Shown here: in pieces, positions 1 to 64,000 of the stretch
How positions within the stretch are numbered: the first letter of the stretch is position 1
How the letters are laid out: every line of letters starts with the position of its first letter
Assembly (NCBI GenBank): GCA_964402565.1
Contig: CAYOCJ010000001.1
Location: 32,079-96,078, forward strand
Source: an uncultured Gammaproteobacteria bacterium
Lineage (GTDB): Bacteria > Patescibacteriota > Patescibacteriia > UBA1558 > 2-01-FULL-52-15
DNA length: 64,000 bases
Direction of reading: 5' to 3'
Notes under the pieces: model-generated
What the model was told of the DNA's origin: nothing
Seen by the model: the letters and a program-made list of their open reading frames with translations, nothing else
Databases searched by the model: none
Program-made: the position numbers and the translations under genes

Positions 1-251
1 TAACGCCGCCCTCAGCAACATCGATCATACAGCGGTTGGTCCGGAGCGGGCGTTTGAAGCGCATCGTGGATCCTACGGATCGGCGCAAGGTAAGGCTGAC
101 TGTATCACAAACAGGTAAGAGTATGATCGACGATGCATATACCCATATGGCATTGCACATGCGTCAGCTTTTTAGTGTGTTGAATGAACGAGAACGCGAA
201 GAATTAACTCGCATTTTAACTAAGATAACTGCGCGGAGGGCGCCACGATAA
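1..251 (+). CDS. MarR-family transcriptional regulator, C-terminal part (5' end lies outside window)
   Basis: Translation ...LVRSGRLKRIVDPTDRRKVRLTVSQTGKSMID... matches the MarR wing/recognition region (DRR..V.LT..G). Sits directly upstream of the HlyD/MFS efflux genes. Confidence 0.5.
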   Translation, partial: TPPSATSIIQRLVRSGRLKRIVDPTDRRKVRLTVSQTGKSMIDDAYTHMALHMRQLFSVLNEREREELTRILTKITARRAPR

Positions 252-261
252 TGAAAGGCCT

Positions 262-1809
262 ATGAAAAAATTTCTACCTACTATCATTGCCGGAGTTGCG
301 ATGGTGCTGATCATTTGGTTCTCAGCATCTATGCTGCTTCCGAAAAAAGTAGCCTATAGCTACGAAACAGTAACAACGCATGATCTACAAAGCGCGGTCA
401 GTCTCGACGGCAAGGTAACCCCGGCTCACAGCGTTGATCTTGCGTTTGAGCGCAACGGACGTGTCCGCAGCGTTTCTGTGGATGTCGATGCCAAGGTGAA
501 AGCCGGCGAAGTGCTTGTAACGCTCGAGTCGGCCGATGTGAACGCGCAGCTTGAACAGGCACAAGCGTCGCTGGCTGCTCAGAAAGCACGTCTCCTGCAG
601 CTGCAGCATGGCGCACGCTCCGAGGATGTAGCAGTACAGGAAACTGGGGCGACGAATGCACAAGCGTCGCTCGATGTCAGCAAGCAAACCTTGATAAGCC
701 GTATTAAAGACGCCTTCACTGCTTCTGATGATGCGATCCGGGCAAAAGCAGATACGATGTTTCTGAATCCTCAGGGAGACCAGCCGCTGCTTGCCTTTGC
801 TACAGCAAACACACAGGATGCAGCCAACGTTACTTGGCAGCGCACGGTCTTTACAAAAGAATTGCCGGAATGGAATGCGTCACTTTCGACATTGACGGTC
901 AACGGAGATATCGATGCTGCTGGTACCAATGCCGGGAAGAAGCTAGATGAAGTGAGAGCATTCTTGGATACGCTTTCGATCATCGTTAACGGACTGACAC
1001 CAGGCGCGCAATTGCCTCAATCGACGATCGATATGTATAAGCTGAGCGTTTCTACGGCACGCAGCGGGATTACGACAGCGCAATCGAACTTGCTTACTGC
1101 AACGACAGGCTATGCGAATGCTCAGTCAGCGCTAAAGCTGGCGCAAGATCAGCTTACCTTGAAAAAGGCTGGCGCAACTTCAGATGATATTGCGATTCAG
1201 ACAGCGCAGGTAGCTCAGGCTCAGGCGGGCGTTGATGCGCTCAATGCACAGCTTGGGAAAACAGTACTGCGTGCTCCGATCAGCGGCACGGTGTCGGCGA
1301 AAAATGTCCAGGTCGGTGAGATCGTAGCACCGAATGCACCGGTCATTTCCATAATTTCTGACGCTACCTTCGAGATCGAAGGACAGCTTTCAGAAGCTGA
1401 CATAGCGCACGTCGCAGTAGGGCAGCACGCCACGGCATCGCTCGATGCATATGGCACGGGCTCTGCATTTGATGCAGTGGTAACCAAGCTTGATCCTGTA
1501 GAAACGACCATCAATGGCGTCGGTTCGTATAAGGTGACACTGCAATTCGTGCAGGCAAACGATCAGGTGAAGTCAGGCATGAGCGCGAATGTGAAGATCG
1601 TCACGGGCGAGCAGAAAGGCGTTATCGCGGTCCCGGAGCGATCGATATTCACGAATGATGCAAAGCATTATGTTCTTGTTGCAGCGGACAAGGCGCAGCC
1701 GGAGCAGAGAAGTGTCGAAATCGGCATCAAAGGAGCTGATGGCTATGTCGAGATCACCAGCGGCCTGAATGCCGGTGATCGCATAGTCTCATTTAACACT
1801 CGTAATTAA
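262..1809 (+). CDS. HlyD-family membrane fusion protein (efflux adaptor subunit)
   Basis: N-terminal TM anchor, long coiled-coil segment (AQLEQAQASLAAQKARLLQLQ...) and C-terminal beta-barrel-like region, typical of EmrA/HlyD adaptors. Operon context with an MFS pump. Confidence 0.65.
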   Translation: MKKFLPTIIAGVAMVLIIWFSASMLLPKKVAYSYETVTTHDLQSAVSLDGKVTPAHSVDLAFERNGRVRSVSVDVDAKVKAGEVLVTLESADVNAQLEQAQASLAAQKARLLQLQHGARSEDVAVQETGATNAQASLDVSKQTLISRIKDAFTASDDAIRAKADTMFLNPQGDQPLLAFATANTQDAANVTWQRTVFTKELPEWNASLSTLTVNGDIDAAGTNAGKKLDEVRAFLDTLSIIVNGLTPGAQLPQSTIDMYKLSVSTARSGITTAQSNLLTATTGYANAQSALKLAQDQLTLKKAGATSDDIAIQTAQVAQAQAGVDALNAQLGKTVLRAPISGTVSAKNVQVGEIVAPNAPVISIISDATFEIEGQLSEADIAHVAVGQHATASLDAYGTGSAFDAVVTKLDPVETTINGVGSYKVTLQFVQANDQVKSGMSANVKIVTGEQKGVIAVPERSIFTNDAKHYVLVAADKAQPEQRSVEIGIKGADGYVEITSGLNAGDRIVSFNTRN

Positions 1810-1817
1810 GCACAACT

Positions 1818-2543
1818 ATGGAATCAAACGCGCAACAAACTCAGGAGGTTCTGAAACAGGAAACGGAGATATTGAAAGAGGAAAAAGCAATTTTACAGGA
1901 GGTAAAGAAAGAACAGCGATCGCTGAAGTCGCTGACCAAAAATGTCTGGTTTCTGAATATCGCGGTAGTTGTCATTGTCGTCGGCGTTGTCGTTGGGCTC
2001 TTGTACTGGAATGTTTCTTCGAACAGGGTCTATACCGATAAAGCTTCCATCATGGCGCCGGAGATAGCATTGGCTCCAAAGTCGAGCGGCACGCTCGAAG
2101 AGCTCTATGTACACGAAGGCGATGCAATCCTCAAAGATACGACCGTGGCGCGCGTCGGCAATGAATTGATCAAAACCAGCGTTGATACGATCGTAGTCAG
2201 TGTGAAGGATGATGTCGGGAAGATCTTTAACCCGGGTGAAGCAGTGGTAACCGTTATCGATCCCAGCACATTGCGCGTGGTCGGAAGCGTCGGGGAAGAC
2301 AAAGGCCTGACAGATATTCGTGTCGGACAGCGCGCTGTCTTTACCGTTGACGCATTTGGAGGCAGGCAATTTGATGGTATTGTCGATGAGGTCAGTCCAA
2401 CTTCGCATCAGAGCGATATTGTGTTTAATATTTCTGACAAGCGAGAAACGCAGGATTTTGATGTGAAGGTTCGCTTCGACATCAATGCATATCCTGAGCT
2501 CAAGAATGGCATGTCTGCCAAGATCTGGGTCTACAAAAATTAA
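1818..2543 (+). CDS. HlyD/EmrA-like membrane fusion protein (short paralog)
   Basis: TM anchor, coiled-coil N-terminus, and a biotinyl/lipoyl-like plus beta-barrel C-terminal segment (AVFTVDAFGGRQFDGIVDEVSP). Tandem with the preceding adaptor. Confidence 0.55.
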   Translation: MESNAQQTQEVLKQETEILKEEKAILQEVKKEQRSLKSLTKNVWFLNIAVVVIVVGVVVGLLYWNVSSNRVYTDKASIMAPEIALAPKSSGTLEELYVHEGDAILKDTTVARVGNELIKTSVDTIVVSVKDDVGKIFNPGEAVVTVIDPSTLRVVGSVGEDKGLTDIRVGQRAVFTVDAFGGRQFDGIVDEVSPTSHQSDIVFNISDKRETQDFDVKVRFDINAYPELKNGMSAKIWVYKN

Positions 2544-2548
2544 AACCT

Positions 2549-4048
2549 ATGACTGAGGCTGCTCCACAAAAAAATGGCGCCAAATGGTTAGTGCTCCTGA
2601 CCGTCATTGTCGGTACTTTTTTGGGGCGGCTTGATCAAACCATCGTCAACCTGGCTTTGCCAAAGATGATCGATGATTTCGGCATTTCGGTCACGGCCGC
2701 AGGGTGGATCGCGACAGCATATATTCTTGCGAACGCTATCTTCGTCCCGATCTGGGGCAAGCTCGGCGACACTATCGGCCGAAAAAAAGTCTATGTGTTA
2801 GGCTTCATCGGTTTTATCATCGGCTCTGCGCTTGCTGGCTTTTCATGGAATTTAGGTTCTATGATCGTGTTTCGTGTTCTACAGGCCATTGCGAGTTCTG
2901 CGGATTATCCGACCGCGATGGCGATCCTTGCGGTGACCTTCAAAGAAGGCAAAGAACGCGCACAGGCACTGGGGATCTGGTCTTCATCTTTTGCCGCCGC
3001 TGCCGTATTCGGTCCGTTACTCGGCGGTCCGCTCATCGACAACTTTGGCTGGCGGTCCATCTTCTTGATCAATATTCCTGTCGGCCTGGTCGGCCTGCTC
3101 ATGGCCTTCGTGTATGTGAAAGAATCTGTTTCCGAGCGCAAGACGAAAGTATTTGACTGGTGGGGGGCGATTACGCTGGGTGCGGCGCTCGCAGCCTTAG
3201 TGCTGGTACTTGATAAAGGTCTTGATTGGGGATGGCTCTCGGTGAAAAGCATGATCACCTATGCTGCGACGGTTGTTTTCACCTACATTTTCATACGCGT
3301 GGAGAAACATCACCCAGAACCGATCGTCGATCTGAAATTTTTCCAAAACAGCACTTTCGTCAATACGATCATCAATAATTTTATCGTTTTCATGGGCATG
3401 ATCGGGAGTCTTTTCTTGATCCCGATCTTCGCGCAGACCTTTTTGGGCTATGATGCGACTGAAACCGGCTATCTTTTCATACCGATGGCCGCCGCGCTGA
3501 TGATCGGAGCGCCGATCGGCGGCCAGCTCGTGGGTAAGGTACAGGCGCGCTATGTCATTGCGGCGAGTACTTTTTTATCAGGCTGTGCAATGTATCTTTT
3601 CTCGCTTCTTGACCCAAGATCAAGTGCCCTGGATATCATAGTGCCTCTTGCATTCATGGCTTTCTCATTAGGATTCGGTATGGCACAGCGCACCACAACT
3701 ATCACGTCAGCAGTCCCTACGAATGAAGTTGGTGTTGCTTCATCTATTCTGGCGTTGGCGCGTAATATTGCCGGAGCATTCGGCATTGCGGTTTTTGGAA
3801 CGATTTTACATAATGCGATCGAACGCAATGTACTCGACATCGCCCGCCAGAGCACCTTGCATCTGACCGACCCGACACAATACGGTCAGGCCATCGGTCT
3901 GATGTCGCTCAAAGCACAGATCTCTTCGTATGGGACTGTGTATGCGGTTGCTGCGGCGATCATGATCGTCGGTGCAGTCAATGCATTCTGGATCAGATCG
4001 CCAAAGAAGCAGGAAAAAATTAAAGCCAGCGACTTGATGATGGAGTAA
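2549..4048 (+). CDS. MFS transporter, DHA2 (EmrB/QacA) drug-resistance family, 14-TMS type
   Basis: About 500 aa and highly hydrophobic. Motif GRLDQTIVNLALP...G.LGD.IGRKK is typical of the DHA2 family. Last gene of the marR-hlyD-hlyD-mfs unit. Confidence 0.8.
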   Translation: MTEAAPQKNGAKWLVLLTVIVGTFLGRLDQTIVNLALPKMIDDFGISVTAAGWIATAYILANAIFVPIWGKLGDTIGRKKVYVLGFIGFIIGSALAGFSWNLGSMIVFRVLQAIASSADYPTAMAILAVTFKEGKERAQALGIWSSSFAAAAVFGPLLGGPLIDNFGWRSIFLINIPVGLVGLLMAFVYVKESVSERKTKVFDWWGAITLGAALAALVLVLDKGLDWGWLSVKSMITYAATVVFTYIFIRVEKHHPEPIVDLKFFQNSTFVNTIINNFIVFMGMIGSLFLIPIFAQTFLGYDATETGYLFIPMAAALMIGAPIGGQLVGKVQARYVIAASTFLSGCAMYLFSLLDPRSSALDIIVPLAFMAFSLGFGMAQRTTTITSAVPTNEVGVASSILALARNIAGAFGIAVFGTILHNAIERNVLDIARQSTLHLTDPTQYGQAIGLMSLKAQISSYGTVYAVAAAIMIVGAVNAFWIRSPKKQEKIKASDLMME

Positions 4049-4063
4049 TGGTTACGAATAACT

Positions 4064-4193
4064 CAAAACTCACCTTTTAGAGGTGAGTCATTGTGACGGG
4101 TACTCCGTAGATCCGCAAGGAGCGAAGGAGGATGGGGTTGCTATCTGCGTGTCGGCAGGCAGGGATGAGAAGGTTGGGAAACTTTTAATTTAT
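4064..4193. repeat. Mosaic island repeat, copy D: hairpin module actcaccttttagaggtgagt plus the ggatgagaaggttgggaaacttttaa module
   Basis: The same hairpin core (cccacc tttag aggtggg variants) and the ggatgagaaggttgggaaactttta block recur at 7194-7268. The hairpin core recurs in all copies. Confidence 0.6.
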
Positions 4194-4312
4194 GTTATCC
4201 CTTGGAAGCGTATGGTCAATTGGAAGATGTAATATTCCCATCGATAATTTCAAGCACTGCAATCTCGAGGTCGCTTTTAAATATACTTTTTTGAAATTTC
4301 CATTTTACAATT

Positions 4313-4753
4313 CTACTGATCTAACGTATAAGGTAAAACTTCGCCACTTTTTTTATACTCTAAACCATTTTTCATACCAAGAGTAAACATAATTGCTGGG
4401 ATGACGATAAGTATAATTAGTACTATTATCCACCCGACTCTTTTTAATCGAGGATAGACAGCAGATAAAAAAATACCACTCAAAATAGCAAAGGGAGCGG
4501 AAAAAAATAAACTAATTCCTATTATATCACTGGTGCTCCAAGTGCCCCTCGTTATATGTCCATATGCAGCTAAGTCATGACCAACCATGCCAGCCGCAAT
4601 AAAATTGTTCCAAGAAACCCATGTATAGATGCTCCATAAAAAAGCACGTATAATCCGATCATTAAAAGCATTCTTAGGTGCTGGTTTTGATTGTGAATTA
4701 TATTCTTCCATATTTATTGTTAATTTAAGTATAGAAATTACATTATAGCACAA
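4313..4753 (-). CDS. hypothetical small integral membrane protein (island cargo)
   Basis: ORF with 3-4 predicted TM segments. Likely true start at the internal MEEYNSQ (about 4712). No recognisable family. Confidence 0.4.
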   Translation of the reverse strand: MCYNVISILKLTINMEEYNSQSKPAPKNAFNDRIIRAFLWSIYTWVSWNNFIAAGMVGHDLAAYGHITRGTWSTSDIIGISLFFSAPFAILSGIFLSAVYPRLKRVGWIIVLIILIVIPAIMFTLGMKNGLEYKKSGEVLPYTLDQ

Positions 4754-4880
4754 AACCCAGTTTTAGACTGAGGCTTTATGACGGGTGGCGTCGCCACGTT
4801 CTACGTGGCTTTACGGAGTGGCAAACTCCATTTGACGCTTTATTTACAACACAAAACCCACCTTTTAGAGGTGGGTCATC
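4748..4880. repeat. Mosaic island repeat, copy C (module order permuted relative to copies A and B)
   Basis: Contains gggtggcgtcgccacgttctacgtggctttacg followed by gcaaactccatttgacgctttatttacaacacaaaacccaccttttagaggtgggtca. These are the same blocks as in 6096-6200 and 8264-8365, but in the opposite order. Confidence 0.6.
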
Positions 4881-5009
4881 AATTAGGTTTTGATTTCAAA
4901 TGGGCGGTTTTCGGAAGTATTGATCTTGTATACGAAAAGGAAATAGATATAGCTTCGGAAACGATTATTCGTTTGCCGGAAATCACTTTTGCTAATCCTC
5001 CAAAGAAAA

Positions 5010-5061
5010 ACGCCGCGTGAGCTTGTAAGCTTTTGACGCGGCGTTAGGTTATTCTTTTTTT
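5010..5061. terminator. Intrinsic terminator-like hairpin (acgccgcg...cgcggcgt) flanked by an A-run and a T-run; plausibly bidirectional
   Basis: Stem of about 8 bp with an inner palindrome agcttgtaagct, followed by a T-run (ttattcttttttt). Confidence 0.4.
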
Positions 5062-5266
5062 AGGAGAGATGTGCGAATTTTTGGATACACATACTCTCCT
5101 GGTTGTTCCATGCACCATCCTTCTGGGGAGCCAGCTGGCGTAATCGGGTCTCTCAGCCAAGGGAAGAGTATTAAGAGACAATCCCTTAAGCCCTCCTTAT
5201 AGACGACAAGTCCACTATGAGCAGGGTTCAAGAATTTAAATTGTAAAACCGCTTTTCAAGAGGGTT

Positions 5267-5986
5267 TTACGAACTTTGTAGAATCTTCAACGTACTTATG
5301 AGTTGTTCAATTGTTGGATCGAAGCTTTGTTGAGGTTTGCGCATTTCGTCCATAAACCAAGCTTTCGCTGCATCAAGATCGCCGCTGTCACCTGAAAATG
5401 GTGTAAATCCTCCTTCGGTAATAATGAGGTTTGGGTACTGTTGATTTGCTAAAGGCACTAGATAGTTGTATCCAATGTCAACAGAAAGGATATTAGTTAG
5501 CACACAATACTGGAGTACTTTCAACCCATTCAAATCTATAACCTTCGGAACTGACACAGCTGCGATGGTACCTGAACTCTTCATGATAGCAGTTTTGAGA
5601 TCTTCAGTAGACTTTTTAAGATCAAGCGGTTTTGCTAGACTGTTGTTCGTATTGCTGTTAGGAGCCTCAATCGTAAGATAGGAATGGGATCCAACTTTAT
5701 CAACCGTATCCATTATCAGCCACAACCCCACTGTCCTACCTCCATTGTCTTTACTGACTAATCGGGTAATTGATACATTAGGCGGATGTCTAAACTCAAT
5801 GCCAAGTTCTTGATCCTGATACTTAGGCCATAAGGATGTATCTGTAATGTCAATCAGGTTTGCAGTATTTGTACCTGTTATCTCCGAGGGCTTCCATTTG
5901 TTTACACATATAAGCGCAACGAAAATAGACACTCCTATCACAAGAATGAAAAGTATGAATAAAAGTAGTTTTGCATTATATTTCAT
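5267..5986 (-). CDS. hypothetical membrane-anchored protein (island cargo)
   Basis: N-terminal TM helix (LLLFILFILVIGVSIFVALICV) then a soluble domain. No family recognised. Confidence 0.45.
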   Translation of the reverse strand: MKYNAKLLLFILFILVIGVSIFVALICVNKWKPSEITGTNTANLIDITDTSLWPKYQDQELGIEFRHPPNVSITRLVSKDNGGRTVGLWLIMDTVDKVGSHSYLTIEAPNSNTNNSLAKPLDLKKSTEDLKTAIMKSSGTIAAVSVPKVIDLNGLKVLQYCVLTNILSVDIGYNYLVPLANQQYPNLIITEGGFTPFSGDSGDLDAAKAWFMDEMRKPQQSFDPTIEQLISTLKILQSS

Positions 5987-5995
5987 ATGTACCCA

Positions 5996-6025
5996 ATTCT
6001 AACAGCACAAGATAAACTCTGTCCA
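5996..6025 (-). promoter_or_regulatory. sigma70-like promoter on the minus strand (TGGACA-N18-TAGAAT); the -10 ends about 10 nt before the ATG of the 5267..5986 gene, implying a leaderless mRNA
   Basis: Read on the minus strand: tggaca gagtttatcttgtgctgt tagaat tgggtacat ATG. The -35 hexamer lies inside the repeat module. Confidence 0.35.
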
Positions 6026-6235
6026 GCGTCGTCGCGACGGCTTTAATTTAGAGTTCAAAGTCCTTCTAGGGGTGCATATATTTTCTACTTTTTTGGCAAA
6101 CTCCATTTGACGCTTTATTTACAACACAAAACCCACCTTTTAGAGGTGGGTCATTGTGAAGGGTGGCGTGGCCACGTTCTACGTGGCTTTACGCCATGGG
6201 GCGGCTACCCGCCCGCCGGCAGGGATGAAAAACTG
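6021..6235. repeat. Mosaic island repeat, copy B (about 190 bp, nearly identical to copy A at 8191-8385)
   Basis: Only about 4 mismatches to 8197-8385 over roughly 188 bp. Contains the palindrome gtcgcgac, the hairpin cccacctttt agaggtggg, cgtggccacg, and gccatggggcggctac, which is identical to the 3' end of tRNA-His. Confidence 0.7.
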
Positions 6236-6244
6236 ACAAATCTA

Positions 6245-7189
6245 CTAGGCCACCGTATTTGAGTCGGCAGCTTGTATTTGTGGAGTTGATTTTTTGAGGC
6301 AGATCTTGCTGAAGAAGTAAAATAAGTAGATCGCTACAATATCCTGAATCACAAATGAGATTAGATCTATTGTTTTTGGCGCTGCTCCTGGTTTAGAGGG
6401 GTTTATCATGCCAACGATCGCTAAAAGTATACTGGCCAAGATAAGCATACTATAATATTTGGTGCTTAGTTTGACTACTTCTTGATTATTTTGTGTTGTG
6501 AAATGTTGATTGACAAAAAAGTGCGCCGAAGTCCATATTCCCAGCCACATAAGTAATGAATGCGTGATAAGTACAAAAGCTATTTGCAAGATTTTATTCT
6601 CAATTTGAATACCGTTCGTAAAAAAATCTACAGTAGAGCCTGGATGTATAACCCCTAGAGCTAGTAGAAGTCCTCCAAGTGCAAAATAGAAAATTGGGGA
6701 CACAAAACTCAAAAACATAAGCAATGAAAACACGTGAATGCTCGCAAGATATTTTGCAGGCTTTTTCTTGGATATCGAACCAGTTGGCGCATAGGGTTTT
6801 GCATAAGCCCGGTTAAAATAGATCGTAAAAAATAACGCAAGAATGATTACGAGTGCAATTGTTCCGACGCCCATTAGTAGGGAGGCTTTTTGTACATAAA
6901 CTCCTTGCTGAACATATCCAGACTTTGTTGCCATAAAAACAAAGAGACTAAAGATAGCAGCCACTAACAACTGCGTAATCGAAAAGAGCGTGAGAGAAAA
7001 ACGACTGCCTTGCACTGAGGTATAGAGTAACGACAGAAGAAGACAGGTGAAAAAGATACTTAATACTATCGCCGCGAGAACAACTTCACCACCGAAAGTT
7101 TTGAATAGAAGTCCATCGAGAAAGAGAAGGTAGGCACAATACAATACGATGAATATGGTATTTTTTTTCATGCATATAGTATAACACAA
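6245..7189 (-). CDS. hypothetical polytopic membrane protein (about 8 TM; island cargo)
   Basis: 314-aa ORF, strongly hydrophobic throughout. No conserved motif recognised. Confidence 0.45.
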   Translation of the reverse strand: MCYTICMKKNTIFIVLYCAYLLFLDGLLFKTFGGEVVLAAIVLSIFFTCLLLSLLYTSVQGSRFSLTLFSITQLLVAAIFSLFVFMATKSGYVQQGVYVQKASLLMGVGTIALVIILALFFTIYFNRAYAKPYAPTGSISKKKPAKYLASIHVFSLLMFLSFVSPIFYFALGGLLLALGVIHPGSTVDFFTNGIQIENKILQIAFVLITHSLLMWLGIWTSAHFFVNQHFTTQNNQEVVKLSTKYYSMLILASILLAIVGMINPSKPGAAPKTIDLISFVIQDIVAIYLFYFFSKICLKKSTPQIQAADSNTVA

Positions 7190-7193
7190 AACC

Positions 7194-7268
7194 CACCTTT
7201 GAAGGGTGGGAATTTGTGATGGGGCGGCTGGATGAGAAGGTTGGGAAACTTTTAAATTATTATAGTTT
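7194..7268. repeat. Mosaic island repeat, copy E (hairpin core plus the ggatgagaaggttgggaaactttta module)
   Basis: acacaaaacccacctttgaagggtggg then atggggcggct then gatgagaaggttgggaaacttttaaatt. Shares blocks with copies A, B and D. Confidence 0.55.
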
Positions 7269-7356
7269 TGTGCGACGATTGTTCAGCATAAATTATTCAT
7301 ATCGCCTGATCAAACCCGTTGACTAAGTACTCATCTGACATTTCAAATCCCATTGT

Positions 7357-7962
7357 TCATTTGAAATTAGAATTCATTACAGGCGAGAATTCCGCAAGTT
7401 TTGAGATATCGCCACTTATTTTTTCAAAAATACAAGCCCAGCTTCTTTGCAGAGAAGGAAGTGATCGCTCAACTTCTATGAGTTTTCCTGCCGCTTCCAT
7501 TCCGAAGATATGGATATATCCTGCTCCGGCAAGAATATTTACCAAAATATGCTCCTGCACTGCCAGCTCTTCTCCGCTGAATTGGTGGGCAATAGGATTC
7601 CATAGTTTCTCTGCGGTCGTATTATTCGCGAAGTAACCAAAAAAAGTATGACACAGCTCATGAAGCACAACGGAGGCGGCGTGATCCAAATCCTGATCAA
7701 TGAAAAAAGTCAGTGGATCATTGAACGGGATAATCCCTTGCTGGCGATGCACAGGATAGGCAAGCCAAAAATCAGCTAGCGTCAAACCTCTTGCAGCATA
7801 GAATGCAAACACTTTATCATTTATCTTTTTCCAATGTGTCCCGAACTCAGTCGCGAAGCGCCAGCCTTCGGTCACAGCATCTTTAGATAACAAAACACCA
7901 ACCTGGGAAGCAAGTGTGCGGTCATAGATAGGTGAATAGCGAAAGTATAATTGTGTTGCCAT
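7357..7962 (-). CDS. HExxH-motif protein, putative zinc-metallopeptidase-like (island cargo)
   Basis: Contains VVLHELCHTFFGY (HExxH) in a cytoplasmic-looking 201-aa protein. Family not identified. Confidence 0.4.
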   Translation of the reverse strand: MATQLYFRYSPIYDRTLASQVGVLLSKDAVTEGWRFATEFGTHWKKINDKVFAFYAARGLTLADFWLAYPVHRQQGIIPFNDPLTFFIDQDLDHAASVVLHELCHTFFGYFANNTTAEKLWNPIAHQFSGEELAVQEHILVNILAGAGYIHIFGMEAAGKLIEVERSLPSLQRSWACIFEKISGDISKLAEFSPVMNSNFK

Positions 7963-7985
7963 ACTGAAATGAGTTTACTGCATTA

Positions 7986-8111
7986 TTATAAAAATGAGTA
8001 GAGCCCGGGATTCCAGTGATGGAACCCCGGGCCCCGGCCGACGAACTCGAAACCATTGTCACTAACAGGATAACCGTAAGTGATGACCAACGGCCGCGAG
8101 GCTTTATTCAT
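7986..8111 (-). CDS. unannotated small ORF (41 aa, MNKASRPLVITYGYPVSDNGFEFVGRGPGFHHWNPGLYSFL) with a strong Shine-Dalgarno sequence, directly upstream of the HExxH gene
   Basis: GGAGAAAGGAG lies 6 nt upstream of the ATG. Below the 60-aa cutoff of the ORF track. GC-rich hairpin (gcccggg...cccgggc) inside its 3' half. Confidence 0.3.
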   Translation of the reverse strand: MNKASRPLVITYGYPVSDNGFEFVGRGPGFHHWNPGLYSFL

Positions 8112-8168
8112 AACTCACTCCTTTCTCCTCAGATTCGTGAAAGATGTCAAAAAACGATTTGACTTGTT

Positions 8169-8197
8169 ACCATAGAAGGACTTCGAGAATGCGTCAA
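8169..8197 (-). promoter_or_regulatory. sigma70-like promoter on the minus strand (TTGACG-N17-TATGGT) upstream of the small ORF and HExxH gene
   Basis: Minus-strand reading: ttgacg cattctcgaagtccttc tatggt. The -35 lies at the edge of repeat copy A, at the same relative position as the -35 in copy B. Confidence 0.3.
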
Positions 8198-8385
8198 GCG
8201 TCGTCGCGACGGCTTTAATTTAGAGTTCAAAGTCCTTCTAGGGGCGCATATATTTTCTACTTTTTTGGCAAACTCCATTTGACGCTTTATTTACAACACA
8301 AAACCCACCTTTTAGAGGTGAGTCATTGTGACGGGTGGCGTGGCCACGTTCTACGTGGCTTTACGCCATGGGGCGGCTACTGGGA
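8191..8385. repeat. Mosaic island repeat, copy A; overlaps the 3' end of tRNA-His
   Basis: About 98% identical to 6021-6213. In minus-strand orientation it supplies a hairpin plus T-run (cccacctctaaaaggtggg ttttgtgtt), i.e. a terminator immediately 3' of tRNA-His. Confidence 0.7.
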
Positions 8386-8443
8386 ATCGAACCCAGGCAT
8401 CTAGGACCACAACCCAGTGTTCTGCCATTAAACTATAGCCGCC
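8369..8443 (-). tRNA. tRNA-His (anticodon GTG) with a genomically encoded G-1 and encoded CCA
   Basis: Reverse complement gives G-GCGGCTA TA GTTT AATGGCA GAAC A CTGGG TTGTGGT CCTAG ATGC CTGGG TTCGATT CCCAG TAGCCGC C CCA. Cloverleaf is canonical, with the extra 5' G pairing C73. Confidence 0.85.
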
Positions 8444-8492
8444 ACGTAAAGGTTCCTACGGAACCCACGTGGCTGGCCAGTATATTTGCCGG

Positions 8493-8786
8493 CTACGTCG
8501 ATTCCTTAGTCTTCCTAGGTTTGTTTTGAAAGTGAAATTTTAATTGATGATCTAAGTATTTTTCCCCTCGTCCGCTTTTCAAGAACTTTTCTCTTCCTAG
8601 CGCATCATCTTTTATAGTATATGCTTCATAATAAATCAATTGCCATGGTTTTTTTGAGACCGTTGAATTGTTGAGCCCTGCATTGTGTTCTTGTAGCCGT
8701 TTTTCAATATTTTCTGTAAACCCTGTGTATAGAGAGTCATCTGCTTCACTTTGTAAAATGTACACAAAATACATAATCTTTTTCAT
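8493..8786 (-). CDS. GIY-YIG nuclease-superfamily protein (UPF0213/YhbQ-like)
   Basis: MKKIMYFVYILQSEADDSLYTGFTENIEKRLQEHN... shows the GIY-YIG motifs (YVYIL...LYTGfT...R..EHN). Start chosen at the internal Met because the longer ORF would run into tRNA-Arg. Confidence 0.65.
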   Translation of the reverse strand: MKKIMYFVYILQSEADDSLYTGFTENIEKRLQEHNAGLNNSTVSKKPWQLIYYEAYTIKDDALGREKFLKSGRGEKYLDHQLKFHFQNKPRKTKEST

Positions 8787-8823
8787 TTCTGGCTGCGCCA
8801 CGTGCTTGCGCAGCAAGTATACG

Positions 8824-8898
8824 TGGTGCCCCCGGAGGGAATCGAACCCCCATCTCAGGCTTAGAAGTCCCAAGCTCTATCCATTGAGCTACGGGGGC
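8824..8898 (-). tRNA. tRNA-Arg (anticodon TCT), encoded CCA; anticodon stem unusually weak
   Basis: Reverse complement: GCCCCCG TA GCTC AATGGATA GAGC T TGGGA CTTCTAA GCCTG AGAT GGGGG TTCGATT CCCTC CGGGGGC A CCA. The loop CTTCTAA is the canonical Arg-UCU loop. The stem TGGGA/GCCTG has only about 4 pairs including two G-U. Confidence 0.6.
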
Positions 8899-8943
8899 TC
8901 AATTTTAAAGCACGCATTACCATACCATCGGAAAACGCCATTG

Positions 8944-9333
8944 TCAATCCTTTTTAGCCGATTTTCTCGAGGTTTTCTGTAATTGTTGCAAGGTATCAAG
9001 TCCCAGCATTGCACATTTCTCTCGGGCGCCAGTTACTTTGATGCCGAGTAATTTTTCTATGCTTTTTTTATCAAGCTTTTTGATGCCGGCAAAAGATTTT
9101 CCTAAAGCATATTCTCCGATCATAGAAGCTGCCGCAGTGCTTACCGCGCATCCTTCACCGCTGAACGCAAGATCAACGATCTTTCCGCCTTTAATGATGG
9201 CCTGGAACTGCACCTGATCTCCGCAGCTGATATTCGCATGGCCTGCACTATGGGTAGCGTTCTTTAAAACGCCGAAATTCCGCGGGCTGCGGTAATGGTC
9301 GAGTATTTTATGGCGATAGAGTTCTTCTGACAT
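8944..9333 (-). CDS. sufU: SUF-system Fe-S cluster scaffold protein SufU/IscU-like (NifU family)
   Basis: ILDHYRSPRNFG...ISCGDQV...GEGCAVSTAAASM shows the NifU/IscU-type Cys motifs. Immediately downstream of sufS. Confidence 0.7.
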   Translation of the reverse strand: MSEELYRHKILDHYRSPRNFGVLKNATHSAGHANISCGDQVQFQAIIKGGKIVDLAFSGEGCAVSTAAASMIGEYALGKSFAGIKKLDKKSIEKLLGIKVTGAREKCAMLGLDTLQQLQKTSRKSAKKD

Positions 9334-10542
9334 CTAAGTGAATATTTTTTTTGCTTCTTTCAATGCAAGGACGAGTTCATCAACGTCTGCTTTCGTATTG
9401 TAACAGGCAAAACTAGCGCGAGCAGAAGCGGGAATTTTCAGGAATCGATGCAGCGGCATCGCACAATGATTGCCTGATCTGATGCAGACGCCGAATCGGT
9501 TGCAGATCTCAGCTACATCATGGGCATGTACGCCTTCGACATTAAAACTAATAATGCCATGCCGTTCTTTCGGTCCATACATTGTAACGTCTTTTATCTC
9601 TGAAAGTTTTTCATACGCGTATTCAGTAATTTCTTTCTCTGCTTTTGCAAGTTTTGTAATGCCATGGTCCATGAGAAAGTCTGCTGCTGCTCCAAGACCG
9701 ATGATGCCCGCGATATTCGGCGTTCCTGCTTCGAAGCGCGCCGGCGGACCCTGAAAGATAGTCCGCTCAGTCGATACATCGATGATCATGTCGCCGCCGG
9801 TTAGGAACGGCGGCATTTGTTCTAACAATTCTTTTTTTCCATACAGTATGCCGATGCCGGTCGGGCCGTACATTTTGTGTCCTGAGGCAACGAGAAAATC
9901 AATATTCAATTTCTGAACGTCGATCGGCACATGGGCTATGCTTTGTGCAGCATCGATGATCAATTTTGCTTTTGATCTTTTCCTGACGATGGACTCGATC
10001 TTCGCAATGTCATTTTCAACACCCAACACATTCGAGATATGCGCCACTGAGACCAGCTTGGTTTTGCGCGTGACCAGACGAGATAGTGTCGCATAGTTCA
10101 GCTCGCCGGTTTTCTGCAGGGGCACATAGGAAATTTTTATGTTCTTTCGTTTTGCTAATTCCTGCCATGGCACGACATTGGCATGATGCTCCATCATGGT
10201 GAGTAAAACGCCATCGCCCTTTTTGAGAAATTTTTCCGCCCAGGTATAGGTTAAGAGATTAATCGACATGGTGGTGCCCGAGGTGAAAATTATTTCACCG
10301 CTTTCGCGCGCATTGAGAAGCTTTCGCATCTTTTCTCGCGTTGCATCGCATGCATCAGTTGCGCGCTGGCTCAGCGTGTACATGCCGCGATGGATATTCG
10401 CGTTATACATCGTGTAGTAATCGCATTCTGCCTGGATCACTGAACGCGGCTTCTGAGTCGTTGCGCCATTATCGATATAGACCAGCCGTTTTTTGCCGGG
10501 CATTTTTTTTAATATGGGAAAATCCGCGATATAGGGATTCAT
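9334..10542 (-). CDS. sufS: cysteine desulfurase SufS (class V aminotransferase)
   Basis: IYIDNGATTQKP..., a PLP-lysine region ...SGHKMYGPTGIGILYGK, and the catalytic-Cys loop RSGNHCA. About 400 aa. Confidence 0.85.
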   Translation of the reverse strand: MNPYIADFPILKKMPGKKRLVYIDNGATTQKPRSVIQAECDYYTMYNANIHRGMYTLSQRATDACDATREKMRKLLNARESGEIIFTSGTTMSINLLTYTWAEKFLKKGDGVLLTMMEHHANVVPWQELAKRKNIKISYVPLQKTGELNYATLSRLVTRKTKLVSVAHISNVLGVENDIAKIESIVRKRSKAKLIIDAAQSIAHVPIDVQKLNIDFLVASGHKMYGPTGIGILYGKKELLEQMPPFLTGGDMIIDVSTERTIFQGPPARFEAGTPNIAGIIGLGAAADFLMDHGITKLAKAEKEITEYAYEKLSEIKDVTMYGPKERHGIISFNVEGVHAHDVAEICNRFGVCIRSGNHCAMPLHRFLKIPASARASFACYNTKADVDELVLALKEAKKIFT

Positions 10543-10546
10543 AGCA

Positions 10547-11236
10547 TTATGCTTTTTTCACCAGCACCCAGTTGTTCATATACATAAAGGGAATTGAAAT
10601 GACGCCGACGACCCATTTGACCGTTGCCTGCCCGATCATGAGCGGAAGGAGCGGCATGGTGCCGCCGAATGCAATGGCGATAAAAATGACAGTATCGACG
10701 GTAAGCGAGGGAATAGAGCTGAATACATTTCGCGCCCATAGATGCTTGTCATGAGTCGCTTTCTTGAACCAGGCAAAAATATACGCATCCATATTTTCTG
10801 AAACGAGGAATGCGATCCAGCTTGCGATCGTGATGCGCGGTATCGAAGAGAAGATCATTGACCACGCGCTTTGCAATGTCCAGAATGAGGCGGGCTGCAT
10901 CTGCACGCTGAGCCAGAAAAAAAGCGATGTGGCCACTTGCGAGACAAAAGCAAGTACGATCATTTGCTGTGTTGCCTGGCGTCCGAATTTTTCGTTCACA
11001 ATATCAGTCAGCAAAAATGTTATCGAGAAAATGATAACGCCGCTGGGACCTACGAAGGTGGCAAAACCAAAATCAAATGCAGCGATCTTGACTGCAAGGA
11101 TCTGAGCAATAAGAATGAATGTTACATAGAGCGCGATCAGCAGGTCCGGTTTTTCATATTTTCGTGCATAGAGGCTGCCGAGCAAGGTAAAGCATGCTAC
11201 GCCGCAGATCCAAATGAGGAGCAAGGTTGGGCTCAT
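10547..11236 (-). CDS. queuosine precursor transporter, YhhQ/DUF165 family
   Basis: About 6 TM segments. LTDIVNEKFGRQATQQMIVLAF resembles the YhhQ signature (hydrophobic-E-x-x-G region). Confidence 0.55.
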   Translation of the reverse strand: MSPTLLLIWICGVACFTLLGSLYARKYEKPDLLIALYVTFILIAQILAVKIAAFDFGFATFVGPSGVIIFSITFLLTDIVNEKFGRQATQQMIVLAFVSQVATSLFFWLSVQMQPASFWTLQSAWSMIFSSIPRITIASWIAFLVSENMDAYIFAWFKKATHDKHLWARNVFSSIPSLTVDTVIFIAIAFGGTMPLLPLMIGQATVKWVVGVISIPFMYMNNWVLVKKA

Positions 11237-11239
11237 GTT

Positions 11240-11944
11240 TTATGTTTGTTCGATTAAACTAGAAAGTTTTTTTCTCAAAGCTCTCTCTAGGATACCACGT
11301 TCATGCCCGTCAGGTAAGTGAGCCAGCTGTGAGACAATAAATGCATCGAGAAGTAAAGCGATGCTGTCAGATTTTCTGAAGCCGCGCGTTTGCAGATAAA
11401 ATAATTCTTCTTCAGAAAGACGGGCGATAGTCGCTGCATGTGAAGCTTTCACATCGTCAGCTTCAATTTCTAAATTTGGTATAGTCTCGGCTTTAGCCAA
11501 TGGAGAAAGTATAAGCACGCGTTCTTCGAGTCGCGCATCTGACTGCTGTGCTTTTTTCAAAATATGGATGGTGCCGTTCAATTTTCCGCGCGATGCATTG
11601 CCAAAGACGCCGCGGAGGATGATGCGGGACGTTGATCGTGGCTTTTGGTGTTCAGCAATGATATTCGCGATCAAATCATCTTTGCCTCCTCCAAGAACAA
11701 TGCCATGCACCATGACGGTGCTTCCGGCAGCAAGTTTGAAATGCACGGTTCTTTCTTTTGCCCTTGATAGCCCCAAGGCCATGATATAGATCACGCCTAT
11801 ATTTGGAGCTATAGAAATGGTGCTTTTTTTCAGTGGCGATTTCCAGTCCAGCAAGACCGATTGTTTAGCCACTTTGAGGCTTTTTGTCCTCACTGAGGTA
11901 ATAAGCATCTTTATAGTGTATATCATTAAGGCTAATATTGACAA
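11240..11944 (-). CDS. sufD: SufD-like Fe-S cluster assembly protein (short form)
   Basis: C-terminal ATIARLSEEELFYLQTRGF matches the SufB/SufD C-terminal motif. Start codon uncertain; an internal Met at about 11908 is possible. Confidence 0.5.
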   Translation of the reverse strand: MSILALMIYTIKMLITSVRTKSLKVAKQSVLLDWKSPLKKSTISIAPNIGVIYIMALGLSRAKERTVHFKLAAGSTVMVHGIVLGGGKDDLIANIIAEHQKPRSTSRIILRGVFGNASRGKLNGTIHILKKAQQSDARLEERVLILSPLAKAETIPNLEIEADDVKASHAATIARLSEEELFYLQTRGFRKSDSIALLLDAFIVSQLAHLPDGHERGILERALRKKLSSLIEQT

Positions 11945-11982
11945 AAATGGCTAAATATAGTATATTCCTCGGTTCTCGTTTT

Positions 11983-12002
11983 TTGAAAAATCGTGTGGTT
12001 TT
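11983..12002. repeat. 20-bp perfect direct repeat ttgaaaaatcgtgtggtttt (copy 1)
   Basis: Identical 20-mer recurs at 13031-13050. It is about 0.004 likely by chance in 64 kb. Sits in the sufD/STAS divergent intergenic region. Confidence 0.6.
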
Positions 12003-12150
12003 AGCCGCAGAGATTAGCGCTTTTTAACCAAATTGGAGCCGATATACAGCAATAGGCCAAAATGGTTGAGTTTTGATTTCTGCGGCTATAGAAAAGATTG
12101 TAGATTGCTCGGGCATTGTGCCTTGCAATTACGGACAAGTGTAAGCCGCG

Positions 12151-12693
12151 TTGGAGGCAGCGATGCCACAGAATAACAAGCAAGAGTATGAGGTACTTTT
12201 CAAGTTCTTCAGATTTTGGTTGGACATCTTCGATCGAGTCCGCAAGGGCTCGCTCGACCCCAGCGCTGTCGTGAAGGCAATACAGCCTCTTCTCGCTGCT
12301 CGGTACCAGACAGTGCCGGAGGCTCGTCTCGCAGCTACGCCGGTCATGTACGAAGAAGACGTCTGCATCATTCAGCTGAATGGCAAGATGACCTTGGATA
12401 CGGAAATAGTGTTCAACGACGCTATTGCGTATGCCTTGGTGCGAATCGAGTGCAAGAAGATCCTGCTTGACATGTCGGAGCTCTCTTATGTCGACAGCAC
12501 TGGTATCGGTGCTTTGGTAGTAGCTCACAAGAAAGCTCGCGATCTCAGTGCTGTGATCAAGTTGCTGAATCCAATCGGCAAAGTTGAGGACCTACTTCAG
12601 CTGACCAAACTCGTCGAAGTATTTCCGGTCTTCAAGGACCAAGCTGCGGCGCTCAAGTCGTTTAAAATACCCAATGTCCGTACGGACGCGTGA
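12151..12693 (+). CDS. STAS-domain protein (anti-sigma-factor-antagonist-like) with an N-terminal extension of about 70 aa
   Basis: C-terminal region ILLDMSELSYVDSTGIGALVVAHKKARDLSAVIKLLNP...LTKLVEVFPVF is a typical SpoIIAA/STAS fold signature. Confidence 0.55.
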   Translation: MEAAMPQNNKQEYEVLFKFFRFWLDIFDRVRKGSLDPSAVVKAIQPLLAARYQTVPEARLAATPVMYEEDVCIIQLNGKMTLDTEIVFNDAIAYALVRIECKKILLDMSELSYVDSTGIGALVVAHKKARDLSAVIKLLNPIGKVEDLLQLTKLVEVFPVFKDQAAALKSFKIPNVRTDA

Positions 12694-12923
12694 AGGAGAG
12701 ATCAATGCCTGAGATCAGAAGTCCGCATTGGAACGAGAAGGATGGTGTCTGCGAGAAGCATCTGCTTCCGCAGCTCCCGTGTCTGTCGTGTTTTGCCGAT
12801 CAAGACCCTGCCGTGGAGGTTCACTTCACGGAAATGGATCTCATCGTCGCCGAGGCCGAAGAGATCCCGCTGAGCAATCTGTTGCCGGTGGGTCAGGAGT
12901 GGCTGCTCAAGAACGTTGTCTGA
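12690..12923 (+). CDS. small hypothetical protein with a Cys cluster (C-x9-C-x2-C)
   Basis: Stop/start overlap with the STAS gene. Likely true start at MPEIRS (12705). Contains GVCEKHLLPQLPCLSCF. Confidence 0.3.
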   Translation: MKERSMPEIRSPHWNEKDGVCEKHLLPQLPCLSCFADQDPAVEVHFTEMDLIVAEAEEIPLSNLLPVGQEWLLKNVV

Positions 12924-12944
12924 AGTTCCACACGAAAAGAATTG

Positions 12945-12980
12945 CCTAAGTGCGGTCGCGTAAACGCGGCCGCACTTAGG
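12945..12980 (+). terminator. strong hairpin (16-bp stem cctaagtgcggtcgcg / cgcggccgcacttagg, loop taaa) after the first island sub-operon
   Basis: 15 of 16 positions pair. No classic T-run follows, so it may be an RNA stability or processing element rather than a pure terminator. Confidence 0.4.
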
Positions 12981-13030
12981 ACTCTTTCCTAGTCTCCCAC
13001 TGTTGTTGTGTGAGATTGAGAATTGGTTCA

Positions 13031-13050
13031 TTGAAAAATCGTGTGGTTTT
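13031..13050. repeat. 20-bp perfect direct repeat ttgaaaaatcgtgtggtttt (copy 2)
   Basis: Identical to 11983-12002. Lies about 30 nt upstream of the next plus-strand gene. Confidence 0.6.
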
Positions 13051-13081
13051 TCATTTCTCGCGGCAACGCGTGGAGATAGTC

Positions 13082-13438
13082 ATGCACATCCAAGCGATCG
13101 TTTTGATGCTGACTGGCTTCAGTATTCTGGGCAGCCTGGTAAATTATTTTTCCCTGCGGTCGCTGCGTCTCAGGGCCGGCAAGATCGGGAATGCTTCGCC
13201 GCCCATACCTCTCGCCGAGCGGCGTGTGCTGATTTTGAAGATGGCCGAACGCTTCTTCATCATTCCGGCGGTCTATAATGTGATCGTTGGCGTGATCGCT
13301 GCGCTGGCAATGACGCGCTACGATTCGATCTCAGGCGCGCTGCTACGCATCTGTGCCGGATTCGCGCTTTTCATGACCTTGATGATGATCTGGGGCTACT
13401 GGCAGCTTCGGGTTGCTTGCAAGCCGGATGAAAGCTGA
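13082..13438 (+). CDS. hypothetical small membrane protein (3 TM)
   Basis: Start chosen at MHIQAIVLMLTG... No family assigned. Confidence 0.35.
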   Translation: MHIQAIVLMLTGFSILGSLVNYFSLRSLRLRAGKIGNASPPIPLAERRVLILKMAERFFIIPAVYNVIVGVIAALAMTRYDSISGALLRICAGFALFMTLMMIWGYWQLRVACKPDES

Positions 13439-13445
13439 AAGGAGC

Positions 13446-13814
13446 ATGATGCCAACCGAACACCATCCGCTGCAATCGGCGATCCTCGTCCTTTGCATGC
13501 TTTCGTGGTTCACGATGGCGATAACGAATTGGATCATCACGACCTACCTTGATCTGGTGAGGAATGGTGATCTGACCATGCCGTTCGAAAAGTATCGAAT
13601 GACACGGATCGCCATGGTTCAGAATCTGTCGATCGCAGCCGCGGGGATCAACGTCGTGGTGGCTTTGCTTTCGATTTTCGCGTGCATCTTTCGCGAATAC
13701 CCCCTGGTTTCGCCAGCACCAATTGTCGCGGCCATAAGCCTTTGCGCCATGGCGGCGCAAAGGTACTTCATACGATGGGCTTTCAATCGGAATCCACGGA
13801 GGACGACATCGTGA
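13446..13814 (+). CDS. hypothetical small membrane protein (3 TM)
   Basis: Start at MMPTEHH, preceded by gaaaggagc. Paralogous in architecture to the preceding gene. Confidence 0.35.
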   Translation: MMPTEHHPLQSAILVLCMLSWFTMAITNWIITTYLDLVRNGDLTMPFEKYRMTRIAMVQNLSIAAAGINVVVALLSIFACIFREYPLVSPAPIVAAISLCAMAAQRYFIRWAFNRNPRRTTS

Positions 13815-13872
13815 GATCCATGAAACAAATGCTCAAGTTCATCTACTCGATGGAGTGAGAAGGAGATGATCC

Positions 13873-14100
13873 ATGTCTAAGCCGAGAGTGTTCAAAGTCT
13901 CCCGTAAAACATTTGAGATCATGCACGGCATTTGCTTGAATTGCGGGCAAACGCATTTGGGCAATGACAAGCTGGACGAAAGCCGCTTGGACTGCCTGAA
14001 ATGCGGCGCTCGTGCCGTTCGTGCTTTGCCTGAGGCTCTGCGCATGGGCCGCGTGAAGATCGTGGAACAGGAACCGGAATCCGAACTCACCGAAGATTAA
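13873..14100 (+). CDS. zinc-ribbon protein (CxxC-x15-CxxC)
   Basis: GICLNCGQTHLGNDKLDESRLDCLKCGARAV; 75 aa. Confidence 0.45.
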   Translation: MSKPRVFKVSRKTFEIMHGICLNCGQTHLGNDKLDESRLDCLKCGARAVRALPEALRMGRVKIVEQEPESELTED

Positions 14101-14111
14101 AGGAGGCGCCG

Positions 14112-14264
14112 ATGAGAAAATTCTTTTTTGCGATCGTTGCAGCCCTCAGTAAGGCTCTCCGGCAATTGCCTGTTCGCCAGAATCACGCGGTTGCCGCAGT
14201 CGGCGACCTCCCTGAGGACGATGTCTACAACTCCGACATGGAGCAACACAAGTTCGGGGTGTGA
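14112..14264 (+). CDS. unannotated small ORF (50 aa) with a signal-peptide-like N-terminus, translationally coupled to the zinc-ribbon gene
   Basis: AGGAGG begins immediately after the upstream stop codon, then ATG. Reads MRKFFFAIVAALSKALRQLP... Confidence 0.3.
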   Translation: MRKFFFAIVAALSKALRQLPVRQNHAVAAVGDLPEDDVYNSDMEQHKFGV

Positions 14265-14309
14265 TCGATCACTGAGCACCAGGTTGAGGCCTGAACCACA
14301 CGAAAAAGA

Positions 14310-14344
14310 GTCCGGAGCGCGCAGCTATGCCGCGCGCTCCGGAC
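14310..14344 (+). terminator. very strong hairpin (13-bp GC stem gtccggagcgcgc / gcgcgctccggac) ending the first island transcription unit
   Basis: Perfect 13-bp stem with a 9-nt loop. Followed by ccactctttgtcc (weak U-tract). Confidence 0.45.
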
Positions 14345-14404
14345 CCACTCTTTGTCCATCATCTTTGCGGAAACGCAAAAATGGTGTACAGAGATATGGG
14401 TTCT

Positions 14405-14447
14405 TTGACAAACCTGGCGCAAGCCAGCTTTCCTACCCGGACGGGTA
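14405..14447 (+). promoter_or_regulatory. TTGACA -35 element followed by the perfect palindrome tacccggacgggta (candidate operator) upstream of the second island sub-operon
   Basis: ttgaca aacctggcgcaagccagctttcc tacccggacgggta atgggcggatgcccaaggaggg then GTG start. No obvious -10 at canonical spacing, so the palindrome may overlap the -10 region. Confidence 0.3.
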
Positions 14448-14472
14448 ATGGGCGGATGCCCAAGGAGGGATC

Positions 14473-14928
14473 GTGCTCGATCGTTTCTTGTCTCAAAGTG
14501 ATCGGAACGCCAAAGCGCAGCTCAGGCTCTTCACGGAGTTCTGGTGGCTGTGGGCGATCAAACAACATTGGCGGCTGGGTTTCGATACCATGATGGTGTC
14601 GAATACTCAGAACGGCTTGTTCAGCGCTCTTTTGGGTACGTCAGATCCGACGACCGAGTTGTGGATCGTGAAGCGCCTCATGGATGCCATGGGCGTGGAA
14701 CGAGTTCCGTACAAACACGGCAAAACGGTCGGCGAGATGCTCTACGCATCTCTTGCCTCCACAGCACCAGGAGCCAAGGTGCTGTACGTGGTTGCGTGCT
14801 CTCCCTCGCGCCCTGAGGGAGCCAAAACCTATGTCATCTACCGTCCGAAAGAAGGCTCAGACGCTTTGGTCGAGGATCTCTTCGACTACCAACTGTCCCG
14901 CGAACGCGCGCACGAGGTGACCCAATGA
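14473..14928 (+). CDS. hypothetical protein (151 aa), GTG start after GGAGGG
   Basis: No motif recognised. Its last codon overlaps the start of the following STAS gene (ATGA). Confidence 0.4.
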   Translation: MLDRFLSQSDRNAKAQLRLFTEFWWLWAIKQHWRLGFDTMMVSNTQNGLFSALLGTSDPTTELWIVKRLMDAMGVERVPYKHGKTVGEMLYASLASTAPGAKVLYVVACSPSRPEGAKTYVIYRPKEGSDALVEDLFDYQLSRERAHEVTQ

Positions 14929-15353
14929 AAATGACGTACAAGAAAGTGAATAACATCGCCATTCTGAAGATCGAGGGCGACGTCATTATCGGCGTTGCGC
15001 CCAGACTCGACGTTCTCGGCGCTCTCCGTAGCAAGATGAGCGACTTCATCAACGGCGGTGTGAAAGCCGTGCTGTTGAATGTCAGCGAGCTTGGTACAGC
15101 CGATTCGGCATTCCTGGGCGAGGTTGCAGGTTCGCTCAGCATGTGCCAGAAGCAAGGTGTCGGGTTCGGACTCGTAGCCCCTGCGGGTCCCTTTGCCAGA
15201 CTCATCGACACTACCAGGTTCGTGACTCTTCTTCCTGTCTTTAAGGATGACGAAGAGGGGCTCGCGAGCTATGCGCTGCTCCCCGACAAGCAAGGCTCAT
15301 TCGGCCCGAGTGGCGACACGGATCCGGACGGATTTCACCATCTCGACGGTTAG
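14925..15353 (+). CDS. STAS-domain protein (second copy in island)
   Basis: IAILKIEGDVIIGVAPRL...AVLLNVSELGTADSAFLGEV...VTLLPVFKDDEEG shows the SpoIIAA-like pattern. Confidence 0.5.
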   Translation: MKMTYKKVNNIAILKIEGDVIIGVAPRLDVLGALRSKMSDFINGGVKAVLLNVSELGTADSAFLGEVAGSLSMCQKQGVGFGLVAPAGPFARLIDTTRFVTLLPVFKDDEEGLASYALLPDKQGSFGPSGDTDPDGFHHLDG

Positions 15354-15361
15354 GAGGAGGC

Positions 15362-15811
15362 ATGTCGCGCGGAACCAAGTCACAGAAAGGCGCCCCGACC
15401 GTGGCAGGTGAGCTGGATCAGATGCATCAGGGCTTCGAAGAAGACGACAAGGAGCTGAACGCTCTTTTCTTCGATCTTTGCGCTGATGAGAATGACTTTC
15501 CTCTTCGCGACGAGCCTGCGCATCGCAATGACCCAGGCAGTTGTTACGATGACGACTACGATTTTCCGGGCATCGAGGTCTTGCCTCGAGAGACGGAATC
15601 GCCGACGAATGAAGTGCCCGAGGTACGCGAATCTCTTTCGGGAGGAGGTGCTCCACCGAGCACCCCGTATTCTCGTTGGCGCGCGCTGAGGCTCGTGTTG
15701 TTCGTCTTCGTGCTTGACTGCTGGATCATCTGCAGCATCTTTTTCAACAACATGGCAGCGTTGCTCGGCATCGAAGGGTACACGCGTCAGCCGTATCGTT
15801 GGCCGGATTAG
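15362..15811 (+). CDS. hypothetical protein: acidic N-terminal region, C-terminal TM helix
   Basis: Asp/Glu-rich first 100 aa, then RALRLVLFVFVLDCWIICSIFF. Confidence 0.35.
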   Translation: MSRGTKSQKGAPTVAGELDQMHQGFEEDDKELNALFFDLCADENDFPLRDEPAHRNDPGSCYDDDYDFPGIEVLPRETESPTNEVPEVRESLSGGGAPPSTPYSRWRALRLVLFVFVLDCWIICSIFFNNMAALLGIEGYTRQPYRWPD

Positions 15812-15819
15812 GGAGCTAC

Positions 15820-16251
15820 ATGAAAAAACTCACCCTGATCTTGCCATTGGCTTTGCTGCTGGTCTTGCTAGCAGTTCCTTCGACGGCGATCACCGATCGC
15901 GCTGCTTTCTCAGCTGTGTTCGGTCTGAGTCCCCGAGGGTCTGATCGCGAGGTTGCGCAGCTTGCAGTGGACCTGGAGTTGAGCGAACTCGCACGAACCA
16001 CCTTTGAGCTATCGCAGCAGTATGCGCGCATGCAGATCGAGCAAAGAAGCTCCAAGGACGATGAGCTGCGCGCAGGGGTGTACCGCGCCAACATTGCCCG
16101 GCTGAAAGAAGCCGTTCGGCTAGCCCAGAAATACAACTTCGAGGTCCCGGTAGAGCTCTTCGAATTCATTCAAACGCTCGAGGAGTTCAACCAAATCCTC
16201 GGAAGGTATATTCAGAGACCGCTTCCGCAATCCCAAAAGGAGGGCGCTTGA
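15820..16251 (+). CDS. hypothetical secreted protein (signal peptide MKKLTLILPLALLLVLLAVPSTA)
   Basis: Start at the MKK preceded by GGGAG. Predicted helical mature part. Confidence 0.4.
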   Translation: MKKLTLILPLALLLVLLAVPSTAITDRAAFSAVFGLSPRGSDREVAQLAVDLELSELARTTFELSQQYARMQIEQRSSKDDELRAGVYRANIARLKEAVRLAQKYNFEVPVELFEFIQTLEEFNQILGRYIQRPLPQSQKEGA

Positions 16252-16697
16252 AGTATTTCTGCATCACGAAGGCGAAGGATCTCGCACTTCCTGACCGTGC
16301 GTGCATCGCGAAGCTTCTCACCGAGTTTGCGGGCCGTCCGATCGTGTTGACAGTCAGCGAGGTGAATAGCTTCTTCCGCAGCGGGCTGTTGTTCATGGCA
16401 GAGGACACCGATCTGCCGCGCGGTGAATCCATCATCGGCGTCGGTTCGCTGGTCATCAAGAACTTGCTCACGGGCAGGTCCGCGCGGATCGAAGATGTCT
16501 TTCTCCTCGAGCAGTACCGCGGGCGCGGCATCGGACGCGAGTTAGTCCAGCACATGATCGACGAAGCGCGGAGCCTCGGCGTTCGGCACATCGACCTCAC
16601 CAGCAGGCCGGAACGGGCTGCCGCGAACAAGCTGTATGTGCAGCTCGGCTTCGAGAAAGGCGTCACCAACGTCTATCGCCTGGACCTCAGGCGTTGA
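16248..16697 (+). CDS. GNAT-family N-acetyltransferase
   Basis: LEQYRGRGIGRELVQHMIDEARSLG...AANKLYVQLGFE matches acetyl-CoA binding motif A (Q/R-x-x-G-x-G/A) and motif B. Confidence 0.6.
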   Translation: MKYFCITKAKDLALPDRACIAKLLTEFAGRPIVLTVSEVNSFFRSGLLFMAEDTDLPRGESIIGVGSLVIKNLLTGRSARIEDVFLLEQYRGRGIGRELVQHMIDEARSLGVRHIDLTSRPERAAANKLYVQLGFEKGVTNVYRLDLRR

Positions 16698-16706
16698 AGG
16701 AGAGTT

Positions 16707-17003
16707 ATGACAGAAAAACGTGACAAGCGCTCTCTGTGGTGGCTGCTGAGGGTGTATTGGCTGGACGGAACTTTCGCTGACGCGCTTTCAACAGCGATGC
16801 TCGCATTCATCCTCATCACGATCTACAACGTGTGCTGGGCGATGTACTTCAATGCATTGTTCAGGGTTCTGGTGTTTCGTGAGTTGAAAGTTGCCGCTAC
16901 CATCCTCGCGCTGCTCGCTGTCTTCGGCATTCCGGCGCTTTTGAGGGCGCGGCGACAGTGGCGCCAGGACTACGATGTCTATCTGCGGCCGAAGCAGATC
17001 TAG
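16707..17003 (+). CDS. hypothetical small membrane protein (2 TM)
   Basis: Last gene of the island before the terminator. Confidence 0.35.
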   Translation: MTEKRDKRSLWWLLRVYWLDGTFADALSTAMLAFILITIYNVCWAMYFNALFRVLVFRELKVAATILALLAVFGIPALLRARRQWRQDYDVYLRPKQI

Positions 17004-17193
17004 ATGACCGACATGAGGAGCTACGCGGAAGGCTTTCCGTAGCCGACCGAAAGACCTTCAGAGGAAGCGAACACGTGTGACGCTTCTAACCGAAGGGTGT
17101 TCCTTTGATCACACGTATAAAAAGGAGATATGCCTTGAGGCAGAACGTATCGCTGATGCGGTGCTGTCGATCGGGCTTCTCGTAAACTGAAAC

Positions 17194-17246
17194 GACCTCG
17201 ATTCAAACTCTATCGAAACCGATAGGGGGCGAATCGAGGTCTTTTG
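17194..17246. terminator. bidirectional intrinsic terminator (gacctcgattc...gaatcgaggtc, then TTTTGCTTT)
   Basis: 11-bp stem. Sits between the convergent island operon (+) and the 17249..18106 gene (-). Confidence 0.6.
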
Positions 17247-17248
17247 CT

Positions 17249-18106
17249 TTATGCTGGTTGATCTTCCATTATCTTCCGTATGGCAGGCTCTTCCATGACC
17301 GCATGGCTTGCGCCATAGACAATGAAAATTCTTGATTTCGTTTTCAGATGCTCCTGGATCTTTTTTACAATATGCTCATCTCTAAATTTGCTCGATTCTG
17401 CACCGATGAGATTGATGCGAGTATAGGGGTATGATGCATCTTTCCACGGAATAGGATCATGTCGTTCTGCTGCATGTGTTGGGTCATCGACACTATAGTT
17501 ATTTGGCCAATACTTTTTTCCAATCTCTTCTAAGTGCCGCAATGAATAATCGAACCTTTCCCATTGTGTTCGTTCGACGAAATCCGACATTTGAACAGCG
17601 ACCTCAGTAGACAAGTCAGGTCTTTCGCTCATATGATGCTGTTGATCTACCTGCCGATAATAGTAGTGTGCGAAGATCTCATCCTTGCTGAATCCTTTAT
17701 CGATAAGATTTTGTAACTCATCTTTGAGTGGGGGTTCGGGAGAATCGACTTCCACTCCATGAGTTGCGGCGAGATGCGTAAGGAATCCTGATTCTCCTGC
17801 TTTCAAAATTGTGTCAGCACTTGAAAGTTTTTTTACGCGTTCGATGAATGCTGGTTCTCGTAAGCGTTCTGGATTAATGCCTTCCACCAGGACAAGATCA
17901 GGCGTCATCTGATCAAATTGAGCTTGGATGTCTGCAAATAATGGATCACCAGGATCATACGTATGTGATACGCCAAAATACGTTAGTTGTTTATCACCAT
18001 TTTCGATCGAATAATTATACGGCACATCGTGCTCGACCTGAGCATAGGCCTCAGCACTCATGATCAGATCCTTCGGATCTTGTGGTGGCAATTCTGGTGA
18101 TGACAT
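17249..18106 (-). CDS. hypothetical protein, possibly TraB/GumN/Tiki-superfamily
   Basis: N-terminal LTYFGVSHTYDP and C-terminal RIFIVYGASHAV resemble the two GxxH motifs of the TraB/GumN (Tiki) family. Weak call. Confidence 0.3.
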   Translation of the reverse strand: MSSPELPPQDPKDLIMSAEAYAQVEHDVPYNYSIENGDKQLTYFGVSHTYDPGDPLFADIQAQFDQMTPDLVLVEGINPERLREPAFIERVKKLSSADTILKAGESGFLTHLAATHGVEVDSPEPPLKDELQNLIDKGFSKDEIFAHYYYRQVDQQHHMSERPDLSTEVAVQMSDFVERTQWERFDYSLRHLEEIGKKYWPNNYSVDDPTHAAERHDPIPWKDASYPYTRINLIGAESSKFRDEHIVKKIQEHLKTKSRIFIVYGASHAVMEEPAIRKIMEDQPA

Positions 18107-18110
18107 ATGT

Positions 18111-19580
18111 TTATCCTACACTCCCTTCCATCTCCAACTCAATTAAACGATTCATCTCCACGGCGTACTCCATCGGCAATTCTTTCACGAGCGGCTCGAT
18201 AAATCCATTGACGAGCATGACTGATGCCTGCTCTTTCGTGAGACCGCGTGATTGTAAATAGAAGAGTTGTTCTTCTCCGATTTTTGAAACGGTCGCTTCA
18301 TGTTCGATGGTCGCATCATTCGTATTGATGCGCATGGTCGGATAGGTATCTGAACGAGACTGAGGATCGAGCAAGAGCGCATCGCAATTCACATTTATTT
18401 TTGCTCCGAGAGCTTTCGGGCCTACATGGACAAGGCCGCGGTAACTTGTCCTGCCGCCATACGCAGAAACAGATTTTGAAATAACGCGCGAGCTGGTCTG
18501 AGGAGCTACGTGAATGACCTTTGAGCCTGCGTCTTGATGTTGGTCTTTGCCTGCGAAGGCCATAGAGAGAATGTCTGCACGGGCGCCTTTACCAATGAGA
18601 TAGACCGAGGGGTATTTCATGGTAGCCTTCGCTCCGAAATTGAAATCGACCCATTCAACGATCGCGTTCTCATGTGCATGAGCCCGCTTCGTGACGAGGT
18701 TGTATACATTTTTTGACCAATTTTGGACCGTTGTATAGCGGACTCGGGCATTTTTGAGGGCCACGATCTCTACGACCGCGCTATGCAGTGACGAGGAGAC
18801 ATAGACCGGTGCTGAGCAGCCTTCCACATAATGTACGAAACTGCCCTCATCAGCGATGATGAGTGTACGCTCGAATTGCCCCATGTTTCGCGCATTGATC
18901 CTGAAATATGCCTGCAAGGGCAGATCGACATGAACGCCTTTTGGCACATAGACAAAGCTGCCGCCGGACCACATGGCTGAGTTCAATGCGGCGAATTTAT
19001 TGTCATTCGCTGAAACAACCGTGCCAAAATATTTTTTTACCAAAGCCGGATATTTTTTGCAGGCAGTTTCGACGTCTGTGAAGACAACGCCGGTTTTTTT
19101 CAGACGCTCATTGATATGGTGATAGACATTCTCTGAGTCATACTGGGCGCCGACCCCGGCCAGAAACTCTCGTTCGTATTCCGGTATCTTTAAGCGTTCA
19201 AACGTGTTTTTGATCGAGCTTGGCAGCTCTTCCCAGGTAGTTCCTTTTCGTTCCGCCGGCCGCACATAGTAATAGATATCATCGAAATCGATATCAGAAA
19301 GATCTGCGCCCCATGTAGGCACAGGCCGGGACAGAAAAAAGTCCAATGCTTTGTGACGGTTTTCCCGCACCCATGACGGTTCTTTCTTCTGATCTGAAAT
19401 GATGTCGACAACCGCATGCGAAGCGCCTTTCGGGCTTCGGAACAAGGACCGTTCAGGATCAGAGAAGCCATATTGGTAAGGCCGCTCGAACTTTTTCTTT
19501 ACCGCAACATTATTTTGCATCTCGTTTTGGTTTCGATTCGATGATATGTTCGTACCCTTTTTTCTCGATCGTACGCGCAA
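18111..19580 (-). CDS. sufB: Fe-S cluster assembly protein SufB
   Basis: C-terminal EEQLFYLQSRGLTKEQASVMLVNGF and overall length. The true start is probably the internal Met (MQNNVAVKK) near 19520, giving a short overlap with sufC. Confidence 0.85.
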   Translation of the reverse strand: MRVRSRKKGTNISSNRNQNEMQNNVAVKKKFERPYQYGFSDPERSLFRSPKGASHAVVDIISDQKKEPSWVRENRHKALDFFLSRPVPTWGADLSDIDFDDIYYYVRPAERKGTTWEELPSSIKNTFERLKIPEYEREFLAGVGAQYDSENVYHHINERLKKTGVVFTDVETACKKYPALVKKYFGTVVSANDNKFAALNSAMWSGGSFVYVPKGVHVDLPLQAYFRINARNMGQFERTLIIADEGSFVHYVEGCSAPVYVSSSLHSAVVEIVALKNARVRYTTVQNWSKNVYNLVTKRAHAHENAIVEWVDFNFGAKATMKYPSVYLIGKGARADILSMAFAGKDQHQDAGSKVIHVAPQTSSRVISKSVSAYGGRTSYRGLVHVGPKALGAKINVNCDALLLDPQSRSDTYPTMRINTNDATIEHEATVSKIGEEQLFYLQSRGLTKEQASVMLVNGFIEPLVKELPMEYAVEMNRLIELEMEGSVG

Positions 19581-20328
19581 GCTCTGCGCCGCCTGATTTC
19601 ACGATGCGCCCATGAGCGACTATATGTACTCTATTCGGCTTCAGGTATTTGAGAATGCGCTGGTAATGGGTAATGAGCAAAATAGCCATGCCTGCTTTAT
19701 GCGCTGTATTGATCGCCTGCGCTATTTTTTTTAATGCGTCAATATCAAGGCCTGAATCAGGTTCGTCGAGGATAGCAAGTTTCGGTTTCAGCGCGACCAT
19801 TTGCAAAATTTCTGCTTTCTTTTTTTCACCGCCAGAGAAGCCGTCATTGAGTCCGCGATAGAGCATAGCCGGATCCATGCCCAGCGATGACATCGCAGAT
19901 TCAAGGTCTACGCGCAGCTGCGCTTGCTGCTCGCGCTGTTCGAATTCTATTTTTGAAGCAAGCGTTGCATGCAGCACCTTGCTCCCGATCTTTGGATTCA
20001 GCGCTTCTTTTTTTGCGGCTGGAAGTATAGTGCTGAGTGAAATGCCCGGAATAGACAGAGGGTATTGGAAGCCCAGGAAAATTCCCAGCCGTGCACGCTC
20101 ATCGGTCGTACGTTTTTTTATATCCTTTCCCATGAAACGCAATGCATCGGCCGAGACGGTGTATTGCGGATGAGCGAGGAGTGCTTGTGAAACGGTGCTT
20201 TTGCCAGAACCGTTCGGGCCCATTAATACGTGTAGTTCACCTGGCGCAATGGCAAGAGAGAAATGGTCAATGATCTTTTTCTTGCCGATCCTGACTGAGA
20301 GATTTTGTATTGTTAAAAGTTGCACCAT
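19510..20328 (-). CDS. sufC: Fe-S cluster assembly ATPase SufC (ABC-type)
   Basis: Walker A GPNGSGKST, ABC signature FSGGEKKK, Walker B LAILDEPDSGLD. Confidence 0.85.
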   Translation of the reverse strand: MVQLLTIQNLSVRIGKKKIIDHFSLAIAPGELHVLMGPNGSGKSTVSQALLAHPQYTVSADALRFMGKDIKKRTTDERARLGIFLGFQYPLSIPGISLSTILPAAKKEALNPKIGSKVLHATLASKIEFEQREQQAQLRVDLESAMSSLGMDPAMLYRGLNDGFSGGEKKKAEILQMVALKPKLAILDEPDSGLDIDALKKIAQAINTAHKAGMAILLITHYQRILKYLKPNRVHIVAHGRIVKSGGAELARTIEKKGYEHIIESKPKRDAK

Positions 20329-20415
20329 ATTCGTCTCATATTGGGATTTGAGTGTATCCTAGGGTATGGGTTTGTCAATCTGAATATATGAGCCGTCGCG
20401 CATGCATTTTTTCGT

Positions 20416-20445
20416 TTGTGCGCGGTGTTCTTGGCATGTTACAAT
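20416..20445 (+). promoter_or_regulatory. sigma70-like promoter (TTGTGC-N18-TACAAT) ending about 10 nt before the ATG at 20455 (near-leaderless)
   Basis: ttgtgc gcggtgttcttggcatgt tacaat atagctact ATG. Confidence 0.3.
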
Positions 20446-20454
20446 ATAGCTACT

Positions 20455-21204
20455 ATGCCAAAAAAGCCTCAAGAGACCAAGAGTGTAAAGATCGCAAAGA
20501 ATATTTTGCTGGTTCTGCTCTGCGTATTCAGCGCCGCATCCGTCGTGTTCAGTTTATTCGTGCTATTTGGCGACTTGGGCGGCACGAGAGCAGTCTCGCC
20601 GGCTCAGGCGCGAGGATTATTTACTGTTTTTATCTTTGATCATATCAATGAGGTGCATCCGACAAAATTGCCCTCAGGCAGCACCTGGCAAGTGACCAAT
20701 CTTGAATTTCAGAATAAAAATTTAGCAATCGTCGACACCACTGACGGGCATACTAGATCAAAACTTGAATTTATTTTTGTTATTGAATATCCGAATGTCC
20801 GCATCCTGAAGGTCAATGACATCACCGGGCGCGATCTGGAGGATGCAAACCTGACTTTGGTCCGTTTTTTGACGGACATGCAGGGAGCTGATTACCTGAA
20901 CGCAGCAGCATTGTACGGCGGTTCTATCTCACGTCTGGTTCAATATGGTTCAGAGTCATCGTCGCTGCCGAAGCTGCTTGAAGAGTATTGCGCAAAAGCA
21001 ACTGTTGCAGCACACTGTTTGCCGTTCAAGATCACCGAAGCAAGAAAAAATGTAGAAACAGGCACCTATAATTTCACCGTAAAGTATACAGCCCCGGATA
21101 AAACATTATTTACATTGCCTGACGGCACCTCGCTATTCACTGCGAGCGTTGAAGCGAAAGATAGTTCGGTATTTCGAGTAGTCACATTGCCCTTCGATCA
21201 TTAA
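20455..21204 (+). CDS. hypothetical membrane-anchored protein
   Basis: MPKKPQETK..., then TM helix ILLVLLCVFSAASVVFSLFVLF, then a soluble domain. Confidence 0.45.
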   Translation: MPKKPQETKSVKIAKNILLVLLCVFSAASVVFSLFVLFGDLGGTRAVSPAQARGLFTVFIFDHINEVHPTKLPSGSTWQVTNLEFQNKNLAIVDTTDGHTRSKLEFIFVIEYPNVRILKVNDITGRDLEDANLTLVRFLTDMQGADYLNAAALYGGSISRLVQYGSESSSLPKLLEEYCAKATVAAHCLPFKITEARKNVETGTYNFTVKYTAPDKTLFTLPDGTSLFTASVEAKDSSVFRVVTLPFDH

Positions 21205-21205
21205 G

Positions 21206-22237
21206 TTATCTGCCGGTCGATTTGACGATAGCTCCTAAGCCGTATTCCTGCGGCGATAGGGGGCTTTCTTTTGTCATATTTTTTTCAGCTTTCATGTATT
21301 TCAAGCTGACACTGATCATGCTCCCCGTTAATTTCTGCAGCATCGCAGTCGGTTGATCATTGCTGGTGATGCGGTTTCGCGGGTCAACATCTTCGACAGC
21401 GCTGAGGATGTGCTCAAGCGTCGTTCGGCCAAATCCTGCCGTTGCTTCGAACTTTAAATCTCGCGGCAGATCAGGGATGCGCTCACGCAATTTATGTTTC
21501 TCTATTGCTTTTTCGATTTCTTCTGCGGGCCATATATCCTGGACATCGAGCCTTGCCATTTCCTCCTGGAGGGCGATCGAGACTTCGCTCCACAGCTTCT
21601 CCCAGTCCACGTCATTATCAGGATTACCTTTAGCCAGGATCATGAATTCATCGGCTGCACCCGCGCCGAGCCGCGCCACGGTAATGGCAATATGTTTTTC
21701 CCTGAGCTGCGCCAATGTTTCGCTTTGATTGAGCCAATTGGCGATTCGCTGCAAGTAGGCATCACCTGCAGGCCTGCCATAGTAGTCGTTCAATGCTTTC
21801 AGGCCGTTCAAGTCTATGGCGAACATGGCGATGTGATTATAGGTGTGCCGTTTTTCATTGATCAGCTCTTTGCGGATGATTTCTTCGGTGCTCTGTTTTA
21901 GAAAATCTTCATTACGGAGGCCGGTTTTATCGATGAAGGTGAGCTTTGAGGGGTCTTTCTCATTGCCGGCAACTTCATAGGATTGGGCGATTTCATACGA
22001 GGCCTTTCGCTCTGTCGCCGGAGGAAATGCATTCCCGCTATTATATCGATTGCGCGCCTCCATGATCTCTCGCGCGACCATCTCCTGAACGAAGTCAGGC
22101 AGCATCGTGCTTACGGTTTCATCCAGATCAACTGGCGGCCGGACGGCAGGTTCATATCGATCGCGAAATTGAACGATAACTTCATCACGCGTTAGCACTT
22201 GTTCGTTCCGTTCCATTGAGAATGATGCTTCTGGCAT
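21206..22237 (-). CDS. GGDEF-like (diguanylate-cyclase-fold) domain protein with a degenerate active-site motif
   Basis: IAMFAIDLNGLKALNDYYGRPAGDAYL fits the DxDxFKxxND..G..GD..L region. The signature is RLGAGAADEF instead of R.GG(D/E)EF. Confidence 0.45.
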   Translation of the reverse strand: MPEASFSMERNEQVLTRDEVIVQFRDRYEPAVRPPVDLDETVSTMLPDFVQEMVAREIMEARNRYNSGNAFPPATERKASYEIAQSYEVAGNEKDPSKLTFIDKTGLRNEDFLKQSTEEIIRKELINEKRHTYNHIAMFAIDLNGLKALNDYYGRPAGDAYLQRIANWLNQSETLAQLREKHIAITVARLGAGAADEFMILAKGNPDNDVDWEKLWSEVSIALQEEMARLDVQDIWPAEEIEKAIEKHKLRERIPDLPRDLKFEATAGFGRTTLEHILSAVEDVDPRNRITSNDQPTAMLQKLTGSMISVSLKYMKAEKNMTKESPLSPQEYGLGAIVKSTGR

Positions 22238-22279
22238 AGGAGTATTGTAATGTATTCGTGTTCGACGGACAATCCGGCC

Positions 22280-23044
22280 TTAAGGCTGCGAAGCAGCGCG
22301 GGCATGTTTGATACTGCGCGCGGTTATGGAATTTCCTTGTCCTGCTTTCCGACTTTTCTTTTGTACCAGGCGTTGAATAGAACGCGTGCTGATCCGCGAA
22401 GCTGCTGCTCTCTTTGTCTTGGCGCGGTCATGACTCGTAAAAAGGTAGGGAATCTGATCAGTACGCTGTTTCAGATATTCCGTGATATAGAAAAGGGTAT
22501 GGTTATTCAGCTGAAGCGTCCGTTCGCGCCTCCCGGCTACAAAAAGTTTCTTTTTTTTGGCATCAAAGTTTTTGACCAGCAGTTCTGTTATTTCCTGCAG
22601 GCGTATATCGCTTCCCCAGAGCAACTCGAGCATGGCACGATCTCTCGACACAAGGATAGAAGCCGCCTCAGACCTCTTTTGATCAGCGAGCAATGAGGCT
22701 ACTGCTCGCTCGGATGGGACAGCGGGGGCATGGTATCGAACTGGCTGCAGTTCAATGCGCCGGTAATCTATACGGCGTTCAGATTGCGGCAGCCATCGCA
22801 AGAAACTTCGCAATGCGATGAGGTGATAATTGATCGTTGTACTCTGCAATTTCGCTGATGCAAGCTCGCTTTGGAATTGTTGAACCTTCTTTCCTGTTAT
22901 ATCGGCGGTTGAGAGAATATGGTGACCTCGAAAAAATCTATTCAAATAATCTCGGTAATGAGCAATGGTCAAATCGGCGCTGCCCTTAGACCGTTTGAGG
23001 TAGCTTGCGAATTGACTGAGCGTTGCGTCTATGGAGCGTGCCAT
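22280..23044 (-). CDS. tyrosine recombinase XerC/XerD-like, apparently C-terminally truncated (ends just after the H-x-x-R box; catalytic Tyr region absent)
   Basis: N-terminal SAM-like core-binding domain (LSQFASYLKRSKGSADLTIAHYRDYL), catalytic Arg region (AMLELLWGSDIRLQEI), and ...ARSIKHARAASQP then stop. Confidence 0.45.
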   Translation of the reverse strand: MARSIDATLSQFASYLKRSKGSADLTIAHYRDYLNRFFRGHHILSTADITGKKVQQFQSELASAKLQSTTINYHLIALRSFLRWLPQSERRIDYRRIELQPVRYHAPAVPSERAVASLLADQKRSEAASILVSRDRAMLELLWGSDIRLQEITELLVKNFDAKKKKLFVAGRRERTLQLNNHTLFYITEYLKQRTDQIPYLFTSHDRAKTKRAAASRISTRSIQRLVQKKSRKAGQGNSITARSIKHARAASQP

Positions 23045-23145
23045 ACGTTTATTTTATGACACTTAAGAAGAAATGTCACTTAAGATCCAATCGAAAGGCA
23101 CGCAAGAGTAGAATATCGTCAACCTTTTGTTAATAAAAACATGGC

Positions 23146-23174
23146 ATTGACTTTTCAGGTGAACTATCGTAGTA
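23146..23174 (+). promoter_or_regulatory. sigma70-like promoter for rpsO (TTGACT-N17-TAGTAT)
   Basis: ttgact tttcaggtgaactatcg tagtat. About 100-nt leader before rpsO. Confidence 0.45.
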
Positions 23175-23274
23175 TCTTCTCGTTAACTCATTAATACCTT
23201 ACTTGGAAATTGGAGCATCTCGGCCTTTTTCTCGGTGAGGCATGTCAGCCAGCTGGCTGAAGAAAGGAAAGCCT

Positions 23275-23622
23275 ATGCTTTCAAAAGCACAGAAAGAGAA
23301 AGTAATTGAGAAGTTTCGAACCCATAAGAACGATACGGGTTCGGCAGAGGTCCAGATCGCGATCCTCACTGCAGAGATCAAGGATCTCTCGAAGCACTTG
23401 AAGGATCATAAGAAGGATTTTTCCTCACGCAGAGGCCTTATCCGCAAGGTTTCACAGCGGCGTAAATTGTTGCGTTACTTGCGAAAGGATAATGAAAAGA
23501 GCTTCACGAAACTGACGAAAGCCTTGAAGTTGAAGGCGCCGAAGCAAGGCGAGATGCCAGAGGCGATCGGCGAAGATGAATTAGCAGTACCGGAAGAAGA
23601 GAAAGTGACAGAAGAAGTATAA
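23275..23622 (+). CDS. rpsO: 30S ribosomal protein S15 with an acidic C-terminal extension of about 30 aa
   Basis: ...NDTGSAEVQIAILTAEIKDLSKHLKDHKKDFSSRRGLIRKVSQRRKLLRYL is a clear S15 signature. Confidence 0.85.
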   Translation: MLSKAQKEKVIEKFRTHKNDTGSAEVQIAILTAEIKDLSKHLKDHKKDFSSRRGLIRKVSQRRKLLRYLRKDNEKSFTKLTKALKLKAPKQGEMPEAIGEDELAVPEEEKVTEEV

Positions 23623-23676
23623 TTAGAACGAATCCCGCTTCGCGAGAGGCGGGATTAGTCGTTTATATAAGGATCT

Positions 23677-24180
23677 ATGATAGTAAAACACAAAGAACAG
23701 AGGGTCGGAGTCTTCGTGGATGTACAGAATATGTACTATTCTGCGAAGAATTTATATCAAGGCAAGGTGAATTTTGGCGCTCTTTTGACGCATGTGGTCG
23801 CCGGACGCAAATTGATACGCGCGACAGCCTACGTGATCCGCGGACCGCAATCAGAGGACGATCATTTTTTTACGGCACTTGAGAAGCAGGGCTACGAGAT
23901 CAAGGCAAAGGATCTGCAGGTATTTGCCGGCGGCACCAAAAAAGGGGACTGGGATGTAGGCATTGTCATTGATGCGATCAAGATGTCGCGTTCAGTAGAC
24001 GTGGTAGTGCTCATCTCAGGAGACGGTGACTATGTGCCGGCAGTAGAGTATTTGCAAAATCATGGTATTTTGGTGGAAGTCGCGGCATTCGGAGAGACTG
24101 CTTCGGGCACCTTGAAGGAAAAGGCAGATGATTTCATGGATATTTCTAAGCAGCCCAAAAAGTTCTTATTACATAATTAA
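23677..24180 (+). CDS. NYN/LabA-like domain protein (predicted PIN-like RNase fold, COG1432)
   Basis: RVGVFVDVQNMYYS...ATAYVI...VVLISGDGDYVPAVEYL shows the conserved acidic residues of the NYN domain. Confidence 0.6.
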   Translation: MIVKHKEQRVGVFVDVQNMYYSAKNLYQGKVNFGALLTHVVAGRKLIRATAYVIRGPQSEDDHFFTALEKQGYEIKAKDLQVFAGGTKKGDWDVGIVIDAIKMSRSVDVVVLISGDGDYVPAVEYLQNHGILVEVAAFGETASGTLKEKADDFMDISKQPKKFLLHN

Positions 24181-24340
24181 TTAAGTGCGGGCGAAACGTT
24201 TGGCATGGCTCCGGTGGTAGAGTACTTTGAGGAGCTTACAGCCTACTGCAATGACCTTTTTAGGTTTCAGTAAGCCATAAGCTACTCAAAAAACTGTATC
24301 ACCTCAGGCGAACGCATCGCTTTGCGAGAAAGATACAAGA

Positions 24341-26611
24341 ATGAAAGAAATTAAAAGGTTTGAACGCGATTTTGCTGGACGCAAACTCGTGATTGAGATC
24401 GGTAAGCTTGCAAAACAGGCTCACGGATCATGCACTGTTCGCTACGGCGATACGGTCGTTTTAGCGACAGCGGTCATTGCACCGAAAGAGCGTGACGGCG
24501 TTGATTATTTCCCCCTAATGGTCGACTATGAGGAGCGTCTTTACGCTGCAGGGAAGATCAAAGGCTCCCGCTTCATCAAGCGTGAAGGCCGTGCAACTGA
24601 TGAGGCTATTCTAACCGCACGGCTGATCGACAGAAGCATCCGGCCATTGTTCAAGGACACGGTACGAAAAGATGTGCAGGTGGTCGTGACCGTGCTTTCC
24701 ATTGATCAGGAGAATACTCCTGATTTTCCGGCTTTGATCGCAACGTCAGTAGCGCTTGGCATTTCGCCGATCCCGTGGAGCGGACCGCTCGCTGCAGTAT
24801 GCATCGGCCGTACAGATGGCCAGCTCGTAGTAAATCCAAGCTATGAGAGCCGCATGGTAAGCGATCTGGACCTGTTCGTCGCAGGAACTGCAGATGAGGT
24901 TGTCATGATCGAATCAGGAGCTCATGAGATCGCTGAAGACACGATGTTCGATGCGATCACGTTTGCGAGCAAACAGATCTCTGATGTATTGACCTTCGTG
25001 CAACAGGCCATCGACTCATGCGCAATGCCGAAAACAGTACATCCTGCATTGAGCGCGGATGAACAGAAGATACAAGATCTGGTCCAGTCGAAAGTAAAAG
25101 CATTTATAGCAACGAAGGATCTGACTAAGGTCTGGACGCATGATAAAGATACTACCAAGAGCAATACATTCGCCCTGAAAGATGAATTAGACGCTCTCCT
25201 TAAAGCAGACAATGAAGTTTCGAAAGATGCCAGAGCCAAAGGCGTTGCTCTTCTTGAGCTTGCGCTCGAAGACGCTGCCCGCGATCTGGTACTGAATACC
25301 AATAAGCGCGTTGACGGGCGGGCATTGGATGAGATTCGCGGCCTTTCGGCCGAAGTTGGGGTATTGCCGCGCACGCATGGCACTGGTCTATTCCAGCGGG
25401 GCGAAACACAGGTACTCTCGATCGTTACATTAGGCTCTCCTGGCATGGAGCAGACGCTTGATACGATGGAAGAGTCCGGCACGAAGCGCTACATGCACCA
25501 TTATAATTTCCCTCCTTTTTCGGTCGGTGAAGTAAAGCCTATGCGCGGACCATCGCGGCGAGATATCGGCCACGGTGCATTGGCAGAGAAAGCATTAGTA
25601 CCGCTGATTCCGAATAAAGAAAAATTCCCTTACACCATTCGCGTTGTTTCTGAGGTATTAGGTTCGAATGGTTCTTCATCTCAGGCTTCGGTGTGCGGAT
25701 CATCACTCGCGCTCATGGATGCAGGCGTGCCGATCAAGTCGGCATGTGCCGGGATAGCGATGGGATTGATAACGAATCCAAATGACAAAAAAGATTATCG
25801 TTTATTGACCGATATTCAGGGCATCGAAGATCATGCTGGCGATATGGATTTCAAGGTTGCCGGTACGTCACAGGGGATTACGGCGATTCAATTAGACATT
25901 AAACTCGGCGGCATTTCGCTGGAGATCTGCCAAAAAGCAATACAGCAAGCGCGCGTTGCCCGCATGCAAATTTTCAAAGTAATGGAACAGGCCATTGCAG
26001 CGCCTCGGGCAGAGCTGTCTGAGTATGCGCCGCGCATCCTTTCACTTTCCATTCCTGTCGATAAGATCCGCGAAGTTATCGGTTCGGGCGGCAAAGTAAT
26101 CAATGAGATTATTGATACCTGCGGCGTTGAGGCTATCGATATTGACGATGAAGGCTTCGTCGTCATCACCTCGCACAGCGCTGAAGGCGCCGAGAAGGCC
26201 CGCGATTGGGTCATGTCGATCGTGAAAGAAATCGAAGTGGGCGAAGTCTATGAGGGACCGGTGACCCAGATCATTGCAGACAGAAATTCTGGCGAAGAGA
26301 TCGGTGCTATCGTCGAGCTCGCGAAGGGCAAGGACGGCATGGTGCACATCTCTCAATTCCGACATGAGCGCGTCGCCCGAGTTTCAGATGTCGTGAAAAT
26401 AGGCGATATGCTGAAGGTCAAAGTGATGGAGGTTGATCCGGTTCGCGGACGCATTAGCCTGTCCGCAAAGGCATTACTGACGCCGCCGCCTTTCGATCCG
26501 AATGCTCCGCAGTATGAGGATTCGAGGCGTACGAATGGGTATCGCAATGCTCCGCGGCATCACGGCGCTACAAATAATCACGGCGGACCTCGCCGGGATT
26601 TTCGCAGATAG
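24341..26611 (+). CDS. pnp: polynucleotide phosphorylase (PNPase) with an RG-rich C-terminal tail
   Basis: Two RNase PH domains, KH (IPVDKIREVIGSGGKVINEI) and S1 domains. Classical rpsO-pnp linkage. Confidence 0.9.
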   Translation: MKEIKRFERDFAGRKLVIEIGKLAKQAHGSCTVRYGDTVVLATAVIAPKERDGVDYFPLMVDYEERLYAAGKIKGSRFIKREGRATDEAILTARLIDRSIRPLFKDTVRKDVQVVVTVLSIDQENTPDFPALIATSVALGISPIPWSGPLAAVCIGRTDGQLVVNPSYESRMVSDLDLFVAGTADEVVMIESGAHEIAEDTMFDAITFASKQISDVLTFVQQAIDSCAMPKTVHPALSADEQKIQDLVQSKVKAFIATKDLTKVWTHDKDTTKSNTFALKDELDALLKADNEVSKDARAKGVALLELALEDAARDLVLNTNKRVDGRALDEIRGLSAEVGVLPRTHGTGLFQRGETQVLSIVTLGSPGMEQTLDTMEESGTKRYMHHYNFPPFSVGEVKPMRGPSRRDIGHGALAEKALVPLIPNKEKFPYTIRVVSEVLGSNGSSSQASVCGSSLALMDAGVPIKSACAGIAMGLITNPNDKKDYRLLTDIQGIEDHAGDMDFKVAGTSQGITAIQLDIKLGGISLEICQKAIQQARVARMQIFKVMEQAIAAPRAELSEYAPRILSLSIPVDKIREVIGSGGKVINEIIDTCGVEAIDIDDEGFVVITSHSAEGAEKARDWVMSIVKEIEVGEVYEGPVTQIIADRNSGEEIGAIVELAKGKDGMVHISQFRHERVARVSDVVKIGDMLKVKVMEVDPVRGRISLSAKALLTPPPFDPNAPQYEDSRRTNGYRNAPRHHGATNNHGGPRRDFRR

Positions 26612-26636
26612 CATCTTACATACATAACTACATATC

Positions 26637-28088
26637 ATGGATCAAGCGAAGCTGAAGATCGCTTTGCGCTATGGATTGATAGGCCTGATCATTTTGGCCG
26701 CGGTTATAGGAACCGCTCTGAACGTAGCGCCGCATAAGAAACTTGCTTTGCCGGAACTTGCGCAGTATTTGCCGGCGTCTACGGTATTTGCGCTGCGGGC
26801 GGATCGGGAATCGGTTATGGGCATTTCTCATCATTCGATCTCAGATGCCGACTCATTGCGCGGCTGGCAGAATTCGTCCAGGGCTTATTGGCAGACCGTA
26901 GAACGTATTACGGGATTGCCCATGAGCACCATCATGATCGTCGTCACAGAAGATAAGGGCGTACTATGGCAAAGCGTTTTTTTCACGACAGAATCAGCCA
27001 TTAAGGATGAAGATGTCACTCGGCTTGCAGCTACGCCATTTGACGAGGCTGCCTGGTATCCGTTATCAACCGATACGCTGCATTTCCAGCGCATTGATGC
27101 GCATATCGGCGCTATCCTTTCGACGCATGACACCTTGGACTATACATCGCCATCAGCTGAAGCCGCACAATTATTGACATCTGATCCGATCGCATTATAT
27201 GTGAAGCATGATATCGGCCAGCAGATTGCGGACATGGTGGCTGCTGATACTTTGCTGCCCGGCATCAATCAACTTATTCATGAAGAAGACTCGTTGCAAT
27301 TTGGGTTATCAGTCAATGATCCAATGGTCCAGATCCATTGGTCGAATAAAAACCCGGGTTCAGCGCAGGCTATGCCATTGCGCGTACCGGAACAGGTAAC
27401 TGCAGCATTCAGCGGCGATCTGCAGCGTATCATCGACCCGACAACTCCTGAGACGCACCCATTTTCTGCGGCGGTCCAGGCTTTCGTGAACCAGCAGGCA
27501 AATGCAAATTCATTCGATCCGAAAATTTTTGAAAAAAAACTTTTCGCGGTAAAAGGAATGATCATTTTGGGCGATAACTGGCTTTTGACCGGAGATGATG
27601 GACTGCAAGTAGCTGAGCTTGTTTCGTATTTCATCGGAGCTCAGGCACCGAAGCGCGCAATTACGGCATTGCCAGACGGTACGCCGTATCGTGAGATCGT
27701 ACGCGGACTCCCCGTCCCTCAAATAGAAGAGCGCGAAGCATACAAGGCTTCAGTTTGGTCAGAAACAACCACGACGAGCACGAGCACGCCTGCTGTATCT
27801 GAACCCAGGAAACTGTATACATCAGAAAATAACGGGACGTGGTATATCAGCAATAGCCCTGAACTTCTGGACATGCAATTTTCAGACAAGCAGGGCTTGT
27901 TATTTGCTGATACCAAGACGATCACTGCTTGTATGAGTAAAAACGATGGAGATACGCTCCAGGATGAAGAGTTGTGGACGGTTTCGCTGCCGCCTGACCA
28001 AGGCTCGGATGCAAAGGGGATAACTATTAGCTCAATTTCACGAAAATCCGAGCAAAATCGTGAATTTCACGACCTGTGCATAGAATAA
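26637..28088 (+). CDS. hypothetical membrane-anchored protein (483 aa)
   Basis: Single N-terminal TM (LIGLIILAAVIGTALNV). No family recognised. Confidence 0.45.
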   Translation: MDQAKLKIALRYGLIGLIILAAVIGTALNVAPHKKLALPELAQYLPASTVFALRADRESVMGISHHSISDADSLRGWQNSSRAYWQTVERITGLPMSTIMIVVTEDKGVLWQSVFFTTESAIKDEDVTRLAATPFDEAAWYPLSTDTLHFQRIDAHIGAILSTHDTLDYTSPSAEAAQLLTSDPIALYVKHDIGQQIADMVAADTLLPGINQLIHEEDSLQFGLSVNDPMVQIHWSNKNPGSAQAMPLRVPEQVTAAFSGDLQRIIDPTTPETHPFSAAVQAFVNQQANANSFDPKIFEKKLFAVKGMIILGDNWLLTGDDGLQVAELVSYFIGAQAPKRAITALPDGTPYREIVRGLPVPQIEEREAYKASVWSETTTTSTSTPAVSEPRKLYTSENNGTWYISNSPELLDMQFSDKQGLLFADTKTITACMSKNDGDTLQDEELWTVSLPPDQGSDAKGITISSISRKSEQNREFHDLCIE

Positions 28089-28199
28089 ATTGGCTAATGT
28101 GGACAACTTGTGTGTAGCCTGAATATCTGGTGTTTCTAATTTTGGAACAGCTGTCAAGATCATTTTAGTTTTTTAGCTAATATTAGCTATATAAATGTA

Positions 28200-28228
28200 T
28201 TGACCAAGGGCGTTTTTTGTGATATACT
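28200..28228 (+). promoter_or_regulatory. near-consensus sigma70 promoter (TTGACC-N17-TATACT) not followed by any ORF
   Basis: ttgacc aagggcgttttttgtga tatact. Confidence 0.45.
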
Positions 28229-28235
28229 AGATGCA

Positions 28236-28657
28236 TAAGGATTAAAAAACCTTAGCTGATCTTAGAAAAGTTACCCTAAAGACACTTTTTGGAGTAATTT
28301 TTTTCTTTTTCACTGCCCGAATTGGGATAACCTAGCTATCCCACACAGGTAAAATAAAAATAAAATCATCAAATGGTTTATCCTCGCCTTAAAACGGAGA
28401 TACACCGATAAGAGTGGTGGAAAAGATGTAGCAAAGCTATCAGAGTTAGGAAAGGTAGCGCAATAAGTGTCGTTGTAAAATAAAATGTTATCAGCTGAAG
28501 TGCACCTGTTGAGGAGATGTGGCTACAGAAAGGTTTCTGTGACTACACCTCCTCGGCACACATTTCGGCGTAACTAGTTTACGACGACATGGGGGCCGAA
28601 GCATCCTGAAAATACATTACGTTTGAGGATCAGCATCGGCCTCTAATTTTTTTTGCT
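28236..28657 (+). ncRNA. candidate non-coding transcript (about 420 nt) bounded by the promoter and a hairpin plus U8 terminator; identity unknown
   Basis: No ORF of 60 aa or more on either strand across 28089-28786. Internal hairpins present (gggataacctagctatccc). Ends in ggccgaagcatcctgaaaatacattacgtttgaggatcagcatcggcc then ctctaatttttttt. Confidence 0.3.
28594..28657 (+). terminator. intrinsic terminator (long imperfect hairpin then TTTTTTTT)
   Basis: ggccga...tcggcc outer stem with atcctga/tgaggat inner stem, then a U8 tract. Confidence 0.45.
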
Positions 28658-28786
28658 AAAATTACGAAAAATCTTTGATGAATATATAGCTCGCGACCAA
28701 TCTCCAAAAGCCCGCATATGGGCTAGACGTAGCCTGTTTTCTGTAGTAGTATGTTTGTTAGTTATAAAACGATAATACGCATAGAT

Positions 28787-29155
28787 ATGAAGGTAGACAC
28801 AGCATTTCTCGAAGCACAAAAAAAGCTGCTTGAGGACCGCAAGGCTCAATTAATGAAAGAGTTGAAGATCGACGGCGTCAAAAATATTCATGCTGATAAT
28901 GAATATGACGCGACCTTTCCCGACTACGGTGAAAAGGAAGATGAGAATGCGGCTGAAGTCGCTGCTTTTGAAGAAAATCTGAGCATGGAAAAGAATCTGG
29001 AAGTATCTCTGTTCAATGTAAATAAAGCGTTAAAAAAAATTGCAGACGGAACCTACGGCATTTGCGAGAAGTGCGGGAAGATGATAGACCCTGCTCGCTT
29101 GAAAGCGTTTCCTTCTGCGACCGCTGACATGGATTGCAAGAAAAAGATCGGGTAG
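28787..29155 (+). CDS. DksA/TraR-family C4-type zinc-finger protein
   Basis: C-terminal GTYGICEKCGKMIDPARLKAFPSATADMDCKKK (CxxC-x17-C-x2-C pattern). Coiled-coil N-terminus. Confidence 0.6.
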   Translation: MKVDTAFLEAQKKLLEDRKAQLMKELKIDGVKNIHADNEYDATFPDYGEKEDENAAEVAAFEENLSMEKNLEVSLFNVNKALKKIADGTYGICEKCGKMIDPARLKAFPSATADMDCKKKIG

Positions 29156-29599
29156 ATGCGGAAGCAGATCATATTGCTGACAGGACTTTTCTTATTAGAT
29201 CGATTTATAAAAAACCGAATTTGGTTTTCCCCGCCTACGCCTACGGGCCAAGCGGGTTTTTTTCATGCAGTATTAAATAACAATATTGCCTTTTCTTTTC
29301 ACATTCCCGGGATCTCTGATGTTATATTAAGGCTCTCTTTGTGCATTATTGTTCTTTGTTTTATTTTTATCGTTGGACGGCTCATGATGAAGCATGATCC
29401 GAGCGCAATATGGTGGGGGTTCATAACCATAGGTGCGGTGAGTAATGTGCTTGATCGGCTGACCTTGGGCGGCGTATTGGATTATATCGATCTCAGCTAT
29501 TTCCCTATCTTTAATCTGAGCGATGTCTATATCACTATCGGCGTGATGCTACTTTTGTACAAAGAATTGCTTCAAAAAAAGAAATTCGCGACGCGTTAA
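29156..29599 (+). CDS. lspA: lipoprotein signal peptidase (signal peptidase II)
   Basis: 4 TM segments. NNIAFSF and VLDYIDLSYFPIFNLSDVYITIG match LspA conserved boxes (N-x-G-x-AF; FN-x-AD). Confidence 0.7.
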   Translation: MRKQIILLTGLFLLDRFIKNRIWFSPPTPTGQAGFFHAVLNNNIAFSFHIPGISDVILRLSLCIIVLCFIFIVGRLMMKHDPSAIWWGFITIGAVSNVLDRLTLGGVLDYIDLSYFPIFNLSDVYITIGVMLLLYKELLQKKKFATR

Positions 29600-29779
29600 A
29601 AACCAAAAACTCACCCAGGACACTAATCAATTGGGCGAGTTTCTGGCACAAAGAGCTGATCAATGAACAATGCAATTGTTTCATTTGATCTGAATTAGTA
29701 GACGCGGCACTAGCTGAGTTCTTACTCATATTCAGCCAATACGCATTTTATAGCTAACCTATGCTATACTTATGAAGCT

Positions 29780-30295
29780 ATGATCCGAGCATTTACTTCG
29801 CAATTCCAGGCTCCGTTCTGGTCTCGCATTCCTATTTTTGGCGTGCGCGTATACCCGAAAAAACCTCTGCAGAGAAAGGTATTTTGGATAAGTGCAGTTG
29901 CATATTCGATTGCCTACTTTTATGTGCTTGCAGTAGGCGTCGTGGTTTTTGTGCATTCGTTATGGGTGTGGCCGGGTTTGCAAAATGTTTTCACCACGAC
30001 GTTGTACGATATTTGTTATCGAAATTGGTGGCTGATGCTGGCCTTCGTTCTGCTCGAAGTGGGACTCATCTATGTGGCCGCAAAGAATACCAGATCAAAA
30101 ACGTTCAAAAAAAGACGCGAAACCATCGATTGGCATCGGCTATTGACTCAGCCAGTACTATTCGTAGCAGTGCTGTATCTGACGTTGAAATTGCTTTCCG
30201 GCGATTATACTGCCGAGCCGAACCTGACCCCTGTCCTGCTCTGCAGCTATGTAGTTTCCGTTGGGGGCTTGTATATAGTTGACAAGTATTCATGA
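29780..30295 (+). CDS. hypothetical integral membrane protein (4-5 TM)
   Basis: Hydrophobic 171-aa ORF. Confidence 0.4.
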   Translation: MIRAFTSQFQAPFWSRIPIFGVRVYPKKPLQRKVFWISAVAYSIAYFYVLAVGVVVFVHSLWVWPGLQNVFTTTLYDICYRNWWLMLAFVLLEVGLIYVAAKNTRSKTFKKRRETIDWHRLLTQPVLFVAVLYLTLKLLSGDYTAEPNLTPVLLCSYVVSVGGLYIVDKYS

Positions 30296-30405
30296 GCGCC
30301 GTAGTATTCATGTAGAAAAGCGATTCCCCCTCCTTGAAAAAGAGGGCAGACAACATTTGGTTTTTTTGTACATCGCTTTTCGTGATGTATTTTTTATTTA
30401 CTATT

Positions 30406-31917
30406 ATGGCATCAAAGGTTTTTTCTATCGCATTGCATGGATTGCGCTGTCAAAGCGTCGAAGTAGAGGCAGATGTCTCGCGTCACATGCCTGCATTTAT
30501 CCTGGTTGGCTTGCCAGATGCAGCGATACAGGAAGCTAAAGAACGCGTGCGCTCAGCACTTGAAAACAGCAATCTGCCGTTTCCGCGTACCAAGGTAACG
30601 GTCAATTTGGCGCCTGCGCATGTGAGAAAAGAAGGAACGCTCTATGACCTAGCGATCGCGGTGAGCATTTTGCTTGCGCAGGACTCTATCGATATGTCTG
30701 ATCAAGATCGTAATGCAGTTTTTCTGGGCGAGCTTTCGCTTGGCGGTAATGTACGTCCTGTGAAAGGCGTATTGGTAGCTGTATCGTTTCTGAGAGAGCA
30801 AGGCGTGAAGCGCGTCTATGTGCCGAGCGCCAATGCAAAAGAAGCATCGTATATTTCTGGTATTGAGATCATTCCGGTTACCACCCTGCGGCAATTGCTG
30901 AACCATTTGAACGGCTTTGAACCCATACAGCCGACAAAGCATATGTCAGTGCCGGCAGGAAAAATGAAATTTGGCACGTATGATTTTGCAGATATCAGCG
31001 GGCAATCAATTGCGAAGCGGGCTCTGGAGATCGCTGCTGCAGGCGGGCATAATGTGCTGTTGAACGGTATACCTGGCAGCGGGAAAACCATGCTGGCACG
31101 GAGCTTCATGTCGATCTTGCCGCCGCTCGTTGAAGATGAAATGCTTGAAGTTTCGAAAATATATAGCTATGCAGGCCTGCTTGCCAGCGGAGATTCGCTG
31201 ATCTATGAACGGCCGTTTCGTTCGCCGCACCATTCAGCATCGGTTGCCTCGATCGTCGGCGGCGGCACCTGGCCAAAGCCCGGCGAGATTACGCTTGCGC
31301 ATAGGGGAGTATTATTCATGGACGAGTTCCCTGAGTTTCCGCGCAATGTGCTTGAATCGCTCCGTCAGCCGCTGGAAGACAAGATCATTTCTGTCAGCAG
31401 GGTTTCAGGCAGTTTGCAGTTCCCTGCGCATTTTATTTTGATAGCAGCTCAAAATCCGTGTCCGTGCGGCGCATGGGGAGATGCAGAGAAAGAATGCGTG
31501 TGCAGTGATTTCCAAAGGAAAAATTATCAAAGAAAAATCTCAGGCCCTTTGCTGGACCGCATCGACCTGTACGTTCGCGTCTATCCGGCTGATCGCCAGA
31601 AATTGCTCATCGAGAATAAAGCTGAAAGCTCGGCCAGTATTTTGAGCCGAGTCGTCAAAGCAAGAAAGCGGCAACATACACGCTTCACATCGCCAATACT
31701 CCTGAACGGACATATGGATCATACATTGCTAAAAAAAGTTTGCATCCTCGATGCTGCTACCGAGAAAGTGCTCCTGCAGGCGTCAAAGAAATTGCAATTA
31801 TCTGCCAGGTCATTTTATAAAACGATCAAGATCGCGCGCACGATAGCTGACCTTGCTGAGCGAAAGGCTATTGATGAGGCAGATGTGCTCGAAGCGTTGC
31901 GGTATCGGCCGACCTAA
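30406..31917 (+). CDS. YifB/ComM-family Mg-chelatase-like AAA+ ATPase
   Basis: N-terminal Lon-like domain (VFSIALHGLRCQSVEVEADVS...), Walker A GIPGSGKT, C-terminal ChlI-like region. Confidence 0.8.
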   Translation: MASKVFSIALHGLRCQSVEVEADVSRHMPAFILVGLPDAAIQEAKERVRSALENSNLPFPRTKVTVNLAPAHVRKEGTLYDLAIAVSILLAQDSIDMSDQDRNAVFLGELSLGGNVRPVKGVLVAVSFLREQGVKRVYVPSANAKEASYISGIEIIPVTTLRQLLNHLNGFEPIQPTKHMSVPAGKMKFGTYDFADISGQSIAKRALEIAAAGGHNVLLNGIPGSGKTMLARSFMSILPPLVEDEMLEVSKIYSYAGLLASGDSLIYERPFRSPHHSASVASIVGGGTWPKPGEITLAHRGVLFMDEFPEFPRNVLESLRQPLEDKIISVSRVSGSLQFPAHFILIAAQNPCPCGAWGDAEKECVCSDFQRKNYQRKISGPLLDRIDLYVRVYPADRQKLLIENKAESSASILSRVVKARKRQHTRFTSPILLNGHMDHTLLKKVCILDAATEKVLLQASKKLQLSARSFYKTIKIARTIADLAERKAIDEADVLEALRYRPT

Positions 31918-31990
31918 CATCTTGTTTTTTGTAATGCGCTGTGATAGGTTGGTGCTTTGATGGTTCATTATTGCAATTAACTTTCAGGAA

Positions 31991-32473
31991 TTGGAGGTGA
32001 TGATGAGCGCAGTGCGGTTCGTTTGTGTCTGCATGCTGGCAGCGTGCCTTGCCTTGAGCAGCGTCGCTGCAAAGAAAGAGAAACAAGATCCTGAGACCTC
32101 CGAACCTCAGATCAACCCGCACCATTTGCCCGCCCCTGACGGGTCTACGATCTCCATCCCGAAGCGCATCGTTTTTCCAGATCCGCCGTATCCGGATAGC
32201 GACCAAGCGCGCCGTATGGGAGCCTATGTTACTTTGGGCATCGATATCGATGCGGATGGACGCGTCGCCGAAGCCATCGTGCTTCATTGCACGGTCCAGA
32301 ACCTAGGCTTCGAAGAAGCTGCGCGTTCCGGCGTACTCAGCTGGCAATTCGAACCGGCGGTGAAGTTGAAAAATGGCCTGCCCATCAAGGATACGCCTGC
32401 TCAGGCGGTGTTCATGACCATCCGGATCGTTTTTCCCCCGAAACAACTCATACTGCCTGCGCAGAGACAGTAA
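31991..32473 (+). CDS. secreted protein with a TonB C-terminal-like domain
   Basis: Signal peptide, Pro-rich segment, then PPYPDSDQARRMGAYVTLGIDIDADGRV...SGVLSWQFEP resembling the TonB_C fold motif (YP..A...G.V.l.f.id..G.v). Confidence 0.4.
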   Translation: MEVMMSAVRFVCVCMLAACLALSSVAAKKEKQDPETSEPQINPHHLPAPDGSTISIPKRIVFPDPPYPDSDQARRMGAYVTLGIDIDADGRVAEAIVLHCTVQNLGFEEAARSGVLSWQFEPAVKLKNGLPIKDTPAQAVFMTIRIVFPPKQLILPAQRQ

Positions 32474-32569
32474 TTCCTGCGAACATCTGCTAGCGACCCC
32501 GCCTTACGTATGGTATGGCGGGGTTTGTTTTTGTCTTATGGTATAAAAAACGGTATAGTGTGTTGTATG

Positions 32570-33325
32570 CATAAGCGAAATGTAAGAATAATAGCATTAT
32601 TGTTTGTTCTCGCGGTTACCGGCTGCACCCAGCAGAAAAAAACTGAAGTTCTGCCTACGCCTGAGCCCTATGCGGATTTTTCTAATACGAACGCACCTGC
32701 AGCATTACCGCAGCCAGCGCCTGCGCCAGTCCCAAGTCCAGCGCCAGCACCGCAGCCAAAACCATCAGCTTCCATTAACTTGGCTGTTCCGTTCAGACCG
32801 CAGGCGCCATTTGGAGATTGGAGCGAACCGTATGAGAATGCGTGTGAAGAGGCCTCGATCATCATGGTTGATTATTATTTGCGCGGAGCAAGTCTTTCGG
32901 CGCAGCAAATGAAAGATGCGATAGACGCGCAAGTAGCCTGGCAGCAGAAACATTTCGGCGGGCATGAAGATCTGCCGATCGCTAAAGTCAAAGAATTAGC
33001 AGCGTCACAGTATTCGTATAAGATTGAGATCATCAGTCCGTTGACCGTCGACGCTATTCGAATCGAATTGCAAAAAGGCTTGCCAGTGATCGTGCCAACT
33101 GCCGGCCGTGAACTGGGGAATCCATATTTTACAGCGCCGGGACCTATTTATCACATGCTCGTGATTAAGGGGTATACGGCAGATGGAAGATTTATTACTA
33201 ATGACCCTGGCACGAAACGCGGGGCGGATTATATATACTCTTCGGCTACATTGATGAATGCGATACATGATTGGACAGGGGAGGCTGCAGACGGCTCTGC
33301 TATCGGCATGGTGATGCATAAGTAG
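32570..33325 (+). CDS. lipoprotein with a C39-like (papain-fold) peptidase domain
   Basis: Lipobox LAVTGC. Pro/Ala-rich linker. ENACEEASIIMV (candidate catalytic Cys) and HMLVIKGY...NDPG (His) fit the Peptidase_C39_2 arrangement. Confidence 0.45.
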   Translation, partial: HKRNVRIIALLFVLAVTGCTQQKKTEVLPTPEPYADFSNTNAPAALPQPAPAPVPSPAPAPQPKPSASINLAVPFRPQAPFGDWSEPYENACEEASIIMVDYYLRGASLSAQQMKDAIDAQVAWQQKHFGGHEDLPIAKVKELAASQYSYKIEIISPLTVDAIRIELQKGLPVIVPTAGRELGNPYFTAPGPIYHMLVIKGYTADGRFITNDPGTKRGADYIYSSATLMNAIHDWTGEAADGSAIGMVMHK

Positions 33326-33342
33326 TGATAGTTTTGTCTAAA

Positions 33343-33386
33343 AAACGAGACGCCGCTGTGCTTTGCACAGCGGCGTTCTGATTTCT
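33343..33386. terminator. bidirectional intrinsic terminator (cgccgctgtgc ttt gcacagcggcg flanked by an A-run and a T-run)
   Basis: Between convergent genes 32570..33325 (+) and 33385..33966 (-). Confidence 0.5.
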
Positions 33387-33966
33387 AATCGGGCACCGGC
33401 ATTGCGGCTCTTTGTACGACGATATCCAGCGTCCCGAAAGACGCATTTTTGCAGAGGAATGAGCGGACGGCCTCAGTTTTGTCGCAGTTGCATTCCTTCA
33501 GCGCCTCTGCCAGATCGCCTTTCGCTACGAATTCACCAGGCAAATACCAGAGCTCGTCGAAGCGGCCAACGTCGTCGCGTCTCGACCTCAAACAGTAGAA
33601 TCCCCAGCTTTCCAGCTTTTCCACCTCTCTGGCGTAGTTCTCATCCGAGTAGTAGTAACCGCAAAGGTGTTTGATGTAAAAAGATGGGCAGGAGTGCGTG
33701 GGTTTCTCACTGAGGTCCAGGAGCTGCAGCTGCACGGAATCGGACGATGGGTTCGGCCTTCGCCAGAACGGCATCATGGTCCTGTCTTCACTCGGGGCAG
33801 GGAGCTCTGATTTTGTGTTCACCTTCTCGAGGCGGCCTTGGTCATTGACCCTGAGCCAGTACTGCCGTATTGAGAGGCCGACCAGGAGATCAACCTCTGC
33901 TCTGGTAAGCCCCTTGATCGTGACGCCTTGATCGCCGTAGGATGAGATCGAGATCGTTTCTGACAT
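33385..33966 (-). CDS. hypothetical protein (GC-rich gene, about 58% GC)
   Basis: Start at MSETISI, preceded by AAGGAGGG. Several Cys (CGYYY, CNCDK). No family recognised. Confidence 0.4.
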   Translation of the reverse strand: MSETISISSYGDQGVTIKGLTRAEVDLLVGLSIRQYWLRVNDQGRLEKVNTKSELPAPSEDRTMMPFWRRPNPSSDSVQLQLLDLSEKPTHSCPSFYIKHLCGYYYSDENYAREVEKLESWGFYCLRSRRDDVGRFDELWYLPGEFVAKGDLAEALKECNCDKTEAVRSFLCKNASFGTLDIVVQRAAMPVPD

Positions 33967-34083
33967 TGCCACCCTCCTTTGGGTAATGGGTTTACGGTAA
34001 AAGAACTGCTGCAAAAATGATATTACAGTAAGTTTTTATTTTGTAAAGTAATAAAAAAACGGGGCTTTCGCCCCGTTTCAAGT

Positions 34084-34374
34084 TTACGCTGCCATTTTTT
34101 TCTTCAGAGAATCTTTCAAATTTTTTCCTGCCTTGAATTTCGGAACCACGACCGCCGGTATCTGGATGCGCTCGTCCGGATTCTGAGGATTGACCCCCAT
34201 GCGCGCGCTTCGTTCGCGGGCTGAGAATGAACCGAATCCTGCTAAGGTGACTTCTTCACTCTTTTGCAATGACTCGATCACGGTTGCTTCGAATGATTCG
34301 ATGACCGTTTCCACATCCTTCCGTCCAATGGAAGTTTTGGAAGCAATGGTCTCGATGAGCGTTGCCTTATTCAT
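34084..34374 (-). CDS. hup: HU-family DNA-binding protein
   Basis: MNKATLIETIA...AGFGSFSARERSARMGVNPQNPDERIQIPA matches the HU/IHF signature (GFG.F......R.GRNP.TGE). Confidence 0.8.
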   Translation of the reverse strand: MNKATLIETIASKTSIGRKDVETVIESFEATVIESLQKSEEVTLAGFGSFSARERSARMGVNPQNPDERIQIPAVVVPKFKAGKNLKDSLKKKMAA

Positions 34375-34382
34375 AGACAGGA

Positions 34383-35195
34383 TTAGTTAATGGTTAGCTC
34401 TTCACTTAGCCTTTTTATAAGTGTACATTTGCCTGATTTGGTGTCAAGTTCGAGAAAAATCGCATTGATCCATGCCGGACCGGTCTCCGGATAATCGAAT
34501 GTACCTTTGTCGCCGGTCAGGAACCTTTTGATGATCGTTTCTTTGGCAACGCCCAGGACCGAAGCATTCGATCCGGTCATGCCAATATCGGTTACATAGC
34601 CCGTTCCTTCAGAAAGAATGCGCGTATCAGCAGTCGGAATATGCGTATGGGTGCCAAATACAGCGGATGCTCTGCCATTGAGGTGATAGCCAAGTGCGAC
34701 CTTCTCGCTTGTTGCATCTGCGTGAATTTCGACAAGCAGGTGTTTGGGCTTATTGAGTCTATCGTAGAGCGCATCGATGGCCGCAAATGGATTTTCAACA
34801 TCGTCTTTCATGCTGACCTGTCCGAGCAAGTCGACTAATACGATATTCACGTTACCGGCTTGTATCGTTTGGAAGCGGAAATCTTCCGGCGTACGAGGAT
34901 CGTTTGCCGGCAATGAGATCTTTGCTATAGCAGTGATAGGGTCGCTGACCGGGTTTTCTTTCTGCCAGATATGGTTGCCGCCGGTGAAGCCGGTTATGCC
35001 GAGTTCTTTCATTTCAGACAGCGTCTTTTCGGTTACTCCTTTGCCGTGCGCAAGGTTCTCGACATTCGCAATGATCACATCGGGTGAGTACTCTTTTTTC
35101 CATCGGGGAAGAACAGTTTTCACTACTTCGCGGCCAATCTTCGCGACAATGTCGCCAATAATGAGTACTTTGATTGTTTTTTTCGCGCCAAACAT
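34383..35195 (-). CDS. ymdB: YmdB-like metallophosphoesterase (TIGR00282 family, 2',3'-cNMP phosphodiesterase-like)
   Basis: IKVLIIGDIVAKIGREVV...VIANVENLAHGKG...GNHIW...HADATSEK...FGTHTHIPTAD. Confidence 0.75.
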   Translation of the reverse strand: MFGAKKTIKVLIIGDIVAKIGREVVKTVLPRWKKEYSPDVIIANVENLAHGKGVTEKTLSEMKELGITGFTGGNHIWQKENPVSDPITAIAKISLPANDPRTPEDFRFQTIQAGNVNIVLVDLLGQVSMKDDVENPFAAIDALYDRLNKPKHLLVEIHADATSEKVALGYHLNGRASAVFGTHTHIPTADTRILSEGTGYVTDIGMTGSNASVLGVAKETIIKRFLTGDKGTFDYPETGPAWINAIFLELDTKSGKCTLIKRLSEELTIN

Positions 35196-35360
35196 AGAAT
35201 AAGGAATAGAGTGGTGTTAGAGAGAGGGCAGGCACGTCAGTACTGTCATTCCGAAACGAAGTGAGGAATCTCACTAAAGTACGACTCTTGGGAGATCCCT
35301 CCCCGCCCAGGGCGGGTCGGGATGACGTGCCCCCTGGAGGAGTTCGTAATGACAAAGTTC

Positions 35361-36887
35361 TTAACGTGCGTATTCAGTTACGCGAAGTTCACGGATAAGG
35401 GTAACTTTTACTTCGCCAGGATATTTGAGTTCGGCCTCGATCTTATTTGCAATATCGCGTGCGAGCATCTTAGCAGAGTAATCATCTATCTTATCAGGAG
35501 TGACGAAGACCCTGATCTCGCGGCCTGCCTGGATAGCATAACTCTTTTCAATGCCTTCGAATGAATTTGCAACACCCTCGAGCTCTTCAAGGCGCTGAAT
35601 ATAATTTTCATAGGAATCTTTTCTTGCGCCGGGTCGGGAGCCGGAAATTGCGTCGGCGCATTTGACGATGATGCCTTCAATGGTCTTCGGATGATCTTCA
35701 TGGTGCGCGATAGCAATATAGGCCACTTCTTCAGGCAAGCCGAATTTTTTCATGAGGTCATAGCCTATCTCAGGATGGCCTCCCTGCACTTCATGGTCAA
35801 GTGCTTTACCGATGTCATGGAGCAAGCCGCCCTTTTTCGCAACGGCAGCATTTGCGCCCAGTTCATGCGCGAGCATGCCAGAAATATATGAGACTTCCAA
35901 TGCATGCTTGAGCTGATTTTGGCCATAGCTTGTTCTGTATTTGAGGCGGCCAAGGATCTGTACGAGTTTCGGATCAAGCCCGACTACGCCGGCTTCATAG
36001 GCAGCGTCTTCGCCTGCTTTGATGATGTCCATTGCAAGCTCTTTCTTCGCGCCAGCCACGACTTCTTCGATGCGGGCAGGATGGATGCGCCCGTCTACGA
36101 TGAGTTTATCCAGTACTCGCTTGGCTAAATGTCTCCGGATAGGGGAGAAGCCTGACACCATAATGGAGTCCGGCGTGTCATCAACGATGATCTCGACTCC
36201 GGTCAGGTTTTCGATGGTTTTGATATTTCTTCCTTCGCGGCCGATGATGCGACCCTTCATTTCTTCATTCGGGATGGTGACGATGGTGGTCGTACTTTCG
36301 GCGGTATGCGATGAGGCAATGCGCTGCATGGCAAGAGCGATCATATTTCTGGCTCTGTTTTCGAGCTCCTCGGAAGCCATATTTTCTTGTTTCTTGATGC
36401 GAACCAGCAATTCATCCTTCATCCGGTCTTCAACGTTCTTCATCAAGATCTCTTTTGCTTCTTTTTCGTCGAGATTAGCGATCGCTTCCAGTTTTTTCAT
36501 CTGGTCTTCTTTGATCTTCTTGATCTCTTCTTTCGCACCGGCAACTTTATCGATATCGTCGCTCAGTTTTTGCTGCTTGGATTCGAACTCGAGCAGTTTA
36601 TTATCGAAAAGCGATTCGCGCTTTTCGAGCCGCACCTGGAATTCCTGCATTTCACGGCGACGTTCGCGTTCTTCTGTCTTTGCCTCTTCGATGATCTGAG
36701 TGCCTTTGTTCTTTGCTTCGATCAAGGCTTCTTGCTGCTTTGTTTTAGCCTCTTCGATGATGACATGCGCCTTTTTATTGGCACGCTCAAGAGAATCCTT
36801 CAAGAGAAATTTTCTAATGAAGTATCCGACTGCAATTCCTGCGAGCAAGCCTCCGGTAAGGAGTGCCAGCGGAGTTAAATTGGACAT
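35361..36887 (-). CDS. rny: ribonuclease Y
   Basis: N-terminal TM, long coiled-coil, KH domain (IGREGRNIKTIENLTGV), HD domain (GLLHDIGKALDHEVQGGHPEIG...IAHHE). Confidence 0.85.
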   Translation of the reverse strand: MSNLTPLALLTGGLLAGIAVGYFIRKFLLKDSLERANKKAHVIIEEAKTKQQEALIEAKNKGTQIIEEAKTEERERRREMQEFQVRLEKRESLFDNKLLEFESKQQKLSDDIDKVAGAKEEIKKIKEDQMKKLEAIANLDEKEAKEILMKNVEDRMKDELLVRIKKQENMASEELENRARNMIALAMQRIASSHTAESTTTIVTIPNEEMKGRIIGREGRNIKTIENLTGVEIIVDDTPDSIMVSGFSPIRRHLAKRVLDKLIVDGRIHPARIEEVVAGAKKELAMDIIKAGEDAAYEAGVVGLDPKLVQILGRLKYRTSYGQNQLKHALEVSYISGMLAHELGANAAVAKKGGLLHDIGKALDHEVQGGHPEIGYDLMKKFGLPEEVAYIAIAHHEDHPKTIEGIIVKCADAISGSRPGARKDSYENYIQRLEELEGVANSFEGIEKSYAIQAGREIRVFVTPDKIDDYSAKMLARDIANKIEAELKYPGEVKVTLIRELRVTEYAR

Positions 36888-37254
36888 ACGGAAAGCTCCT
36901 ATCTGCCAGCGAGTAGGTGCTACGGTTTCTAATCTAGAGATGCCACATGCTCCGCCTCCTTGATGGAGCTCAGAGTTTAGTTTGAAATAGGCAGTACGCC
37001 TGCTTCGAGTACAGAATGATTGACTGTGCCGTTTAGGCCTGGGAATATTGCAATCATGCTCGTATGTGGCTTTCTCGTAGTAACCAGAACTTCCGTTTTT
37101 GAATCCGCCTTGGGCGGAAACTACTCGTGTCAGCTAACTAATAATAATGTAATGACATCCGAATGGATATCATCGATACCATAGCACAGCCTTTTTCAGA
37201 ACGCAAGTCAATGTAAGTTTTTCCTCCATTCCTATGCTTCGATTAACGTAAGAA

Positions 37255-37289
37255 GGCGGCTTTCGTTTCACGAAAGCCGCCTCTTTTTC
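37255..37289. terminator. intrinsic terminator downstream of clpP (ggcggctttcg tttcac gaaagccgcc TCTTTTTCG)
   Basis: 11-bp stem plus T-run. Confidence 0.5.
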
Positions 37290-37306
37290 GTTATCCCAGG
37301 GAGATG

Positions 37307-37882
37307 TTACTTGATGATCTTATCAATAAGCCCGTATTTCAGAGCCTCTTCGGCTGTCATATGGAAATCGCGATCAGTATCATGTTCGATTTTCGACAGC
37401 GATTGGCCGGTGTCCTTGGCAAGAATTTTGTTCAATCGATCTTTGATCTTGATGATCTGTTCGGCTTTAATCTTAATATCGACTGCCTGACCTTGTGCTC
37501 CGCCGATCACTTGGTGGATAAGCATTTCAGAATTCGGCAATGAATAGCGGCTGCCTTTGGCACCGCCGGCAAGAAGCACTGCGCCCATTGAGGCTGCAAG
37601 ACCGACGCAAATGGTCGAGACAGGAGCCTTGATGTGCTGTATGGTGTCGTAGATCGCGAGTCCATCGGTCACATTACCGCCAGGGGAGTTGATATAGAGT
37701 TTGATAGGTTTCTTGTCATCCTGGCTGGCCAAGAACAGAAGCTGCGCAATGATGCTGTTCGCAACGCCGGAATCAATGCCGTCGCCGAGGAAGATGATGC
37801 GATCTTTCAGCAAACGGGAATAAATATCATATGCGCGTTCGCCGAAGTTCGATTTTTCTATGACTGTTGGTATGAGATACAT
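37307..37882 (-). CDS. clpP: ATP-dependent Clp protease proteolytic subunit ClpP
   Basis: [24 protein letters not shown]...[14 protein letters not shown]...LIHQV with the Ser-His-Asp triad context. Confidence 0.85.
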
Positions 37883-37923
37883 AATGTTATTGTTTCGTTA
37901 GTACCGTAGAATGTACACCCTTT

Positions 37924-38895
37924 TTACACGATAGTCCAGTTTGACCCCTGCGCCTGCAATGAGCCGGCAATTTTAAACCCGGACGCCTTCCGATGGCCGC
38001 CTCCTCCAAGCGTCAACGCAAGGCTTCCGACATTGACATTGTCTTTCACGGTGCGCAATGAGCCTTTGATCATACCCTCCTTTTTCGCGTAGAGGAATAA
38101 AATGATATTTACGTTCGGGATCAGGCTCAAGTAATTGCTGATGCCCTCGACCGACTCAGGATCTGCGCCGATTTGCTCGATATCATCGTCGGTGATGAAA
38201 CTAATGATGCTGTTATAGTCGCGGTTATGTTTCAGCCGTGACATAATGAGCCCCCAGAGCTTCAGATCAGTAATGGATTTCGTATACAATGTTTTTCGTA
38301 TCGTGCTATAGAGGTCGGCGCCTGATTCTATGAGTTTTGAAACGATCGAGTATGCCTGATACGACGTTGCCGGGTTCGTTAATTTATCAGTGTCTGTAAT
38401 GAGGCCGTGCAGGAGGCTGTCTGCAATATGGCGATCGATCTCAATCTCCCAGTGAAAAAAGAGGCGCGCAAGGACTTCAGTTGTCGAACTTGCATTTCTG
38501 ACGACAAGATTGATATCCCCGTAATCTGGATTGGTCGCATGATGGTCGACATTGATAACCGTCGTTGCTGTGTTATCGCGCCGCATCATGAAGCCATCGA
38601 TGCCTGCATATTCGAGATCACCGGAGTCATTTACGATAATGAGATCAAATTGTTTATTGAATACTTCAGGATCTTGTTTGATCAAATAGCTTGAATAGAG
38701 ATGTTTCAGATAATCAGGCACCGGATCAAGACAGAAAGCCTCGACTTCTTTTCCTTGTTTCTCTAATACAGAGATCCATGCGCACACTGAGCCGAGCGTG
38801 TCTGCATCAGGTTTTTTGTGCGCAACAAGCAGGATGCGTTTTGCACCGGAAACAGCATTTTTAATTGCCTGCGCTTCGATCTGGTAATTTACCAT
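37924..38895 (-). CDS. nrnA: DHH/DHHA1-family phosphoesterase NrnA-like (oligoribonuclease / pAp phosphatase)
   Basis: ILLVAHKKPDADTLGSV, NDSGDLEY, NVDHHATN (DHH motif), GGGHRKASG (DHHA1 GGGH). Confidence 0.7.
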   Translation of the reverse strand: MVNYQIEAQAIKNAVSGAKRILLVAHKKPDADTLGSVCAWISVLEKQGKEVEAFCLDPVPDYLKHLYSSYLIKQDPEVFNKQFDLIIVNDSGDLEYAGIDGFMMRRDNTATTVINVDHHATNPDYGDINLVVRNASSTTEVLARLFFHWEIEIDRHIADSLLHGLITDTDKLTNPATSYQAYSIVSKLIESGADLYSTIRKTLYTKSITDLKLWGLIMSRLKHNRDYNSIISFITDDDIEQIGADPESVEGISNYLSLIPNVNIILFLYAKKEGMIKGSLRTVKDNVNVGSLALTLGGGGHRKASGFKIAGSLQAQGSNWTIV

Positions 38896-39038
38896 AGCCA
38901 GCCACTATAAATAAAAAGCGCCGCCATGTCAATTGACACTCTGTATTCTTTTATTTAGGGTGCTACTATACGTTCTTTACCATTGATTTTCCTAGGAGAA
39001 ACCATTAAACGTAGCGGCGAGCCGCAAGGAGGATTCAC

Positions 39039-39719
39039 TTGGACATCATCGAAATCTTCAAGAACATGGGTCTGATCGGCTGGGTTGTGGTCATCATTCT
39101 GGGCCTTCTCTCCGTGATCGCTTCATCCATGATGTTGAAGAAGGCTGTGCTGTTCCATAAGGCACGGGCCGAATCGACCGCGTTCATCCCGCTTTTCGAT
39201 GTCGCTCTGAAAAAAAACGATCTCCAGCAAGCCGCCGACATCGCCCGGAAATACAAGAAATCGCATCTGGCACAGATCATGCTTGCGGGCGTTACCGAGT
39301 ATCAGAACGAGCGCGATGAACTGCGAGGCGACGAGCTCGTTGCCGCGATCGATCGAGCCGTGTCGAATGAAACCGAGCTCATGCACGCCAAGATGCACCA
39401 TGGTCTGAACCATCTGGCCACGATCGCATCGACCTCCCCATTCGTGGGGCTTTTCGGCACCGTTATGGGCATCATTCACGCCTTTCAGGGCATCGCACAC
39501 TCAGGCTCCGGCGGCCTCTCCAGCGTCTCGGCTGGCATCGCCGAGGCATTGATCACCACCGCGATAGGCATTTTGGTAGCGGTGATGGCTCTGGCGTGGT
39601 TTAACCATTACACGTCGAGGCTCAATCGTTTCCAGGTGGAGATGAACACGACCGCCAAACAGATGGTGGGTTTCTTCAAGAAAAAGATCGCCAAGGATTC
39701 GCGGCCTGAAGCTGCGTGA
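39039..39719 (+). CDS. MotA/TolQ/ExbB-family proton-channel protein
   Basis: 3 TM segments. LATIASTSPFVGLFGTVMGIIHAF matches the ExbB/TolQ conserved segment. Confidence 0.7.
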   Translation: MDIIEIFKNMGLIGWVVVIILGLLSVIASSMMLKKAVLFHKARAESTAFIPLFDVALKKNDLQQAADIARKYKKSHLAQIMLAGVTEYQNERDELRGDELVAAIDRAVSNETELMHAKMHHGLNHLATIASTSPFVGLFGTVMGIIHAFQGIAHSGSGGLSSVSAGIAEALITTAIGILVAVMALAWFNHYTSRLNRFQVEMNTTAKQMVGFFKKKIAKDSRPEAA

Positions 39720-39746
39720 AGCAGGGCCTGCGAGACCAAAAAGGAG

Positions 39747-40040
39747 GTGCGCATGTGGTGGACTGATGACATTCATACCGCGATCGCGATCGGTGAGAAC
39801 GACAACGCCTATCAGGCGCGGATCTTCTGGTTCTGGGTCTGCATCGCAGGCTTGTTCGCCGAGTGTCTTCTGATCGTCGGTCACTTCACTGCCGGCTGGC
39901 AGTCTATCTCGGCTGCGGAGATCATTCTCATTCCGCTGTGCCTTGCTCTGCTGAAGCTCTTCTACTCGCACCTTGATCTTCTGCATTCGCGCGAGCGCTT
40001 GTATAGACAAGCAGCAAGCGACAAGACGCTTCGCACCTGA
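39747..40040 (+). CDS. hypothetical small membrane protein (not ExbD-like)
   Basis: 2 TM segments. Occupies the position where exbD/tolR would be expected but lacks its signature. Confidence 0.3.
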   Translation: MRMWWTDDIHTAIAIGENDNAYQARIFWFWVCIAGLFAECLLIVGHFTAGWQSISAAEIILIPLCLALLKLFYSHLDLLHSRERLYRQAASDKTLRT

Positions 40041-40062
40041 AAACGTTCGGTTAAACCGAAAC

Positions 40063-40097
40063 ACTCCCCGTGGACACCCGCGGGGAGTTTTCTTTTT
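40063..40097. terminator. intrinsic terminator (actccccg tggacaccc cggggagt then TTTCTTTTT)
   Basis: Between exbB-region genes (+) and rbfA (-). Confidence 0.55.
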
Positions 40098-40112
40098 AGG
40101 TTACTGCGCCTG

Positions 40113-40439
40113 TTATCTACTTAAAGCTTCATCAACCGCAGCGTATTTCCGGTTCGTGAGGTCAAGCTCCCAATGTATCTGCGGTGAAAATTTCATGGTG
40201 AGTTTTTTGTTCAGCATATGCTGAACATCTTTTTTCATGCGGCGAAGCGCCTCCATGCCGGAACCCGTTTTATTATCCGGTAAAATAGAAACAAAAATAT
40301 TAGCATGCTTCAGATCAGGAGCAACCTCTGCGCGCATGATCGTGATCATACAATCGCGCGGCGGTTCTAAGTCGCGTGCCAGAATCTGACTAATTTCACG
40401 AACAAGGAGTTCGTTGACCTGTTCGGTGCGTTGAGACAT
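40113..40439 (-). CDS. rbfA: ribosome-binding factor A
   Basis: KH-like fold signature ...VNELLVREISQIL...ITIMRAEVAPDLKHANIFVSI... Typical infB-rbfA linkage. Confidence 0.8.
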   Translation of the reverse strand: MSQRTEQVNELLVREISQILARDLEPPRDCMITIMRAEVAPDLKHANIFVSILPDNKTGSGMEALRRMKKDVQHMLNKKLTMKFSPQIHWELDLTNRKYAAVDEALSR

Positions 40440-40457
40440 AGTACAATGCTAAGCAAG

Positions 40458-41057
40458 TTAAGATGAAGATTTTCTTCCCATTCTAAACTCAAATTCTTTT
40501 ACAAAAACAGGAATATAATTTTTTACTTCTTGCCCATATGCGTCATAAGCAATCTTTCCAAAACGTTTTGTTTTCCATTCAGCATAATAGTTATCGATAT
40601 GTTCAGGCGGGACATTAGCTAAATAGACCTCATCATCCATAAGCTCTGGATGATTTTTTTTATCTTTTATTAAATCTTCAAAGTAATCATGATCAGGGTC
40701 AAAATCATCAATATCCCCATAATCCTCATGGTCATCGTACCCATGACCACCTGTTTTTAATTTCTTGTCTAATTGACGCGACATCCAATATATTTGTTGG
40801 TGTAACAATTTTTCGTCTTCATTCAATGTGTATTTCCCGTGAGTGATCGCATATTCTTCCTCTTGGGTTAAAACAGGATGCAAAATAAGAGCATCGCCTA
40901 TAGCACGCAGCTCCTCTTGTTTCATACGAATGGATTCCTGTAATACGGTGTCGTCAGGATTACTCTTTACTTGCTCGACCAATGCTTTATATTCCTCGAA
41001 TAGGGCATCAATTTTATTTCGCTCAGGGCTTTCTTCGTGGGGTCGTTCGTACCTCAT
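40458..41057 (-). CDS. hypothetical acidic protein (199 aa) inserted between infB and rbfA
   Basis: Low GC, Asp/Glu/His-rich (GHGYDDHEDYGDIDDFDPDHDYFED). No family recognised. Confidence 0.45.
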   Translation of the reverse strand: MRYERPHEESPERNKIDALFEEYKALVEQVKSNPDDTVLQESIRMKQEELRAIGDALILHPVLTQEEEYAITHGKYTLNEDEKLLHQQIYWMSRQLDKKLKTGGHGYDDHEDYGDIDDFDPDHDYFEDLIKDKKNHPELMDDEVYLANVPPEHIDNYYAEWKTKRFGKIAYDAYGQEVKNYIPVFVKEFEFRMGRKSSS

Positions 41058-41079
41058 ACCTTTTTACTTATTACCTTTG

Positions 41080-43056
41080 TTACTTCTCAATAAAGAATTC
41101 GAAAATATCATTGACCTGGACTATGGGGTCGCAGGCTACTTCCATACCTACCTCCGAAGGAGCGACTGCCTCAGCTACATTTTCTTTGCTGCTCTGCAAA
41201 TTCGTGAGATTGCCATAGGTCATGATCTCTTCTCCACGAAGGACCTTCACCTTGCACCCTTTTTTTACCAAGCCTTCAATGACTCTGCCGCCGCAGATGA
41301 CGCTTTTGTTCGTCGTTTTAAAAATTGCCAATACTTTCAATTTGCCGATAAGCTGGCGAGTCAAAGTCGGCTTCTTGATCAGATCGAGCTGCTTCTCGAT
41401 CTTTTCGATCACATGGTAAATGACATCTTCATAGAGAATATGCACTTTTCGTTCGTCTGCGAAAGCGGTCATTTTCTTATTTTCCTTCAGGTGAAAACTG
41501 ATAATACTGCCGCCTGTTGCCTGTGCGGTCAGGATATCTGCTTCAGTGACGAAACCGAGACCTTTCTTGATGATACGCACCTGCGCTTCCGGGCCCGAGA
41601 GTTTGGTCAGGGATTCTTCGATAGCTTCGAGCGAGCCCAATACATCGGCTTTGATCAATACATTCACCGAAGGAACATTTTTTTCGCTATTTTCGTCCTG
41701 TCCGTTTTTGCTCACTGATGCACGCCTCGTTACGACGACTTTTTCTTGTTCTTTGAGGCGCTTATTGAACTCTTTACGATCTTGCTCTACGACAAGGATA
41801 TCGCCAACAGCAGGCAATTGCTTCAATCCGAGTATTTTTACCGGCATACCGGGAGTAGCATGCGGAACGTCAGCGCCGGTCCAGTCCTTCAATGCTTTCA
41901 CCTTGCCGGCAGCATGGCCGACAACGAGCAAGTCATTGATCTTGAGGCTGCCTGCTTGGATCAGAACTGTAGCTACTGGTCCTTCTCCTTTGTCGATATG
42001 CGACTCGATAATTGTGCCGATAGCATTACCCGAAGCGTCGGCTTTAAGTTCTTCGAGGTCAGCAACCAGCAGGATCATTTCCAGCAATTCAGGAATACCC
42101 GTTCCTTTCAAAGCTGAGATAGGAGCGCAAATGACCTTGCCGCCCCAGTCTTCCGGCTGCAAGTTTATTTCTGCAAGTTCTTTCTTGACCTTATCAATAT
42201 CAGCAGTTTCTTTATCTATTTTATTGATAGCGACGATGAACGGGAGATTTTCTTTTTGGATGATGGCAATGCTTTCTAACGTTTGAGGCTTCAAACCATC
42301 GTCAGCTGCTACCACCAGTACTGCGAGGTCGGCGATCTGTCCGCCGCGAGAACGCATGGCTTTGAACGCTTCGTGCCCTGGCGTATCAAGGAAGGTTATG
42401 ATCCTTTTTTTCCCCTTGCTGACCGCTTCGGTTTGATAGGCTCCGATATGCTGGGTGATGCCGCCTGATTCCCCGGCCATGATGTTCGTTTTCCGAATGG
42501 CGTCGAGCAATTTTGTCTTGCCATGATCGACATGGCCCATGATCACGACTACCGGCGGACGGGGATTGACGCCGCTTCGCTCTGAGAGCAAGCCTTCGAG
42601 CATTTCTTTTTTACTGACTTCCGCTGTCTCAGCAGCTGCCTGGCTTTTGGTAACTGTAAAGCCGAGATCTTCGCTGATGATGCTTGCGGTTTCAAAGTCG
42701 AGCCGTTCGTTCAGCGATGCCATGATGCCATTGCGCATCATTTCGCCCATGATCTTGGCAATAGGCAGCTGGAGTTTTTCAGCTAAGTCTTTCACGATCA
42801 CGGTTTCAGGAAGTTCGACAGTACGGGATTTCTTGTCAACGGATGATTCTTTACCGCGGATCTCTCTGACTTCTTGTTCGCGCGCTTTCACTGCCTGGAT
42901 CTTCTGAAATTGCCGGACTGCGAAAATGATCTTATTGACCTGCGAATCATCAACCTTGATCGCGCGCCTGCCAATTGCAAAACCAACTTGCGGAAGCAAG
43001 TCGAGAAGTTCATTTGGAGTAAGTTTCAATTCCTGAGCTAATTTGCTGATGTTCAT
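41080..43056 (-). CDS. infB: translation initiation factor IF-2
   Basis: G-domain [25 protein letters not shown], plus C-terminal beta-barrels. Start placed at the internal Met ([18 protein letters not shown]); the longer ORF uses an alternative TTG. Confidence 0.9.
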
Positions 43057-43204
43057 GTTTTTTCCTTTCAGACGCTGCTCAACTGTACTGTCTAAACCTC
43101 TAAATGTCAAGGAAATAAGCCATTTTTAAATAAATCCATGGTTACGATTCGGGTATGTTTGACATGCCGGGATGTTTCAGGTATGTTAACTTGATTTTCT
43201 AAGT

Positions 43205-44323
43205 ATGCTGATCCAAGAGAAAACAGATATTCAAACTATTGTAGGTAACTCGCGGAGGGTGCTGGTACTTGCGAAGGATAATCCAGGGTACGATGAGGGG
43301 GCTTCTGCCCTCGCTTTATTTTTATGGCTCAAGCGCCAGAGCAAAGAACGCGTTGACCTTTTCATACCGGAAAGCGCTATGGGCCGCCTTCGGTTTTTAC
43401 CGGACATAGCAGAAGCGCGGACACAGATCCAGGCAGCAGATCAATTCGTCATACAGATCAGCGTAGCGAAAACAAAAGCCAAGGAGCTGAGTTATGATGT
43501 GAAGGATAATATCCTCGAGATCAGGATCAAACCTGAGGGCGGCAATTTTACGCAGAAGGACGTTTCATTCGCTGAAAGTTCTTTCGGATATGACCTTATC
43601 ATCACCATTGGCGCAGCTGAGCTGGCTTCGCTTGGCGATGTATTCGAGAAGAACAGAGAACTTTTCTTCAATACACCCATCATTAATATCGACCGGCAGA
43701 CGAGAAATGTCCGCTTCGGCCAGATCAATGCCGTACATCTCAACTCCACATCACTCTCTGAGATGGTCTACACCTTGATCGGGCCTGACATCACTCCGGA
43801 TATAGCACAGTGTTTGCTTACTGGCCTCATAGCTGCAACTAATAGTTTCCAAACTCCGCAAGTAACTCCGGAAACGCTGAAGCTCGCAAGCGATATGATC
43901 GTCGCCGGCGCAAAGCAGCAAGAGATAGTTACGCATCTTTATCGCACCAAGGATTTGGATAAACTGAAGATTTGGGGGAGAGTATTATCCCGATTGCAGC
44001 AAGTAGATAAGCGAATCGTCTACTCCGATCTAAGGAAAGAAGATGTCGAAGGAGGCAATATTGATCTTGCAGGGCTTGTCGATGATTTGGTTCTGGCCAG
44101 CCCTGAGGCTGACGTGGTGTTGTTTTTCTTCGAGCAATCTGCGGCCGAGACTGCCGTGTATGCCTATGCACGCGAAAATTATGATCTACAAATTCTCTTG
44201 CAGCCATTCAAACCGAACGGAAGCCGGCGTGAAGTAACCTGTGTATTTTCGGGCGATCGTGGAGTTGCTGAAGCTGCATTTCTCACACAACTGAAAGAGC
44301 AGATGAAGCTGATCCAGCGCTAG
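43205..44323 (+). CDS. DHH-family phosphoesterase-like protein with degenerate motifs (NrnA paralog?)
   Basis: Architecture and length similar to NrnA (RRVLVLAKDNPGYDEGASALAL), but the DHH triplet position reads NIDRQTRN. Probably non-catalytic. Confidence 0.35.
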   Translation: MLIQEKTDIQTIVGNSRRVLVLAKDNPGYDEGASALALFLWLKRQSKERVDLFIPESAMGRLRFLPDIAEARTQIQAADQFVIQISVAKTKAKELSYDVKDNILEIRIKPEGGNFTQKDVSFAESSFGYDLIITIGAAELASLGDVFEKNRELFFNTPIINIDRQTRNVRFGQINAVHLNSTSLSEMVYTLIGPDITPDIAQCLLTGLIAATNSFQTPQVTPETLKLASDMIVAGAKQQEIVTHLYRTKDLDKLKIWGRVLSRLQQVDKRIVYSDLRKEDVEGGNIDLAGLVDDLVLASPEADVVLFFFEQSAAETAVYAYARENYDLQILLQPFKPNGSRREVTCVFSGDRGVAEAAFLTQLKEQMKLIQR

Positions 44324-44330
44324 TCGTTCG

Positions 44331-44678
44331 TTATACGGCCCGCGAAAGACTGCTCACTAAAAAGCCAGCGATCGAATAGGACATGAGTATGATCAGCATG
44401 CCCACAATACTTGCGCCAATGATTCCTTTCGCACGTGCGATCTTGTCTTCGTTGCCTCCTGAAGTCATCCAAAGTAATCCAGCATACAAGATCGCAATAA
44501 TGAGGAATAGTCCGAGATAACCGACAAGTATTCCTACAATATTTCCGAGGATCGTCGGGAGCGGTCGATTACTGAAGCCAGCAAAATTTGCCGGCACTTC
44601 AATAGAGACCTGAGCATACGTAGTATGCGCTGCCAGCGCGAATGTGGATAGCACGATACATAATGACTTTTTGGCCAT
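44331..44678 (-). CDS. small membrane protein resembling TrbC/VirB2-type (T4SS) pilin
   Basis: Signal peptide, two hydrophobic helices separated by SGGNEDKIARAKGIIGASIVGMLIIL, which resembles the VirB2/TrbC pilin core. Confidence 0.35.
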   Translation of the reverse strand: MAKKSLCIVLSTFALAAHTTYAQVSIEVPANFAGFSNRPLPTILGNIVGILVGYLGLFLIIAILYAGLLWMTSGGNEDKIARAKGIIGASIVGMLIILMSYSIAGFLVSSLSRAV

Positions 44679-44769
44679 ATACCTATACGACGTGATCTCT
44701 TGTTTTTCCTGTCGCTGCTGTTCGTTGACTACTATCCAGTAAATTTGGCATACTTGGTTTGTCTTATAT

Positions 44770-44846
44770 GCGCCTGTAGCTCAATTGGTTAGAGCATTCG
44801 GCTTATATCCGAACGGTTCCTGGTTCGAGTCCAGGCAGGCGCACCA
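44770..44846 (+). tRNA. tRNA-Ile with anticodon TAT (UAU), encoded CCA
   Basis: GCGCCTG TA GCTC AATTGGTTA GAGC A TTCGG CTTATAT CCGAA CGGTT CCTGG TTCGAGT CCAGG CAGGCGC A CCA. Cloverleaf is canonical. Confidence 0.8.
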
Positions 44847-44857
44847 TTTTTACTTAT

Positions 44858-45499
44858 ATGCCACTTGCCGCTACTCATATTCGTTTCGCCGTTGATGTGA
44901 TGGATGCTGTTCCGGTTACTGATCTAGATGCATATGTTTCAGGAACGATCTATCCGGATAGCCGATACATAACCGGATTACAGCGTTCACTGACCCATTC
45001 TGCAGAGTTGATACCTGGTTTTTTGAGAGGGGCCGATGACTTTAAAAAAGGCTGGGCCGTACATTTGGTGTGCGACCGGGAAATGAAACGGCTCGCTTAC
45101 GAAAACTTTCCAGAGTTCTTTGCGCATGAAGATGTACAGGGAACAAATGATGCCTGGGTTTCTATAACAGCGGTCAAAGTGCTTCAGGACGTAGAGGTAT
45201 TGAAGGACTTCAGCATTATTCCGTATCTTTCCGGTTTAGATCATGTAGAAAATCCGAATTACGAAGATCTGACGGCAATGACGAGGTATAACAACATTTT
45301 TAAAAAAGCGTACTCGACTGCGAGTGCCAATACACCTGAAATGCGTTATGACGTTTGGACTCTGCTCGGCCTTGACGCAGCAATAAAAGAAAAAATACAG
45401 CATCGTGTGGAGGTGTTTCGATCTGATACATCGATCATGGAACGCATCAGCGGCCTCTATGTGAAGATGCTTTCTGCAGCCGAATCATCATTGCAATAG
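44858..45499 (+). CDS. hypothetical protein (213 aa)
   Basis: No confident family. N-terminal AATHIRFA...D...H pattern faintly reminiscent of zinc phospholipase C / S1-P1 nuclease N-termini. Confidence 0.35.
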   Translation: MPLAATHIRFAVDVMDAVPVTDLDAYVSGTIYPDSRYITGLQRSLTHSAELIPGFLRGADDFKKGWAVHLVCDREMKRLAYENFPEFFAHEDVQGTNDAWVSITAVKVLQDVEVLKDFSIIPYLSGLDHVENPNYEDLTAMTRYNNIFKKAYSTASANTPEMRYDVWTLLGLDAAIKEKIQHRVEVFRSDTSIMERISGLYVKMLSAAESSLQ

Positions 45500-45503
45500 C
45501 AAT

Positions 45504-46001
45504 ATGCAAACCCCTAAACGAAAGCAAGGAAAATATTCTCATCTGAAAGCTGACCCGAATCTCACACAGGCGAAGTATCAAGCGCTGAAGAAATTGCTGC
45601 TCAAGCTGAGGTCAGATCAAAAAAAAGCTTCGAAAGAAGTGGCGCGGCTTGCTGAGTTTGGTGATTTTTCAGAAAACCATGCATATCAAATGGAGAAAGG
45701 GAGATTGCGCGGCATTAATCAGCGCATCATCGAAACAGAGGATCTAGTAGGCAGAGCAACTATCATTAAGCCGGATAAAAAAAGGAACGTTGTTCAACTG
45801 GGCAGCGTAGTAACTGTCGTAGTTGACGGAGGTGCACATAGGTATCATATTTTAGGTTCATCTGAGACCAGTCCGGAGAAGGGTGTGATCTCACATCATT
45901 CGCCCCTGGGCTCCGCATTGCTCGGACATGTTGTCGGGGATATACTATCGGTTGAATCTATAGATTCTGTGAAAACCTATACCATCCTTAAGATATCTTA
46001 A
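45504..46001 (+). CDS. greA: transcription elongation factor GreA
   Basis: Coiled-coil N-terminus with acidic tip (FGDFSENHAYQ), C-terminal FKBP-like domain (VQLGSVVTVV...GVISHHSPLGSALLGHVVGD). Confidence 0.75.
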   Translation: MQTPKRKQGKYSHLKADPNLTQAKYQALKKLLLKLRSDQKKASKEVARLAEFGDFSENHAYQMEKGRLRGINQRIIETEDLVGRATIIKPDKKRNVVQLGSVVTVVVDGGAHRYHILGSSETSPEKGVISHHSPLGSALLGHVVGDILSVESIDSVKTYTILKIS

Positions 46002-46022
46002 ACAAATACGTCATCCTATACT

Positions 46023-46811
46023 ATGAAAATGCCCAAATCATTTCCTCCGGTGATCATCATCCTTCTCGTCGCCTGCGCCATTGGCGTCGCGACTTTTATT
46101 GTTGGACAGCCGCCATTATCAAATACCAATCCAACACCATGTGCTCAGGAAGCAAAAGTGTGTCCTGACGGAAGCACGGTCGGGCGCACGGGGCCGCATT
46201 GCACGTTCGCTGATTGTCCTGAGCCTCAACGTTTGAACCTCTACGAGAATGAATATTTCCAGGTGCAGATGCCTGACGGATGGAACGCAAGCGAAGCGAC
46301 CCAAACGGTTTATGATGGCAATGTAGAAACGCATCCGTTGAATCCTGCAGCCGTGAACATCAGAAAAGGAAAATATATTTTATACATCAACGCACATATG
46401 CAGCAGGCGAGCGGGGTTGAAGGCGGCAGATACGCAGAAATCGCCATGGGGGCTCCGAGCGCAGATGCAGTCGTGATCTACCAGCCAAGCGAGCCATGCG
46501 GAACCAGCGAGAAATCACCGGTACTCATGGACCATCAGCGCGTTGACTGGTTTGTCAGTAAGCGTGATGCAAAAGAGTGGTGCGCGACGCCAAAGGATGA
46601 TTCGACCCGCTGGTACTTTTCATATGTAACGCATACCGGAGGGTATATCAACTATTATACGCCGGACACGCCGCCGGGGTATGTGATCACTATGGCATAT
46701 GATTCGAAAGATATAGCTGCACTGCCGAAAAAGGAGAGCGTCGAGCTTCAGCAGGCGCTGTCTGACATGTCTCGCATCGTCAATACCTTGGTGTTAAAGA
46801 AAAAGAGTTAA
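46023..46811 (+). CDS. hypothetical membrane-anchored/secreted Cys-rich protein
   Basis: N-terminal TM. CAQEAKVCPDGSTVGRTGPHCTFADCPEP. Confidence 0.4.
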   Translation: MKMPKSFPPVIIILLVACAIGVATFIVGQPPLSNTNPTPCAQEAKVCPDGSTVGRTGPHCTFADCPEPQRLNLYENEYFQVQMPDGWNASEATQTVYDGNVETHPLNPAAVNIRKGKYILYINAHMQQASGVEGGRYAEIAMGAPSADAVVIYQPSEPCGTSEKSPVLMDHQRVDWFVSKRDAKEWCATPKDDSTRWYFSYVTHTGGYINYYTPDTPPGYVITMAYDSKDIAALPKKESVELQQALSDMSRIVNTLVLKKKS

Positions 46812-46919
46812 TGCCGCTACATCTCTGACAGAGGCGCATTTCCGGTAGTTGACATTTTTTGAAAATAAGTTAAGATACTTACATAGTAAGTTTCTAATCT
46901 ATTTAACGTCTGCTACTGT

Positions 46920-47354
46920 ATGACACCGAGGAAGCAACTCATAGACGAGATAATGGCAAATTTTCAGGCCATGAAGAATAAAATGCACGCACAAGTAGGC
47001 GCGCATAGTTCAAAGCTGGGAATCACGCATTCGCAGCTCTTTGTGCTGGCTATTATAGAAAAGAATCAAAATATCGGCATCAAGGAAATTTCCCGCAAAC
47101 TGAACATTACCTCGAGCGCTTCGACGCAGCTCGTCGACGGCTTGGTTGCGAAAGGCTATGTTATTAGAAAATCCAGTTCGAAAGACCGCCGGGCTCTCCA
47201 CCTTTCATTGTCGCCGCAAGGACGCTCGCATATCGCTGACATGAAAAAAAAGCGCATGAAGATGATGATGAAGTTCTTCGATCCGCTGAACGATGAAGAG
47301 TTGGCAACCTACTTAGCTTTGTATAAAAAAATAGTAACGAGCATTAAAAAATAA
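46920..47354 (+). CDS. MarR-family transcriptional regulator
   Basis: LGITHSQLFVLAIIEKNQNIGIKEISRKLNITSSASTQLVDGLVAKGYVIRKSSSKDRRA is a winged-HTH MarR signature. Confidence 0.7.
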   Translation: MTPRKQLIDEIMANFQAMKNKMHAQVGAHSSKLGITHSQLFVLAIIEKNQNIGIKEISRKLNITSSASTQLVDGLVAKGYVIRKSSSKDRRALHLSLSPQGRSHIADMKKKRMKMMMKFFDPLNDEELATYLALYKKIVTSIKK

Positions 47355-47355
47355 T

Positions 47356-48144
47356 ATGATCGAAGTAAAGAATCTGACAAAAAAATTCGGCGATTTCGTC
47401 GCCGTGGACGATGTTTCTTTCTCAGTGAAGGAAGGGGAGACATTCGCCTTTCTCGGGCCGAACGGCGCCGGCAAATCAACCACTATCAAGATGCTGACGA
47501 CCCTTCTGCGTCCTTCATCGGGAACAATGACGCTGAATGGGCATGATCCCGTACAGCATCCTGAGCTCGCGCGAAGGACATTCGGCATCGTGTTCCAGGA
47601 CCCGAGCCTTGACGATGAGCTTACCGCGGCCGAGAATATGGCATTTCACGGCATACTCTATGACGTGCCTGACAAGCTGCGGAAAGAACGGACCGAGCAG
47701 CTTTTGAAATTTGTCGAGCTTTTCGACCGCAAAGATTCTCTGGTGAAAGAGTATTCAGGCGGCATGAAGCGCAGACTCGAAATTGCCCGCGGTTTGCTGC
47801 ACCATCCGAAGATTATGTTCCTCGATGAGCCGACCCTGGGACTTGATCCGCAGACTCGGAACGGCATGTGGCAGTATTTGAAAGATCTGAACAAGAACGA
47901 AAAGACCACTGTCTTCTTCACGACACATTATATGGAAGAAGCGGCAAAGGTTGCTGACCGGATCGCTATCATTGACCATGGCAAGATCATTGCATTGGGC
48001 ACCGTAGAGGAGCTGCTGAAGCAGACATCCACGAATTCCCTTGAAGAAGCTTTTTTGTCGCTGACTGGTTCGTCTATTCGTGAGGAATCAGCAAGCTCTG
48101 CTGATCAATTCAGGAATGTCGCTAAAATGTGGGGTCGCAGATAA
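47356..48144 (+). CDS. ABC transporter ATP-binding protein (ABC-2/DrrA-like exporter)
   Basis: Walker A GPNGAGKST, signature YSGGMKRRL, Walker B MFLDEPTLGLD. Confidence 0.8.
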   Translation: MIEVKNLTKKFGDFVAVDDVSFSVKEGETFAFLGPNGAGKSTTIKMLTTLLRPSSGTMTLNGHDPVQHPELARRTFGIVFQDPSLDDELTAAENMAFHGILYDVPDKLRKERTEQLLKFVELFDRKDSLVKEYSGGMKRRLEIARGLLHHPKIMFLDEPTLGLDPQTRNGMWQYLKDLNKNEKTTVFFTTHYMEEAAKVADRIAIIDHGKIIALGTVEELLKQTSTNSLEEAFLSLTGSSIREESASSADQFRNVAKMWGRR

Positions 48145-48902
48145 TACTAACACCTATGAAAAAAATATATATTCTTTGGCTCCGTCAACTGAAGCGCTAT
48201 ATCCGTTCGAAATCGCGCATTATCGGATCGTTGGCGCAACCGCTGCTATTCTTGCTTGCGCTCGGCTATGGATTCGGCTCAGTGTTCCAGAAAGCAGGGC
48301 AGGGAAATTACGTTAATTTTCTTGCGCCAGGTATCATCGGAATGAGCATTTTGTTTACGTCGATTTTTACCGGTATTGAGATTATTTGGGACAGGCAATT
48401 CGGCTTCCTGAAAGAAATGATGGTAGCGCCGATGTCGCGTCTGAATATCATGATCGGCAGAACCTTGGGAGGAGCTACCGTTGCGACCATACAAGGTTTG
48501 CTTGTTCTTATTATCTCGATCCTATTCGGTTTCCGTCCGGACAATTGGGGAGGGATTGCGCCGCTGATACTCGTCATGTTCCTGGTTGCTTTGCTCTTCA
48601 CCGCATTAGGCACCATGATAGCATCGCTGTTGAATGATATGCAGGGTTTTCAGCTCATCATGAACTTCCTTGTCATGCCGATGTTCTTCCTCTCTGGCTC
48701 GCTATTTCCATTGACTAACCTGCCTACGGCTCTGGCGATCATTACTCGCATTGATCCGCTTTCATACGGCATCGATGCATTCCGTTATTTCCTGATCAAT
48801 TCGAGCCACTACGGCTTAGGAGTTGATATCACATTTCTCGCAGGCATAACTGCAGTATTCATGTGGCTTGGCAGCTACTTCTTCAAGAAGATTCAAATTT
48901 AA
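48129..48902 (+). CDS. ABC-2 family transporter permease
   Basis: 6 TM segments. Gene overlaps the ATPase gene. Confidence 0.65.
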   Translation: MGSQIILTPMKKIYILWLRQLKRYIRSKSRIIGSLAQPLLFLLALGYGFGSVFQKAGQGNYVNFLAPGIIGMSILFTSIFTGIEIIWDRQFGFLKEMMVAPMSRLNIMIGRTLGGATVATIQGLLVLIISILFGFRPDNWGGIAPLILVMFLVALLFTALGTMIASLLNDMQGFQLIMNFLVMPMFFLSGSLFPLTNLPTALAIITRIDPLSYGIDAFRYFLINSSHYGLGVDITFLAGITAVFMWLGSYFFKKIQI

Positions 48903-48905
48903 TGT

Positions 48906-49523
48906 ATGGATTACAAAACCTTAGCCAGCACAGGATCAATAGCCAAGACTATTGAGGCGCTCAAAGAACATGGTGTGGAGGCCGAAGTCGTTGATACCGG
49001 CGCAGAAGCGCTCGAGAAGATCAAACAGCTGATCCCGCAGGGTGCTTCAGTTATGAATGGTGCTTCAAAGACTTTGGAAGAGATAGGGTATATCGAGTAT
49101 TTGCAATCGGGCGAACACGGATGGAAAAATCTGAAAGCCGATATTCTCGCGGAAAAAGATATTGCGAAGCAGACAGCACTTCGCAAACAAGCAACGCTCT
49201 CAGAATATTATCTTGGCAGCGTGCATGCGCTGTCTGAGACAGGTGAATTCATCGTCGCCTCGAATACCGGAAGTCAATTGCCGCAGATCGTATTTAATTC
49301 GCCGAATCTTATCCTGGTTGTCGGCACGCAAAAGATCGTGCCGAGCCTCGATGCTGGTATGAAGCGCCTGGAGGAATACGTAGTACCGCTCGAAGATGCG
49401 AATATATTTCAAAAATTTGGCACGCATACCATGCTTTCGAAAGTCCTGATATTTAAACGCGAGAATACGCGGCTTGGCAGGAAGGTGCACATGATACTGG
49501 TGCATGAGACATTAGGTTTTTAA
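48906..49523 (+). CDS. LUD-domain (LutC/YkgG-like) protein
   Basis: Length about 205 aa, with GSVHALSETGEFIVASNTGSQ...LILVVGTQKIVPSLD consistent with the LUD domain. Confidence 0.35.
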   Translation: MDYKTLASTGSIAKTIEALKEHGVEAEVVDTGAEALEKIKQLIPQGASVMNGASKTLEEIGYIEYLQSGEHGWKNLKADILAEKDIAKQTALRKQATLSEYYLGSVHALSETGEFIVASNTGSQLPQIVFNSPNLILVVGTQKIVPSLDAGMKRLEEYVVPLEDANIFQKFGTHTMLSKVLIFKRENTRLGRKVHMILVHETLGF

Positions 49524-49684
49524 GCATACCTTTTGAAGAGCGGCCGCCGGAGGAGGCCGCTCTTTTTATACAGAAGCATGCTGTCTTGCTAAGTTTTTTG
49601 ATGCAGGGTAGGGTGTTCTGACGGCATGCTGTTCTCCTTGCTTGCCTTCACATAACGTACTTTTTCAATTCCAAGGAGGAATTC

Positions 49685-50341
49685 ATGAGGGCCCGGTCGG
49701 TCATGCTCATCGCGATCGCGTTGGTGACGCTGGGTTTCTCACAGCGTGCTGAAGCAGCACAATGCTACGGAGGATTTACCATCGGCATGGCAACTGCCGG
49801 ACATGTGCCGACCAAGCAACAGCGCGAGTTCTTGGCACACGATCATGTCGAAGGAACGTTCGATGTGGAACGCGATAGCAAACCATACGGTTTCTTCGTT
49901 GGTTGTGAGCTTCCGCATGGCTTTGCTATCGAAGGCACGCACCAGCGCGAAATTCACGCGCAAATCGACACGCACGCAGCGTTAGTATTCCGTTCGCTTT
50001 TTGACGGTAACCTCTGGGTGCTTGCTGTTCCATTCACGATCACCGAACGGGTGAATGTGGAGACCTACAGCGCTTCGATGCTCTGGCATTTCCCCCCGCA
50101 GAATCAGACTCGCGGCTTTGTCCGCGCCGGCATCGGGTACGCCTTCGGTGAATTGAACGCTGCGCTCATCGTCGACGGGACTGATCTGGTGGATTATCAC
50201 CGGGAGCGAAGCAAGCCATATCCGTATCTGGGACTCGGATTCGAGATGCGGAGCCAAGGCGGGTGGCTGATGCGCACTGAATTTCAGGAATACCCCTGTC
50301 AGGTGCACATGCTGCAGTTTTCGATCGGACACCGTTTCTAA
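49685..50341 (+). CDS. outer-membrane beta-barrel protein (OmpA/OmpW-like small barrel), GC-rich gene
   Basis: Signal peptide (AEA-AQ), alternating hydrophobic beta-strand patterns (GIGYAFG, GLGFEMR), C-terminal aromatic residue (F). Confidence 0.45.
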   Translation: MRARSVMLIAIALVTLGFSQRAEAAQCYGGFTIGMATAGHVPTKQQREFLAHDHVEGTFDVERDSKPYGFFVGCELPHGFAIEGTHQREIHAQIDTHAALVFRSLFDGNLWVLAVPFTITERVNVETYSASMLWHFPPQNQTRGFVRAGIGYAFGELNAALIVDGTDLVDYHRERSKPYPYLGLGFEMRSQGGWLMRTEFQEYPCQVHMLQFSIGHRF

Positions 50342-50357
50342 TCAGGAGGAAATTTAC

Positions 50358-50390
50358 GCCGCGCTGGCTTTCAGCGCGGCGTTTCCTTTT
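50358..50390 (+). terminator. intrinsic terminator (cgccgcgctg gctttc cagcgcggcg TTTCCTTTT)
   Basis: 10-bp GC stem plus T-run. Confidence 0.55.
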
Positions 50391-50425
50391 CTTGCAAAGT
50401 TCATTGCAGGGAGTATATTTGACTC

Positions 50426-50968
50426 ATGCACAGGATCGACATGCAACAAACTGAAAACCCTCAGCTCGCTAATGGAAAGGTTCGCAGACGCACCACGACA
50501 CGGCGGATCATTCGCAGTCTGAAGGCGCAGGCTGATTCAAAGCGGACTGTCTATGAGAAAATAAGCGATTGGATAAATCTTGCCTTTGGCAGCTTTACAT
50601 TTTTGATGGTCAATGCGATCTGGTTCTTGATTTGGATATTGTGGAATATCGGGGCAGTTCCGGGTGCGGTCGGGTTTGATCCATTTCCGTTCGGGCTTCT
50701 GACTATGATCGTCTCGCTCGAAGCCATCATTTTATCCATCTTTGTTTTGATTTCACAAAACCGCGCTTCCCGCGTGAATGATCTCCGTGAAGAGACGGAC
50801 CTGCAGATCGATGTCATTACTGAACAAGAATTAACCAAGCTCATGTCCATCGTCACTCTGCTTGCAGAGAAGCAGGGCATCGACTTGTCCGGCGACACGA
50901 CGCTGCAAGAAATGCTCAAGCCTCTGGATACGAAAAAGATCGAGAACGCTCTCGAAAGGCAAGTGTAA
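50426..50968 (+). CDS. DUF1003-family membrane protein
   Basis: Two TM helices with FDPFPFGLLTMIVSLEAIILSIFVLISQNR followed by a coiled region, which is the DUF1003/COG4420 pattern. Confidence 0.45.
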   Translation: MHRIDMQQTENPQLANGKVRRRTTTRRIIRSLKAQADSKRTVYEKISDWINLAFGSFTFLMVNAIWFLIWILWNIGAVPGAVGFDPFPFGLLTMIVSLEAIILSIFVLISQNRASRVNDLREETDLQIDVITEQELTKLMSIVTLLAEKQGIDLSGDTTLQEMLKPLDTKKIENALERQV

Positions 50969-50982
50969 AAAGGAATATTTTT

Positions 50983-51870
50983 TTGTGTTATACTAATGCT
51001 ATGAAAAAAATTTCATATATTATTCTTGGCATGGCTGTCATTATCTTGGCCGTTGTCATTACCATGGTTAATCAGACTGCGCAGGAGATCAAAAAAGCAA
51101 TTCCGACCGATGATAACGAACCCTCGCCATACAATGCTACGTATATTATCGATGATAGCCCGGTGGCCTTGGTCAGCGGGAAAGCTGAAGAAGCAATCAA
51201 CGACTCATCTTCGAAGAAGATCACCACGGTATTTGATGCTCAAAAGAAAGCCGATGTGAATGCAGATGGCAAAGACGATGTAGTGGTCATTCTAACGCAG
51301 ACGAATGGAGGCAGCGGGACTTTTTATTATGCCGCTGTCGCTCTGGGAACCGACGCCGGGTATGATGGCACAACAGCCGTATTGCTCGGTGATCGTATTG
51401 CTCCGCAAACGATAGATATCCACGACAGTATCATCGCAGTGAACTATGCTGATCATAAAGAAGGAGCCCCTATGACCGATCAGCCGACAGAGGATATTAC
51501 CAAGTATTTAAAAGTAAGCGGTAAGACCTTGGTGCCCTTCTTTTCGAGCAATCCGATGATCCACGTGGGAGTTCCGTCAGCATTCCAGACCATAGCATCT
51601 CCGCTCACGGTGAGCGGTGAAGCGAGGGGAAGCTGGTATTTCGAGGCTAGTTTCCCGGTGCAAGTGCTGGATATGAATGGAAATGTGCTAGCTTCAACAC
51701 CGGCTCAGGCACAAGGAGATTGGATGACTGATAATTTTGTGCCCTTTACTGCAACATTGTCATTCACCGGAGTCTCAGGTCAGAATGGAACAGTCGTATT
51801 TAAAAAAGACAACCCGTCAGGTCTGCCTCAGAACGAAGGATCGGTAAGTATTCCGATAAAATTTCAGTAA
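50983..51870 (+). CDS. hypothetical secreted/membrane-anchored protein
   Basis: N-terminal TM; beta-rich soluble part. Confidence 0.4.
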   Translation: MCYTNAMKKISYIILGMAVIILAVVITMVNQTAQEIKKAIPTDDNEPSPYNATYIIDDSPVALVSGKAEEAINDSSSKKITTVFDAQKKADVNADGKDDVVVILTQTNGGSGTFYYAAVALGTDAGYDGTTAVLLGDRIAPQTIDIHDSIIAVNYADHKEGAPMTDQPTEDITKYLKVSGKTLVPFFSSNPMIHVGVPSAFQTIASPLTVSGEARGSWYFEASFPVQVLDMNGNVLASTPAQAQGDWMTDNFVPFTATLSFTGVSGQNGTVVFKKDNPSGLPQNEGSVSIPIKFQ

Positions 51871-51934
51871 TTGATGCGGCCAGAGAGATAAAATGAAAAT
51901 TTTTTTGTCATCTCGACAAAAATAATGTATACTG

Positions 51935-53176
51935 GTGAAGATGCAAAAAAGCACACTCTTTTTTCTTTTTATTTTCGCTAATATTGCGCTTCTCGCTCCG
52001 GTACATGCGCAAGAATCAGCAACATCTACGCCAACTTCGACCGAACCGTTGACGTCTACTTCTACTGCACCCCTGATAACTCTTCCGATATCGACTCCGA
52101 CATCGACTGAGCCTTTGCTTATTCAAAAAATAGAGCAGGCAAAAGAATTATTGAAGGATGACAAGCTGGATTATACGGTGATTTCGAAGTATAAGATAAT
52201 AAAAAAGAAAAAAGTACTGGCAGGATTCACGACAGATCATGAAAGCATCATTGTGGCGGTATATGATCCGGCCACAGATACGATCAGTAAGGTAAAAGGC
52301 GAACAGCATATCACGAAATTCACCTTCAATGATCCTGCGGTCTCGATCCAGGCATTGCGTTTCAATGGAGTGAATACTCCTTTCAAGGTCTCGAAGCCGG
52401 CGGGGGGCATCGTGGTTGCTCTGAAATATCTCATCACGCCGAAACTAGCACCGTCGAAAAAATCTTTGCTTGGCGAGTTGCGCGAAGTCGTCTATACGCC
52501 TTTTTCAGAGTCGTTCAACACACAAGAGTTTTATGATTACGGAAATGATTATATCAATGGCGTGATCAAGCAATCGATAGACCAGCTGCATGATATGCGT
52601 TCACAGCGTTCTTCAGGCTTATCAGTTGCAGCTGCCGTGAATCCTGCGCTTATCAAGTCATTGATCTACTCTGAACATATGGATCAGGGAGAACTGGTGA
52701 AAAATCCTGACACGCAAGGTTTGATCAACCGCCTGAATGTATTGTTCGCTATTAATGACGGCGACACGTTCCGGTATAGCGCGAGCAATGCAAATGCAAA
52801 AGGCATAGCACAATTCATTCCTTCAACCTACAAGTCTTTGGTGAAGAAATATCCTGAGGCGCATCTGATTCCTGATTTTGATGCAGGCATGGAAGATCAC
52901 GTAAATTCTTTGACTGCGGCGTTCTTGCTATTCGACGACTACACGGCAGGCGTGAAACGGGGCTTAGGCGATGCATTCATTGATAGCGAGGCTCCGTATT
53001 ATGGAGCAGCGGCTTATAATGGCGGTATTACAAGAGTCGTTCGGGCAGTCAAACAATTCGGCGACAAGTGGAGCCAGGCCGGCAATAAGCCGAAAGCGAA
53101 GGCTTTGAAAGCAGAAACTATAGGCTATGTAGCCAAAATTCGGAAGCTGTTCTCGGTTTTCGATGCAGAGATGTAG
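51935..53176 (+). CDS. secreted protein with a lytic-transglycosylase-like (SLT) domain and a Thr/Pro-rich repeat linker
   Basis: Signal peptide, tandem TPTSTEPL repeats, and AKGIAQFIPSTY resembling the SLT G-[LIM]-[MA]-Q motif. Confidence 0.4.
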   Translation: MKMQKSTLFFLFIFANIALLAPVHAQESATSTPTSTEPLTSTSTAPLITLPISTPTSTEPLLIQKIEQAKELLKDDKLDYTVISKYKIIKKKKVLAGFTTDHESIIVAVYDPATDTISKVKGEQHITKFTFNDPAVSIQALRFNGVNTPFKVSKPAGGIVVALKYLITPKLAPSKKSLLGELREVVYTPFSESFNTQEFYDYGNDYINGVIKQSIDQLHDMRSQRSSGLSVAAAVNPALIKSLIYSEHMDQGELVKNPDTQGLINRLNVLFAINDGDTFRYSASNANAKGIAQFIPSTYKSLVKKYPEAHLIPDFDAGMEDHVNSLTAAFLLFDDYTAGVKRGLGDAFIDSEAPYYGAAAYNGGITRVVRAVKQFGDKWSQAGNKPKAKALKAETIGYVAKIRKLFSVFDAEM

Positions 53177-53245
53177 CATGTTGTTATAAATCATTCTTTC
53201 AAGTAGGATTACTGTAGTAATCAATTTTTAGCTGAACTCAAATCA

Positions 53246-54637
53246 ATGGCTAGTTTCTATACGTTAGGTATCGCACCGAAATTTTTGGATATTTTAAAGG
53301 ATCTTCAATTTATTACGCCGACTCCTATTCAGGAGCAGGCAATACCCATTGCCATAGAAGGCAATGACATCATAGGCATCGCGCAGACCGGTACCGGCAA
53401 GACGCTGGCATTTGGCATACCCATGATACAGCGCCTGGCGCGCGCAGGAGGCAAGGGTCTGGTTGTTTTGCCGACGCGGGAACTGGCTTTGCAGGTGGAT
53501 GAAGTATTTCGTACGCTCGGCAGTACGCTGGGTTTGCGGACATCTGTTCTGATCGGAGGCGCTCCGATGGGAAGACAATTGCAGGAACTGAAGAAAACCC
53601 CGCATGTGATCATTGCAACTCCGGGCCGCTTATTGGACCATGTAGAGCACAGATCAGTGGATCTGGGCGCCATGACCATCGTTGTGCTTGATGAAGCAGA
53701 CCGGATGCTGGATATGGGATTTGCTCCGCAGATCAAAAAAATATTAGCCGGCCTTCCTAAAGTGCGGCATATGATGCTTTTTTCGGCGACGATGCCGCAG
53801 GATATCGTGCAGATAGCGACTAAGCATATGAAACTTCCGTTACGGGTAGAGATCGCACCGGCAGGGACTACCGCTGAGCGCGTACAGCAAGAATTATTCA
53901 TGGTCGCTAAAGAAGATAAGATCCGTTTGCTTGATACATTATTGAACCACTATCGCGGCACGGTCCTTATCTTTTCCCGCACCAAGCATGGTGCGAAGAA
54001 AATTTGCAGAGCAGTGATTGCCATGGGGCATCCTGCAACCGAGCTGCATTCGAATCGGTCGCTTTCGCAACGCAAAGAAGCGCTCGGAGGATTTAAGTCA
54101 GGAAAATATCGCATCATGGTTGCAACTGACATCGCAGCACGAGGCATCGACGTCGAAGGCATCGAACTAGTCATTAATTTCGATATTCCGGATGATCCTG
54201 GGGATTATGTGCATCGCATCGGACGGACAGCGCGAGCCGGGCGCGAAGGCAAAGCTATAAGTTTTGTTACGCCTGATCAACGAGGCAAGCTTCGAGATAT
54301 CGAACGGCTGACCCGAATGACGCTGAAAATTTCTCAATCACCAGAGCTTGCTCCGCGCCGTGCGCCAACTGTTGCAGCCAGACCCCAGAGACAAGGGCGC
54401 GCTCATCGCCCGAATCAACATGGCCATCCTAAACCGACGTTCCGCAGCATGGAACCATCAAGGCAAGTCCGTTTCGGTGGCCGTGGCAATGAGCGCAGGC
54501 TTGACGAGGAGCGCATTGGCATATTGCAATCACCGCATGAAAGCGAAGATGATAAATTTTTCAGCAGACCCCGGCCTTCGAGGCCGTATCGCGACCCGAA
54601 ACGGGGGCATAGAGGAAGAGGCAGGTCTTCGCGATAA
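53246..54637 (+). CDS. DEAD-box ATP-dependent RNA helicase with a basic RG-rich C-terminal tail
   Basis: Q-motif, AQTGTGKT, PTRELA, DEAD (VLDEADRML), SAT, HRIGRTARAG. Confidence 0.85.
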   Translation: MASFYTLGIAPKFLDILKDLQFITPTPIQEQAIPIAIEGNDIIGIAQTGTGKTLAFGIPMIQRLARAGGKGLVVLPTRELALQVDEVFRTLGSTLGLRTSVLIGGAPMGRQLQELKKTPHVIIATPGRLLDHVEHRSVDLGAMTIVVLDEADRMLDMGFAPQIKKILAGLPKVRHMMLFSATMPQDIVQIATKHMKLPLRVEIAPAGTTAERVQQELFMVAKEDKIRLLDTLLNHYRGTVLIFSRTKHGAKKICRAVIAMGHPATELHSNRSLSQRKEALGGFKSGKYRIMVATDIAARGIDVEGIELVINFDIPDDPGDYVHRIGRTARAGREGKAISFVTPDQRGKLRDIERLTRMTLKISQSPELAPRRAPTVAARPQRQGRAHRPNQHGHPKPTFRSMEPSRQVRFGGRGNERRLDEERIGILQSPHESEDDKFFSRPRPSRPYRDPKRGHRGRGRSSR

Positions 54638-54681
54638 TGTACTCGTCTCATTGTTATTTTGCGCACGCCGTAGTATAGTAG

Positions 54682-55812
54682 ATGCGAAATATGAGCAAGG
54701 TAAATTGGAAAAATTTCAACTGGCCTGTCGGCGGCTTTATCATCATTTATCAGTCGCTTTTTTTAGTTAGTTTGCCCTTTTATTTCTACTTTTTCCGGCC
54801 GTCTCTTGCTTTGATCCTATGGTCTGTGCTCTTGCTCATGGTCACGGTCTCAAGCATTGGCGTCTATCATCGTTGCTACTCGCACAAAGGCTATAGCCTC
54901 AATAAATTGGCAGAGCCGTTTTTCTTGTTTTTTGCGACGGCAGCTTTTCAGGGAAGCGCGCTGTGGTGGTCGCATGATCACAGGAAACACCATCATTTTG
55001 TCGATACGGAAAATGACCCCTATGCTATCAACAAAGGATTTTGGCATGCCCATGTGCTGTGGCTGCTCGAACGTTCTGAACCGAAAGAAATGCAGCGCTA
55101 TGTGCCGGATCTGTTGAAGAATAAATTGCTCGTCTTTCAGCATAAGTATTATATTCAATTGGCTATTGCAACGAATGTGGTCCTGTGGCTTATCGGCGGT
55201 GCGATCTTGCACGACTATGTCGGAACGTTCATCATTGCATGGTGGGGGAGATTATTCATCTCGCACCATGTGACCTGGTTCATCAATTCGCTGGCGCATT
55301 ACTGGGGCGAGAGGACCTATTCGAAAGAGCATTCAGCTGTCGACAATTATATGATGGCGTTCTTTACAGGAGGCGAAGGATACCACAACTACCATCATAC
55401 GTTCCCGGCCGATTATCGGAACGGCATCCGGTGGTATCATTTCGATCCGAACAAGTGGCTCGTCTGGACCTTGAGCAAGGTCGGGCTTGCATCAGGCCTT
55501 TTGAAATATCCGGAGCATGCGATACAGGAAAAACTGCTTCTTGCTGACAAAAAGTTATTTCTTGATAAGTTGTCAGAACGCGCATATGCGCGCAAGGCAG
55601 AATTAGAAGAGAGCGTTCAAAACCTCGCTGTATCCATTCAGGAAAAATTGCATCACATGCGCGAACTTGCTGATCAGAAGCATGAGGCATTCAAATCACG
55701 CAGAAAAGAATTAGCAAAAGAGCTGCGCATCGTCCGGAAAAGCATTCGCGCAGAATGGCGGCAATGGCATGCGGTAGGCCGCACGATAGTTTATCCCCGC
55801 ATCGTACGATAA
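54682..55812 (+). CDS. membrane fatty-acid desaturase (acyl-CoA/acyl-lipid delta-9-like)
   Basis: Three His boxes: HRCYSH, HRKHHHF, HNYHHTF. Four TM segments. Start may be the internal MSKVNWK. Confidence 0.7.
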   Translation: MRNMSKVNWKNFNWPVGGFIIIYQSLFLVSLPFYFYFFRPSLALILWSVLLLMVTVSSIGVYHRCYSHKGYSLNKLAEPFFLFFATAAFQGSALWWSHDHRKHHHFVDTENDPYAINKGFWHAHVLWLLERSEPKEMQRYVPDLLKNKLLVFQHKYYIQLAIATNVVLWLIGGAILHDYVGTFIIAWWGRLFISHHVTWFINSLAHYWGERTYSKEHSAVDNYMMAFFTGGEGYHNYHHTFPADYRNGIRWYHFDPNKWLVWTLSKVGLASGLLKYPEHAIQEKLLLADKKLFLDKLSERAYARKAELEESVQNLAVSIQEKLHHMRELADQKHEAFKSRRKELAKELRIVRKSIRAEWRQWHAVGRTIVYPRIVR

Positions 55813-55816
55813 CACT

Positions 55817-56020
55817 ATGGGCATCTTACACGATCTAGAGCAGGCGATTGGTTTTACCGGAAGCGACTCTGATAGTTACCATGATTCTGGTTTGGATGAT
55901 ATTACACATGGGATCGTACATGGCATTAAAGATATTGCTCCTGCTGCGTTCACGCTAGGCATTTTGGTCGGCGGTTTGAAAATCATGAGCGACAGTCTTT
56001 CCGGGAAGAAAAAGCGATAA
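55817..56020 (+). CDS. hypothetical small protein (67 aa) with a C-terminal TM segment
   Basis: Immediately downstream of the desaturase. Followed by a terminator. Confidence 0.3.
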   Translation: MGILHDLEQAIGFTGSDSDSYHDSGLDDITHGIVHGIKDIAPAAFTLGILVGGLKIMSDSLSGKKKR

Positions 56021-56032
56021 TAGTTCGTATTC

Positions 56033-56058
56033 AAAAACTCGACTCGCGGCGAGTTTTT
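56033..56058. terminator. bidirectional terminator (aaaaactcg ... cgagttttt)
   Basis: 9-bp stem with an A-run and T-run on either side. Confidence 0.45.
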
Positions 56059-56131
56059 TGTTACGCCTGCATCGGTTTATCGTTTTTGGTAAAGTAAGAT
56101 ATACTATATGCATCATTAATGAAGACCATAT

Positions 56132-58432
56132 ATGCGCAATAGAATAGCAATATACTTTTATTCAATTTTCGCAGCGATCTTTGTGATCAGCTTCGGATAT
56201 TTCTTTTTGCAGCAGCATCTGACGCCTGCGCAGAATACAAATACGCCAGGCACTGTCATTCCCGGAAATACTACTATTCCTAATGAACCATCCGGGGGTA
56301 CGGCGCTCGCGAAGTTTAATAGCTACGACCAGTTCAAGAAGTTTTTGGCTGACAATATGACAACTGCCGGATATGGTTCAGGCCCGGTCATGCGAAATAT
56401 GATGGGAGAGGCAGCGCCAGGCGTTGCGCTTGATCTGCCAAAAGAGTTCGCCGGCTTTTCTGGCCAATCCGTATCACAGGGCACTGATACTTCGCAGGCG
56501 CCTGATTATTCGCAGACCAATGTACAGATCGCAGGCGTAGACGAAGCAGACATTATCAAGAGTGACGGAACGTATCTATACATTGTTTCGAGAAATCATG
56601 TGCACATTGTTGCCGCAACGCCAGCTGCTGATGCGAAGATCCTTAGTACATTGAATTTTGATGATTACCCCCAAGAAATATATATCAGCGACGATCATAC
56701 GCGGCTGGCCGTATATGGTTCGCAAAACCAGATCTATCCGATGGGCGCGAATATTAAAATGATGCCGATCCGTAATTCAGGCCAGACATTCTTCAAGGTC
56801 TATGACATCACTGACAAAACGCAGCCAAAAGAAATACGAAAACTGAGCTTCGAGGGTTATGCGACCGATTCCCGCATGGTCGGGAACTATGTCTACTTTA
56901 TAACATCCAAAAACCAATACGATTGGTATAACGGCCCGTTCCCGCTGCCGCGCATCATGGATAATGACAAGCTGGTTGGAGGCGAGCCTGATGCTGCAGG
57001 CTACCGCTTCCCTGACGTCTACTATTTCCCATTCCCGTACCAGAGTTCTAACTTAACGACCGTTTCGTCCATCAATATCATGGATCCGAGCGTCGAGCTG
57101 TCGACCCAGAATTATGTGCTCGAGAATGGACAGCAGCTCTTCGTATCACCTGATAATATTTACATTACCTATACGAAGAATTTAGATTCCCAGGAGATCG
57201 AATATGATGTAATGAAATCGGTCTTCACTGATAAACTTACTGCAGAGGAGCGTGCACACGTACAGGAGATCGAAGCAGCGCCTAATTATATTCTCACAAA
57301 ATACGAACGACAGTCGAAAGCACAGGCTATATTCCAGATGCATCTTATGGCGTTGAATGAAAATGATCAAAAAGCCCTTGAGACTCAATTTGAGACTGCG
57401 GTAAAACAAAAGTATGCGGAGCTTGCGGATCAATTCGAAGTTACGAACATCTATAAGATTGGATTTAAGGACGGCGTTCTGACCTATCGCGGCAATGCCA
57501 GCGTTCCCGGCAGCGTGATCAATCAATTCGCTATGGACGAATCGAATGGCTATTTCAGGATCGCTACGACAAAAAATCCGGTGTGGATCCCGTATGGTGA
57601 AAACGATCAAAATCAAAAACCGTATAATAATCTGTATGTCCTTGATCCGGATATGAAGCGCGTTGGCGCTGTCGAGCATTTGGCAGAGGGCGAGAGGATA
57701 TATTCTGTGCGTTTCATGCAGGGCAGGGCGTATATGGTCACCTTCCAGCAGGTCGATCCGCTCTTCGTGATCGATCTATCTGATCCTGCGGCACCGCGCG
57801 TATTAGGCGAATTGAAAGTACCGGGATATTCAAGTTATTTGCATCCTATGGATGATACGACGCTTATCGGGCTGGGCAAAGAAACTGAAACGAATCAGTT
57901 CGGCTCTACGGTTCCGAAGGGAGTTAAGATCTCAATTTTTGATGTAGCTGATGTGGCGCATCCGGTAGAAAAAGCGAGTTATAGCTTCAATACGAATTCA
58001 TCTGATTCTCCGGCGCTCTATGACCATAAAGCATTTTTGTTCTCAGGCAGCAAGAATTTGCTCGTGATACCCCTGCAAGTATGGTCAGCCGGCGGATCAG
58101 CGCCGAAAGGCTTGTCGGATAACTTCATGGGCGCAGCAGTATTTACTGTGACGAAGGATAGCATCGCTTTGAAAGGTTTTGTGAAGCATGCCAGCGAGGT
58201 TCAGAATGGCTATTCCTATGATCAATACGTACAGCGCAGTCTGTATATCGGAGACGTACTCTATACCTTGTCAGATGCGTATTTGAAAGCGAGCGGTCTT
58301 TCTGATCTTTCCGAGATCAAATCGATCGCATTCCCTGCTGAGGACATAAAGCCGGTTCCGATACCTCTTGATGCAGGTGCAGCGCCAGGTGCAACATCCG
58401 GCAGCGCTCCTGCGGCAAAACCCGCCCAATAA
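56132..58432 (+). CDS. secreted beta-propeller-domain protein (COG4880/PF09826-like), N-terminally membrane-anchored
   Basis: TM anchor, then GVDEADIIKSDGTYLYIV... and repeated beta-strand blades. 766 aa. Confidence 0.45.
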   Translation: MRNRIAIYFYSIFAAIFVISFGYFFLQQHLTPAQNTNTPGTVIPGNTTIPNEPSGGTALAKFNSYDQFKKFLADNMTTAGYGSGPVMRNMMGEAAPGVALDLPKEFAGFSGQSVSQGTDTSQAPDYSQTNVQIAGVDEADIIKSDGTYLYIVSRNHVHIVAATPAADAKILSTLNFDDYPQEIYISDDHTRLAVYGSQNQIYPMGANIKMMPIRNSGQTFFKVYDITDKTQPKEIRKLSFEGYATDSRMVGNYVYFITSKNQYDWYNGPFPLPRIMDNDKLVGGEPDAAGYRFPDVYYFPFPYQSSNLTTVSSINIMDPSVELSTQNYVLENGQQLFVSPDNIYITYTKNLDSQEIEYDVMKSVFTDKLTAEERAHVQEIEAAPNYILTKYERQSKAQAIFQMHLMALNENDQKALETQFETAVKQKYAELADQFEVTNIYKIGFKDGVLTYRGNASVPGSVINQFAMDESNGYFRIATTKNPVWIPYGENDQNQKPYNNLYVLDPDMKRVGAVEHLAEGERIYSVRFMQGRAYMVTFQQVDPLFVIDLSDPAAPRVLGELKVPGYSSYLHPMDDTTLIGLGKETETNQFGSTVPKGVKISIFDVADVAHPVEKASYSFNTNSSDSPALYDHKAFLFSGSKNLLVIPLQVWSAGGSAPKGLSDNFMGAAVFTVTKDSIALKGFVKHASEVQNGYSYDQYVQRSLYIGDVLYTLSDAYLKASGLSDLSEIKSIAFPAEDIKPVPIPLDAGAAPGATSGSAPAAKPAQ

Positions 58433-58727
58433 TCTTGCAAAAAACGTTTAAGCCTCCTTCAATGTTCTTGGGGAGGCTTTTAACGATTGATGAGCCAGCG
58501 AATGAACGCGACTTCAGCGATCTTGATGAGGATGAGAACGAGTATTGCTTTCCAGGTCAGAGACAAAATCCTGCGTACAACGTACTCCTTCGTTTTTTTC
58601 AGCATGATTTCCTCCTAAAGAACGTTCATGGTATAGACTACGGTATTTCGCCTGAGGTGTCGAGGGTTGCGCTCTTGCGAAAAGACAGGTAGTATGGTGC
58701 TCATGCTTTTCGTGGAGTGATTTTTTT

Positions 58728-58804
58728 CGGGGTGTGGCGCAGTTGGCTAGCGCGCAGCGTTCGGGACGCTGAGGTCGCCCGTTCAAGTCGGGTCACCCCG
58801 ACCA
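58728..58804 (+). tRNA. tRNA-Pro (anticodon CGG), encoded CCA
   Basis: CGGGGTG TG GCGC AGTTGGCTA GCGC G CAGCG TTCGGGA CGCTG AGGTC GCCCG TTCAAGT CGGGT CACCCCG A CCA. Confidence 0.8.
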
Positions 58805-58818
58805 CCAGTACTATCGTT

Positions 58819-59379
58819 ATGCAAAAAACCAAGAACGTAAATATTAAATTTTTAAAATCAGCTTTGACCGACCATATGGTCGGCGCCTGGTTCCGCAGCT
58901 CGCGTTTTGTCATCAATAAGATTTTACGGCAGCTGAAGCCCGGGTATCGGTATATCGTAGAGTACGGCGCTGGTGACGGCGTTATCACGCAGCAGCTTTT
59001 GAAGCAATTACCGAAGGACGGCAAGGTCATCGCTTTGGAGATCAATCAGCTATTACTCGCTGAATTGCGCACCATCAAAGACCCTCGTTTGATCGTCCTT
59101 GATGCAAGCGTCGTAGATATGTCGAAAGATTTTTCCAGACTCGGTTTGCCTCATATCGACGCCGTGATCTCAGGCATTCCATTTACTTTTTTCCCTCCGC
59201 CGGTCAGGAAAGAGATCATGCAGAATACCTATAACGGCCTGATCGAAGGCGGACGGTTCATTGTCTACCAGTATTCATTGCTCATGTTCCCTCACTTGAA
59301 GCGCGCTTTCCCGAAGCGCCATTTCGTCTATGAACCGCGCAATGTCCTACCGTATTTCATAATGGTAGGGGAGAAGTAA
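58819..59379 (+). CDS. class I SAM-dependent methyltransferase, PmtA-like
   Basis: VGAWFRSSRFV (VGA..PSS-like) and motif I VEYGAGDGVITQQLL. Confidence 0.5.
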   Translation: MQKTKNVNIKFLKSALTDHMVGAWFRSSRFVINKILRQLKPGYRYIVEYGAGDGVITQQLLKQLPKDGKVIALEINQLLLAELRTIKDPRLIVLDASVVDMSKDFSRLGLPHIDAVISGIPFTFFPPPVRKEIMQNTYNGLIEGGRFIVYQYSLLMFPHLKRAFPKRHFVYEPRNVLPYFIMVGEK

Positions 59380-59384
59380 GGCGC

Positions 59385-60416
59385 ATGGCGAATCTCGATA
59401 GCTACAATTTTGACTTTCCGAAAAAATTGATAGCTCAAAAACCGGCTCGTCCGCGCGATGCGGCTCGGCTGCTTGTTTTTGACCGGAGAACAAGAAAAAC
59501 AACATTCGCCTCATTTCGAGATCTACCGAGCTATATCCCAAAAGGCTCCGTTTTAGTTTTAAATGAGACAAAAGTAATCCCGGCACGATTATATCTCCGC
59601 AAGCCAACAGGCGGCATGGTAGAAGTATTGTATCTTTCAAGCACAAAAAAAAGCATCAAAACACTGGCAAATAAAAAATTACAGACTGGCATGCGCTTGT
59701 ATGTAACTAAGTCGTTATTTTTTACCGTGACCGGCAAGCGGGATTCTATATATTCGCTGAAGCCGTCGTTCGCATTAGCGCGTCTTGATGCGATGTTAAA
59801 AAAATTCGGCCATACGCCATTGCCGCCCTATATCAAGCACACGCCTCTTTCAGAAAGGAAATTACGGGAAGAGTATCAGGCAATTTTTGCAAAAGAGAAA
59901 GGATCAGTTGCAGCTCCTACTGCTTCTTTGCATTTCACGAAACGGCTGCTGAATGATCTCAAGAAGCGTGGCGTAGACATTGTATTTGTGACGTTGCATG
60001 TCGGCCTCGGAACATTTGCTTCGGTCACTGAAGAGCAGATCAAAACAAAAAAGCTACATGTCGAGCAGTATCATATCCCGCGCGCGACCGCAGCATTTTT
60101 ACATCAGGCTAAAAAATCAGGAAGACCGATCATCGCAGTTGGCACGACCGTTGTGCGGACACTGGAGTCGTCAGCTTCATCAAAGCAAAGCGGCTTTATC
60201 AGCCAACTCTCCGGCTCAACTGACCTTTTCATACAAGAAGGGTACCGATTCAAGGTCGTCGATGGCATGATCACAAATTTTCATGTACCCAAGTCGAGTT
60301 TACTGATGCTTGTTTCGGCCTTTGCCGGACGCGAGACTGTTTTGGGATTATACGATCGGGCAATTAAAAAAAATTTTCGATTATTTTCATTTGGCGATGG
60401 AATGTTTATTAGCTAA
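59385..60416 (+). CDS. queA: S-adenosylmethionine:tRNA ribosyltransferase-isomerase QueA
   Basis: LDSYNFDFPKKLIAQKPARPRDAARLLV...VLNETKVIPARL...TASLHFT...VTLHVGLGTF. Confidence 0.85.
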   Translation: MANLDSYNFDFPKKLIAQKPARPRDAARLLVFDRRTRKTTFASFRDLPSYIPKGSVLVLNETKVIPARLYLRKPTGGMVEVLYLSSTKKSIKTLANKKLQTGMRLYVTKSLFFTVTGKRDSIYSLKPSFALARLDAMLKKFGHTPLPPYIKHTPLSERKLREEYQAIFAKEKGSVAAPTASLHFTKRLLNDLKKRGVDIVFVTLHVGLGTFASVTEEQIKTKKLHVEQYHIPRATAAFLHQAKKSGRPIIAVGTTVVRTLESSASSKQSGFISQLSGSTDLFIQEGYRFKVVDGMITNFHVPKSSLLMLVSAFAGRETVLGLYDRAIKKNFRLFSFGDGMFIS

Positions 60417-60419
60417 AAA

Positions 60420-60700
60420 AACCAGGGTCGATACGCACACCTGATAGGCCTTCCGGCTTCAGTGTTCGCATCGACCCCTTTCAGCGCTCCGGTGCTTGCC
60501 TTTACTGCAGGTAGCCTGAAGGAGCGCCCTTCATTGTACTACAGGTTCAAGCTTCGCATGGTCCTCTAGGACCTCCTGCCGACTTTAGATCGGCGCTGGT
60601 TCGAGGGAACAACAGATGTTGCATTCAGCTTCAGGCCTATCAACAGGCTTTCCTGTTTCGCCGTAGGCACGCAATGCACAGAGCTGTTGATCACGCATGT
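60420..60700. other. GC-rich (~56%) highly structured non-coding spacer of about 280 bp; candidate structured RNA or decayed gene remnant
   Basis: No ORF of 60 aa or more on either strand. Multiple perfect or near-perfect hairpins (gggtcgat..atcgaccc; gcgctcc..ggagcgc; ggtcctctaggacc; aacaggctttcctgtt). Confidence 0.3.
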
Positions 60701-60728
60701 AGGCATTACAGTACGCTCTGCAAATTTT

Positions 60729-60758
60729 TTGTCAATCGGAAGTAAATACTGTTATACT
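60729..60758 (+). promoter_or_regulatory. sigma70-like promoter (TTGTCA-N17-TTATACT) ending about 8 nt before the ATG at 60766 (leaderless mRNA)
   Basis: ttgtca atcggaagtaaatactg ttatact ggggttt ATG. Confidence 0.4.
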
Positions 60759-60765
60759 GGGGTTT

Positions 60766-61449
60766 ATGCAATGCGTCATACTCGCAGCAGGAAAAGGAAC
60801 GCGGATGGGCGATTTGACGTCTACGTCGCCGAAACCGATGCTTTCTATCGCAGGGAAGCCTATTTTGGATTATAAAATTAGGAATCTCCCGGGTGAAATT
60901 ACCGAGGTAGTGCTGGTCGTTGGCTACAATCATGCGGTCGTGCGAGAATATTTTGGTGTGACATTTGCCGGTAAGAAGATAACATATATTCATCAAGAGG
61001 TGTTAAATGGTACTGGAGCAGCAGTGCACGCTGCACAACATGCTCTGCAAGAAAAGTTCATGGTTATCATGGGCGACGATCTGTATTTTCGAGATGATCT
61101 GACAGCGCTGATCAGACATGAACGTGCCTTGCTCGCATACCAATTGGATGTGGATGGGATTTTTGGCACGGTCAAAGTGGATGCAAAGCATCGTCTAAAA
61201 GATGTTATTGAGAGATCGGAGGCGCATCGCGGAGATCTGGTAAATACCGGGGCTTATATGCTGACAAAAGATTTTTTCAGGTTTCCTTTGGTCTCAGTGG
61301 GCAATAATGAGTTCGGTTTGCCTCAAACTATGGCGCTGATGGCAAAAAATCTTTCTATCGAAGTGGTTTTGGCATCACGATGGCTTCCGGTAACGAATCC
61401 CGCTGATCTGTCGAAAGCTGAAAGGTCATTCCATCTATTTTATACTTAA
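60766..61449 (+). CDS. sugar-phosphate nucleotidyltransferase (NTP_transferase domain)
   Basis: MQCVILAAGKGTRMGDLTSTSPKPMLSIAGKPILDY is the classic G-x-G-T-R glycine-rich loop. Confidence 0.7.
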   Translation: MQCVILAAGKGTRMGDLTSTSPKPMLSIAGKPILDYKIRNLPGEITEVVLVVGYNHAVVREYFGVTFAGKKITYIHQEVLNGTGAAVHAAQHALQEKFMVIMGDDLYFRDDLTALIRHERALLAYQLDVDGIFGTVKVDAKHRLKDVIERSEAHRGDLVNTGAYMLTKDFFRFPLVSVGNNEFGLPQTMALMAKNLSIEVVLASRWLPVTNPADLSKAERSFHLFYT

Positions 61450-61505
61450 AAGCATCACCGCTGAGCTTGTGCCGGCCACAATTCCGGACGTGATATACTA
61501 GGAAC

Positions 61506-62330
61506 ATGCAAAAAAAGCTGAGCGAGAAGCAAATTAATGATTTTCGCCGTACTGTTTACAGCCATTTTCGTAGACATGGACGCGATCTGCCATGGCGTCA
61601 TACGGAAGATCCCTACCAGATTTTAGTCTCTGAGATCATGCTTCAGCAAACGCAGGTAGATCGTACCATTCCTAAATTTAAAGAATTCATAAAGAAATTT
61701 CCAACCGTGCACTCACTAGCGCGGGCTTCAAAACAGCAGGTGCTCCAGGCATGGCAGGGCATGGGGTATAATCGGCGTGTACTGCATCTACAGGCTGCGG
61801 CTCAGGAAATACACTCGAAGTATAAAGGAAAAGTTCCGGATACGGTCGAAGCATTAGTCGCATTGCCTGGCATCGGGCCATACACTGCTCGCGCAATTCT
61901 TGCTTTTGCTTTTAATCAGCCAAATGTTTTGATCGAGACGAATGTACGGAGCCTGTATTTGCATCATTTTTTTCAAAATCGAAAAAAGGTTTCCGATGAG
62001 AGTCTGCTTCCGCTCATCGAACAAACACTGGATCGAAAGCATCCCCGGAAATGGTATTCAGCCTTGATGGACTACGGTTCGGATCTAAAAAAGAAGCAGC
62101 CTAATCCGTCGCGAAGAAGCAAACACCATGTGAAGCAGAGCAGGTTCGAAGGATCGGTCCGGCAGGCTCGCGGAGCTATTTTGCGAGAGCTGCTCAGTCA
62201 AAAAACTGTCTCTGAGATAAAGCTGCAACAAAAGACCAAGATCGAAAAAAAGAGGATTCGCCTGGCCCTGGAATCGCTCATGCATGACGAAATGATAGTG
62301 AAAAGGGGCGCATTCTTTCACCTGGCCTAA
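61506..62330 (+). CDS. HhH-GPD superfamily DNA glycosylase (MutY/EndoIII-like) lacking the C-terminal 4Fe-4S Cys cluster
   Basis: LPGIGPYTARAILAFAFNQPNVLIETNVRS shows the HhH motif plus catalytic Asp region. No C-x6-C-x2-C-x5-C motif. Confidence 0.6.
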   Translation: MQKKLSEKQINDFRRTVYSHFRRHGRDLPWRHTEDPYQILVSEIMLQQTQVDRTIPKFKEFIKKFPTVHSLARASKQQVLQAWQGMGYNRRVLHLQAAAQEIHSKYKGKVPDTVEALVALPGIGPYTARAILAFAFNQPNVLIETNVRSLYLHHFFQNRKKVSDESLLPLIEQTLDRKHPRKWYSALMDYGSDLKKKQPNPSRRSKHHVKQSRFEGSVRQARGAILRELLSQKTVSEIKLQQKTKIEKKRIRLALESLMHDEMIVKRGAFFHLA

Positions 62331-62441
62331 TGAAATATACGCACAATTTTGATGTATATATAGGATAGTGGCGAGATTTACTTGACGCTCAGATTTTAAA
62401 AAACTATACTAATACAACTAATTAAAAAGCTAACAATTCGT

Positions 62442-62945
62442 ATGAAAAATATGAAACGAGTATCGGTCCTGTTTTCAGTCTTAGCCGTTGCCTTGCTTAT
62501 CTCCGGATGCAAGCAACCTGCTCCAGCGCAACCAGACTCATCAAATATGAATGCTGATCAGCAGATGCAGCAAAATACCAACGATACGATGGATGAGAAT
62601 GCAAATATGCCGGCTCAGGATGACACTTCAGCAGCTCCGGCGCCAGCGCCAGCAGCAGCTCCACAGGGTCCGACCAAGACATTCAATGTCTCAATGGCGA
62701 ACTTCTCGTTCGACGTGAAGGAAATGAAGGTCAAGAAAGGCGATACTGTTACGGTTAATGTGAAGAACAATGAAGGGTTCCATGATTGGGTCATCGATGA
62801 CTTCAATACGCGGACCAAGCAGCTCAAGGCAGGTGAATCTGCAACAGTCACATTCGTAGCTGACAAGACCGGCACATTCGAATACTACTGCAGCGTCGGC
62901 CAGCACCGAAAGTTCGGCATGGTCGGTAAACTGATCGTTGAATAA
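62442..62945 (+). CDS. lipoprotein with a cupredoxin-like (type-1 copper) domain
   Basis: Lipobox LISGC. Ala/Pro linker. HDW...YYCSVGQH..FGMVGKL gives the His, Cys, His, Met ligand pattern. Confidence 0.55.
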   Translation: MKNMKRVSVLFSVLAVALLISGCKQPAPAQPDSSNMNADQQMQQNTNDTMDENANMPAQDDTSAAPAPAPAAAPQGPTKTFNVSMANFSFDVKEMKVKKGDTVTVNVKNNEGFHDWVIDDFNTRTKQLKAGESATVTFVADKTGTFEYYCSVGQHRKFGMVGKLIVE

Positions 62946-62954
62946 TTTCATCTT

Positions 62955-62985
62955 TCCGGCTTCCTGCATCCGCAGGAAGCCGGAA
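62955..62985 (+). terminator. perfect hairpin (ttccggcttcctgc atcc gcaggaagccggaa) after the cupredoxin gene
   Basis: 14-bp perfect stem; weak U-tract. Confidence 0.45.
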
Positions 62986-63036
62986 ATCAGTTTCATGACT
63001 CGCTAGGACAAGAATGATTGTCCTTTTTGTAAACCT

Positions 63037-63759
63037 ATGATCGACACCGGCATTATCGGCATCGGAATAGCGTTCAGCGCAGGGCTTGTTTCCTTTGTTG
63101 CACCCTGCATTTTACCTTTGATACCAGGCTTCCTTGCATATCTCGCGGGTACTTCAGTTGCAGGAGCAACTCAAAAAAGAAAGGATCTCTTCATCCACAG
63201 CTTGCTCTTCGTAGTAGGTTTTTCTTTTATTTTTTCTCTGCTCGGCGTTCTATTGAACACCGTTCTTCAAAATGTCGCCTATGGAGCGCAGGAATGGCTT
63301 TCGCGCATCGGTGGTTTGATCATCATTTTTTTCGGTTTGTATTTGACCGGCCTGGTACATATCGGATTGCTTGAAAAAACTCTTAAGATACAGGTCAAAG
63401 AAAAGAGCGGCCGTTCCCGATATATTACCTCGGTGCTTTTTGGCGCGGCATTTGCTGCGGGCTGGACGCCTTGCGTCGGCATCGCATTGGGTGCGATCTT
63501 AGGGTTAGCTGCTTCACAGCCAGGAACAGCATTTTATCTCCTGATGGCGTACTCAATTGGACTCGGCATCCCTTTTTTGATCGCTGGAATTTTTGCCGCA
63601 GAGCTGCAGAGAGTTCTGAAGCGGCTGGGTGATTTCGCTCACTATTTGAACATCGTATTTGGTGTTATACTGATCATATTGGGAATACTTATTTTCACGC
63701 AGAACCTCTCGAAGATCGCAAGCTGGGAGCTTCTGAACCAAATACTATTGTCTCGATAA
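63037..63759 (+). CDS. ccdA: cytochrome c biogenesis / thiol-disulfide transporter CcdA (DsbD-like)
   Basis: 6 TM segments, FVAPCILPLIPGFLAYLAG (first Cys) and AGWTPCVGIALG (second Cys). Confidence 0.8.
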   Translation: MIDTGIIGIGIAFSAGLVSFVAPCILPLIPGFLAYLAGTSVAGATQKRKDLFIHSLLFVVGFSFIFSLLGVLLNTVLQNVAYGAQEWLSRIGGLIIIFFGLYLTGLVHIGLLEKTLKIQVKEKSGRSRYITSVLFGAAFAAGWTPCVGIALGAILGLAASQPGTAFYLLMAYSIGLGIPFLIAGIFAAELQRVLKRLGDFAHYLNIVFGVILIILGILIFTQNLSKIASWELLNQILLSR

Positions 63760-63764
63760 TATAT

Positions 63765-64000
63765 GAACGAAAAGAACCGACTTATCTTGCTGGCCATAGT
63801 TGTTGCAGCTATCATTGGGGCGATCGTGTACTTGCAAAAACAACATGTGACACCAATCGGAAATGTAGCGGGGAGCCAGGACGCAGCAATTTCTCCAAAA
63901 AAAATATCTATGACCGCTGACGAGAAAGCAAAAAAATACGAAACAGCCAAGGAGATCAGTACGCCGGACGGCTTCATCAACACGGATAAGATCAGCATCG
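63765..64000 (+). CDS. membrane-anchored protein, 3' end outside window (possibly a thioredoxin-like CcdA partner)
   Basis: MNEKNRLILLAIVVAAIIGAIVYL... starts 6 nt after ccdA. Only 78 codons are visible, so the function is not determinable. Confidence 0.3.

Follow-up and report, generated by a model that had tools for sequence, protein, structure and literature searches.

Introduction

Tandem islands at tRNA and tmRNA genes, such as those at ssrA in Dehalococcoides, carry repeated att scars of the gene's 3′ end, and tRNA-linked repeats (TLRs), such as the 178-bp repeats of E. coli tyrT and others, are plain tandem duplications with no unique genes between them. Small gene modules are found in the Xer dif/pdif modules of Acinetobacter plasmids and in IMEX, where sites of about 28–30 nt bound each module and the recombinase gene lies at another place in the genome. 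The attC sites of integron cassettes are defined by inverted cores, R″ (RYYYAAC) and R′ (GTTRRRY), whose pairing gives a bulged hairpin across the whole site. Integration of tandem islands at ssrA is described for Dehalococcoides (PMC3146451). Here we analyze a locus in a 64-kb window (the whole stretch of DNA under study) in which four unrelated minus-strand orphan genes adjoin a tRNA-His gene and are spaced by repeat modules at five positions. Tandem accretion targeted to a tRNA is a known process, and this locus appears to combine it with an integron-like granularity of cassettes.

The tRNA-His locus and its array

The features of the locus are listed in Table 1, and several patterns emerge. 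First, the anchoring to tRNA-His proposed in an earlier note on this DNA holds, with an intact gene (64 bits against the Rfam tRNA model) at whose last base the array begins. Secondly, each interval between modules holds a different ORF of 132–308 aa, and the products are as the note had described them. Thirdly, the island is AT-rich, although the approximately 37% G+C against 50% first given is replaced by measured values of 40.8% in the island and 48.2% in the rest of the window; the cargo ORFs are at 35–43%, 5–13 points under the window mean. The HExxH family of the first cargo gene is rare, with 12 sequences in 5.8 billion, and it is not confined to arrays, since its homologues elsewhere occupy ordinary, non-array contexts.

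Table 1. Positions of the tRNA gene, repeat modules (W1–W5) and cargo genes, in order from the tRNA outward.
Feature	Position	Strand	Description	Basis
tRNA-His (GTG)	8369–8442	-	Encoded CCA; G-1 at 8443	ARAGORN and Rfam
Module W1	8193–8380	-	tRNA-proximal; E, D hairpin 8334–8365, terminator hairpin C 8302–8324, B, A, TTGACG -35-like edge	Profile, 86 bits
Cassette 1 5′ region	7963–8192	-	Promoter-like site TTGACG-17-TATGGT (8197–8169); 16-bp-stem hairpin 8000–8035	
41-aa ORF	7986–8111	-	In cassette 1 5′ region; coding value doubtful	
Cargo 1	7357–7962	-	201-aa soluble HExxH protein; minimal zincin-like fold	
Module W2	7165–7262	-	Short form; F GTTTCCCAAC 7240–7249, 9-nt spacer, E 7220–7229, terminator hairpin 7192–7210, TGTTATACT, near-leaderless ATG	Profile, 69 bits
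Cargo 2	6245–7171	-	308 aa; about 8 TM segments; without family match	
Module W3	6021–6247	-	Full form; degenerate F and GC-rich insert 6209–6240, E 6197–6208, D 6162–6193, hairpin C 6130–6152, B, A, promoter-like edge TGGACA-18-TAGAAT (6025–5996)	Profile, 87 bits
Cargo 3	5267–5986	-	239 aa; N-terminal membrane anchor; without family match	
Spacer	4881–5266	-	Possible 60-aa ORF 5049–5231; hairpin and T-run 5009–5045; degenerate spacer/E remnant about 4895–4915	Read from sequence
Module W4	4744–4880	-	Two truncated modules fused; first part hairpin C 4855–4877 and B 4819–4854; second part D 4784–4815, weaker hairpin C′ 4756–4772, then TGCTATAAT	Profile, 44 and 18 bits
Cargo 4	4313–4711	-	132-aa small membrane protein; 2–3 hydrophobic segments; without family match	
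Module W5	4050–4193	-	Distal, most diverged; F 4173–4182, 20-nt insert, E* TAGCAACCCCA 4133–4143, different D-position hairpin, L006-type hairpin C about 4068–4090	Profile, 61 bits

The repeat family sits where the earlier note had placed it, although its overlap with the tRNA had gone unnoticed there: the 188-bp repeat stops exactly 12 nt inside the tRNA-His gene. The two long copies said to be about 98% identical (6021–6208 and 8193–8380) match at 184 of 188 positions (97.9%), with the match ending sharply on both sides, and the copy reported as block-permuted is W4, in which C-B is joined to D-C′. Every module had also been credited with a terminator and, at its far edge, a −35 hexamer; terminator-like hairpins are indeed present on the gene strand at five sites, but the hexamer is found in only two modules. 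A promoter form, TTTTGTGTTATACT-ATG, is seen as well upstream of an ordinary gene at 50975–51005.

Read on the gene strand, the boundaries have a constant order of block F (GTTTCCCAAC), a 9-nt spacer, block E (TAGCCGCCCCA), a TCACAA trailer, and a predicted terminator consisting of an A-tract, a hairpin and a U-tract; full modules add blocks B and A after the terminator and end at the promoter-like site of the next gene. Block E corresponds to the acceptor 3′ strand, discriminator and CCA of tRNA-His, that is, to its final 11–12 nt (8369–8380), which are present in every full module; E recurs at the cassette boundaries, including in W2 and W3 and, in diverged form, in W5. The blocks on the cassette side are F with its N9 spacer ahead of E, and B/A beyond the hairpin. 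The hairpin core lies at 4061–4091, 4849–4879, 6124–6154 and 8296–8326, with a diverged copy at 7183–7214, and is absent from shuffled window sequences; D occurs three times and F twice in the window, with none expected by chance. The terminator stems vary among modules (8 stem families), but E, F, the loop and the U-tract are constant, which fits cassettes from different donors that need the same sites. Within any one array the modules all point the same way, and the distal ones are the most degenerate, as seen in W5, which abuts the stop codon of the convergent MFS gene at 4048, and at 17160–17247 and 17779 in the relative L010.

In another relative, L006, tRNA-His is directly followed by the hairpin terminator and then by a convergent gene, and the array is absent. 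Because the hairpin occupies this position without an array, we take it to be the native tRNA-His terminator and each module to be copied from the attB-like flank. E, the trailer and the A-tract/hairpin/U-tract terminator in the repeat thus make up the 3′ flank native to tRNA-His. In repeating the 3′-terminal bases of a tRNA, including CCA, together with downstream flank, the locus resembles the TLRs. It departs from them in having a different gene in each interval and a conserved non-tRNA arm (F, B/A) beside the tRNA fragment; a repeat of the tyrT type is rejected on the first of these grounds.

Distribution of modules and cargo

A whole-module profile built from 16 modules has 26 matches in the window and its relatives, all of them in or at arrays or loci 3′ of tRNA-His. 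Six are in the window, at five positions (4050–4188, 4744–4879, where the match is double, 6076–6247, 7165–7255 and 8249–8396). There are none in the other approximately 60 kb of the window (genome about 633 kb) or in the 17 kb of L010 outside its array (positions 1–17000). The hairpin occurs once per GTDB genome, always immediately 3′ of tRNA-His. A dispersed REP/MITE-like repeat, which the earlier note had named as an outcome that would count against it, is rejected, as the matches in the window are confined to 4050–8396 and the hairpin is found once per GTDB genome.

Arrays of the same architecture are present in a Komeilibacteria MAG, with at least 11 modules across about 12.5 kb, and in another Patescibacteria MAG, with at least 3 cassettes, and in both the cargo is unrelated. 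Nor is the cargo conserved in syntenic position among relatives, the other such outcome: L007/L010 and L004 carry unrelated genes between like modules, and L006 has no array. The L007/L010 cargo includes Vut_1, a MerR/HTH_17 protein, GDPD, a cold-shock protein and large orphans, and that of L004 an AdoMetDC-SpeE fusion, a membrane protein and a GNAT protein; the L007 array shows no differences among its population copies. Across the three genomes there are about 18 cassettes, 4 of them in the window and the other 14 or so in relatives, all single-gene units of 0.4–2.1 kb. The module is conserved around unrelated cargo in three lineages. The 30-nt F-N9-E motif is found at no fewer than six sites in the three genomes, with E-values from 1e-6 to 5e-8, as well as in variants with inserts, and in every case it lies within an array 3′ of tRNA-His. 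The recurrence of these boundary sites in relatives, with other genes between them, suggests that the locus captures genes in the manner of an integron while lacking a recombinase of its own. We also note that L006 and L025 have the tRNA pair in inverted orientation with respect to the suf operon, and that in L025 pieces resembling B plus the hairpin are located away from the tRNA 3′ side.

The sites bear some resemblance to those of dif/pdif modules and IMEX, in which small gene modules are likewise bounded by sites of about 30 nt and the recombinase is encoded elsewhere, as proposed here. The F-N9-E sites, however, lack 11-6-11 inverted arms, are all co-oriented, and are tRNA-derived in one half. 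Identity as an Xer/dif module is rejected, with GTTTCCCAAC and TAGCCGCCCCA not being inverted repeats of each other in six aligned F-N9-E sites. None of the canonical identities tried for the modules, attC, dif or REP/MITE, fits.

The array also has much in common with an integron array that lacks its integrase (CALIN), and the modules could be read as its attC sites. In both there are co-oriented single-gene cassettes, mostly of unknown and often membrane-associated function, separated by a conserved structured site (here 75–215 bp), and a decay gradient consistent with growth from one end; plus-strand F (GTTGGGA) moreover matches GTTRRRY at 6 of 7 positions. However, a complementary partner of F (R″) is absent, and with it the R″/R′ inverted cores. 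Folding of the single-stranded DNA gives the terminator hairpin only and no bulged whole-site hairpin, and pairing of B with E is no better than in shuffles, 8 of 9 modules having duplex energies inside the range of the shuffled sequences. What is conserved as the core is the 3′ end of a tRNA, the cassettes appear from prediction to have their own promoters and terminators where integrons have a common Pc promoter, and neither an IntI gene nor an adjacent attI is present in the window or the array flanks of relatives. A classical integron array is thus hardly credible as an explanation.

Search for a recombinase or parent element

As the earlier note had stated, there is no integrase in the island, none of whose ORFs has a Pfam or PHROG recombinase match. 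Phage_integrase is matched in the window by a single ORF (22280–23044), 14 kb from the island; it is Xer-like and truncated, resembles a tyrosine recombinase and lacks the catalytic C-terminus. None of the arrays has a linked recombinase in the window or in the array flanks examined in relatives, and the roughly 18 cassettes contain no recombinase, relaxase, integrase-fragment, phage or conjugation genes. Neither an autonomous parent element nor a cognate integrase is found among viral contigs, phages, plasmids and the parts of relatives' contigs examined, and no excised circle or polymorphic array was found. The site itself had no match among phages or plasmids and was present in none of the viral contigs. 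Dyad symmetry of the tyrosine-recombinase-core kind is absent from E with its flanks.

The contents of the cassettes bear on the possibility that prophages, ICEs or IMEs with their own integrases repeatedly entered tRNA-His, and that deletions then left one or two genes between att scars. Tandem islands with 3′-end att scars at tRNA and tmRNA genes are well known, and the AT-richness of the island and its absence from L006 are as such an origin would predict. Against this, the cassettes in all three genomes are of single-gene size and free of integrase, phage and conjugation fragments, and both arms (F and B/A) are kept at internal junctions, where random deletion would not preserve them. We therefore regard decay of large elements as distinctly unlikely.

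Origin of the array

We lean, with modest confidence, towards a tandem array of four single-gene cassettes built up at the tRNA-His 3′ end by site-specific recombination. A circular cassette, arranged as F-E-terminator-(B/A)-promoter-gene, would recombine through E with the identical bases that end the tRNA gene; insertion would restore an intact tRNA, and the new cassette would adjoin it, with older cassettes shifted outward. The occurrence of E throughout the full modules and the degeneration of the most distal copies strengthen the case for the serial accretion at a tRNA suggested in the earlier note. The recombinase would be encoded outside the island and act in trans. To judge from sequence logic, the cassettes would be self-contained units with predicted terminators and promoters: the terminator would shield each unit from upstream transcription, and an extended −10 or −35-like element would restart transcription, so that each gene may be an autonomous transcription unit.

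Two observations count against site-specific accretion, in that the W4 junction and the 188-bp copies of 98% identity are equally explicable by homologous or illegitimate recombination. The modules could accordingly be duplicated tRNA-His 3′ flanks that serve as portable homology, with the genes between them exchanged, added or deleted by RecA, using DNA from related strains or sister chromosomes with occasional illegitimate joins and without a dedicated site-specific recombinase. Two modules sharing 188 bp are ample substrate for RecA, the fusion in W4 resembles a deletion that is not site-specific, no recombinase is near any array, and the inversion of the tRNA pair in L006 and L025 would be expected from recombination between repeated palindromic flanks. 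But short modules, such as W2, Kg and Ke, share only about 30–60 nt with their neighbours and differ in hairpin stems, so that unbroken homology is in many cases limited to the 11-nt E and the 10-nt F. The retention of motifs (F, E, loop and U-tract) around variable intervening sequence points to site recognition rather than homogenisation, and shuffling by homology does not account for the exact tRNA-terminal 11 nt in each boundary. Homologous shuffling is, in our view, rather unlikely.

A local family of intergenic units is a further alternative, in which nothing moves: the genes would have descended vertically, and the sequences between them would stem from the tRNA terminator by homogenisation or duplication. 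All modules do have a strong predicted terminator of bidirectional type, and the promoter form at 50975–51005 and the displaced pieces in L025 are what this alternative would lead one to expect. It is nevertheless very unlikely, given that the cargo is missing or different in all relatives, that its G+C content is so far below the window mean, and that no part in initiation or termination is evident for either the F motif or the tRNA-derived E.

Read as site-specific accretion, the locus resembles the CIMEs of Streptococcus thermophilus and the ssrA islands of Dehalococcoides. These share with it insertion at a small-RNA gene's 3′ terminus, with the gene regenerated, direct repeats of the gene's terminal bases at every element boundary, attP-like internal junctions with both arms, decay of older distal copies, and elements lacking an integrase that would need one in trans. 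Among the hallmarks of tRNA-targeted integrative islands, insertion at the 3′ end, an intact tRNA, repeats, an empty site and atypical G+C are all found here, and an internal integrase is not; as in CIMEs, the att-flanked units, here bounded by E-containing modules, lack recombination and transfer genes, and the window has four of them and the relatives about 14. The differences are that the units are single genes of 0.4–2.1 kb rather than several to tens of kb, that they are many (4, and at least 10 in a relative), each with a terminator/promoter module, that no cognate autonomous element or integrase is seen in the DNA examined, and that the host is a Komeilibacteria-like CPR bacterium whose genome is only about 0.6 Mb in size.

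We speculate, as a possibility that we hold only tentatively, that Komeilibacteria-like CPR bacteria may own an undescribed platform dedicated to the capture of gene cassettes. Its site would be the tRNA-His 3′ end and its partner an approximately 30-nt GTTTCCCAAC-N9-TAGCCGCCCCA sequence with a terminator hairpin; each cassette would have its own terminator and promoter, and transfer of cassettes between genomes would fall to a recombinase or nuclease that is unlinked and possibly novel. If this is true, the platform would be functionally analogous to the integron and differently built.

Organization of the tRNA-His locus

Between the last gene of the MFS efflux operon and tRNA-His lie four ORFs (cargo 1–4, counted outward from the tRNA), flanked by five modules, W1–W5, whose positions are listed in the table. 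The earlier note had placed copies of one repeat family between these ORFs, and repeat mapping bears this out, positions included. Every repeat block stands well above chance, and within the 64 kb the blocks occur only in the island at 4050–8396, which has a GC content of 40.8% compared to 48.2% in the remaining window. Searches of Pfam and PHROGs assigned no family to any of the four cargo ORFs, the M1 hints for the HExxH protein all being sub-threshold, and a search of Rfam with the island and its surroundings, at gathering thresholds and also at E-values up to 5, found only the two tRNAs. The layout is not an artefact of a single assembly, because independent Logan contigs (run SRR12313480), which end inside the repeats, match the window at 100% identity. 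These contigs are too short to confirm how the segments are ordered across the two long modules, which are nearly identical.

Features of the tRNA-His locus, with positions in the window
Feature	Position	Strand	Basis or remark
tRNA-Arg	8824–8898		tRNA gene search
tRNA-His (GTG)	8369–8442	−	tRNA gene search
W1, copy joined to tRNA-His	8193–8380		
Cargo 1, 201 aa, HExxH	7357–7962	−	ORF between MFS stop and tRNA-His
W2, short copy (F + E + hairpin)	7165–7262		
Cargo 2, 308 aa, ~8 TM segments	6245–7171	−	ORF between MFS stop and tRNA-His
W3, full internal copy	6021–6247		
Cargo 3, 239 aa, N-terminal anchor	5267–5986	−	ORF between MFS stop and tRNA-His
W4, fusion of two truncated modules	4744–4880		
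Cargo 4, 132 aa, 2–3 hydrophobic segments	4313–4711	−	ORF between MFS stop and tRNA-His
W5, distal copy, diverged E TAGCAACCCCA	4050–4193		abuts MFS gene
MFS efflux operon, end of last gene	stop at 4048	+	borders island

The two long copies, at 6021–6208 and 8193–8380, are identical at 184 of 188 positions, with the match sharp-edged at both ends, and the long repeat runs 12 nt into the tRNA-His gene. Read on the gene strand, a full module opens with block F (GTTTCCCAAC), followed by a 9-nt variable spacer, block E, the trailer TCACAA, an optional GC-rich hairpin (D), a predicted terminator of A-tract, hairpin and U-tract (C), TTTTGTGTT, block B (GTTYGCCA), block A (..TTTTGCC.ACCCCTAGAGGGA..) and the promoter region of the next gene. 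E (TAGCCGCCCCA), with which the long repeat ends, is the terminal stretch of tRNA-His: the 3′ strand of the acceptor, the discriminator and CCA. No repeats of the tRNA-Arg 3′ end were found, and F was rejected as a relic of a tRNA T-arm or D-arm, local alignments being no better than shuffles (p = 0.08–0.87).

When one genome per GTDB species was searched, the hairpin core was found in three genomes, once in each and directly 3′ of a tRNA-Arg/tRNA-His pair, and in L006 (CAYRBH010000006.1), a relative from which the array is absent, the hairpin abuts the tRNA and is followed by a convergent gene. The hairpin is thus the native terminator of tRNA-His, and the repeats in the window are additional copies of the tRNA-His 3′ end and its flank. 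The terminator stems fall into eight sequence families, all of which are predicted to fold well (−11 to −24 kcal/mol), and one family is common to L004 and L007, contigs of the Patescibacteria MAG H41-bin151_1 and the Candidatus Komeilibacteria MAG RIFCSPHIGHO2_01_FULL_52_14, respectively; E, F, the loop CTAAAAG and the U-tract are constant across the families, and degeneracy is greatest in the most distal modules. An RNAalifold consensus contains no structure beyond the terminator, only an A-tract/U-tract extension of the hairpin. A classical integron or CALIN is scarcely credible, since attC-like folding is rejected and IntI is missing from the window and from the flanks of the relatives' arrays.

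Promoter-like elements are predicted at the long modules (TTGACG-17-TATGGT and TGGACA-18-TAGAAT) and, immediately past the U-tract, at the short modules (TGTTATACT or TGCTATAAT); each unit would bring a terminator as well as promoter-like elements, both as predicted from sequence. At about 50970–51005, the TTTTGTGTTATACT-N6-ATG form stands before an ordinary gene for a Gmad2-domain membrane protein, and the sequence at this site, TTTTGTGTTATACT-N6-ATGAAAAAAA, is nearly identical to that at the start of cassette 2 (7165–7190). Because the form is also found ahead of this ordinary gene (at 50975–51005), it looks like a native promoter of the extended −10 type whose start is near-leaderless.

Several other features of the locus were recorded. 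The '41-aa ORF' before the HExxH gene (7986–8111, minus strand) holds a GC-rich hairpin with a 16-bp stem (8000–8035) and then a T-run and a TATAAT-like box; a structured leader or attenuator is the likelier reading, rather than a coding gene. Past cargo 3, a 'non-coding' gap of 386 nt (4881–5266, minus strand), with a GC content of about 44%, above that of the adjoining cargo, contains a possible 60-aa ORF at 5049–5231, directly followed by a 10-bp-stem hairpin and T-run at 5009–5045. Hairpins with the same CCACGT...ACGTGG stem and different loops are present at 8799–8827, 8442–8472, 8334–8365, 6162–6193 and 4784–4815, and abut the tRNA-Arg 3′ end, the tRNA-His 5′ end and the tRNA-His 3′ end (block D); relatives have other GC-rich hairpins in that place, immediately past CCA, and then CC(A/G). 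Homologues of the HExxH protein are found in contexts with neither tRNA-His nor modules; one, on another of the contigs compared (L026, 2088–5084), lies immediately downstream of a YcaO-nitroreductase fusion gene, a neighbor hinting that this rare family of zincins takes part in peptide maturation.

Arrays in related genomes

The DNA examined comprised about 10% of the source genome (the 64-kb window) together with parts of three relatives' contigs. In the Komeilibacteria MAG, a stretch of about 12.5 kb lying 3′ of tRNA-His contains at least 11 occurrences of F-N9-E or the whole module, with a single gene per interval, the cargo including a Vut_1 transporter, a MerR/HTH_17 protein, a GDPD enzyme, a cold-shock protein, small membrane proteins, and orphans of 605 and 657 aa. 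In H41-bin151_1 at least three cassettes follow tRNA-His, encoding an AdoMetDC-spermidine synthase fusion, a 138-aa membrane protein and a GNAT protein, and in a further relative (L025) the tRNA pair is inverted and the modules lie on the opposite side in inverted orientation. The array is conserved with variable cargo, that of the window being unrelated to that of L007, and the cargo across arrays are mostly membrane or surface proteins, small enzymes and regulators. No modules were found outside the arrays, either in the window or in the parts of the relatives' contigs examined. The variation in cargo contradicts a very improbable alternative, in which the modules are a terminator family without mobility. 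Homologous recombination between modules following DNA uptake, which we consider unlikely, would account for the 98% identical copies, the W4 fusion and the inversions, but leaves unexplained the motif-by-motif conservation and the exact 11-nt tRNA core. All copies of the L007 array are identical, with no polymorphism among population variants, and no excision product was seen; a hairpin match in another contig (L008) proved to be an unrelated terminator.

The relatives differ in other respects. Compared with the window, L006 and L025 (2440–3970) have the tRNA-Arg/tRNA-His pair in inverted orientation with respect to the suf operon. L006, binned as Gammaproteobacteria, is probably misbinned, because its tRNA-His, tRNA-Arg region and suf genes are so similar to the CPR window (100%, 92% and 74% identity, respectively). 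In L007 (= L005) a functional tRNA-His with a different acceptor stem, GCGATCA, is flanked by 5′ and 3′ relics of an older tRNA-His, the end of which agrees with the E repeats (9345–9353, 9543–9616, 9687–9713), and it looks as if the tRNA-His gene has been replaced within the same locus. The ORF of the GDPD cassette (L007, 3333–3362) continues through F and the spacer to a stop at the TAG within TCTAGCC, with which E starts, and the cassette boundary therefore cuts into the 3′ end of the gene. One L004 module (4040–4330) is filled by a GC-rich run of 300 nt in which at least five small palindromic hairpins follow one another; similar GC-rich palindromes lie between F and E in the window (4147–4166, 6209–6222) and in L007 (1024–1062), and look as if they formed a distinct class of miniature palindromic insertion.

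Search for a recombinase and a source

The only recombinase-like ORF in the window (22280–23044, minus strand) encodes a Xer-like tyrosine recombinase whose N-terminal domain is SAM-like and whose catalytic domain is largely present; it stops short of the catalytic Tyr region, so that the catalytic C-terminus is missing, no frame carries it further, and it is probably a pseudogene. A Xer/dif-type site was rejected, arm symmetry being missing. A 96-aa GIY-YIG gene (8493–8783, minus strand) lies between tRNA-Arg and tRNA-His; L004, L006 and L025 have nothing in that place. A role as the array enzyme is not supported for this gene: it is beside the tRNAs in the window and L007 and absent there in L004 despite the array, and its homologues sit without arrays 3′ of tRNA-Ala and tRNA-Ser. 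These homologues (L017, 8001–8270; L021, 8001–8282; ~60% identity) lie about 200 nt from the tRNA on unrelated CPR contigs with no tRNA-end repeats beside them, and such small nuclease genes may be insertions targeting tRNA 3′ flanks. Viral contigs gave no matches for the C, F, B and family-ii hairpin patterns and only chance matches for the 15-mer E and 15-base F patterns, with no F-E motif, and BLAST of the island against phages and plasmids found no match.

Proposed accretion at tRNA-His

The anatomy fits tandem site-specific integration at the tRNA-His 3′ end, since the tRNA-proximal junction has the tRNA with one arm, the internal junctions have both arms around E in an attP-like arrangement, and the distal junction has F and E, then a terminator like that of L006. 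A circular intermediate would recombine by crossover within E, with new units inserted at the proximal (tRNA) end, and the cassettes would be expressed; the recombinase would have to act in trans, because the units are single genes (0.4–2.1 kb), none with a recombinase. We lean towards this tandem accretion of single-gene cassettes by an enzyme in trans; a dedicated tRNA-anchored platform with its own, possibly novel recombinase encoded elsewhere is a more tentative proposal. Decay of conventional islands would account for att scars, and would make the arrays a tidy, unsurprising case of tRNA-targeted accretion, but is improbable: about 18 uniformly single-gene units, the keeping of both arms and the lack of phage or ICE debris are left unexplained.

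The nearest known process is the build-up, at tRNA or tmRNA genes, of att-flanked elements that lack an integrase, as in CIMEs and the Dehalococcoides ssrA islands, with which the array shares the tRNA-end repeat and the need for an enzyme in trans; it differs from ordinary islands in that the defining integrase is missing. Integration of islands at ssrA is described in Dehalococcoides (PMC3146451). The nearest known architecture is the integron cassette array, with the common format of many co-oriented, single-gene units; the array lacks the attC structure and the IntI that define integrons.

CPR/Patescibacteria genomes are tiny and, to our knowledge, contain few recognized mobile elements, with the acquisition of accessory genes poorly understood; we found no paper on such arrays in CPR bacteria. 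The F-N9-E and hairpin motif is short, specific and searchable, and can therefore be used to map arrays in metagenomes, as well as to find the missing recombinase via co-occurrence. If the accretion reading is true, conserved arrays that are anchored at a tRNA and hold single-gene cassettes, with cargo differing by lineage, would be a concrete route of gene gain in CPR bacteria, and a second, independently evolved answer to the problem solved by integrons.

Follow-up and report, generated by a model that had tools for sequence, protein, structure and literature searches.

A Chain of Integrase-Less Cassettes Bounded by Copies of a tRNA-His 3' End, Consistent with Repeated Site-Specific Integration

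Introduction

A sublocation scheme for integrative elements that target tRNA genes was reportedly put forward by Williams in 2002. The work on tycheposons, which were described in Prochlorococcus, is said to have been published in Cell in 2023. In these islands, partial tRNAs separate tandem elements and remnants (bioRxiv 10.1101/2020.12.28.424599). In the tandem islands of Dehalococcoides, a 20-bp repeat taken from the 3' end of ssrA, the tmRNA gene, forms the boundaries, and each repeat is immediately preceded by a conserved motif that does not belong to ssrA and indicates the point of crossover; 16 of these islands have the serine recombinase DsiB, and 15 without integration modules were proposed to be cis-mobilizable elements (CIMEs) (PMC3146451).

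The locus described here is found in a 64-kb stretch of DNA (the window), where copies of the last bases of tRNA-His, designated O, bound the small, foreign gene cassettes of a 4.2-kb chain located between tRNA-His and an MFS transporter gene. As in Dehalococcoides, the 3' end of a small RNA gene is directly repeated in the region downstream of it, and the repeats delimit units arranged in tandem; just upstream of the repeats is a conserved motif that does not align with this gene, many units have no integration module, and the GC content is low. The differences are the target, tRNA-His, the repeat, which has 11-12 nt compared with 20 bp, and the units, which measure 0.4-2.1 kb and contain one or two genes while the Dehalococcoides islands are multi-kb. 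Furthermore, an integration module is present in no unit of either of the two arrays described below, and the cognate autonomous element was not found in the sequences searched. With tycheposons the locus shares its place beside a tRNA, full and partial tRNA copies between insertions, an apparent inward displacement of older insertions by newer ones, integrase-less remnants and niche-type accessory cargo. Tycheposons, however, encode a recombinase of the tyrosine or large serine type and, as a rule, replication genes, none of which is found in the array, whereas the units described here are far smaller and more regular and the second array is located in CPR/Patescibacteria. It is the integron-like size and regularity of the units that sets the array apart from ssrA islands, tycheposons and CIMEs.

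Results

The features of the locus are listed in Table 1. The last 12 nt of tRNA-His, which consist of the tRNA-derived 11-mer TAGCCGCCCCA followed by T, recur in the orientation of the tRNA as an exact copy (6197-6208), a copy with one mismatch (7219-7230) and a copy with two mismatches (4132-4143). The four O copies, that of the tRNA included, are on the same strand within 4.3 kb, directly downstream of tRNA-His, and none was found elsewhere in the 64-kb window. An exact 12-mer is expected by arithmetic about 0.008 times in 64 kb when both strands are counted; matches with two mismatches or fewer number nine against 3.7 expected, and 0 of 100 shuffles reached nine. On the basis of these statistics and of the embedding of the matches in longer repeats, chance was ruled out as the origin of the O copies. 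In a background of 1.77 Mb (the window plus the fetched loci, with 44 tRNAs), the tRNA-His of the window was the only one whose 3' 11-mer was repeated downstream.

Table 1. Coordinates of the tRNA-His gene, the repeats and the cassettes in the window
Feature	Coordinates	Strand	Basis
tRNA-His(GUG), intact, CCA encoded	8369-8442	-	ARAGORN; Rfam tRNA, 63.6 bits
Proximal O copy, attL-like (last 11-12 nt of tRNA-His)	8369-8380	-	
Right arm R1, copy F	8193-8368	-	188-nt repeat D1; terminator/promoter scan; alignment
Hairpin H in R1 copy F, 37 nt	8331-8367	-	
TCACAATGA and terminator in R1 copy F	8302-8324	-	
GAGTTTGCCA motif in R1 copy F	about 8264-8273	-	
CCCCTAGAAGGA block in R1 copy F	within 8193-8368	-	
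Promoter-like site, at whose -35 R1 copy F ends	8197-8169	-	Promoter scan
Cassette 1 cargo	7357-8109	-	ORFs
Cassette 1, structured leader or 41-aa ORF	7984-8109	-	
Cassette 1, 201-aa HExxH protein	7357-7962	-	
Junction E: left arm L1 and O with one mismatch (7219-7230)	7219-7260	-	Repeat family D12
Left arm L1 of junction E, ATAATTTAAAAGTTTCCCAACCTTCTCATC	7231-7260	-	
Right arm R2: CACAAAT, terminator hairpin (7192-7210), then TGTTATACT	7183-7218	-	
Cassette 2 cargo, 308/314-aa multi-pass membrane protein	6245-7171	-	
Junction B: G+C-rich left arm L2 (TTCATCCCTGCCGGCGGGCGGG) and exact O (6196-6208)	6196-6240	-	Also in L003
Right arm R1, copy B (98% identical to copy F)	6021-6195	-	
Promoter-like site ending R1 copy B, TGGACA-18-TAGAAT	6025-5996	-	
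Cassette 3 cargo, 239-aa protein with N-terminal hydrophobic segment	5267-5986	-	
Degenerate junction A'	4735-4900	-	Repeat families D2-D5
Cassette 4 cargo, 132/146-aa membrane protein	4313-4753	-	
Junction A, distal, attR-like: left arm L1, small hairpin and degenerate O	4132-4193	-	D12
Left arm L1 of junction A (97% identical to that of E)	4163-4193	-	
Degenerate O of junction A, TAGCAACCCCAT	4132-4143	-	
Putative ancestral chromosomal flank of tRNA-His (B'): 36-nt hairpin insert, then TCACAATGACTCACCTCTAAAAGGTGAGTTTTG	4049-4131	-	
MFS gene, convergent, stop abutting the B' flank	2549-4048	+	

The 16-mer gccatggggcggctac has two exact copies, at 8365-8380 and 6193-6208, the latter forming the end of a 188-nt direct repeat, D1 (6021-6208 and 8193-8380, 98% identical). 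As tRNA-His is on the minus strand, this plus-strand string is the reverse complement of the tRNA 3' end. The preliminary description of this DNA had taken 8364-8380 as the acceptor strand of tRNA-His with its CCA, which is correct for the last 12 nt (8369-8380) but not for gcca (8365-8368), which is 3' flank. The recurrences that it reported in copy B and, in part (atggggcggct), in copy E are present, although their positions are 6193-6208 instead of 6198-6213 and 7219-7229 instead of 7231-7241. The fourth O copy, degenerate (ATGGGGTTGCTA, 4132-4143), was missing from its list. A contig from an independent Logan assembly (L003) is 100% identical to 6179-8226 of the window and confirms junctions B and E.

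Spaced along a low-GC island (4144-8368), the O copies set off four or five cassettes of 0.6-1.3 kb from one another; the GC content of the island is 0.36-0.44 compared with about 0.50 in the flanks. A GIY-YIG ORF, tRNA-Arg and NifU are located next to the anchor. Terminator and promoter scans and folding showed that each O is followed by a terminator-like hairpin and that the right arms end in promoter-like sites; these arms may act as terminator-promoter units. R1 copy F folds at -36.4 kcal/mol (z -5.2), and TGTTATACT in R2 is an extended -10-like sequence located 6 nt before the ATG of the next gene. Junction A' (-54.6 kcal/mol, z -6.3) comprises, in this order, a terminator and S1 block that is 100% identical to copy B over 61 nt, GAGTTTGCCA, hairpin H, the O-like ACGCCACCCGT, CATAAA with a second terminator, and TGCTATAAT, and is probably a decayed junction. 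Hairpin inserts located between O and CACAA, and the degenerate second O-like sequence ACC(C)RT that follows them, count against the explanation that we prefer. The cargo, on the same strand as the tRNA, is heterogeneous, mutually unrelated and mostly membrane-associated or of unknown function. Searches of Pfam, PHROGs, NCBIfam and PADLOC gave no family match for the cargo of cassettes 2, 3 and 4; that of cassette 1, for which there are 12 homologues in all, had weak sub-threshold Pfam matches and none in PHROGs, NCBIfam or PADLOC. Homologues of its 201-aa protein, and those of a glycerophosphodiester phosphodiesterase (GDPD) of the second array, are found in unrelated, tRNA-free contexts.

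The repeat copies were aligned, as had been proposed in the preliminary description, and O was the sole sequence common to all junctions: homology between them always stops at the 11-mer, and the arms on its two sides are reassorted. Junctions A and E of the window have a common left arm (31 nt, 97%) and different right arms, and junctions B and F a common right arm (182 nt, 98%) and different left arms. The same was found in L091, a contig of Candidatus Komeilibacteria, where the left side of junction 1020 is that of junction 5267 (70 nt, 96%) and its right side that of junction 7255 (70 nt, 97%), while junctions 4195 and 599 have a common right side (80 nt, 89%) and different left arms. At the level of sequence, these junctions argue for recombination at O rather than plain duplication of a 190-bp module. 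The alternative is that unequal crossing-over or Campbell-type recombination copied the region downstream of tRNA-His as a module (last 12 nt, hairpin, terminator, spacer), that unrelated genes came between the copies, and that the tRNA bases are passengers. In keeping with duplication, the B/F repeat, 98% identical over 188 nt, reaches 176 nt outside the tRNA and has a length sufficient for RecA-dependent recombination, portions of the module are found again at 4735-4900 (D2-D5), there without O, and an integrase is absent. Four observations run counter to it. In junction E the 190-bp module is missing although O is present, and in junction A a different insert accompanies O; the end of all four copies falls at one position inside the tRNA; the arms reassort at 11 nt, too short for homologous recombination; and the same left arm and O occur with different right arms in the distantly related Komeilibacteria. 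The proposal that the match was a passenger of a copied 190-bp module unrelated to the tRNA, put forward earlier as the reading that would undo an att-like duplication, fails on the presence of O in junction E without the module, on the reassortment of arms at O, on the flank of tRNA-His in the relative L004 (see below) and on the recurrence of the junction architecture in Komeilibacteria, and we consider segmental duplication alone unlikely. The identity of B and F beyond the tRNA, which a plain short att core does not predict, could reflect related right arms or a recent homologous event, and duplication may still account for how the B/F pair itself arose.

Repeated site-specific integration also agrees with the sequence of L004, the closest relative found, which is free of the array (tRNA-His 100% identical, 77/77 nt; SufS 81%). 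In L004, TCACAATGA and a terminator directly follow tRNA-His, and this 3' sequence is identical (33/33 nt) to the flank located after the most distal O copy (A) of the window, which by sequence is the classic attR/B' configuration: the flank beyond the distal repeat is the native tRNA flank of an island-free relative. L004 is otherwise rearranged, with the tRNA pair inverted relative to NifU/SufS and a rearranged distal side, and is therefore not a perfect example of the empty-site allele with which a comparison had been recommended. An intact tRNA bounds one side of the array and a directly repeated copy of its 3' end the other, which is the layout of tRNA-integrated islands. Like the classical elements that target tRNA genes (P4-type, ICE), the array has a 3' fragment including the CCA at its far end and the native flank beyond; it differs from them in having no integrase, multiple nested copies and very short units.

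The Komeilibacteria contig L091, of which L095 represents a part, was the only array recovered in a metagenome scan with a 19-mer of the left arm. It includes eight junctions of the same architecture, downstream of tRNA-Arg/tRNA-His, with the left-arm motif (GTTTCCCAAC-N9), O and terminator as in the window and unrelated cargo; no cargo protein common to the two arrays was found. Although the Vut_1 orthologues of the two organisms are 29% identical, a Komeilibacteria left arm is 97% identical to that of window junction E over 32 nt. Near-identical junction arms of 30-45 nt at this orthologue distance point to gene flow across deep lineages. The window has four or five units and the Komeilibacteria sequence L104 seven or eight (0.4-2.1 kb over both arrays), and the GC content of the latter array is 0.35-0.49 compared with 0.52-0.61 in its flanks. 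All non-tRNA O copies with two mismatches or fewer (10/10, the degenerate A' left out) are immediately downstream of tRNA-His in one orientation, and none was found in the other 60 kb of the window or the L104 flanks; in these partial genomes there is no dispersal in both orientations and genome-wide, as REP or MITE sequences would show. Eight Komeilibacteria contigs from different samples have the identical array (99.5-99.97% identity, no indels). The array cannot be growing there now, since its O repeats (TAGCCGC...) mismatch the intact tRNA-His (TGATCGC...).

This invariance over eight contigs would also be expected if the junctions were a lineage-specific intergenic repeat, partly derived from the tRNA, that acts as a terminator-promoter or RNA-processing module and is kept alike by selection or gene conversion. 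Every junction has a strong terminator hairpin followed by a promoter-like sequence, and the right-arm blocks GTTYGCCA and CCCCTWSAGGGA are also found directly upstream of the chromosomal Vut_1 gene in L104. A functional module, however, would have no reason to hold the exact 11-nt 3' end of the adjacent tRNA or to occur in one orientation downstream of tRNA-His in every case. It would also leave the low GC content, the unrelated cargo and the distal reappearance of the tRNA-adjacent ancestral flank unexplained, and no Rfam family matched. We find this explanation very doubtful.

No integrase or recombinase was found among the approximately 12 cassettes of the two arrays with Pfam, PHROGs, NCBIfam or PADLOC. 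The units are bounded by att-like repeats in direct orientation and have no integration and transfer genes, as is the case for CIMEs, and the integrase that lies beside the att site in tRNA-integrated islands is absent. A phmmer screen of the window, with approximate XerD, gamma-delta resolvase and lambda Int queries, gave a single, truncated match (ORF 22280-23044). This ORF, the only integrase-like one in the window, is 14 kb away, ends before the region of the catalytic tyrosine and is also present in the array-free L004. The recombinase screen as a whole rests on phmmer and targeted Pfam searches, since the Pfam scan of the 72 window ORFs covered the best 25 of 80 families. The search for an integrase suggested earlier thus gave none in the island and none in functional form in the window. 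An integrase-bearing autonomous element with the same att site was not found in the window, L004 or the L091/L104 flanks. Scans of viral contigs with three junction patterns returned only chance matches inside coding regions, and phage and plasmid collections had no match to the island. Neither a circular or excised form nor a presence/absence polymorphism was seen in the Logan contigs, which for the organism of the window break at the repeats, or in the eight Komeilibacteria contigs; this, like the missing integrase and the O mismatch in Komeilibacteria, weighs against the explanation that we prefer.

Larger islands or prophages that carried an integrase could each have inserted at tRNA-His and then lost it with most of their genes. 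For tRNA and tmRNA islands, cases of tandem integration and subsequent decay are on record, the O at junction A is degenerate, and A' resembles a decayed junction. Decay seems quite improbable to us, considering that integrase fragments or pseudogene debris were not found, that the units, at 0.4-2.1 kb, are compact and all possess intact ORFs together with a terminator and a promoter, that some 12 units in two genomes all lack recombination genes, and that the arms are short and conserved across distant hosts.

Discussion

The sharing of O, the reassortment of arms, the flank in L004 and the Komeilibacteria array all support the earlier suggestion of an att-like duplication produced by repeated site-specific integration. 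We think it probable that att-bounded, integrase-less cassettes accumulated in tandem through successive events of conservative site-specific recombination, all of them inside the terminal 11-12 nt of tRNA-His. An incoming circle would carry a site composed of a left arm (GTTTCCCAAC-N9, in some cases with a hairpin), O, a right arm and the cargo, the right arm containing a CACAA-like sequence, a Rho-independent terminator, the GTTYGCCA/CCCCTWSAGGGA block and a promoter. Recombination with the O of the tRNA would restore the tRNA 3' end and add a new terminator, place the cargo under its own promoter and push older cassettes away from tRNA-His. Because newer cassettes displace older ones, each junction would join two cassettes, its left arm coming from one and its right arm from the one that follows, and the original chromosomal flank would end up beyond the most distal O copy. 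Having no recombinase, the cassettes must be, or have been, mobilised in trans.

A broader and more tentative possibility is an integron-like gene-capture platform of ultra-small (CPR-type) bacteria, fixed at the tRNA-His 3' end, where mini-cassettes (terminator, promoter, one or two genes, conserved left motif) might be inserted, shuffled and exchanged across distant lineages by a trans-acting recombinase encoded outside the neighbourhood of the array. New cassettes might arise by excision of genes downstream of the tRNA-His of a donor, which would account for the resemblance of every right arm to a tRNA-His 3' flank. The array resembles integrons in that small cassettes (0.5-2 kb), whose cargo is unrelated, follow one another in order and in one orientation from a single fixed anchor, and in that the sequence between them is conserved, looks like a recombination site and varies in its central part; the absence of a recombinase inside the cassettes, another likeness, implies action in trans. 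The anchor, however, is a tRNA gene 3' end, intI, attI and Pc are absent beside the array, and the cassettes appear to bring their own terminator and promoter. Nor are the junctions imperfect palindromes of the attC kind: the right arms contain nothing complementary to the left motif GTTTCCCAAC and carry the direct copy GTTYGCCA instead, folding showed only terminator and insert hairpins, and Rfam gave no family match. The likeness to CIMEs lies in att-flanked units without an integrase. Xer-dependent elements (IMEX, pdif modules) differ in using dif-like 28-bp sites with two inverted 11-bp arms; O and its flanks have no dyad symmetry, and the Xer-like ORF of the window has no tyrosine region.

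If the array does arise by recombination at the tRNA 3' end without resident integrases, bacteria with reduced genomes, most of them uncultured, would be able to pick up and exchange single accessory genes, mostly for membrane or secreted proteins, by a compact pathway that parallels integrons but has a tRNA gene as its basis. The junction consensus (GTTTNCCAAC-N9..50-TAGCCGCCCCAT, then a terminator) offers a handle for surveying metagenomes for such arrays and for the missing recombinase.

Several other readings were rejected. A known RNA family in the modules was discarded, as Rfam at E<=1 gave only the two tRNAs (window and L104), and so were pseudo-tRNA or minihelix remnants, which would need a 5' acceptor partner or T-arm that the copies lack; ARAGORN found nothing. 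The plus strand complements the tRNA 3' end as a primer-binding site would, but a reverse transcriptase is absent and the cargo is on the opposite strand. A 197-aa HTH protein of L091 was considered as an IS607-like serine recombinase; the HTH region alone matches, with no similarity in the catalytic domain. GIY-YIG genes lie near tRNAs in both array-bearing genomes, and the nuclease was rejected as the enzyme of the array, the Komeilibacteria subfamily being located 5' of tRNA-Arg in three array-free CPR genomes; we treat the association as a separate phenomenon. The left-arm motif was also considered as the C-terminus of a lost gene. The GDPD ORF of L091 runs through it (KQFANSSI, then a TAG stop inside O), and since all GDPD homologues end at FPDRL, this extension is read-through and not the origin of the motif.

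Repeats of the tRNA-His 3′ end and organization of the island

The plus-strand 16-mer gccatggggcggctac at 8365-8380 consists of four nucleotides of tRNA-His flank followed by 12 that are reverse-complementary to the 3′ terminus of the tRNA (GTAGCCGCCCCA). A second exact copy, at 6193-6208, forms the end of one member of a 188-nt direct repeat (6021-6208 and 8193-8380, 98% identical), and the 12-mer ATGGGGCGGCTA recurs with one mismatch at 7219-7230 and with two at 4132-4143. Logan contig L003, which was assembled independently, equals window 6179-8226 at 100% identity and confirmed two junctions. The duplication of the tRNA-His 3′ end noticed in the preliminary description was confirmed; two of the copies had been placed there 5-12 nt off and one had been overlooked.

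The region 4049-8368, bounded by tRNA-His and a convergent MFS transporter gene, has a GC content of 36-44%, compared with about 50% on both sides. Read in the tRNA sense, it is a series of cargo units, or cassettes, separated by junctions composed of a left arm, a tRNA-derived repeat called O and a right arm. O was defined as the tRNA-derived 11-mer TAGCCGCCCCA plus one base, T, and the survey-type junction consensus is GTTTNCCAAC-N(9-50)-TAGCCGCCCCAT followed by a terminator. The island cargo ORFs gave no above-threshold match in Pfam, PHROG, NCBIfam or PADLOC, and none of them was recombinase-like; the 201-aa protein had two weak, sub-threshold Pfam peptidase matches (E 0.07-0.09) and one cargo membrane protein had a weak sub-threshold PHROG match.

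Features of the tRNA-His island in the window and of related loci (for junctions E, B and A the coordinates are those of O)
Feature	Coordinates	Strand	Description
tRNA-His(GUG)	8369-8442	minus	CCA encoded; ARAGORN and Rfam
Right arm R1, after O at the tRNA	8193-8368	minus	176 nt: 37-nt hairpin (H), TCACAATGA and Rho-independent terminator, GAGTTTGCCA motif, CCCCTAGAAGGA block, promoter-like site
Cassette 1, next after first R1		minus	structured leader, then 201-aa HExxH protein
Junction E, after cassette 1	7219-7230	minus	left arm L1 (ATAATTTAAAAGTTTCCCAACCTTCTCATC), O, right arm R2
Right arm R2		minus	terminator, then TGTTATACT directly ahead of next ATG
Cassette 2, after R2		minus	308-aa membrane protein
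Junction B, after cassette 2	6197-6208	minus	G+C-rich left arm L2, O, second R1
Cassette 3, after second R1		minus	239-aa protein
Junction A′, after cassette 3	4735-4900	minus	degenerate, without clean O
Cassette 4, after A′		minus	132/146-aa membrane protein
Junction A, after cassette 4	4132-4143	minus	second L1, small hairpin, degenerate O
Distal flank after A			36-nt hairpin, TCACAATGA and terminator, then MFS gene stop
Hairpin-forming inserts, window	8331-8367, 6159-6195, 4096-4131		27-37 nt
Hairpin-forming inserts, L091	junctions 7255, 3342, 1020		27-37 nt
L091 junctions	9354, 7255, 5267, 4195, 3342, 2691, 1020, 599	minus	second array
GIY-YIG nuclease gene	ORF 8493-8783 within 8443-8826	minus	between tRNA-Arg and tRNA-His
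Related GIY-YIG subfamily	L104 10001-10332; L114 3156-3500; L116 and L117 10001-10339

The sequences flanking O on each side were compared pairwise. In every comparison homology between junctions ends at O, and the arms reassort. Junctions A and E have the left arm alone in common (31 nt, 97%), B and F (the junction at the tRNA) the right arm alone (182 nt, 98%), and the right arm of A shares only its terminator part with F and B. O is the single element present in all junctions. Such a pattern is expected if exchange within O had joined each inserted unit, at its end, to the beginning of the following one. The preliminary description had considered that a 190-bp module might have been copied as such; the junction pattern is unlike the copying of one module, since E has O without it. 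For the near-identity of B and F over 188 nt there are two best readings: two cassettes may carry the same right-arm family, or there may have been a recent homologous, Campbell-type event involving the block R1-cassette 1-E-cassette 2.

Native flank in a close relative

Among 185,579 species representatives, L004 was the only close relative (SufS 81% identical, tRNA-His identical at 77/77 nt). In its locus 15 nt separate tRNA-Arg from tRNA-His, TCACAATGACTCACCTCTAAAAGGTGAGTTTTGTGT comes directly after the tRNA-His CCA with a convergent gene next to it, and there is no island, hairpin insert or GIY-YIG gene. The L004 tRNA-His flank and the sequence after distal copy A in the window are identical at 33/33 positions. 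The window locus has the classic arrangement of tRNA, insert, remnant and native flank. The L004 tRNA pair is inverted relative to NifU/SufS; therefore, L004 shows the native flank and not a perfectly syntenic empty allele. The earlier proposal of att-like site-specific integration at tRNA-His, more than once, is supported and extended.

A second array in Candidatus Komeilibacteria

A metagenome scan with 19 nt of L1 as the query returned 10 loci. Eight were chance matches, and the other two, L091 and L095 (part of the L091 sequence), read GTTTCCCAACCTTCTCATC, TAGCCGCCCCAT and then a terminator. In L091, tRNA-Arg and tRNA-His are followed by eight junctions, all in one orientation. Each has a left arm GTTT(C/G/T)CCAAC-N9, with or without a hairpin, then O, and then a right arm with or without a hairpin, followed by C(A/G)YRA, a terminator and TTTTGYGTT. 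The units between junctions (0.4-2.1 kb) carry heterogeneous cargo, namely 657-aa and 605-aa proteins, two small membrane proteins, a glycerophosphodiester phosphodiesterase (GDPD), a receiver-like protein and an HTH protein, with no recombinase and no similarity to the window cargo. GC is low in this array too. A GIY-YIG protein identical to that of L091 is named Candidatus Komeilibacteria, which makes the L091 organism a CPR bacterium.

Junction 1020 matches 5267 on its left side (96%) and 7255 on its right side (97%); 4195 and 599 have right sides in common and differ in their left sides. Between genomes, junction 4195 is 97% identical to window junction E over 32 nt, and the right arm of the first L091 junction is identical to the L004 native flank at 45/45 positions. 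Non-coding arms of 30-45 nt are thus common to hosts whose Vut_1 proteins (Komeilibacteria versus window) are only 29% identical, which points to horizontal exchange or to strong constraint on the sites. GTTYGCCA...CCCCTWSAGGGA blocks are likewise common to right arms in the two genomes, and in them GTTYGCCA is a direct copy of the left-arm motif; these copies are reminiscent of arm-type binding sites and may be such sites.

Including L091, eight Komeilibacteria contigs, seven of them from other samples, have the same array at 99.5-99.97% identity and without indels, and no cassette gain or loss was detected among the eight. The Komeilibacteria O (TAGCCGC...) has ceased to match the intact tRNA-His there (TGATCGC...), and an older tRNA-His appears to be disrupted; consequently, growth of this array has probably stopped.

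The intact tRNA-His (acceptor GCGATCA) lies inside the apparent older one (L091 9354-9720, minus strand, equivalent to L104 10390-10760), whose 5′ 25 nt (GGCGGCCATAGTTTAATGGTAGAAC) are found about 100 nt upstream and whose 3′ end (GGCCGCCCCA), with an L004-type flank, about 190 nt downstream. On either side of the intact gene is an 18-nt inverted repeat of that gene's 5′ end, and duplicated tRNA-Arg 5′ fragments are located upstream of the GIY-YIG ORF. The GDPD cassette gene (L091 3341-4042, minus strand) has lost its own stop, and read-through of the left-arm motif adds KQFANSSI before a TAG supplied by the first three bases of O; FPDRL is the C-terminus of every homologue.

Proposed mechanism and searches for a recombinase

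We consider site-specific accretion at O to be the probable origin of the arrays, with some reserve. Circular L-O-R-cargo cassettes would repeatedly undergo conservative site-specific recombination, within O, with the tRNA gene or with a junction already in place. Each insertion would restore the tRNA 3′ end, give the tRNA a terminator, bring in a promoter-equipped gene and push older cassettes distally. Every right arm resembles a tRNA-His 3′ flank (a CACAA-like sequence and a terminator) and one is identical to the L004 native flank, so that cassettes may arise by excision of DNA downstream of tRNA-His in donor genomes, a speculative step.

The recombinase would have to work in trans, and no integrase was found within or adjoining either array. 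In the window, L004 and L091, every ORF of 80 aa or longer was searched by phmmer with XerD, gamma-delta resolvase and lambda Int as queries, and only window 22280-23044 (minus strand) and its L004 orthologue (1653-2426) matched. By Pfam, the protein has a SAM-like N-terminal domain and part of the catalytic domain, with a match ending at model position 137 of 172, and stops short of any catalytic-Tyr segment. This short form is kept in both genomes, and L004 is array-free. Possibly it derives from a Xer-type recombinase and binds DNA without being active. Viral contigs and the phage and plasmid collections were also scanned, and the site turned up in none of them.

Comparison with known systems

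The known systems nearest to the arrays are the Dehalococcoides ssrA islands and the Prochlorococcus tycheposon islands. The former are tandem islands with a 20-bp repeat of ssrA's 3′ end and a conserved non-ssrA motif just upstream, and fifteen of them lack an integration module and were proposed to be cis-mobilizable elements (PMC3146451). The latter are tycheposon-built tRNA islands with partial tRNAs between tandem and decayed elements (bioRxiv 10.1101/2020.12.28.424599). The present arrays differ from both in that their units are uniformly tiny and regular, they are entirely devoid of integration genes, and their arms are conserved across very distant hosts. Tiny regular units without integration genes and conserved arms recall integrons; however, the defining integron features, intI, attI and attC palindromes, were looked for in the arrays and not found. 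Therefore, the arrays work like att-bounded tandem accretion or cis-mobilizable elements and do not belong to the integron or Xer-module families. The principle is already well known, and what is unusual is the design of integrase-less mini-cassettes and its conservation across lineages.

Hairpin inserts and neighboring genes

The hairpin inserts lie exactly between CCCCAT of O and the right-arm CACAA. After each comes ACC(C)RT, which repeats CCCCAT in degenerate form. The insert of window copy A is homologous to a Komeilibacteria insert (CCTCCTTCGC...CTACGGAG). These inserts might have arisen as mini-insertions that duplicated their target, or they might be scars left by cassettes since lost.

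The 201-aa HExxH protein (7357-7962, minus strand) comes from a very small family, with 12 members among 5.8 billion proteins. In the L084 region 2088-5084, one homologue is directly downstream of a YcaO-nitroreductase fusion, a neighborhood hinting at a part in peptide modification or processing. The leader of the gene (7975-8110, minus strand) is highly structured (-56.9 kcal/mol, z -5.4), with a terminator-like hairpin of 16 bp and a U-run after it. It matched no Rfam family and can also be read as a 41-aa ORF preceded by a good ribosome-binding site; an attenuator, a small RNA and a leader peptide are all possible readings.

The small GIY-YIG gene of the window, absent from L004, is bracketed by two CCACGT...ACGTGG hairpins, whose stem sequence has no other occurrence in the window than the three H hairpins. 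A related subfamily lies immediately 5′ of, or overlapping, tRNA-Arg in four CPR genomes, three of which have no array. The gene seems to be a separate element associated with tRNA genes, either selfish or co-transcribed. Elsewhere in the window, at 44770-44846, there is a tRNA-Ile gene whose anticodon, TAT (UAU), bacteria use uncommonly.

Follow-up and report, generated by a model that had tools for sequence, protein, structure and literature searches.

The gene order sufC-sufB-sufD-sufS-sufU of the SufBC2D operon has been seen in distant taxa, and in eight such operons the full-length SufD measures 429-457 aa. STAS-domain proteins are known from partner-switching modules, such as SpoIIAA-SpoIIAB-sigmaF and RsbV-RsbW-sigmaB with its PP2C phosphatase. 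Leaders regulated by CsrA, RsmA or RsmE carry GGA in hairpin loops and one more in the Shine-Dalgarno (SD) sequence, the SELEX consensus being RUACARGGAUGU. The locus analysed here, part of a 64,000-nucleotide stretch of DNA (the window) from an uncultured bacterium with a small genome, was compared with these systems and with horizontally acquired genomic islands or islets. Like the latter, it is a contiguous block with deviant GC content, codon usage, tetranucleotides and translation-initiation signals, which breaks into a conserved operon and harbours ORFan-like accessory genes; unlike typical genomic islands, it has no integrase, tRNA target or flanking direct repeats, and no transposase was found at it. 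Our best explanation, about which we are evenly divided, takes the block for a composite islet of accessory genes in three small units, most likely acquired horizontally, which came to lie inside suf as sufD lost its 5' ~60% and which is probably not one 12-gene machine.

Interruption of the suf Operon

In comparison with sufCBDSU operons, sufC, sufB, sufS and sufU of the window were in canonical order and apparently intact, whereas sufD was cut to the C-terminal ~40%, and the operon held three non-suf insertions, namely a 285-aa ORF (p285), the GC-rich block and a Vut_1/YhhQ-type transporter gene. The ORF that the earlier note took for sufD (11240-11782, minus strand, extendable to 11944 with a TTG start) was indeed SufD-like, but its match to the Pfam SUFBD_core profile covered only positions 102-232, and only residues ~256-455 of the reference SufD proteins, corresponding to their last 170-200 residues, could be aligned, to window positions 11258-11779. 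Since the alignment was limited to C-terminal residues of SufD, this ORF is a 3' fragment (sufD'). No remnant of the missing N-terminal part (~60%) was found elsewhere. A short SufD could also be native to this lineage, which would speak against a reading by acquisition.

Directly 3' of sufB and outside the GC-rich block lies p285 (17249-18106, minus strand), a low-GC (43%) ORF with no more than weak TraB/PrgY/GumN matches in Pfam. No relatives of it were found in JGI metagenomes and it formed a singleton cluster; SufB, SufC, SufS, PNPase and the block proteins looked up were likewise each alone in their 90% cluster, in a set of about 15 billion proteins. The position of p285 is that expected for the 5' part of sufD.

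The block itself consisted of 12 co-oriented ORFs of the plus strand, antisense to suf, with sufD' on one side and p285 and sufB on the other, in agreement with the earlier description of about 12 small genes splitting the operon. The GC hairpins described before were also found: one of 17 bp (12945-12980, plus strand, 94% complementary) closes unit 1, one of 16 bp (14310-14344, plus strand) closes unit 2, and a long one with 26-nt arms (17190-17245, 81% complementary) lies between the convergent p98 and p285. Because these hairpins delimit them, the block is three transcription units (12163-12923, 13082-14264 and 14473-17003) and not two, as had been proposed. A sigma-70-like promoter, recognised by pattern match only (11938-11966, plus strand; TTGACA-17-TATATT, 11 of 12 matches in a consensus scan), points into unit 1.

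Composition and Translation Signals

The GC content of the block was 54.6%, in contrast with 47.1% in the rest of the window, and was the highest among the 5.2-kb stretches of the window (mean 47.7%, sd 2.3). The elevation claimed earlier was thus real but the figure of ~60% was not, 62% being reached only at 16350-16650. GC3 ranged from 63 to 80% in the block genes vs. 38-58% in the flanking genes, the codon-usage distance between the block and the rest of the window was 1.08 (0.51 ± 0.12 for contiguous control blocks, maximum 0.85), and the tetranucleotide correlation was 0.79, typical values being 0.87-0.96 (about 0.92); the tetranucleotide deviation persisted after normalising for base composition. 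All these checks bore out the distinctness that had been suspected. The block was one of several atypical parts of the window and not the sole one: the tetranucleotides of the region at 4-9 kb were more deviant (r = 0.475).

A strong SD site preceded all 12 block genes, and the mean dG of the SD duplex was -9.3 for them vs. -4.9 for the other genes of the window (Mann-Whitney p = 9e-6), with a search that was biased in favour of the non-block genes. No SD was found at the starts of sufU, sufS, yhhQ, sufD', sufB and sufC, and most other genes of the window were likewise without it. A strong SD in 12 of 12 genes, against none in the suf genes, is a criterion of distinctness beyond those used in the earlier note. 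The tight coupling reported there was evident in SD sites directly after stop codons and in ATGA overlaps at 14925 and 16248.

Composition and SD usage changed abruptly at both borders of the block, as would be expected if a piece of another organism had been joined in a chimeric metagenome assembly. We give this explanation a credence close to nil, since the block junctions and their context were reproduced in two Logan assemblies (SRR12313479 and SRR12313480), where separate ones showed the right junction (sufB, p285, p98, GNAT) and the context in full, a 633-kb NCBI contig has entries for flanking and block proteins, and both borders are intergenic, marked by a promoter-like site and by a terminator hairpin between convergent genes.

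Five scattered genes of the window (TonB_C, ExbB, a 95-aa ORF, an OMP-like ORF and a 193-aa ORF), of envelope type, shared the high GC3 and strong SD of the block, so that the signature could mark a gene class, such as that of envelope proteins, and not a foreign origin. The block would then be native and lineage-specific, its signature that of a class of genes mainly for membrane or exported proteins, with suf rearranged and the short SufD normal. TM or signal-like segments in 6 of the 12 block proteins, the absence of mobility genes and the restriction of one block family (FPWLWA, see below) to Patescibacteria agree with this explanation, which we nevertheless hold to be possible but unlikely: the soluble STAS proteins, the GNAT, the zinc-ribbon protein and p151 bear the signature too, whereas the native envelope genes LspA, ABC-2 permease, MFS transporter and DsbD_TM do not, tetranucleotides normalised for base composition deviate as well, and SufD is 60% shorter than in all eight reference operons.

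Proteins Encoded by Units 1 and 2

The only recognisable domains in the block were those of the two STAS proteins and the GNAT announced earlier, all with Pfam matches; it yielded no kinase, phosphatase or sigma factor and no family known from defence or phages. The first gene of unit 1 encodes STAS176 (12163-12693, plus strand; SD GGAGG, 5 nt 5' of the ATG), a STAS protein of the anti-sigma-factor-antagonist type with an N-terminal extension of ~60 aa (Pfam STAS, E = 1.9e-15; TIGR00377, 60.4 bits, above cutoff). As in SpoIIAA and RsbV, the phosphorylatable Ser of the DSxG motif is kept (VDSTG), and the protein aligned to TM1442 and SpoIIAA. It is followed by p72 (12705-12923, plus strand; SD AAGGAG; GC3 0.69), an acidic protein of 72 aa without family match in Pfam, NCBIfam, PADLOC or PHROGs; it had been called a Cys-cluster miniprotein, and is small as stated but contains only three Cys.

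In unit 2, TM118 (13082-13438, plus strand; no family match in Pfam, NCBIfam, PADLOC or PHROGs) and TM121 (13449-13814, plus strand) are membrane proteins with three hydrophobic segments each, as described before, but the paralogy assigned to them was not detectable (BLASTP E = 0.16). Zn75 (13873-14100, plus strand) shows the CxxC...CxxC pattern of the zinc-ribbon protein that had been predicted, and matched only the S27ae zinc ribbon, weakly (E = 0.003). The 50-aa ORF p50 (14112-14264, plus strand) had no clear hydrophobic segment, contrary to the signal peptide ascribed to it; with its SD AAAGGAGG (duplex dG -11.7) and GC1/2/3 of 0.65/0.33/0.65 it is plausibly coding.

An 18-nt box, GAAAAATCGTGTGGTTTT, was found upstream of unit 1 (11985-12002, plus strand) and again 32 nt 5' of unit 2 (13033-13050, plus strand), two exact copies in the window vs. 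0.09 expected by chance, which extend to a 25-nt repeat with 92% identity. With an inverted partial third copy (TTCGTGTGGTT, 14294-14304, minus strand), all three matches of the window lie inside the island. Because the identical box is common to both, units 1 and 2 are probably co-regulated; together they code for a phosphorylatable canonical STAS switch protein and for small membrane and zinc-ribbon proteins.

The FPWLWA Protein and the Other Products of Unit 3

Unit 3 opens with p151 (14473-14928, plus strand), a 151-aa protein whose family is unnamed and shows the motif EFPWLWA[IV]xxxW..G (FPWLWA). It was the sole block gene with detectable relatives, 13 in a search of representatives and 91 with a profile, and the named members (Vogelbacteria, Brennerbacteria, Pacebacteria and Parcubacteria) were all Patescibacteria. 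The AlphaFold2 model of p151 (pLDDT 87.9) gave no convincing PDB match by fold, nor did the sequence. An ATGA overlap couples its translation to that of STAS142 (14925-15353, plus strand), a divergent STAS protein (Pfam STAS, 28.4 bits, above cutoff) with 31% identity to STAS176 over 72 aa (E = 1e-9). In size p151 is similar to RsbW and SpoIIAB, but unlike them it lacks a HATPase_c signature or known fold. As the earlier note had remarked, and unlike partner-switching modules, the STAS pair was accompanied by no GHKL kinase or PP2C phosphatase, nor by a sigma factor, among the window ORFs scanned. STAS142 would be the probable binding partner of p151.

The acidic TM-anchored, the secreted and the 2-TM proteins reported previously were recovered as p149 (15362-15811, plus strand; acidic, one C-terminal TM segment), p143 (15820-16251, plus strand; an N-terminal signal-like hydrophobic segment, then a helical region, suggesting that it is probably exported) and p98 (16707-17003, plus strand; 2-TM), the first two without family match. 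GNAT149 (16248-16697, plus strand), a small, generic acetyltransferase of the GNAT type (Pfam Acetyltransf_1, E = 6.4e-16), has diamine acetyltransferase and RimI as its closest solved relatives, and its gene exceeds all others of the block in GC content (GC 60%, GC3 80%). These membrane-anchored, exported and 2-TM proteins and the GNAT, encoded downstream of the STAS gene, would suggest an envelope-associated output.

The 12 genes could accordingly be imagined as one new STAS-centred envelope signalling system, in which the FPWLWA protein replaces the anti-sigma kinase and the GNAT carries out covalent modification. Their common orientation, tight packing and shared composition, the mutual similarity of the STAS pair, the box joining units 1 and 2, the absence of a kinase or phosphatase nearby and the recurrence of the p151-STAS pair at another locus (L082) are consistent with such a system. 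We find it improbable, given that no recurrence of the set was seen: FPWLWA genes stood alone at about 24 of 26 loci, in varied housekeeping contexts, and only one other locus of ~25 (L082) had one beside a STAS gene, so that, as far as these neighbourhoods show, the 12 genes do not travel together. In tblastn of the other block proteins against the FPWLWA loci no relative was found except one STAS, and a kinase or phosphatase may sit in the remaining ~570 kb of the genome.

A defence-like module had also been suggested, and a compositionally odd cluster of small genes without known family could be an anti-phage defence island or a prophage remnant; the STAS region even matched an NCBIfam 'anti-phage protein' model, very weakly (E = 0.0015, 17 bits vs. 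a cutoff of 630). Nevertheless, PADLOC returned no match for 10 block proteins and PHROGs none for nine, BLASTN of the block against phages and plasmids gave nothing, no nuclease, ATPase, integrase or structural gene was present in it, and the FPWLWA family and the leader described below were absent from IMG/VR. Such an identity is therefore very improbable.

A Conserved Leader Upstream of p151

Just before the ribosome-binding site of p151, a 5' leader RNA conserved in the FPWLWA family (14405-14479, plus strand) forms two hairpins, ACCC-GGAC-GGGU (14435-14446, plus strand) and UGGGC-GGAU-GCCCA (14449-14462, plus strand), followed by the SD AAGGAGGG (14462-14469, plus strand). Both were present in the minimum-free-energy fold. 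Paired cells made up 92.6% of the leader alignment, with compensatory changes in 7 of 9 pairs and GGAY tetraloops in both covarying hairpins. The covariance model scored 61.8 bits (E = 1.3e-15) at p151, its single match in the window; 23 matches were directly upstream of family genes and none occurred in 1.45 Mb of control DNA. The leader had no match in Rfam.

Judged from its sequence, this leader resembles CsrA-binding sites. As in CsrA/RsmA/RsmE leaders, it has two short hairpins with near-invariant C-GGAY-G loops ~15 nt apart and a third GGA in the AGGAGG ribosome-binding site, ~10 nt further on; unlike them, its linker (CAAAG) and 5' flank (CCAG) are also conserved, and in the DNA searched the motif was upstream of one gene family only. 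Such an architecture, of the CsrA/Rsm repressor type, suggests that translation of p151 is probably gated by the leader. Since the leader was found at one gene family only, a dedicated or autoregulatory partner fits at least as well, and the FPWLWA protein itself could bind it. A regex test and Pfam scans of ORFs of at least 85 aa revealed no csrA in the window; in ultra-small prokaryotes from groundwater, csrA is reported as one of the genes detected with high expression (PMC9938205).

Origin of the Block

The block of the earlier note is, as a whole, real and compositionally distinct, and was overstated with respect to GC, unit count, paralogy, the Cys cluster and the 50-aa ORF. A relative of the organism without the block was not found. 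Because no close relative has been sampled, its foreign origin, which we consider most likely, is read from composition only. Given that the FPWLWA family is Patescibacteria-specific and that the host looks Patescibacteria-type, at least p151 is not foreign to the phylum. For a composite islet acquired in this way, the donor would be a GC-richer bacterium using SD sites, plausibly of another Patescibacteria lineage.

The 12 genes look like a patchwork of accessory genes and not like a new defined system. Three hairpin-delimited units and relatives of p151 that stand alone in varied contexts are observations in favour of a patchwork. As for the donor, a hint comes from L082, a contig with 57% GC and SD sites, where the protein most closely related to p151 (34% identity) is encoded together with a STAS gene.

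Gene organization of the block

The GC-rich block at 12003-17246 held 12 genes, all on the + strand, whose coordinates were taken from the gene calls of L001, a second, independently made assembly of this organism. GC hairpins at 12945-12980, 14310-14344, and 17190-17245 divided it into three transcription units and not, as an earlier note on this DNA had proposed, into two. The first unit contained the genes for STAS176 (12163-12693) and p72 (12705-12923), the second those for TM118 (13082-13438), TM121 (13449-13814), Zn75 (13873-14100), and p50 (14112-14264), and the third those for p151 (14473-14928), STAS142 (14925-15353), p149 (15362-15811), p143 (15820-16251), GNAT149 (16248-16697), and p98 (16707-17003). 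The ATGA overlaps described in that note were found at p151/STAS142 and p143/GNAT149; the other gaps within units measured 8-11 nt, with the exception of TM121-Zn75 (58 nt). Exact copies of an 18-nt box, GAAAAATCGTGTGGTTTT, preceded unit 1 (11985-12002) and unit 2 (13033-13050), 0.09 copies being expected by chance, and an inverted, partial third copy followed unit 2 (14294-14304, - strand); all three matches of the window fell within the block. A near-consensus sigma-70-like promoter directed into unit 1 was located by pattern scan at 11938-11966.

Known families were matched by only three of the island proteins, STAS176, STAS142, and GNAT149, and the previous identification of two STAS proteins and a GNAT acetyltransferase was upheld by family matches above the Pfam threshold. 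STAS176 matched Pfam STAS with E = 1.9e-15 and the anti-sigma-factor-antagonist model TIGR00377 with 60.4 bits (cutoff 53.45), the Ser of its VDSTG motif being aligned with the DSAG motif of TM1442. STAS142 (Pfam, 28.4 bits; 31% identity to STAS176 over 72 aa) kept the Ser (ADSAF) and scored under the NCBIfam cutoff. GNAT149 was a generic small GNAT (Acetyltransf_1, 59.1 bits vs. a Pfam cutoff of 20.7) whose nearest solved relatives were a diamine acetyltransferase and RimI, and it reached no equivalog-level NCBIfam assignment. Most of the earlier protein descriptions agreed with hydropathy: TM118 and TM121 displayed three hydrophobic segments each, p149 an acidic N-terminus and a C-terminal TM segment, p143 a signal-like N-terminus, and p98 two TM segments. 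On the other hand, TM118 and TM121, presented as paralogues, had no detectable similarity (E = 0.16), the supposed Cys-cluster miniprotein p72 contained three Cys only, and the 50-aa p50, thought to carry a signal peptide, lacked a clear hydrophobic segment. The idea that p72 might be an anti-sigma domain of the zinc-binding ZAS type was also rejected; the spacing, read by eye, was Hx6Cx2C and not Hx3Cx2C, and no Pfam match was obtained.

Disruption of the suf operon

In eight reference operons of distant taxa with the order sufC-sufB-sufD-sufS-sufU, SufD was 429-457 aa long. Only residues ~256-455 of these proteins aligned, to window positions 11258-11779; between 11780 and 18110, tblastn recovered nothing of the ~255-290 N-terminal residues, and Pfam SUFBD_core was matched at profile positions 102-232 only. 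A full SufD comprises the SUFBD core plus an N-terminal region (~430-460 aa in all), and from the partial alignment and the partial core match it follows that the ORF called sufD (11240-11782, - strand) is a 3' fragment, here sufD'. Also inside the operon were p285 (17249-18106, - strand), a low-GC 285-aa ORF that follows sufB at a distance of 4 nt and matches TraB/PrgY/GumN weakly, and a Vut_1/YhhQ-type transporter gene (10547-11236, - strand) between sufD' and sufS. Given the sufD fragment, p285, and the transporter, the claim of an island splitting suf is supported, the operon being disrupted to a greater extent than the earlier note describes. The locus offers a clean example of an accessory block that, in a reduced genome, sits within an essential operon for Fe-S assembly, with most of sufD removed, and the landing of the block together with the loss of sufD would imply that the organism manages with SufBC plus a SufD stump.

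For SufB, SufC, SufS, and PNPase, no protein within 90% identity was present in a 15-billion-protein collection; these four and the island proteins looked up were all singleton 90% clusters, and p285 had no relative in JGI metagenomes. The best SufB among the matches listed from GTDB species representatives showed 67% identity, and these matches (≤ 67%), being distant, were of use solely for comparing gene order in the operon and the length of SufD.

Composition and translation initiation

The GC content was 54.6% in 12003-17246, as compared to 47.8% in the whole window and 47.1% in the remainder, the block being the GC-richest 5.2-kb stretch of the window, ~3 sd over the sliding-window mean. 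Its 12 ORFs displayed GC3 > GC1 > GC2, as expected for real coding sequence, with GC3 of 63-80% vs. 38-58% in the flanking suf-cluster genes. In synonymous-codon usage, the block lay at a distance of 1.08 from the other 63 genes; for contiguous control blocks of equal size the distance was 0.51 ± 0.12 and never exceeded 0.85. In base-composition-normalized tetranucleotide usage, the block correlated with the rest at r = 0.79, most 5-kb windows reaching 0.87-0.96. GC, codon, and tetranucleotide measures, the checks that the earlier note had proposed, all showed the block as deviant, and since they agree the compositional claim is confirmed in kind; it was overstated in size, the roughly 60% GC reported being found only locally, around 16350-16650. 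The block was not the sole atypical part of the window, as the region at 4-9 kb was more deviant (r = 0.475). This second region (4001-9000; GC 38-41%, GC3 down to 0.26) included four ORFs (146-314 aa) without Pfam match, adjoined tRNA-His (8369-8442), a GIY-YIG gene (8493-8873), and tRNA-Arg (8824-8898), and may likewise have been acquired, next to the suf cluster.

Shine-Dalgarno (SD) strength was a stronger discriminator of the block than composition. All 12 island genes presented an AGGAGG-type SD 5-8 nt upstream of the start (mean duplex energy -9.3 kcal/mol), and it was absent from the starts of sufU, sufS, yhhQ, sufD', sufB, and sufC. The mean for the 63 other genes of the window was -4.9 (Mann-Whitney P = 9e-6), in a comparison biased toward these other genes, for which the best of all candidate starts was used. 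Outside the block, energies of -10 or lower occurred in exactly five genes, all with high GC3: those for a TonB_C protein (start 32003, + strand), a 193-aa ORF (33966, - strand), ExbB (39039, + strand), a 95-aa ORF (39753, + strand), and an OMP-like ORF (49685, + strand). Because strong SD tracks high GC3 both in the island and in these five scattered genes, the genome holds two gene classes; the majority is SD-less, and the strong-SD, high-GC3 minority has its largest cluster in the block. Two sharply different translation-initiation classes in one genome are a by-product worth following. The main rival to an acquired origin takes the signature as that of a native gene class and the block as old; the five scattered genes fit it, and we consider it possible but rather unlikely.

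Origin of the block

The best-supported reading, with about an even chance of being right, is that the block is an acquired composite islet. Listed in its favor are its distinct composition together with distinct initiation signals, its position inside an otherwise conserved operon with 60% of sufD missing, a gene content made up largely of ORFans and not seen again as a set, and one informative relative located on a GC-richer contig with SD sites. The block shares with a classical genomic island a composition deviating from that of the host, but differs from it in the other hallmarks, an integrase or transposase, a tRNA or attachment site, and flanking direct repeats: no integrase or transposase Pfam domains were present in the block, the nearest tRNAs were > 3 kb away, and flanking repeats considered as attachment sites were rejected, being short and of 73-77% identity. 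No plasmid or phage match to the island was obtained by BLASTN, and none to PHROGs for the nine island proteins scanned. The tyrosine recombinase nearest to the block (254 aa, 22280-23044, - strand; Phage_integrase plus SAM-like N-terminal domain) was found 5 kb to the right, separated from the block by sufB, sufC, and a gene with a GGDEF domain; this probably XerC/D-like enzyme showed no link to the island.

An assembly chimera could also join a foreign block to the suf genes; against this reading, the context was reproduced when two sequencing runs (SRR12313479 and SRR12313480) were assembled separately, and a 633-kb NCBI contig is recorded with the same proteins, so that we hold it to be scarcely credible. 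From the gene content (RNase Y, YmdB, T4SS pilin, and many ORFans), the 633-kb contig, and the taxa in which the protein family of p151 occurs, a Patescibacteria-type host is inferred. On the whole, the observation made in the earlier note was partly confirmed and its interpretation partly supported. As a genomic island the block would be ordinary biology; the family of p151 with its leader and the two initiation classes are more useful.

Comparison with signalling and defence systems

In a partner-switching module (RsbV/RsbW, SpoIIAA/SpoIIAB), a STAS antagonist with a phosphorylatable Ser/Thr, a role that STAS176 fits by its TIGR00377 score and its Ser motif, adjoins a GHKL anti-sigma serine kinase, but no such kinase was found in the block. 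Neither a PP2C (SpoIIE/RsbU) phosphatase nor a cognate sigma factor was found in the 64-kb window, the rest of the genome amounting to ~570 kb, and HATPase_c, PP2C, sigma-factor, and CsrA domains were not detected among the roughly 70 window ORFs scanned. That the block forms a single new STAS signalling system, as its two STAS proteins might suggest, is improbable in our estimation. In a comparison locus (L095), an RsbW-like reading by eye of a 144-aa ORF had no Pfam support and was discarded, and the adjoining sigma-like ORF was marginal (23.9 vs. a cutoff of 24).

The block had also been called defense-like. PADLOC-DB 2.0 gave 0 matches at E ≤ 0.01 for the 10 island proteins scanned (all but p50 and p98), and a defence island is a very unlikely reading.

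The FPWLWA family

Word-index protein searches with p151 and STAS176 returned self matches only. An exhaustive HMMER search with p151 yielded 12 distant relatives, and the profile built from these retrieved 91 proteins (90% clustering). The members of this unnamed family, here called FPWLWA, had 120-200 aa, no Pfam domain, and the common motif EFPWLWA[IV]xxxW..G, and all named members belonged to Patescibacteria (Vogelbacteria, Brennerbacteria, Pacebacteria, and Parcubacteria); with its leader, the family is worth following up. In ~25 loci the FPWLWA gene was usually solitary among housekeeping genes (e.g., mreB, proS, secA, secY, mraZ, and dnaK). The overlap of FPWLWA and STAS genes was repeated in one locus only, a 1.4-kb contig with 57% GC (L082), and the other island proteins had no tblastn match in the FPWLWA-carrying loci. 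Since these genes usually stand alone and the other island proteins had no match in their loci, the 12-gene set, which the earlier note had asked about as a traveling unit, does not behave as one as far as is visible.

Some features of individual loci were observed in passing. In L106 (4105-4626), the locus from Vogelbacteria, and in L099 (4975-5532) and L100 (267-824), which carry the same FPWLWA protein as L106, an NYN-domain (RNase-like) gene lay ~0.4-1.5 kb from the FPWLWA gene; in the window, an NYN gene (23677-24180) was about 9 kb away. This proximity may reflect a loose association or coincidence. Another member (L087, 9995-10774) was apparently 259 aa long, with a ~110-aa C-terminal extension and a degenerate leader upstream (8.8 bits).

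A conserved leader RNA

The 40 nt ahead of the FPWLWA start codons were conserved in nucleotides, with proteins only 25-35% identical. This leader, at 14405-14479 in the window, consisted of two hairpins whose loops were almost always GGAU or GGAC, a CAAAG linker, and then AGGAGG. In a MAFFT alignment of nine leaders, 92.5% of cells were paired, with two-sided changes in 7 of 9 pairs, as compared to 12-50% paired when partners were slid by 1-3 columns. A covariance model built from this alignment gave 21 hits in 211 kb (window plus Patescibacteria loci), all directly upstream of FPWLWA genes, nine of them (seven loci) outside the training set and exactly one in the window; across 1.45 Mb of loci from unrelated bacteria there was no hit. 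It detected the leader in Brennerbacteria and Vogelbacteria loci, and overall 23 hits were obtained in 26 loci. Among 17 distinct leaders, 92.6% of cells were paired and 30 cells carried double changes, in an alignment that was fitted to the model and leans toward the structure. Rfam 15 found only tRNAs in the window at gathering thresholds, and a permissive scan of 11900-17300 (E ≤ 5) gave no match at the leader; neither leader nor FPWLWA family was found in IMG/VR. To our knowledge, very few regulatory RNAs have been characterized in Patescibacteria, and this leader, absent from Rfam, provides a candidate element of post-transcriptional control in the group that is short and can be tested.

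CsrA/Rsm targets carry GGA in hairpin loops plus GGA in the SD. The leader has at least two GGA motifs, at least one in a hairpin loop and one overlapping the SD, and could be bound by such a protein; its GGAY loops hardly vary in either of the covarying hairpins, and its SD is AGGAGG. A regular-expression search and Pfam scans of the larger ORFs revealed no CsrA-like ORF, either in the window or in the Patescibacteria loci. In ultra-small groundwater prokaryotes, csrA is reported to be among the highly expressed genes detected (PMC9938205). Autoregulation by the encoded FPWLWA protein would fit equally well as a CsrA target, because the leader is confined to one gene family and has a conserved linker. 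A more elaborate proposal, decidedly improbable at present, is that FPWLWA protein and GGA leader form an undescribed Patescibacteria-wide regulatory pair (autoregulated or a CsrA-regulon marker), and that in this genome the pair has joined two STAS proteins, a GNAT, and small envelope proteins in a new STAS signalling module that lacks a kinase, with the FPWLWA protein as the direct partner of STAS.

Transfer RNAs

ARAGORN called a tRNA-Pro(CGG) at 58728-58804 (+ strand), for which the Rfam tRNA model was under threshold and which overlapped a methyltransferase-like ORF (58717-59379) at the 5' end of the latter; the call may be a false positive, or the start of the ORF may be wrong. A tRNA-Ile with anticodon UAU, an uncommon bacterial route for reading AUA codons, was called by the same program at 44770-44846 (+ strand) and supported as a tRNA by Rfam.
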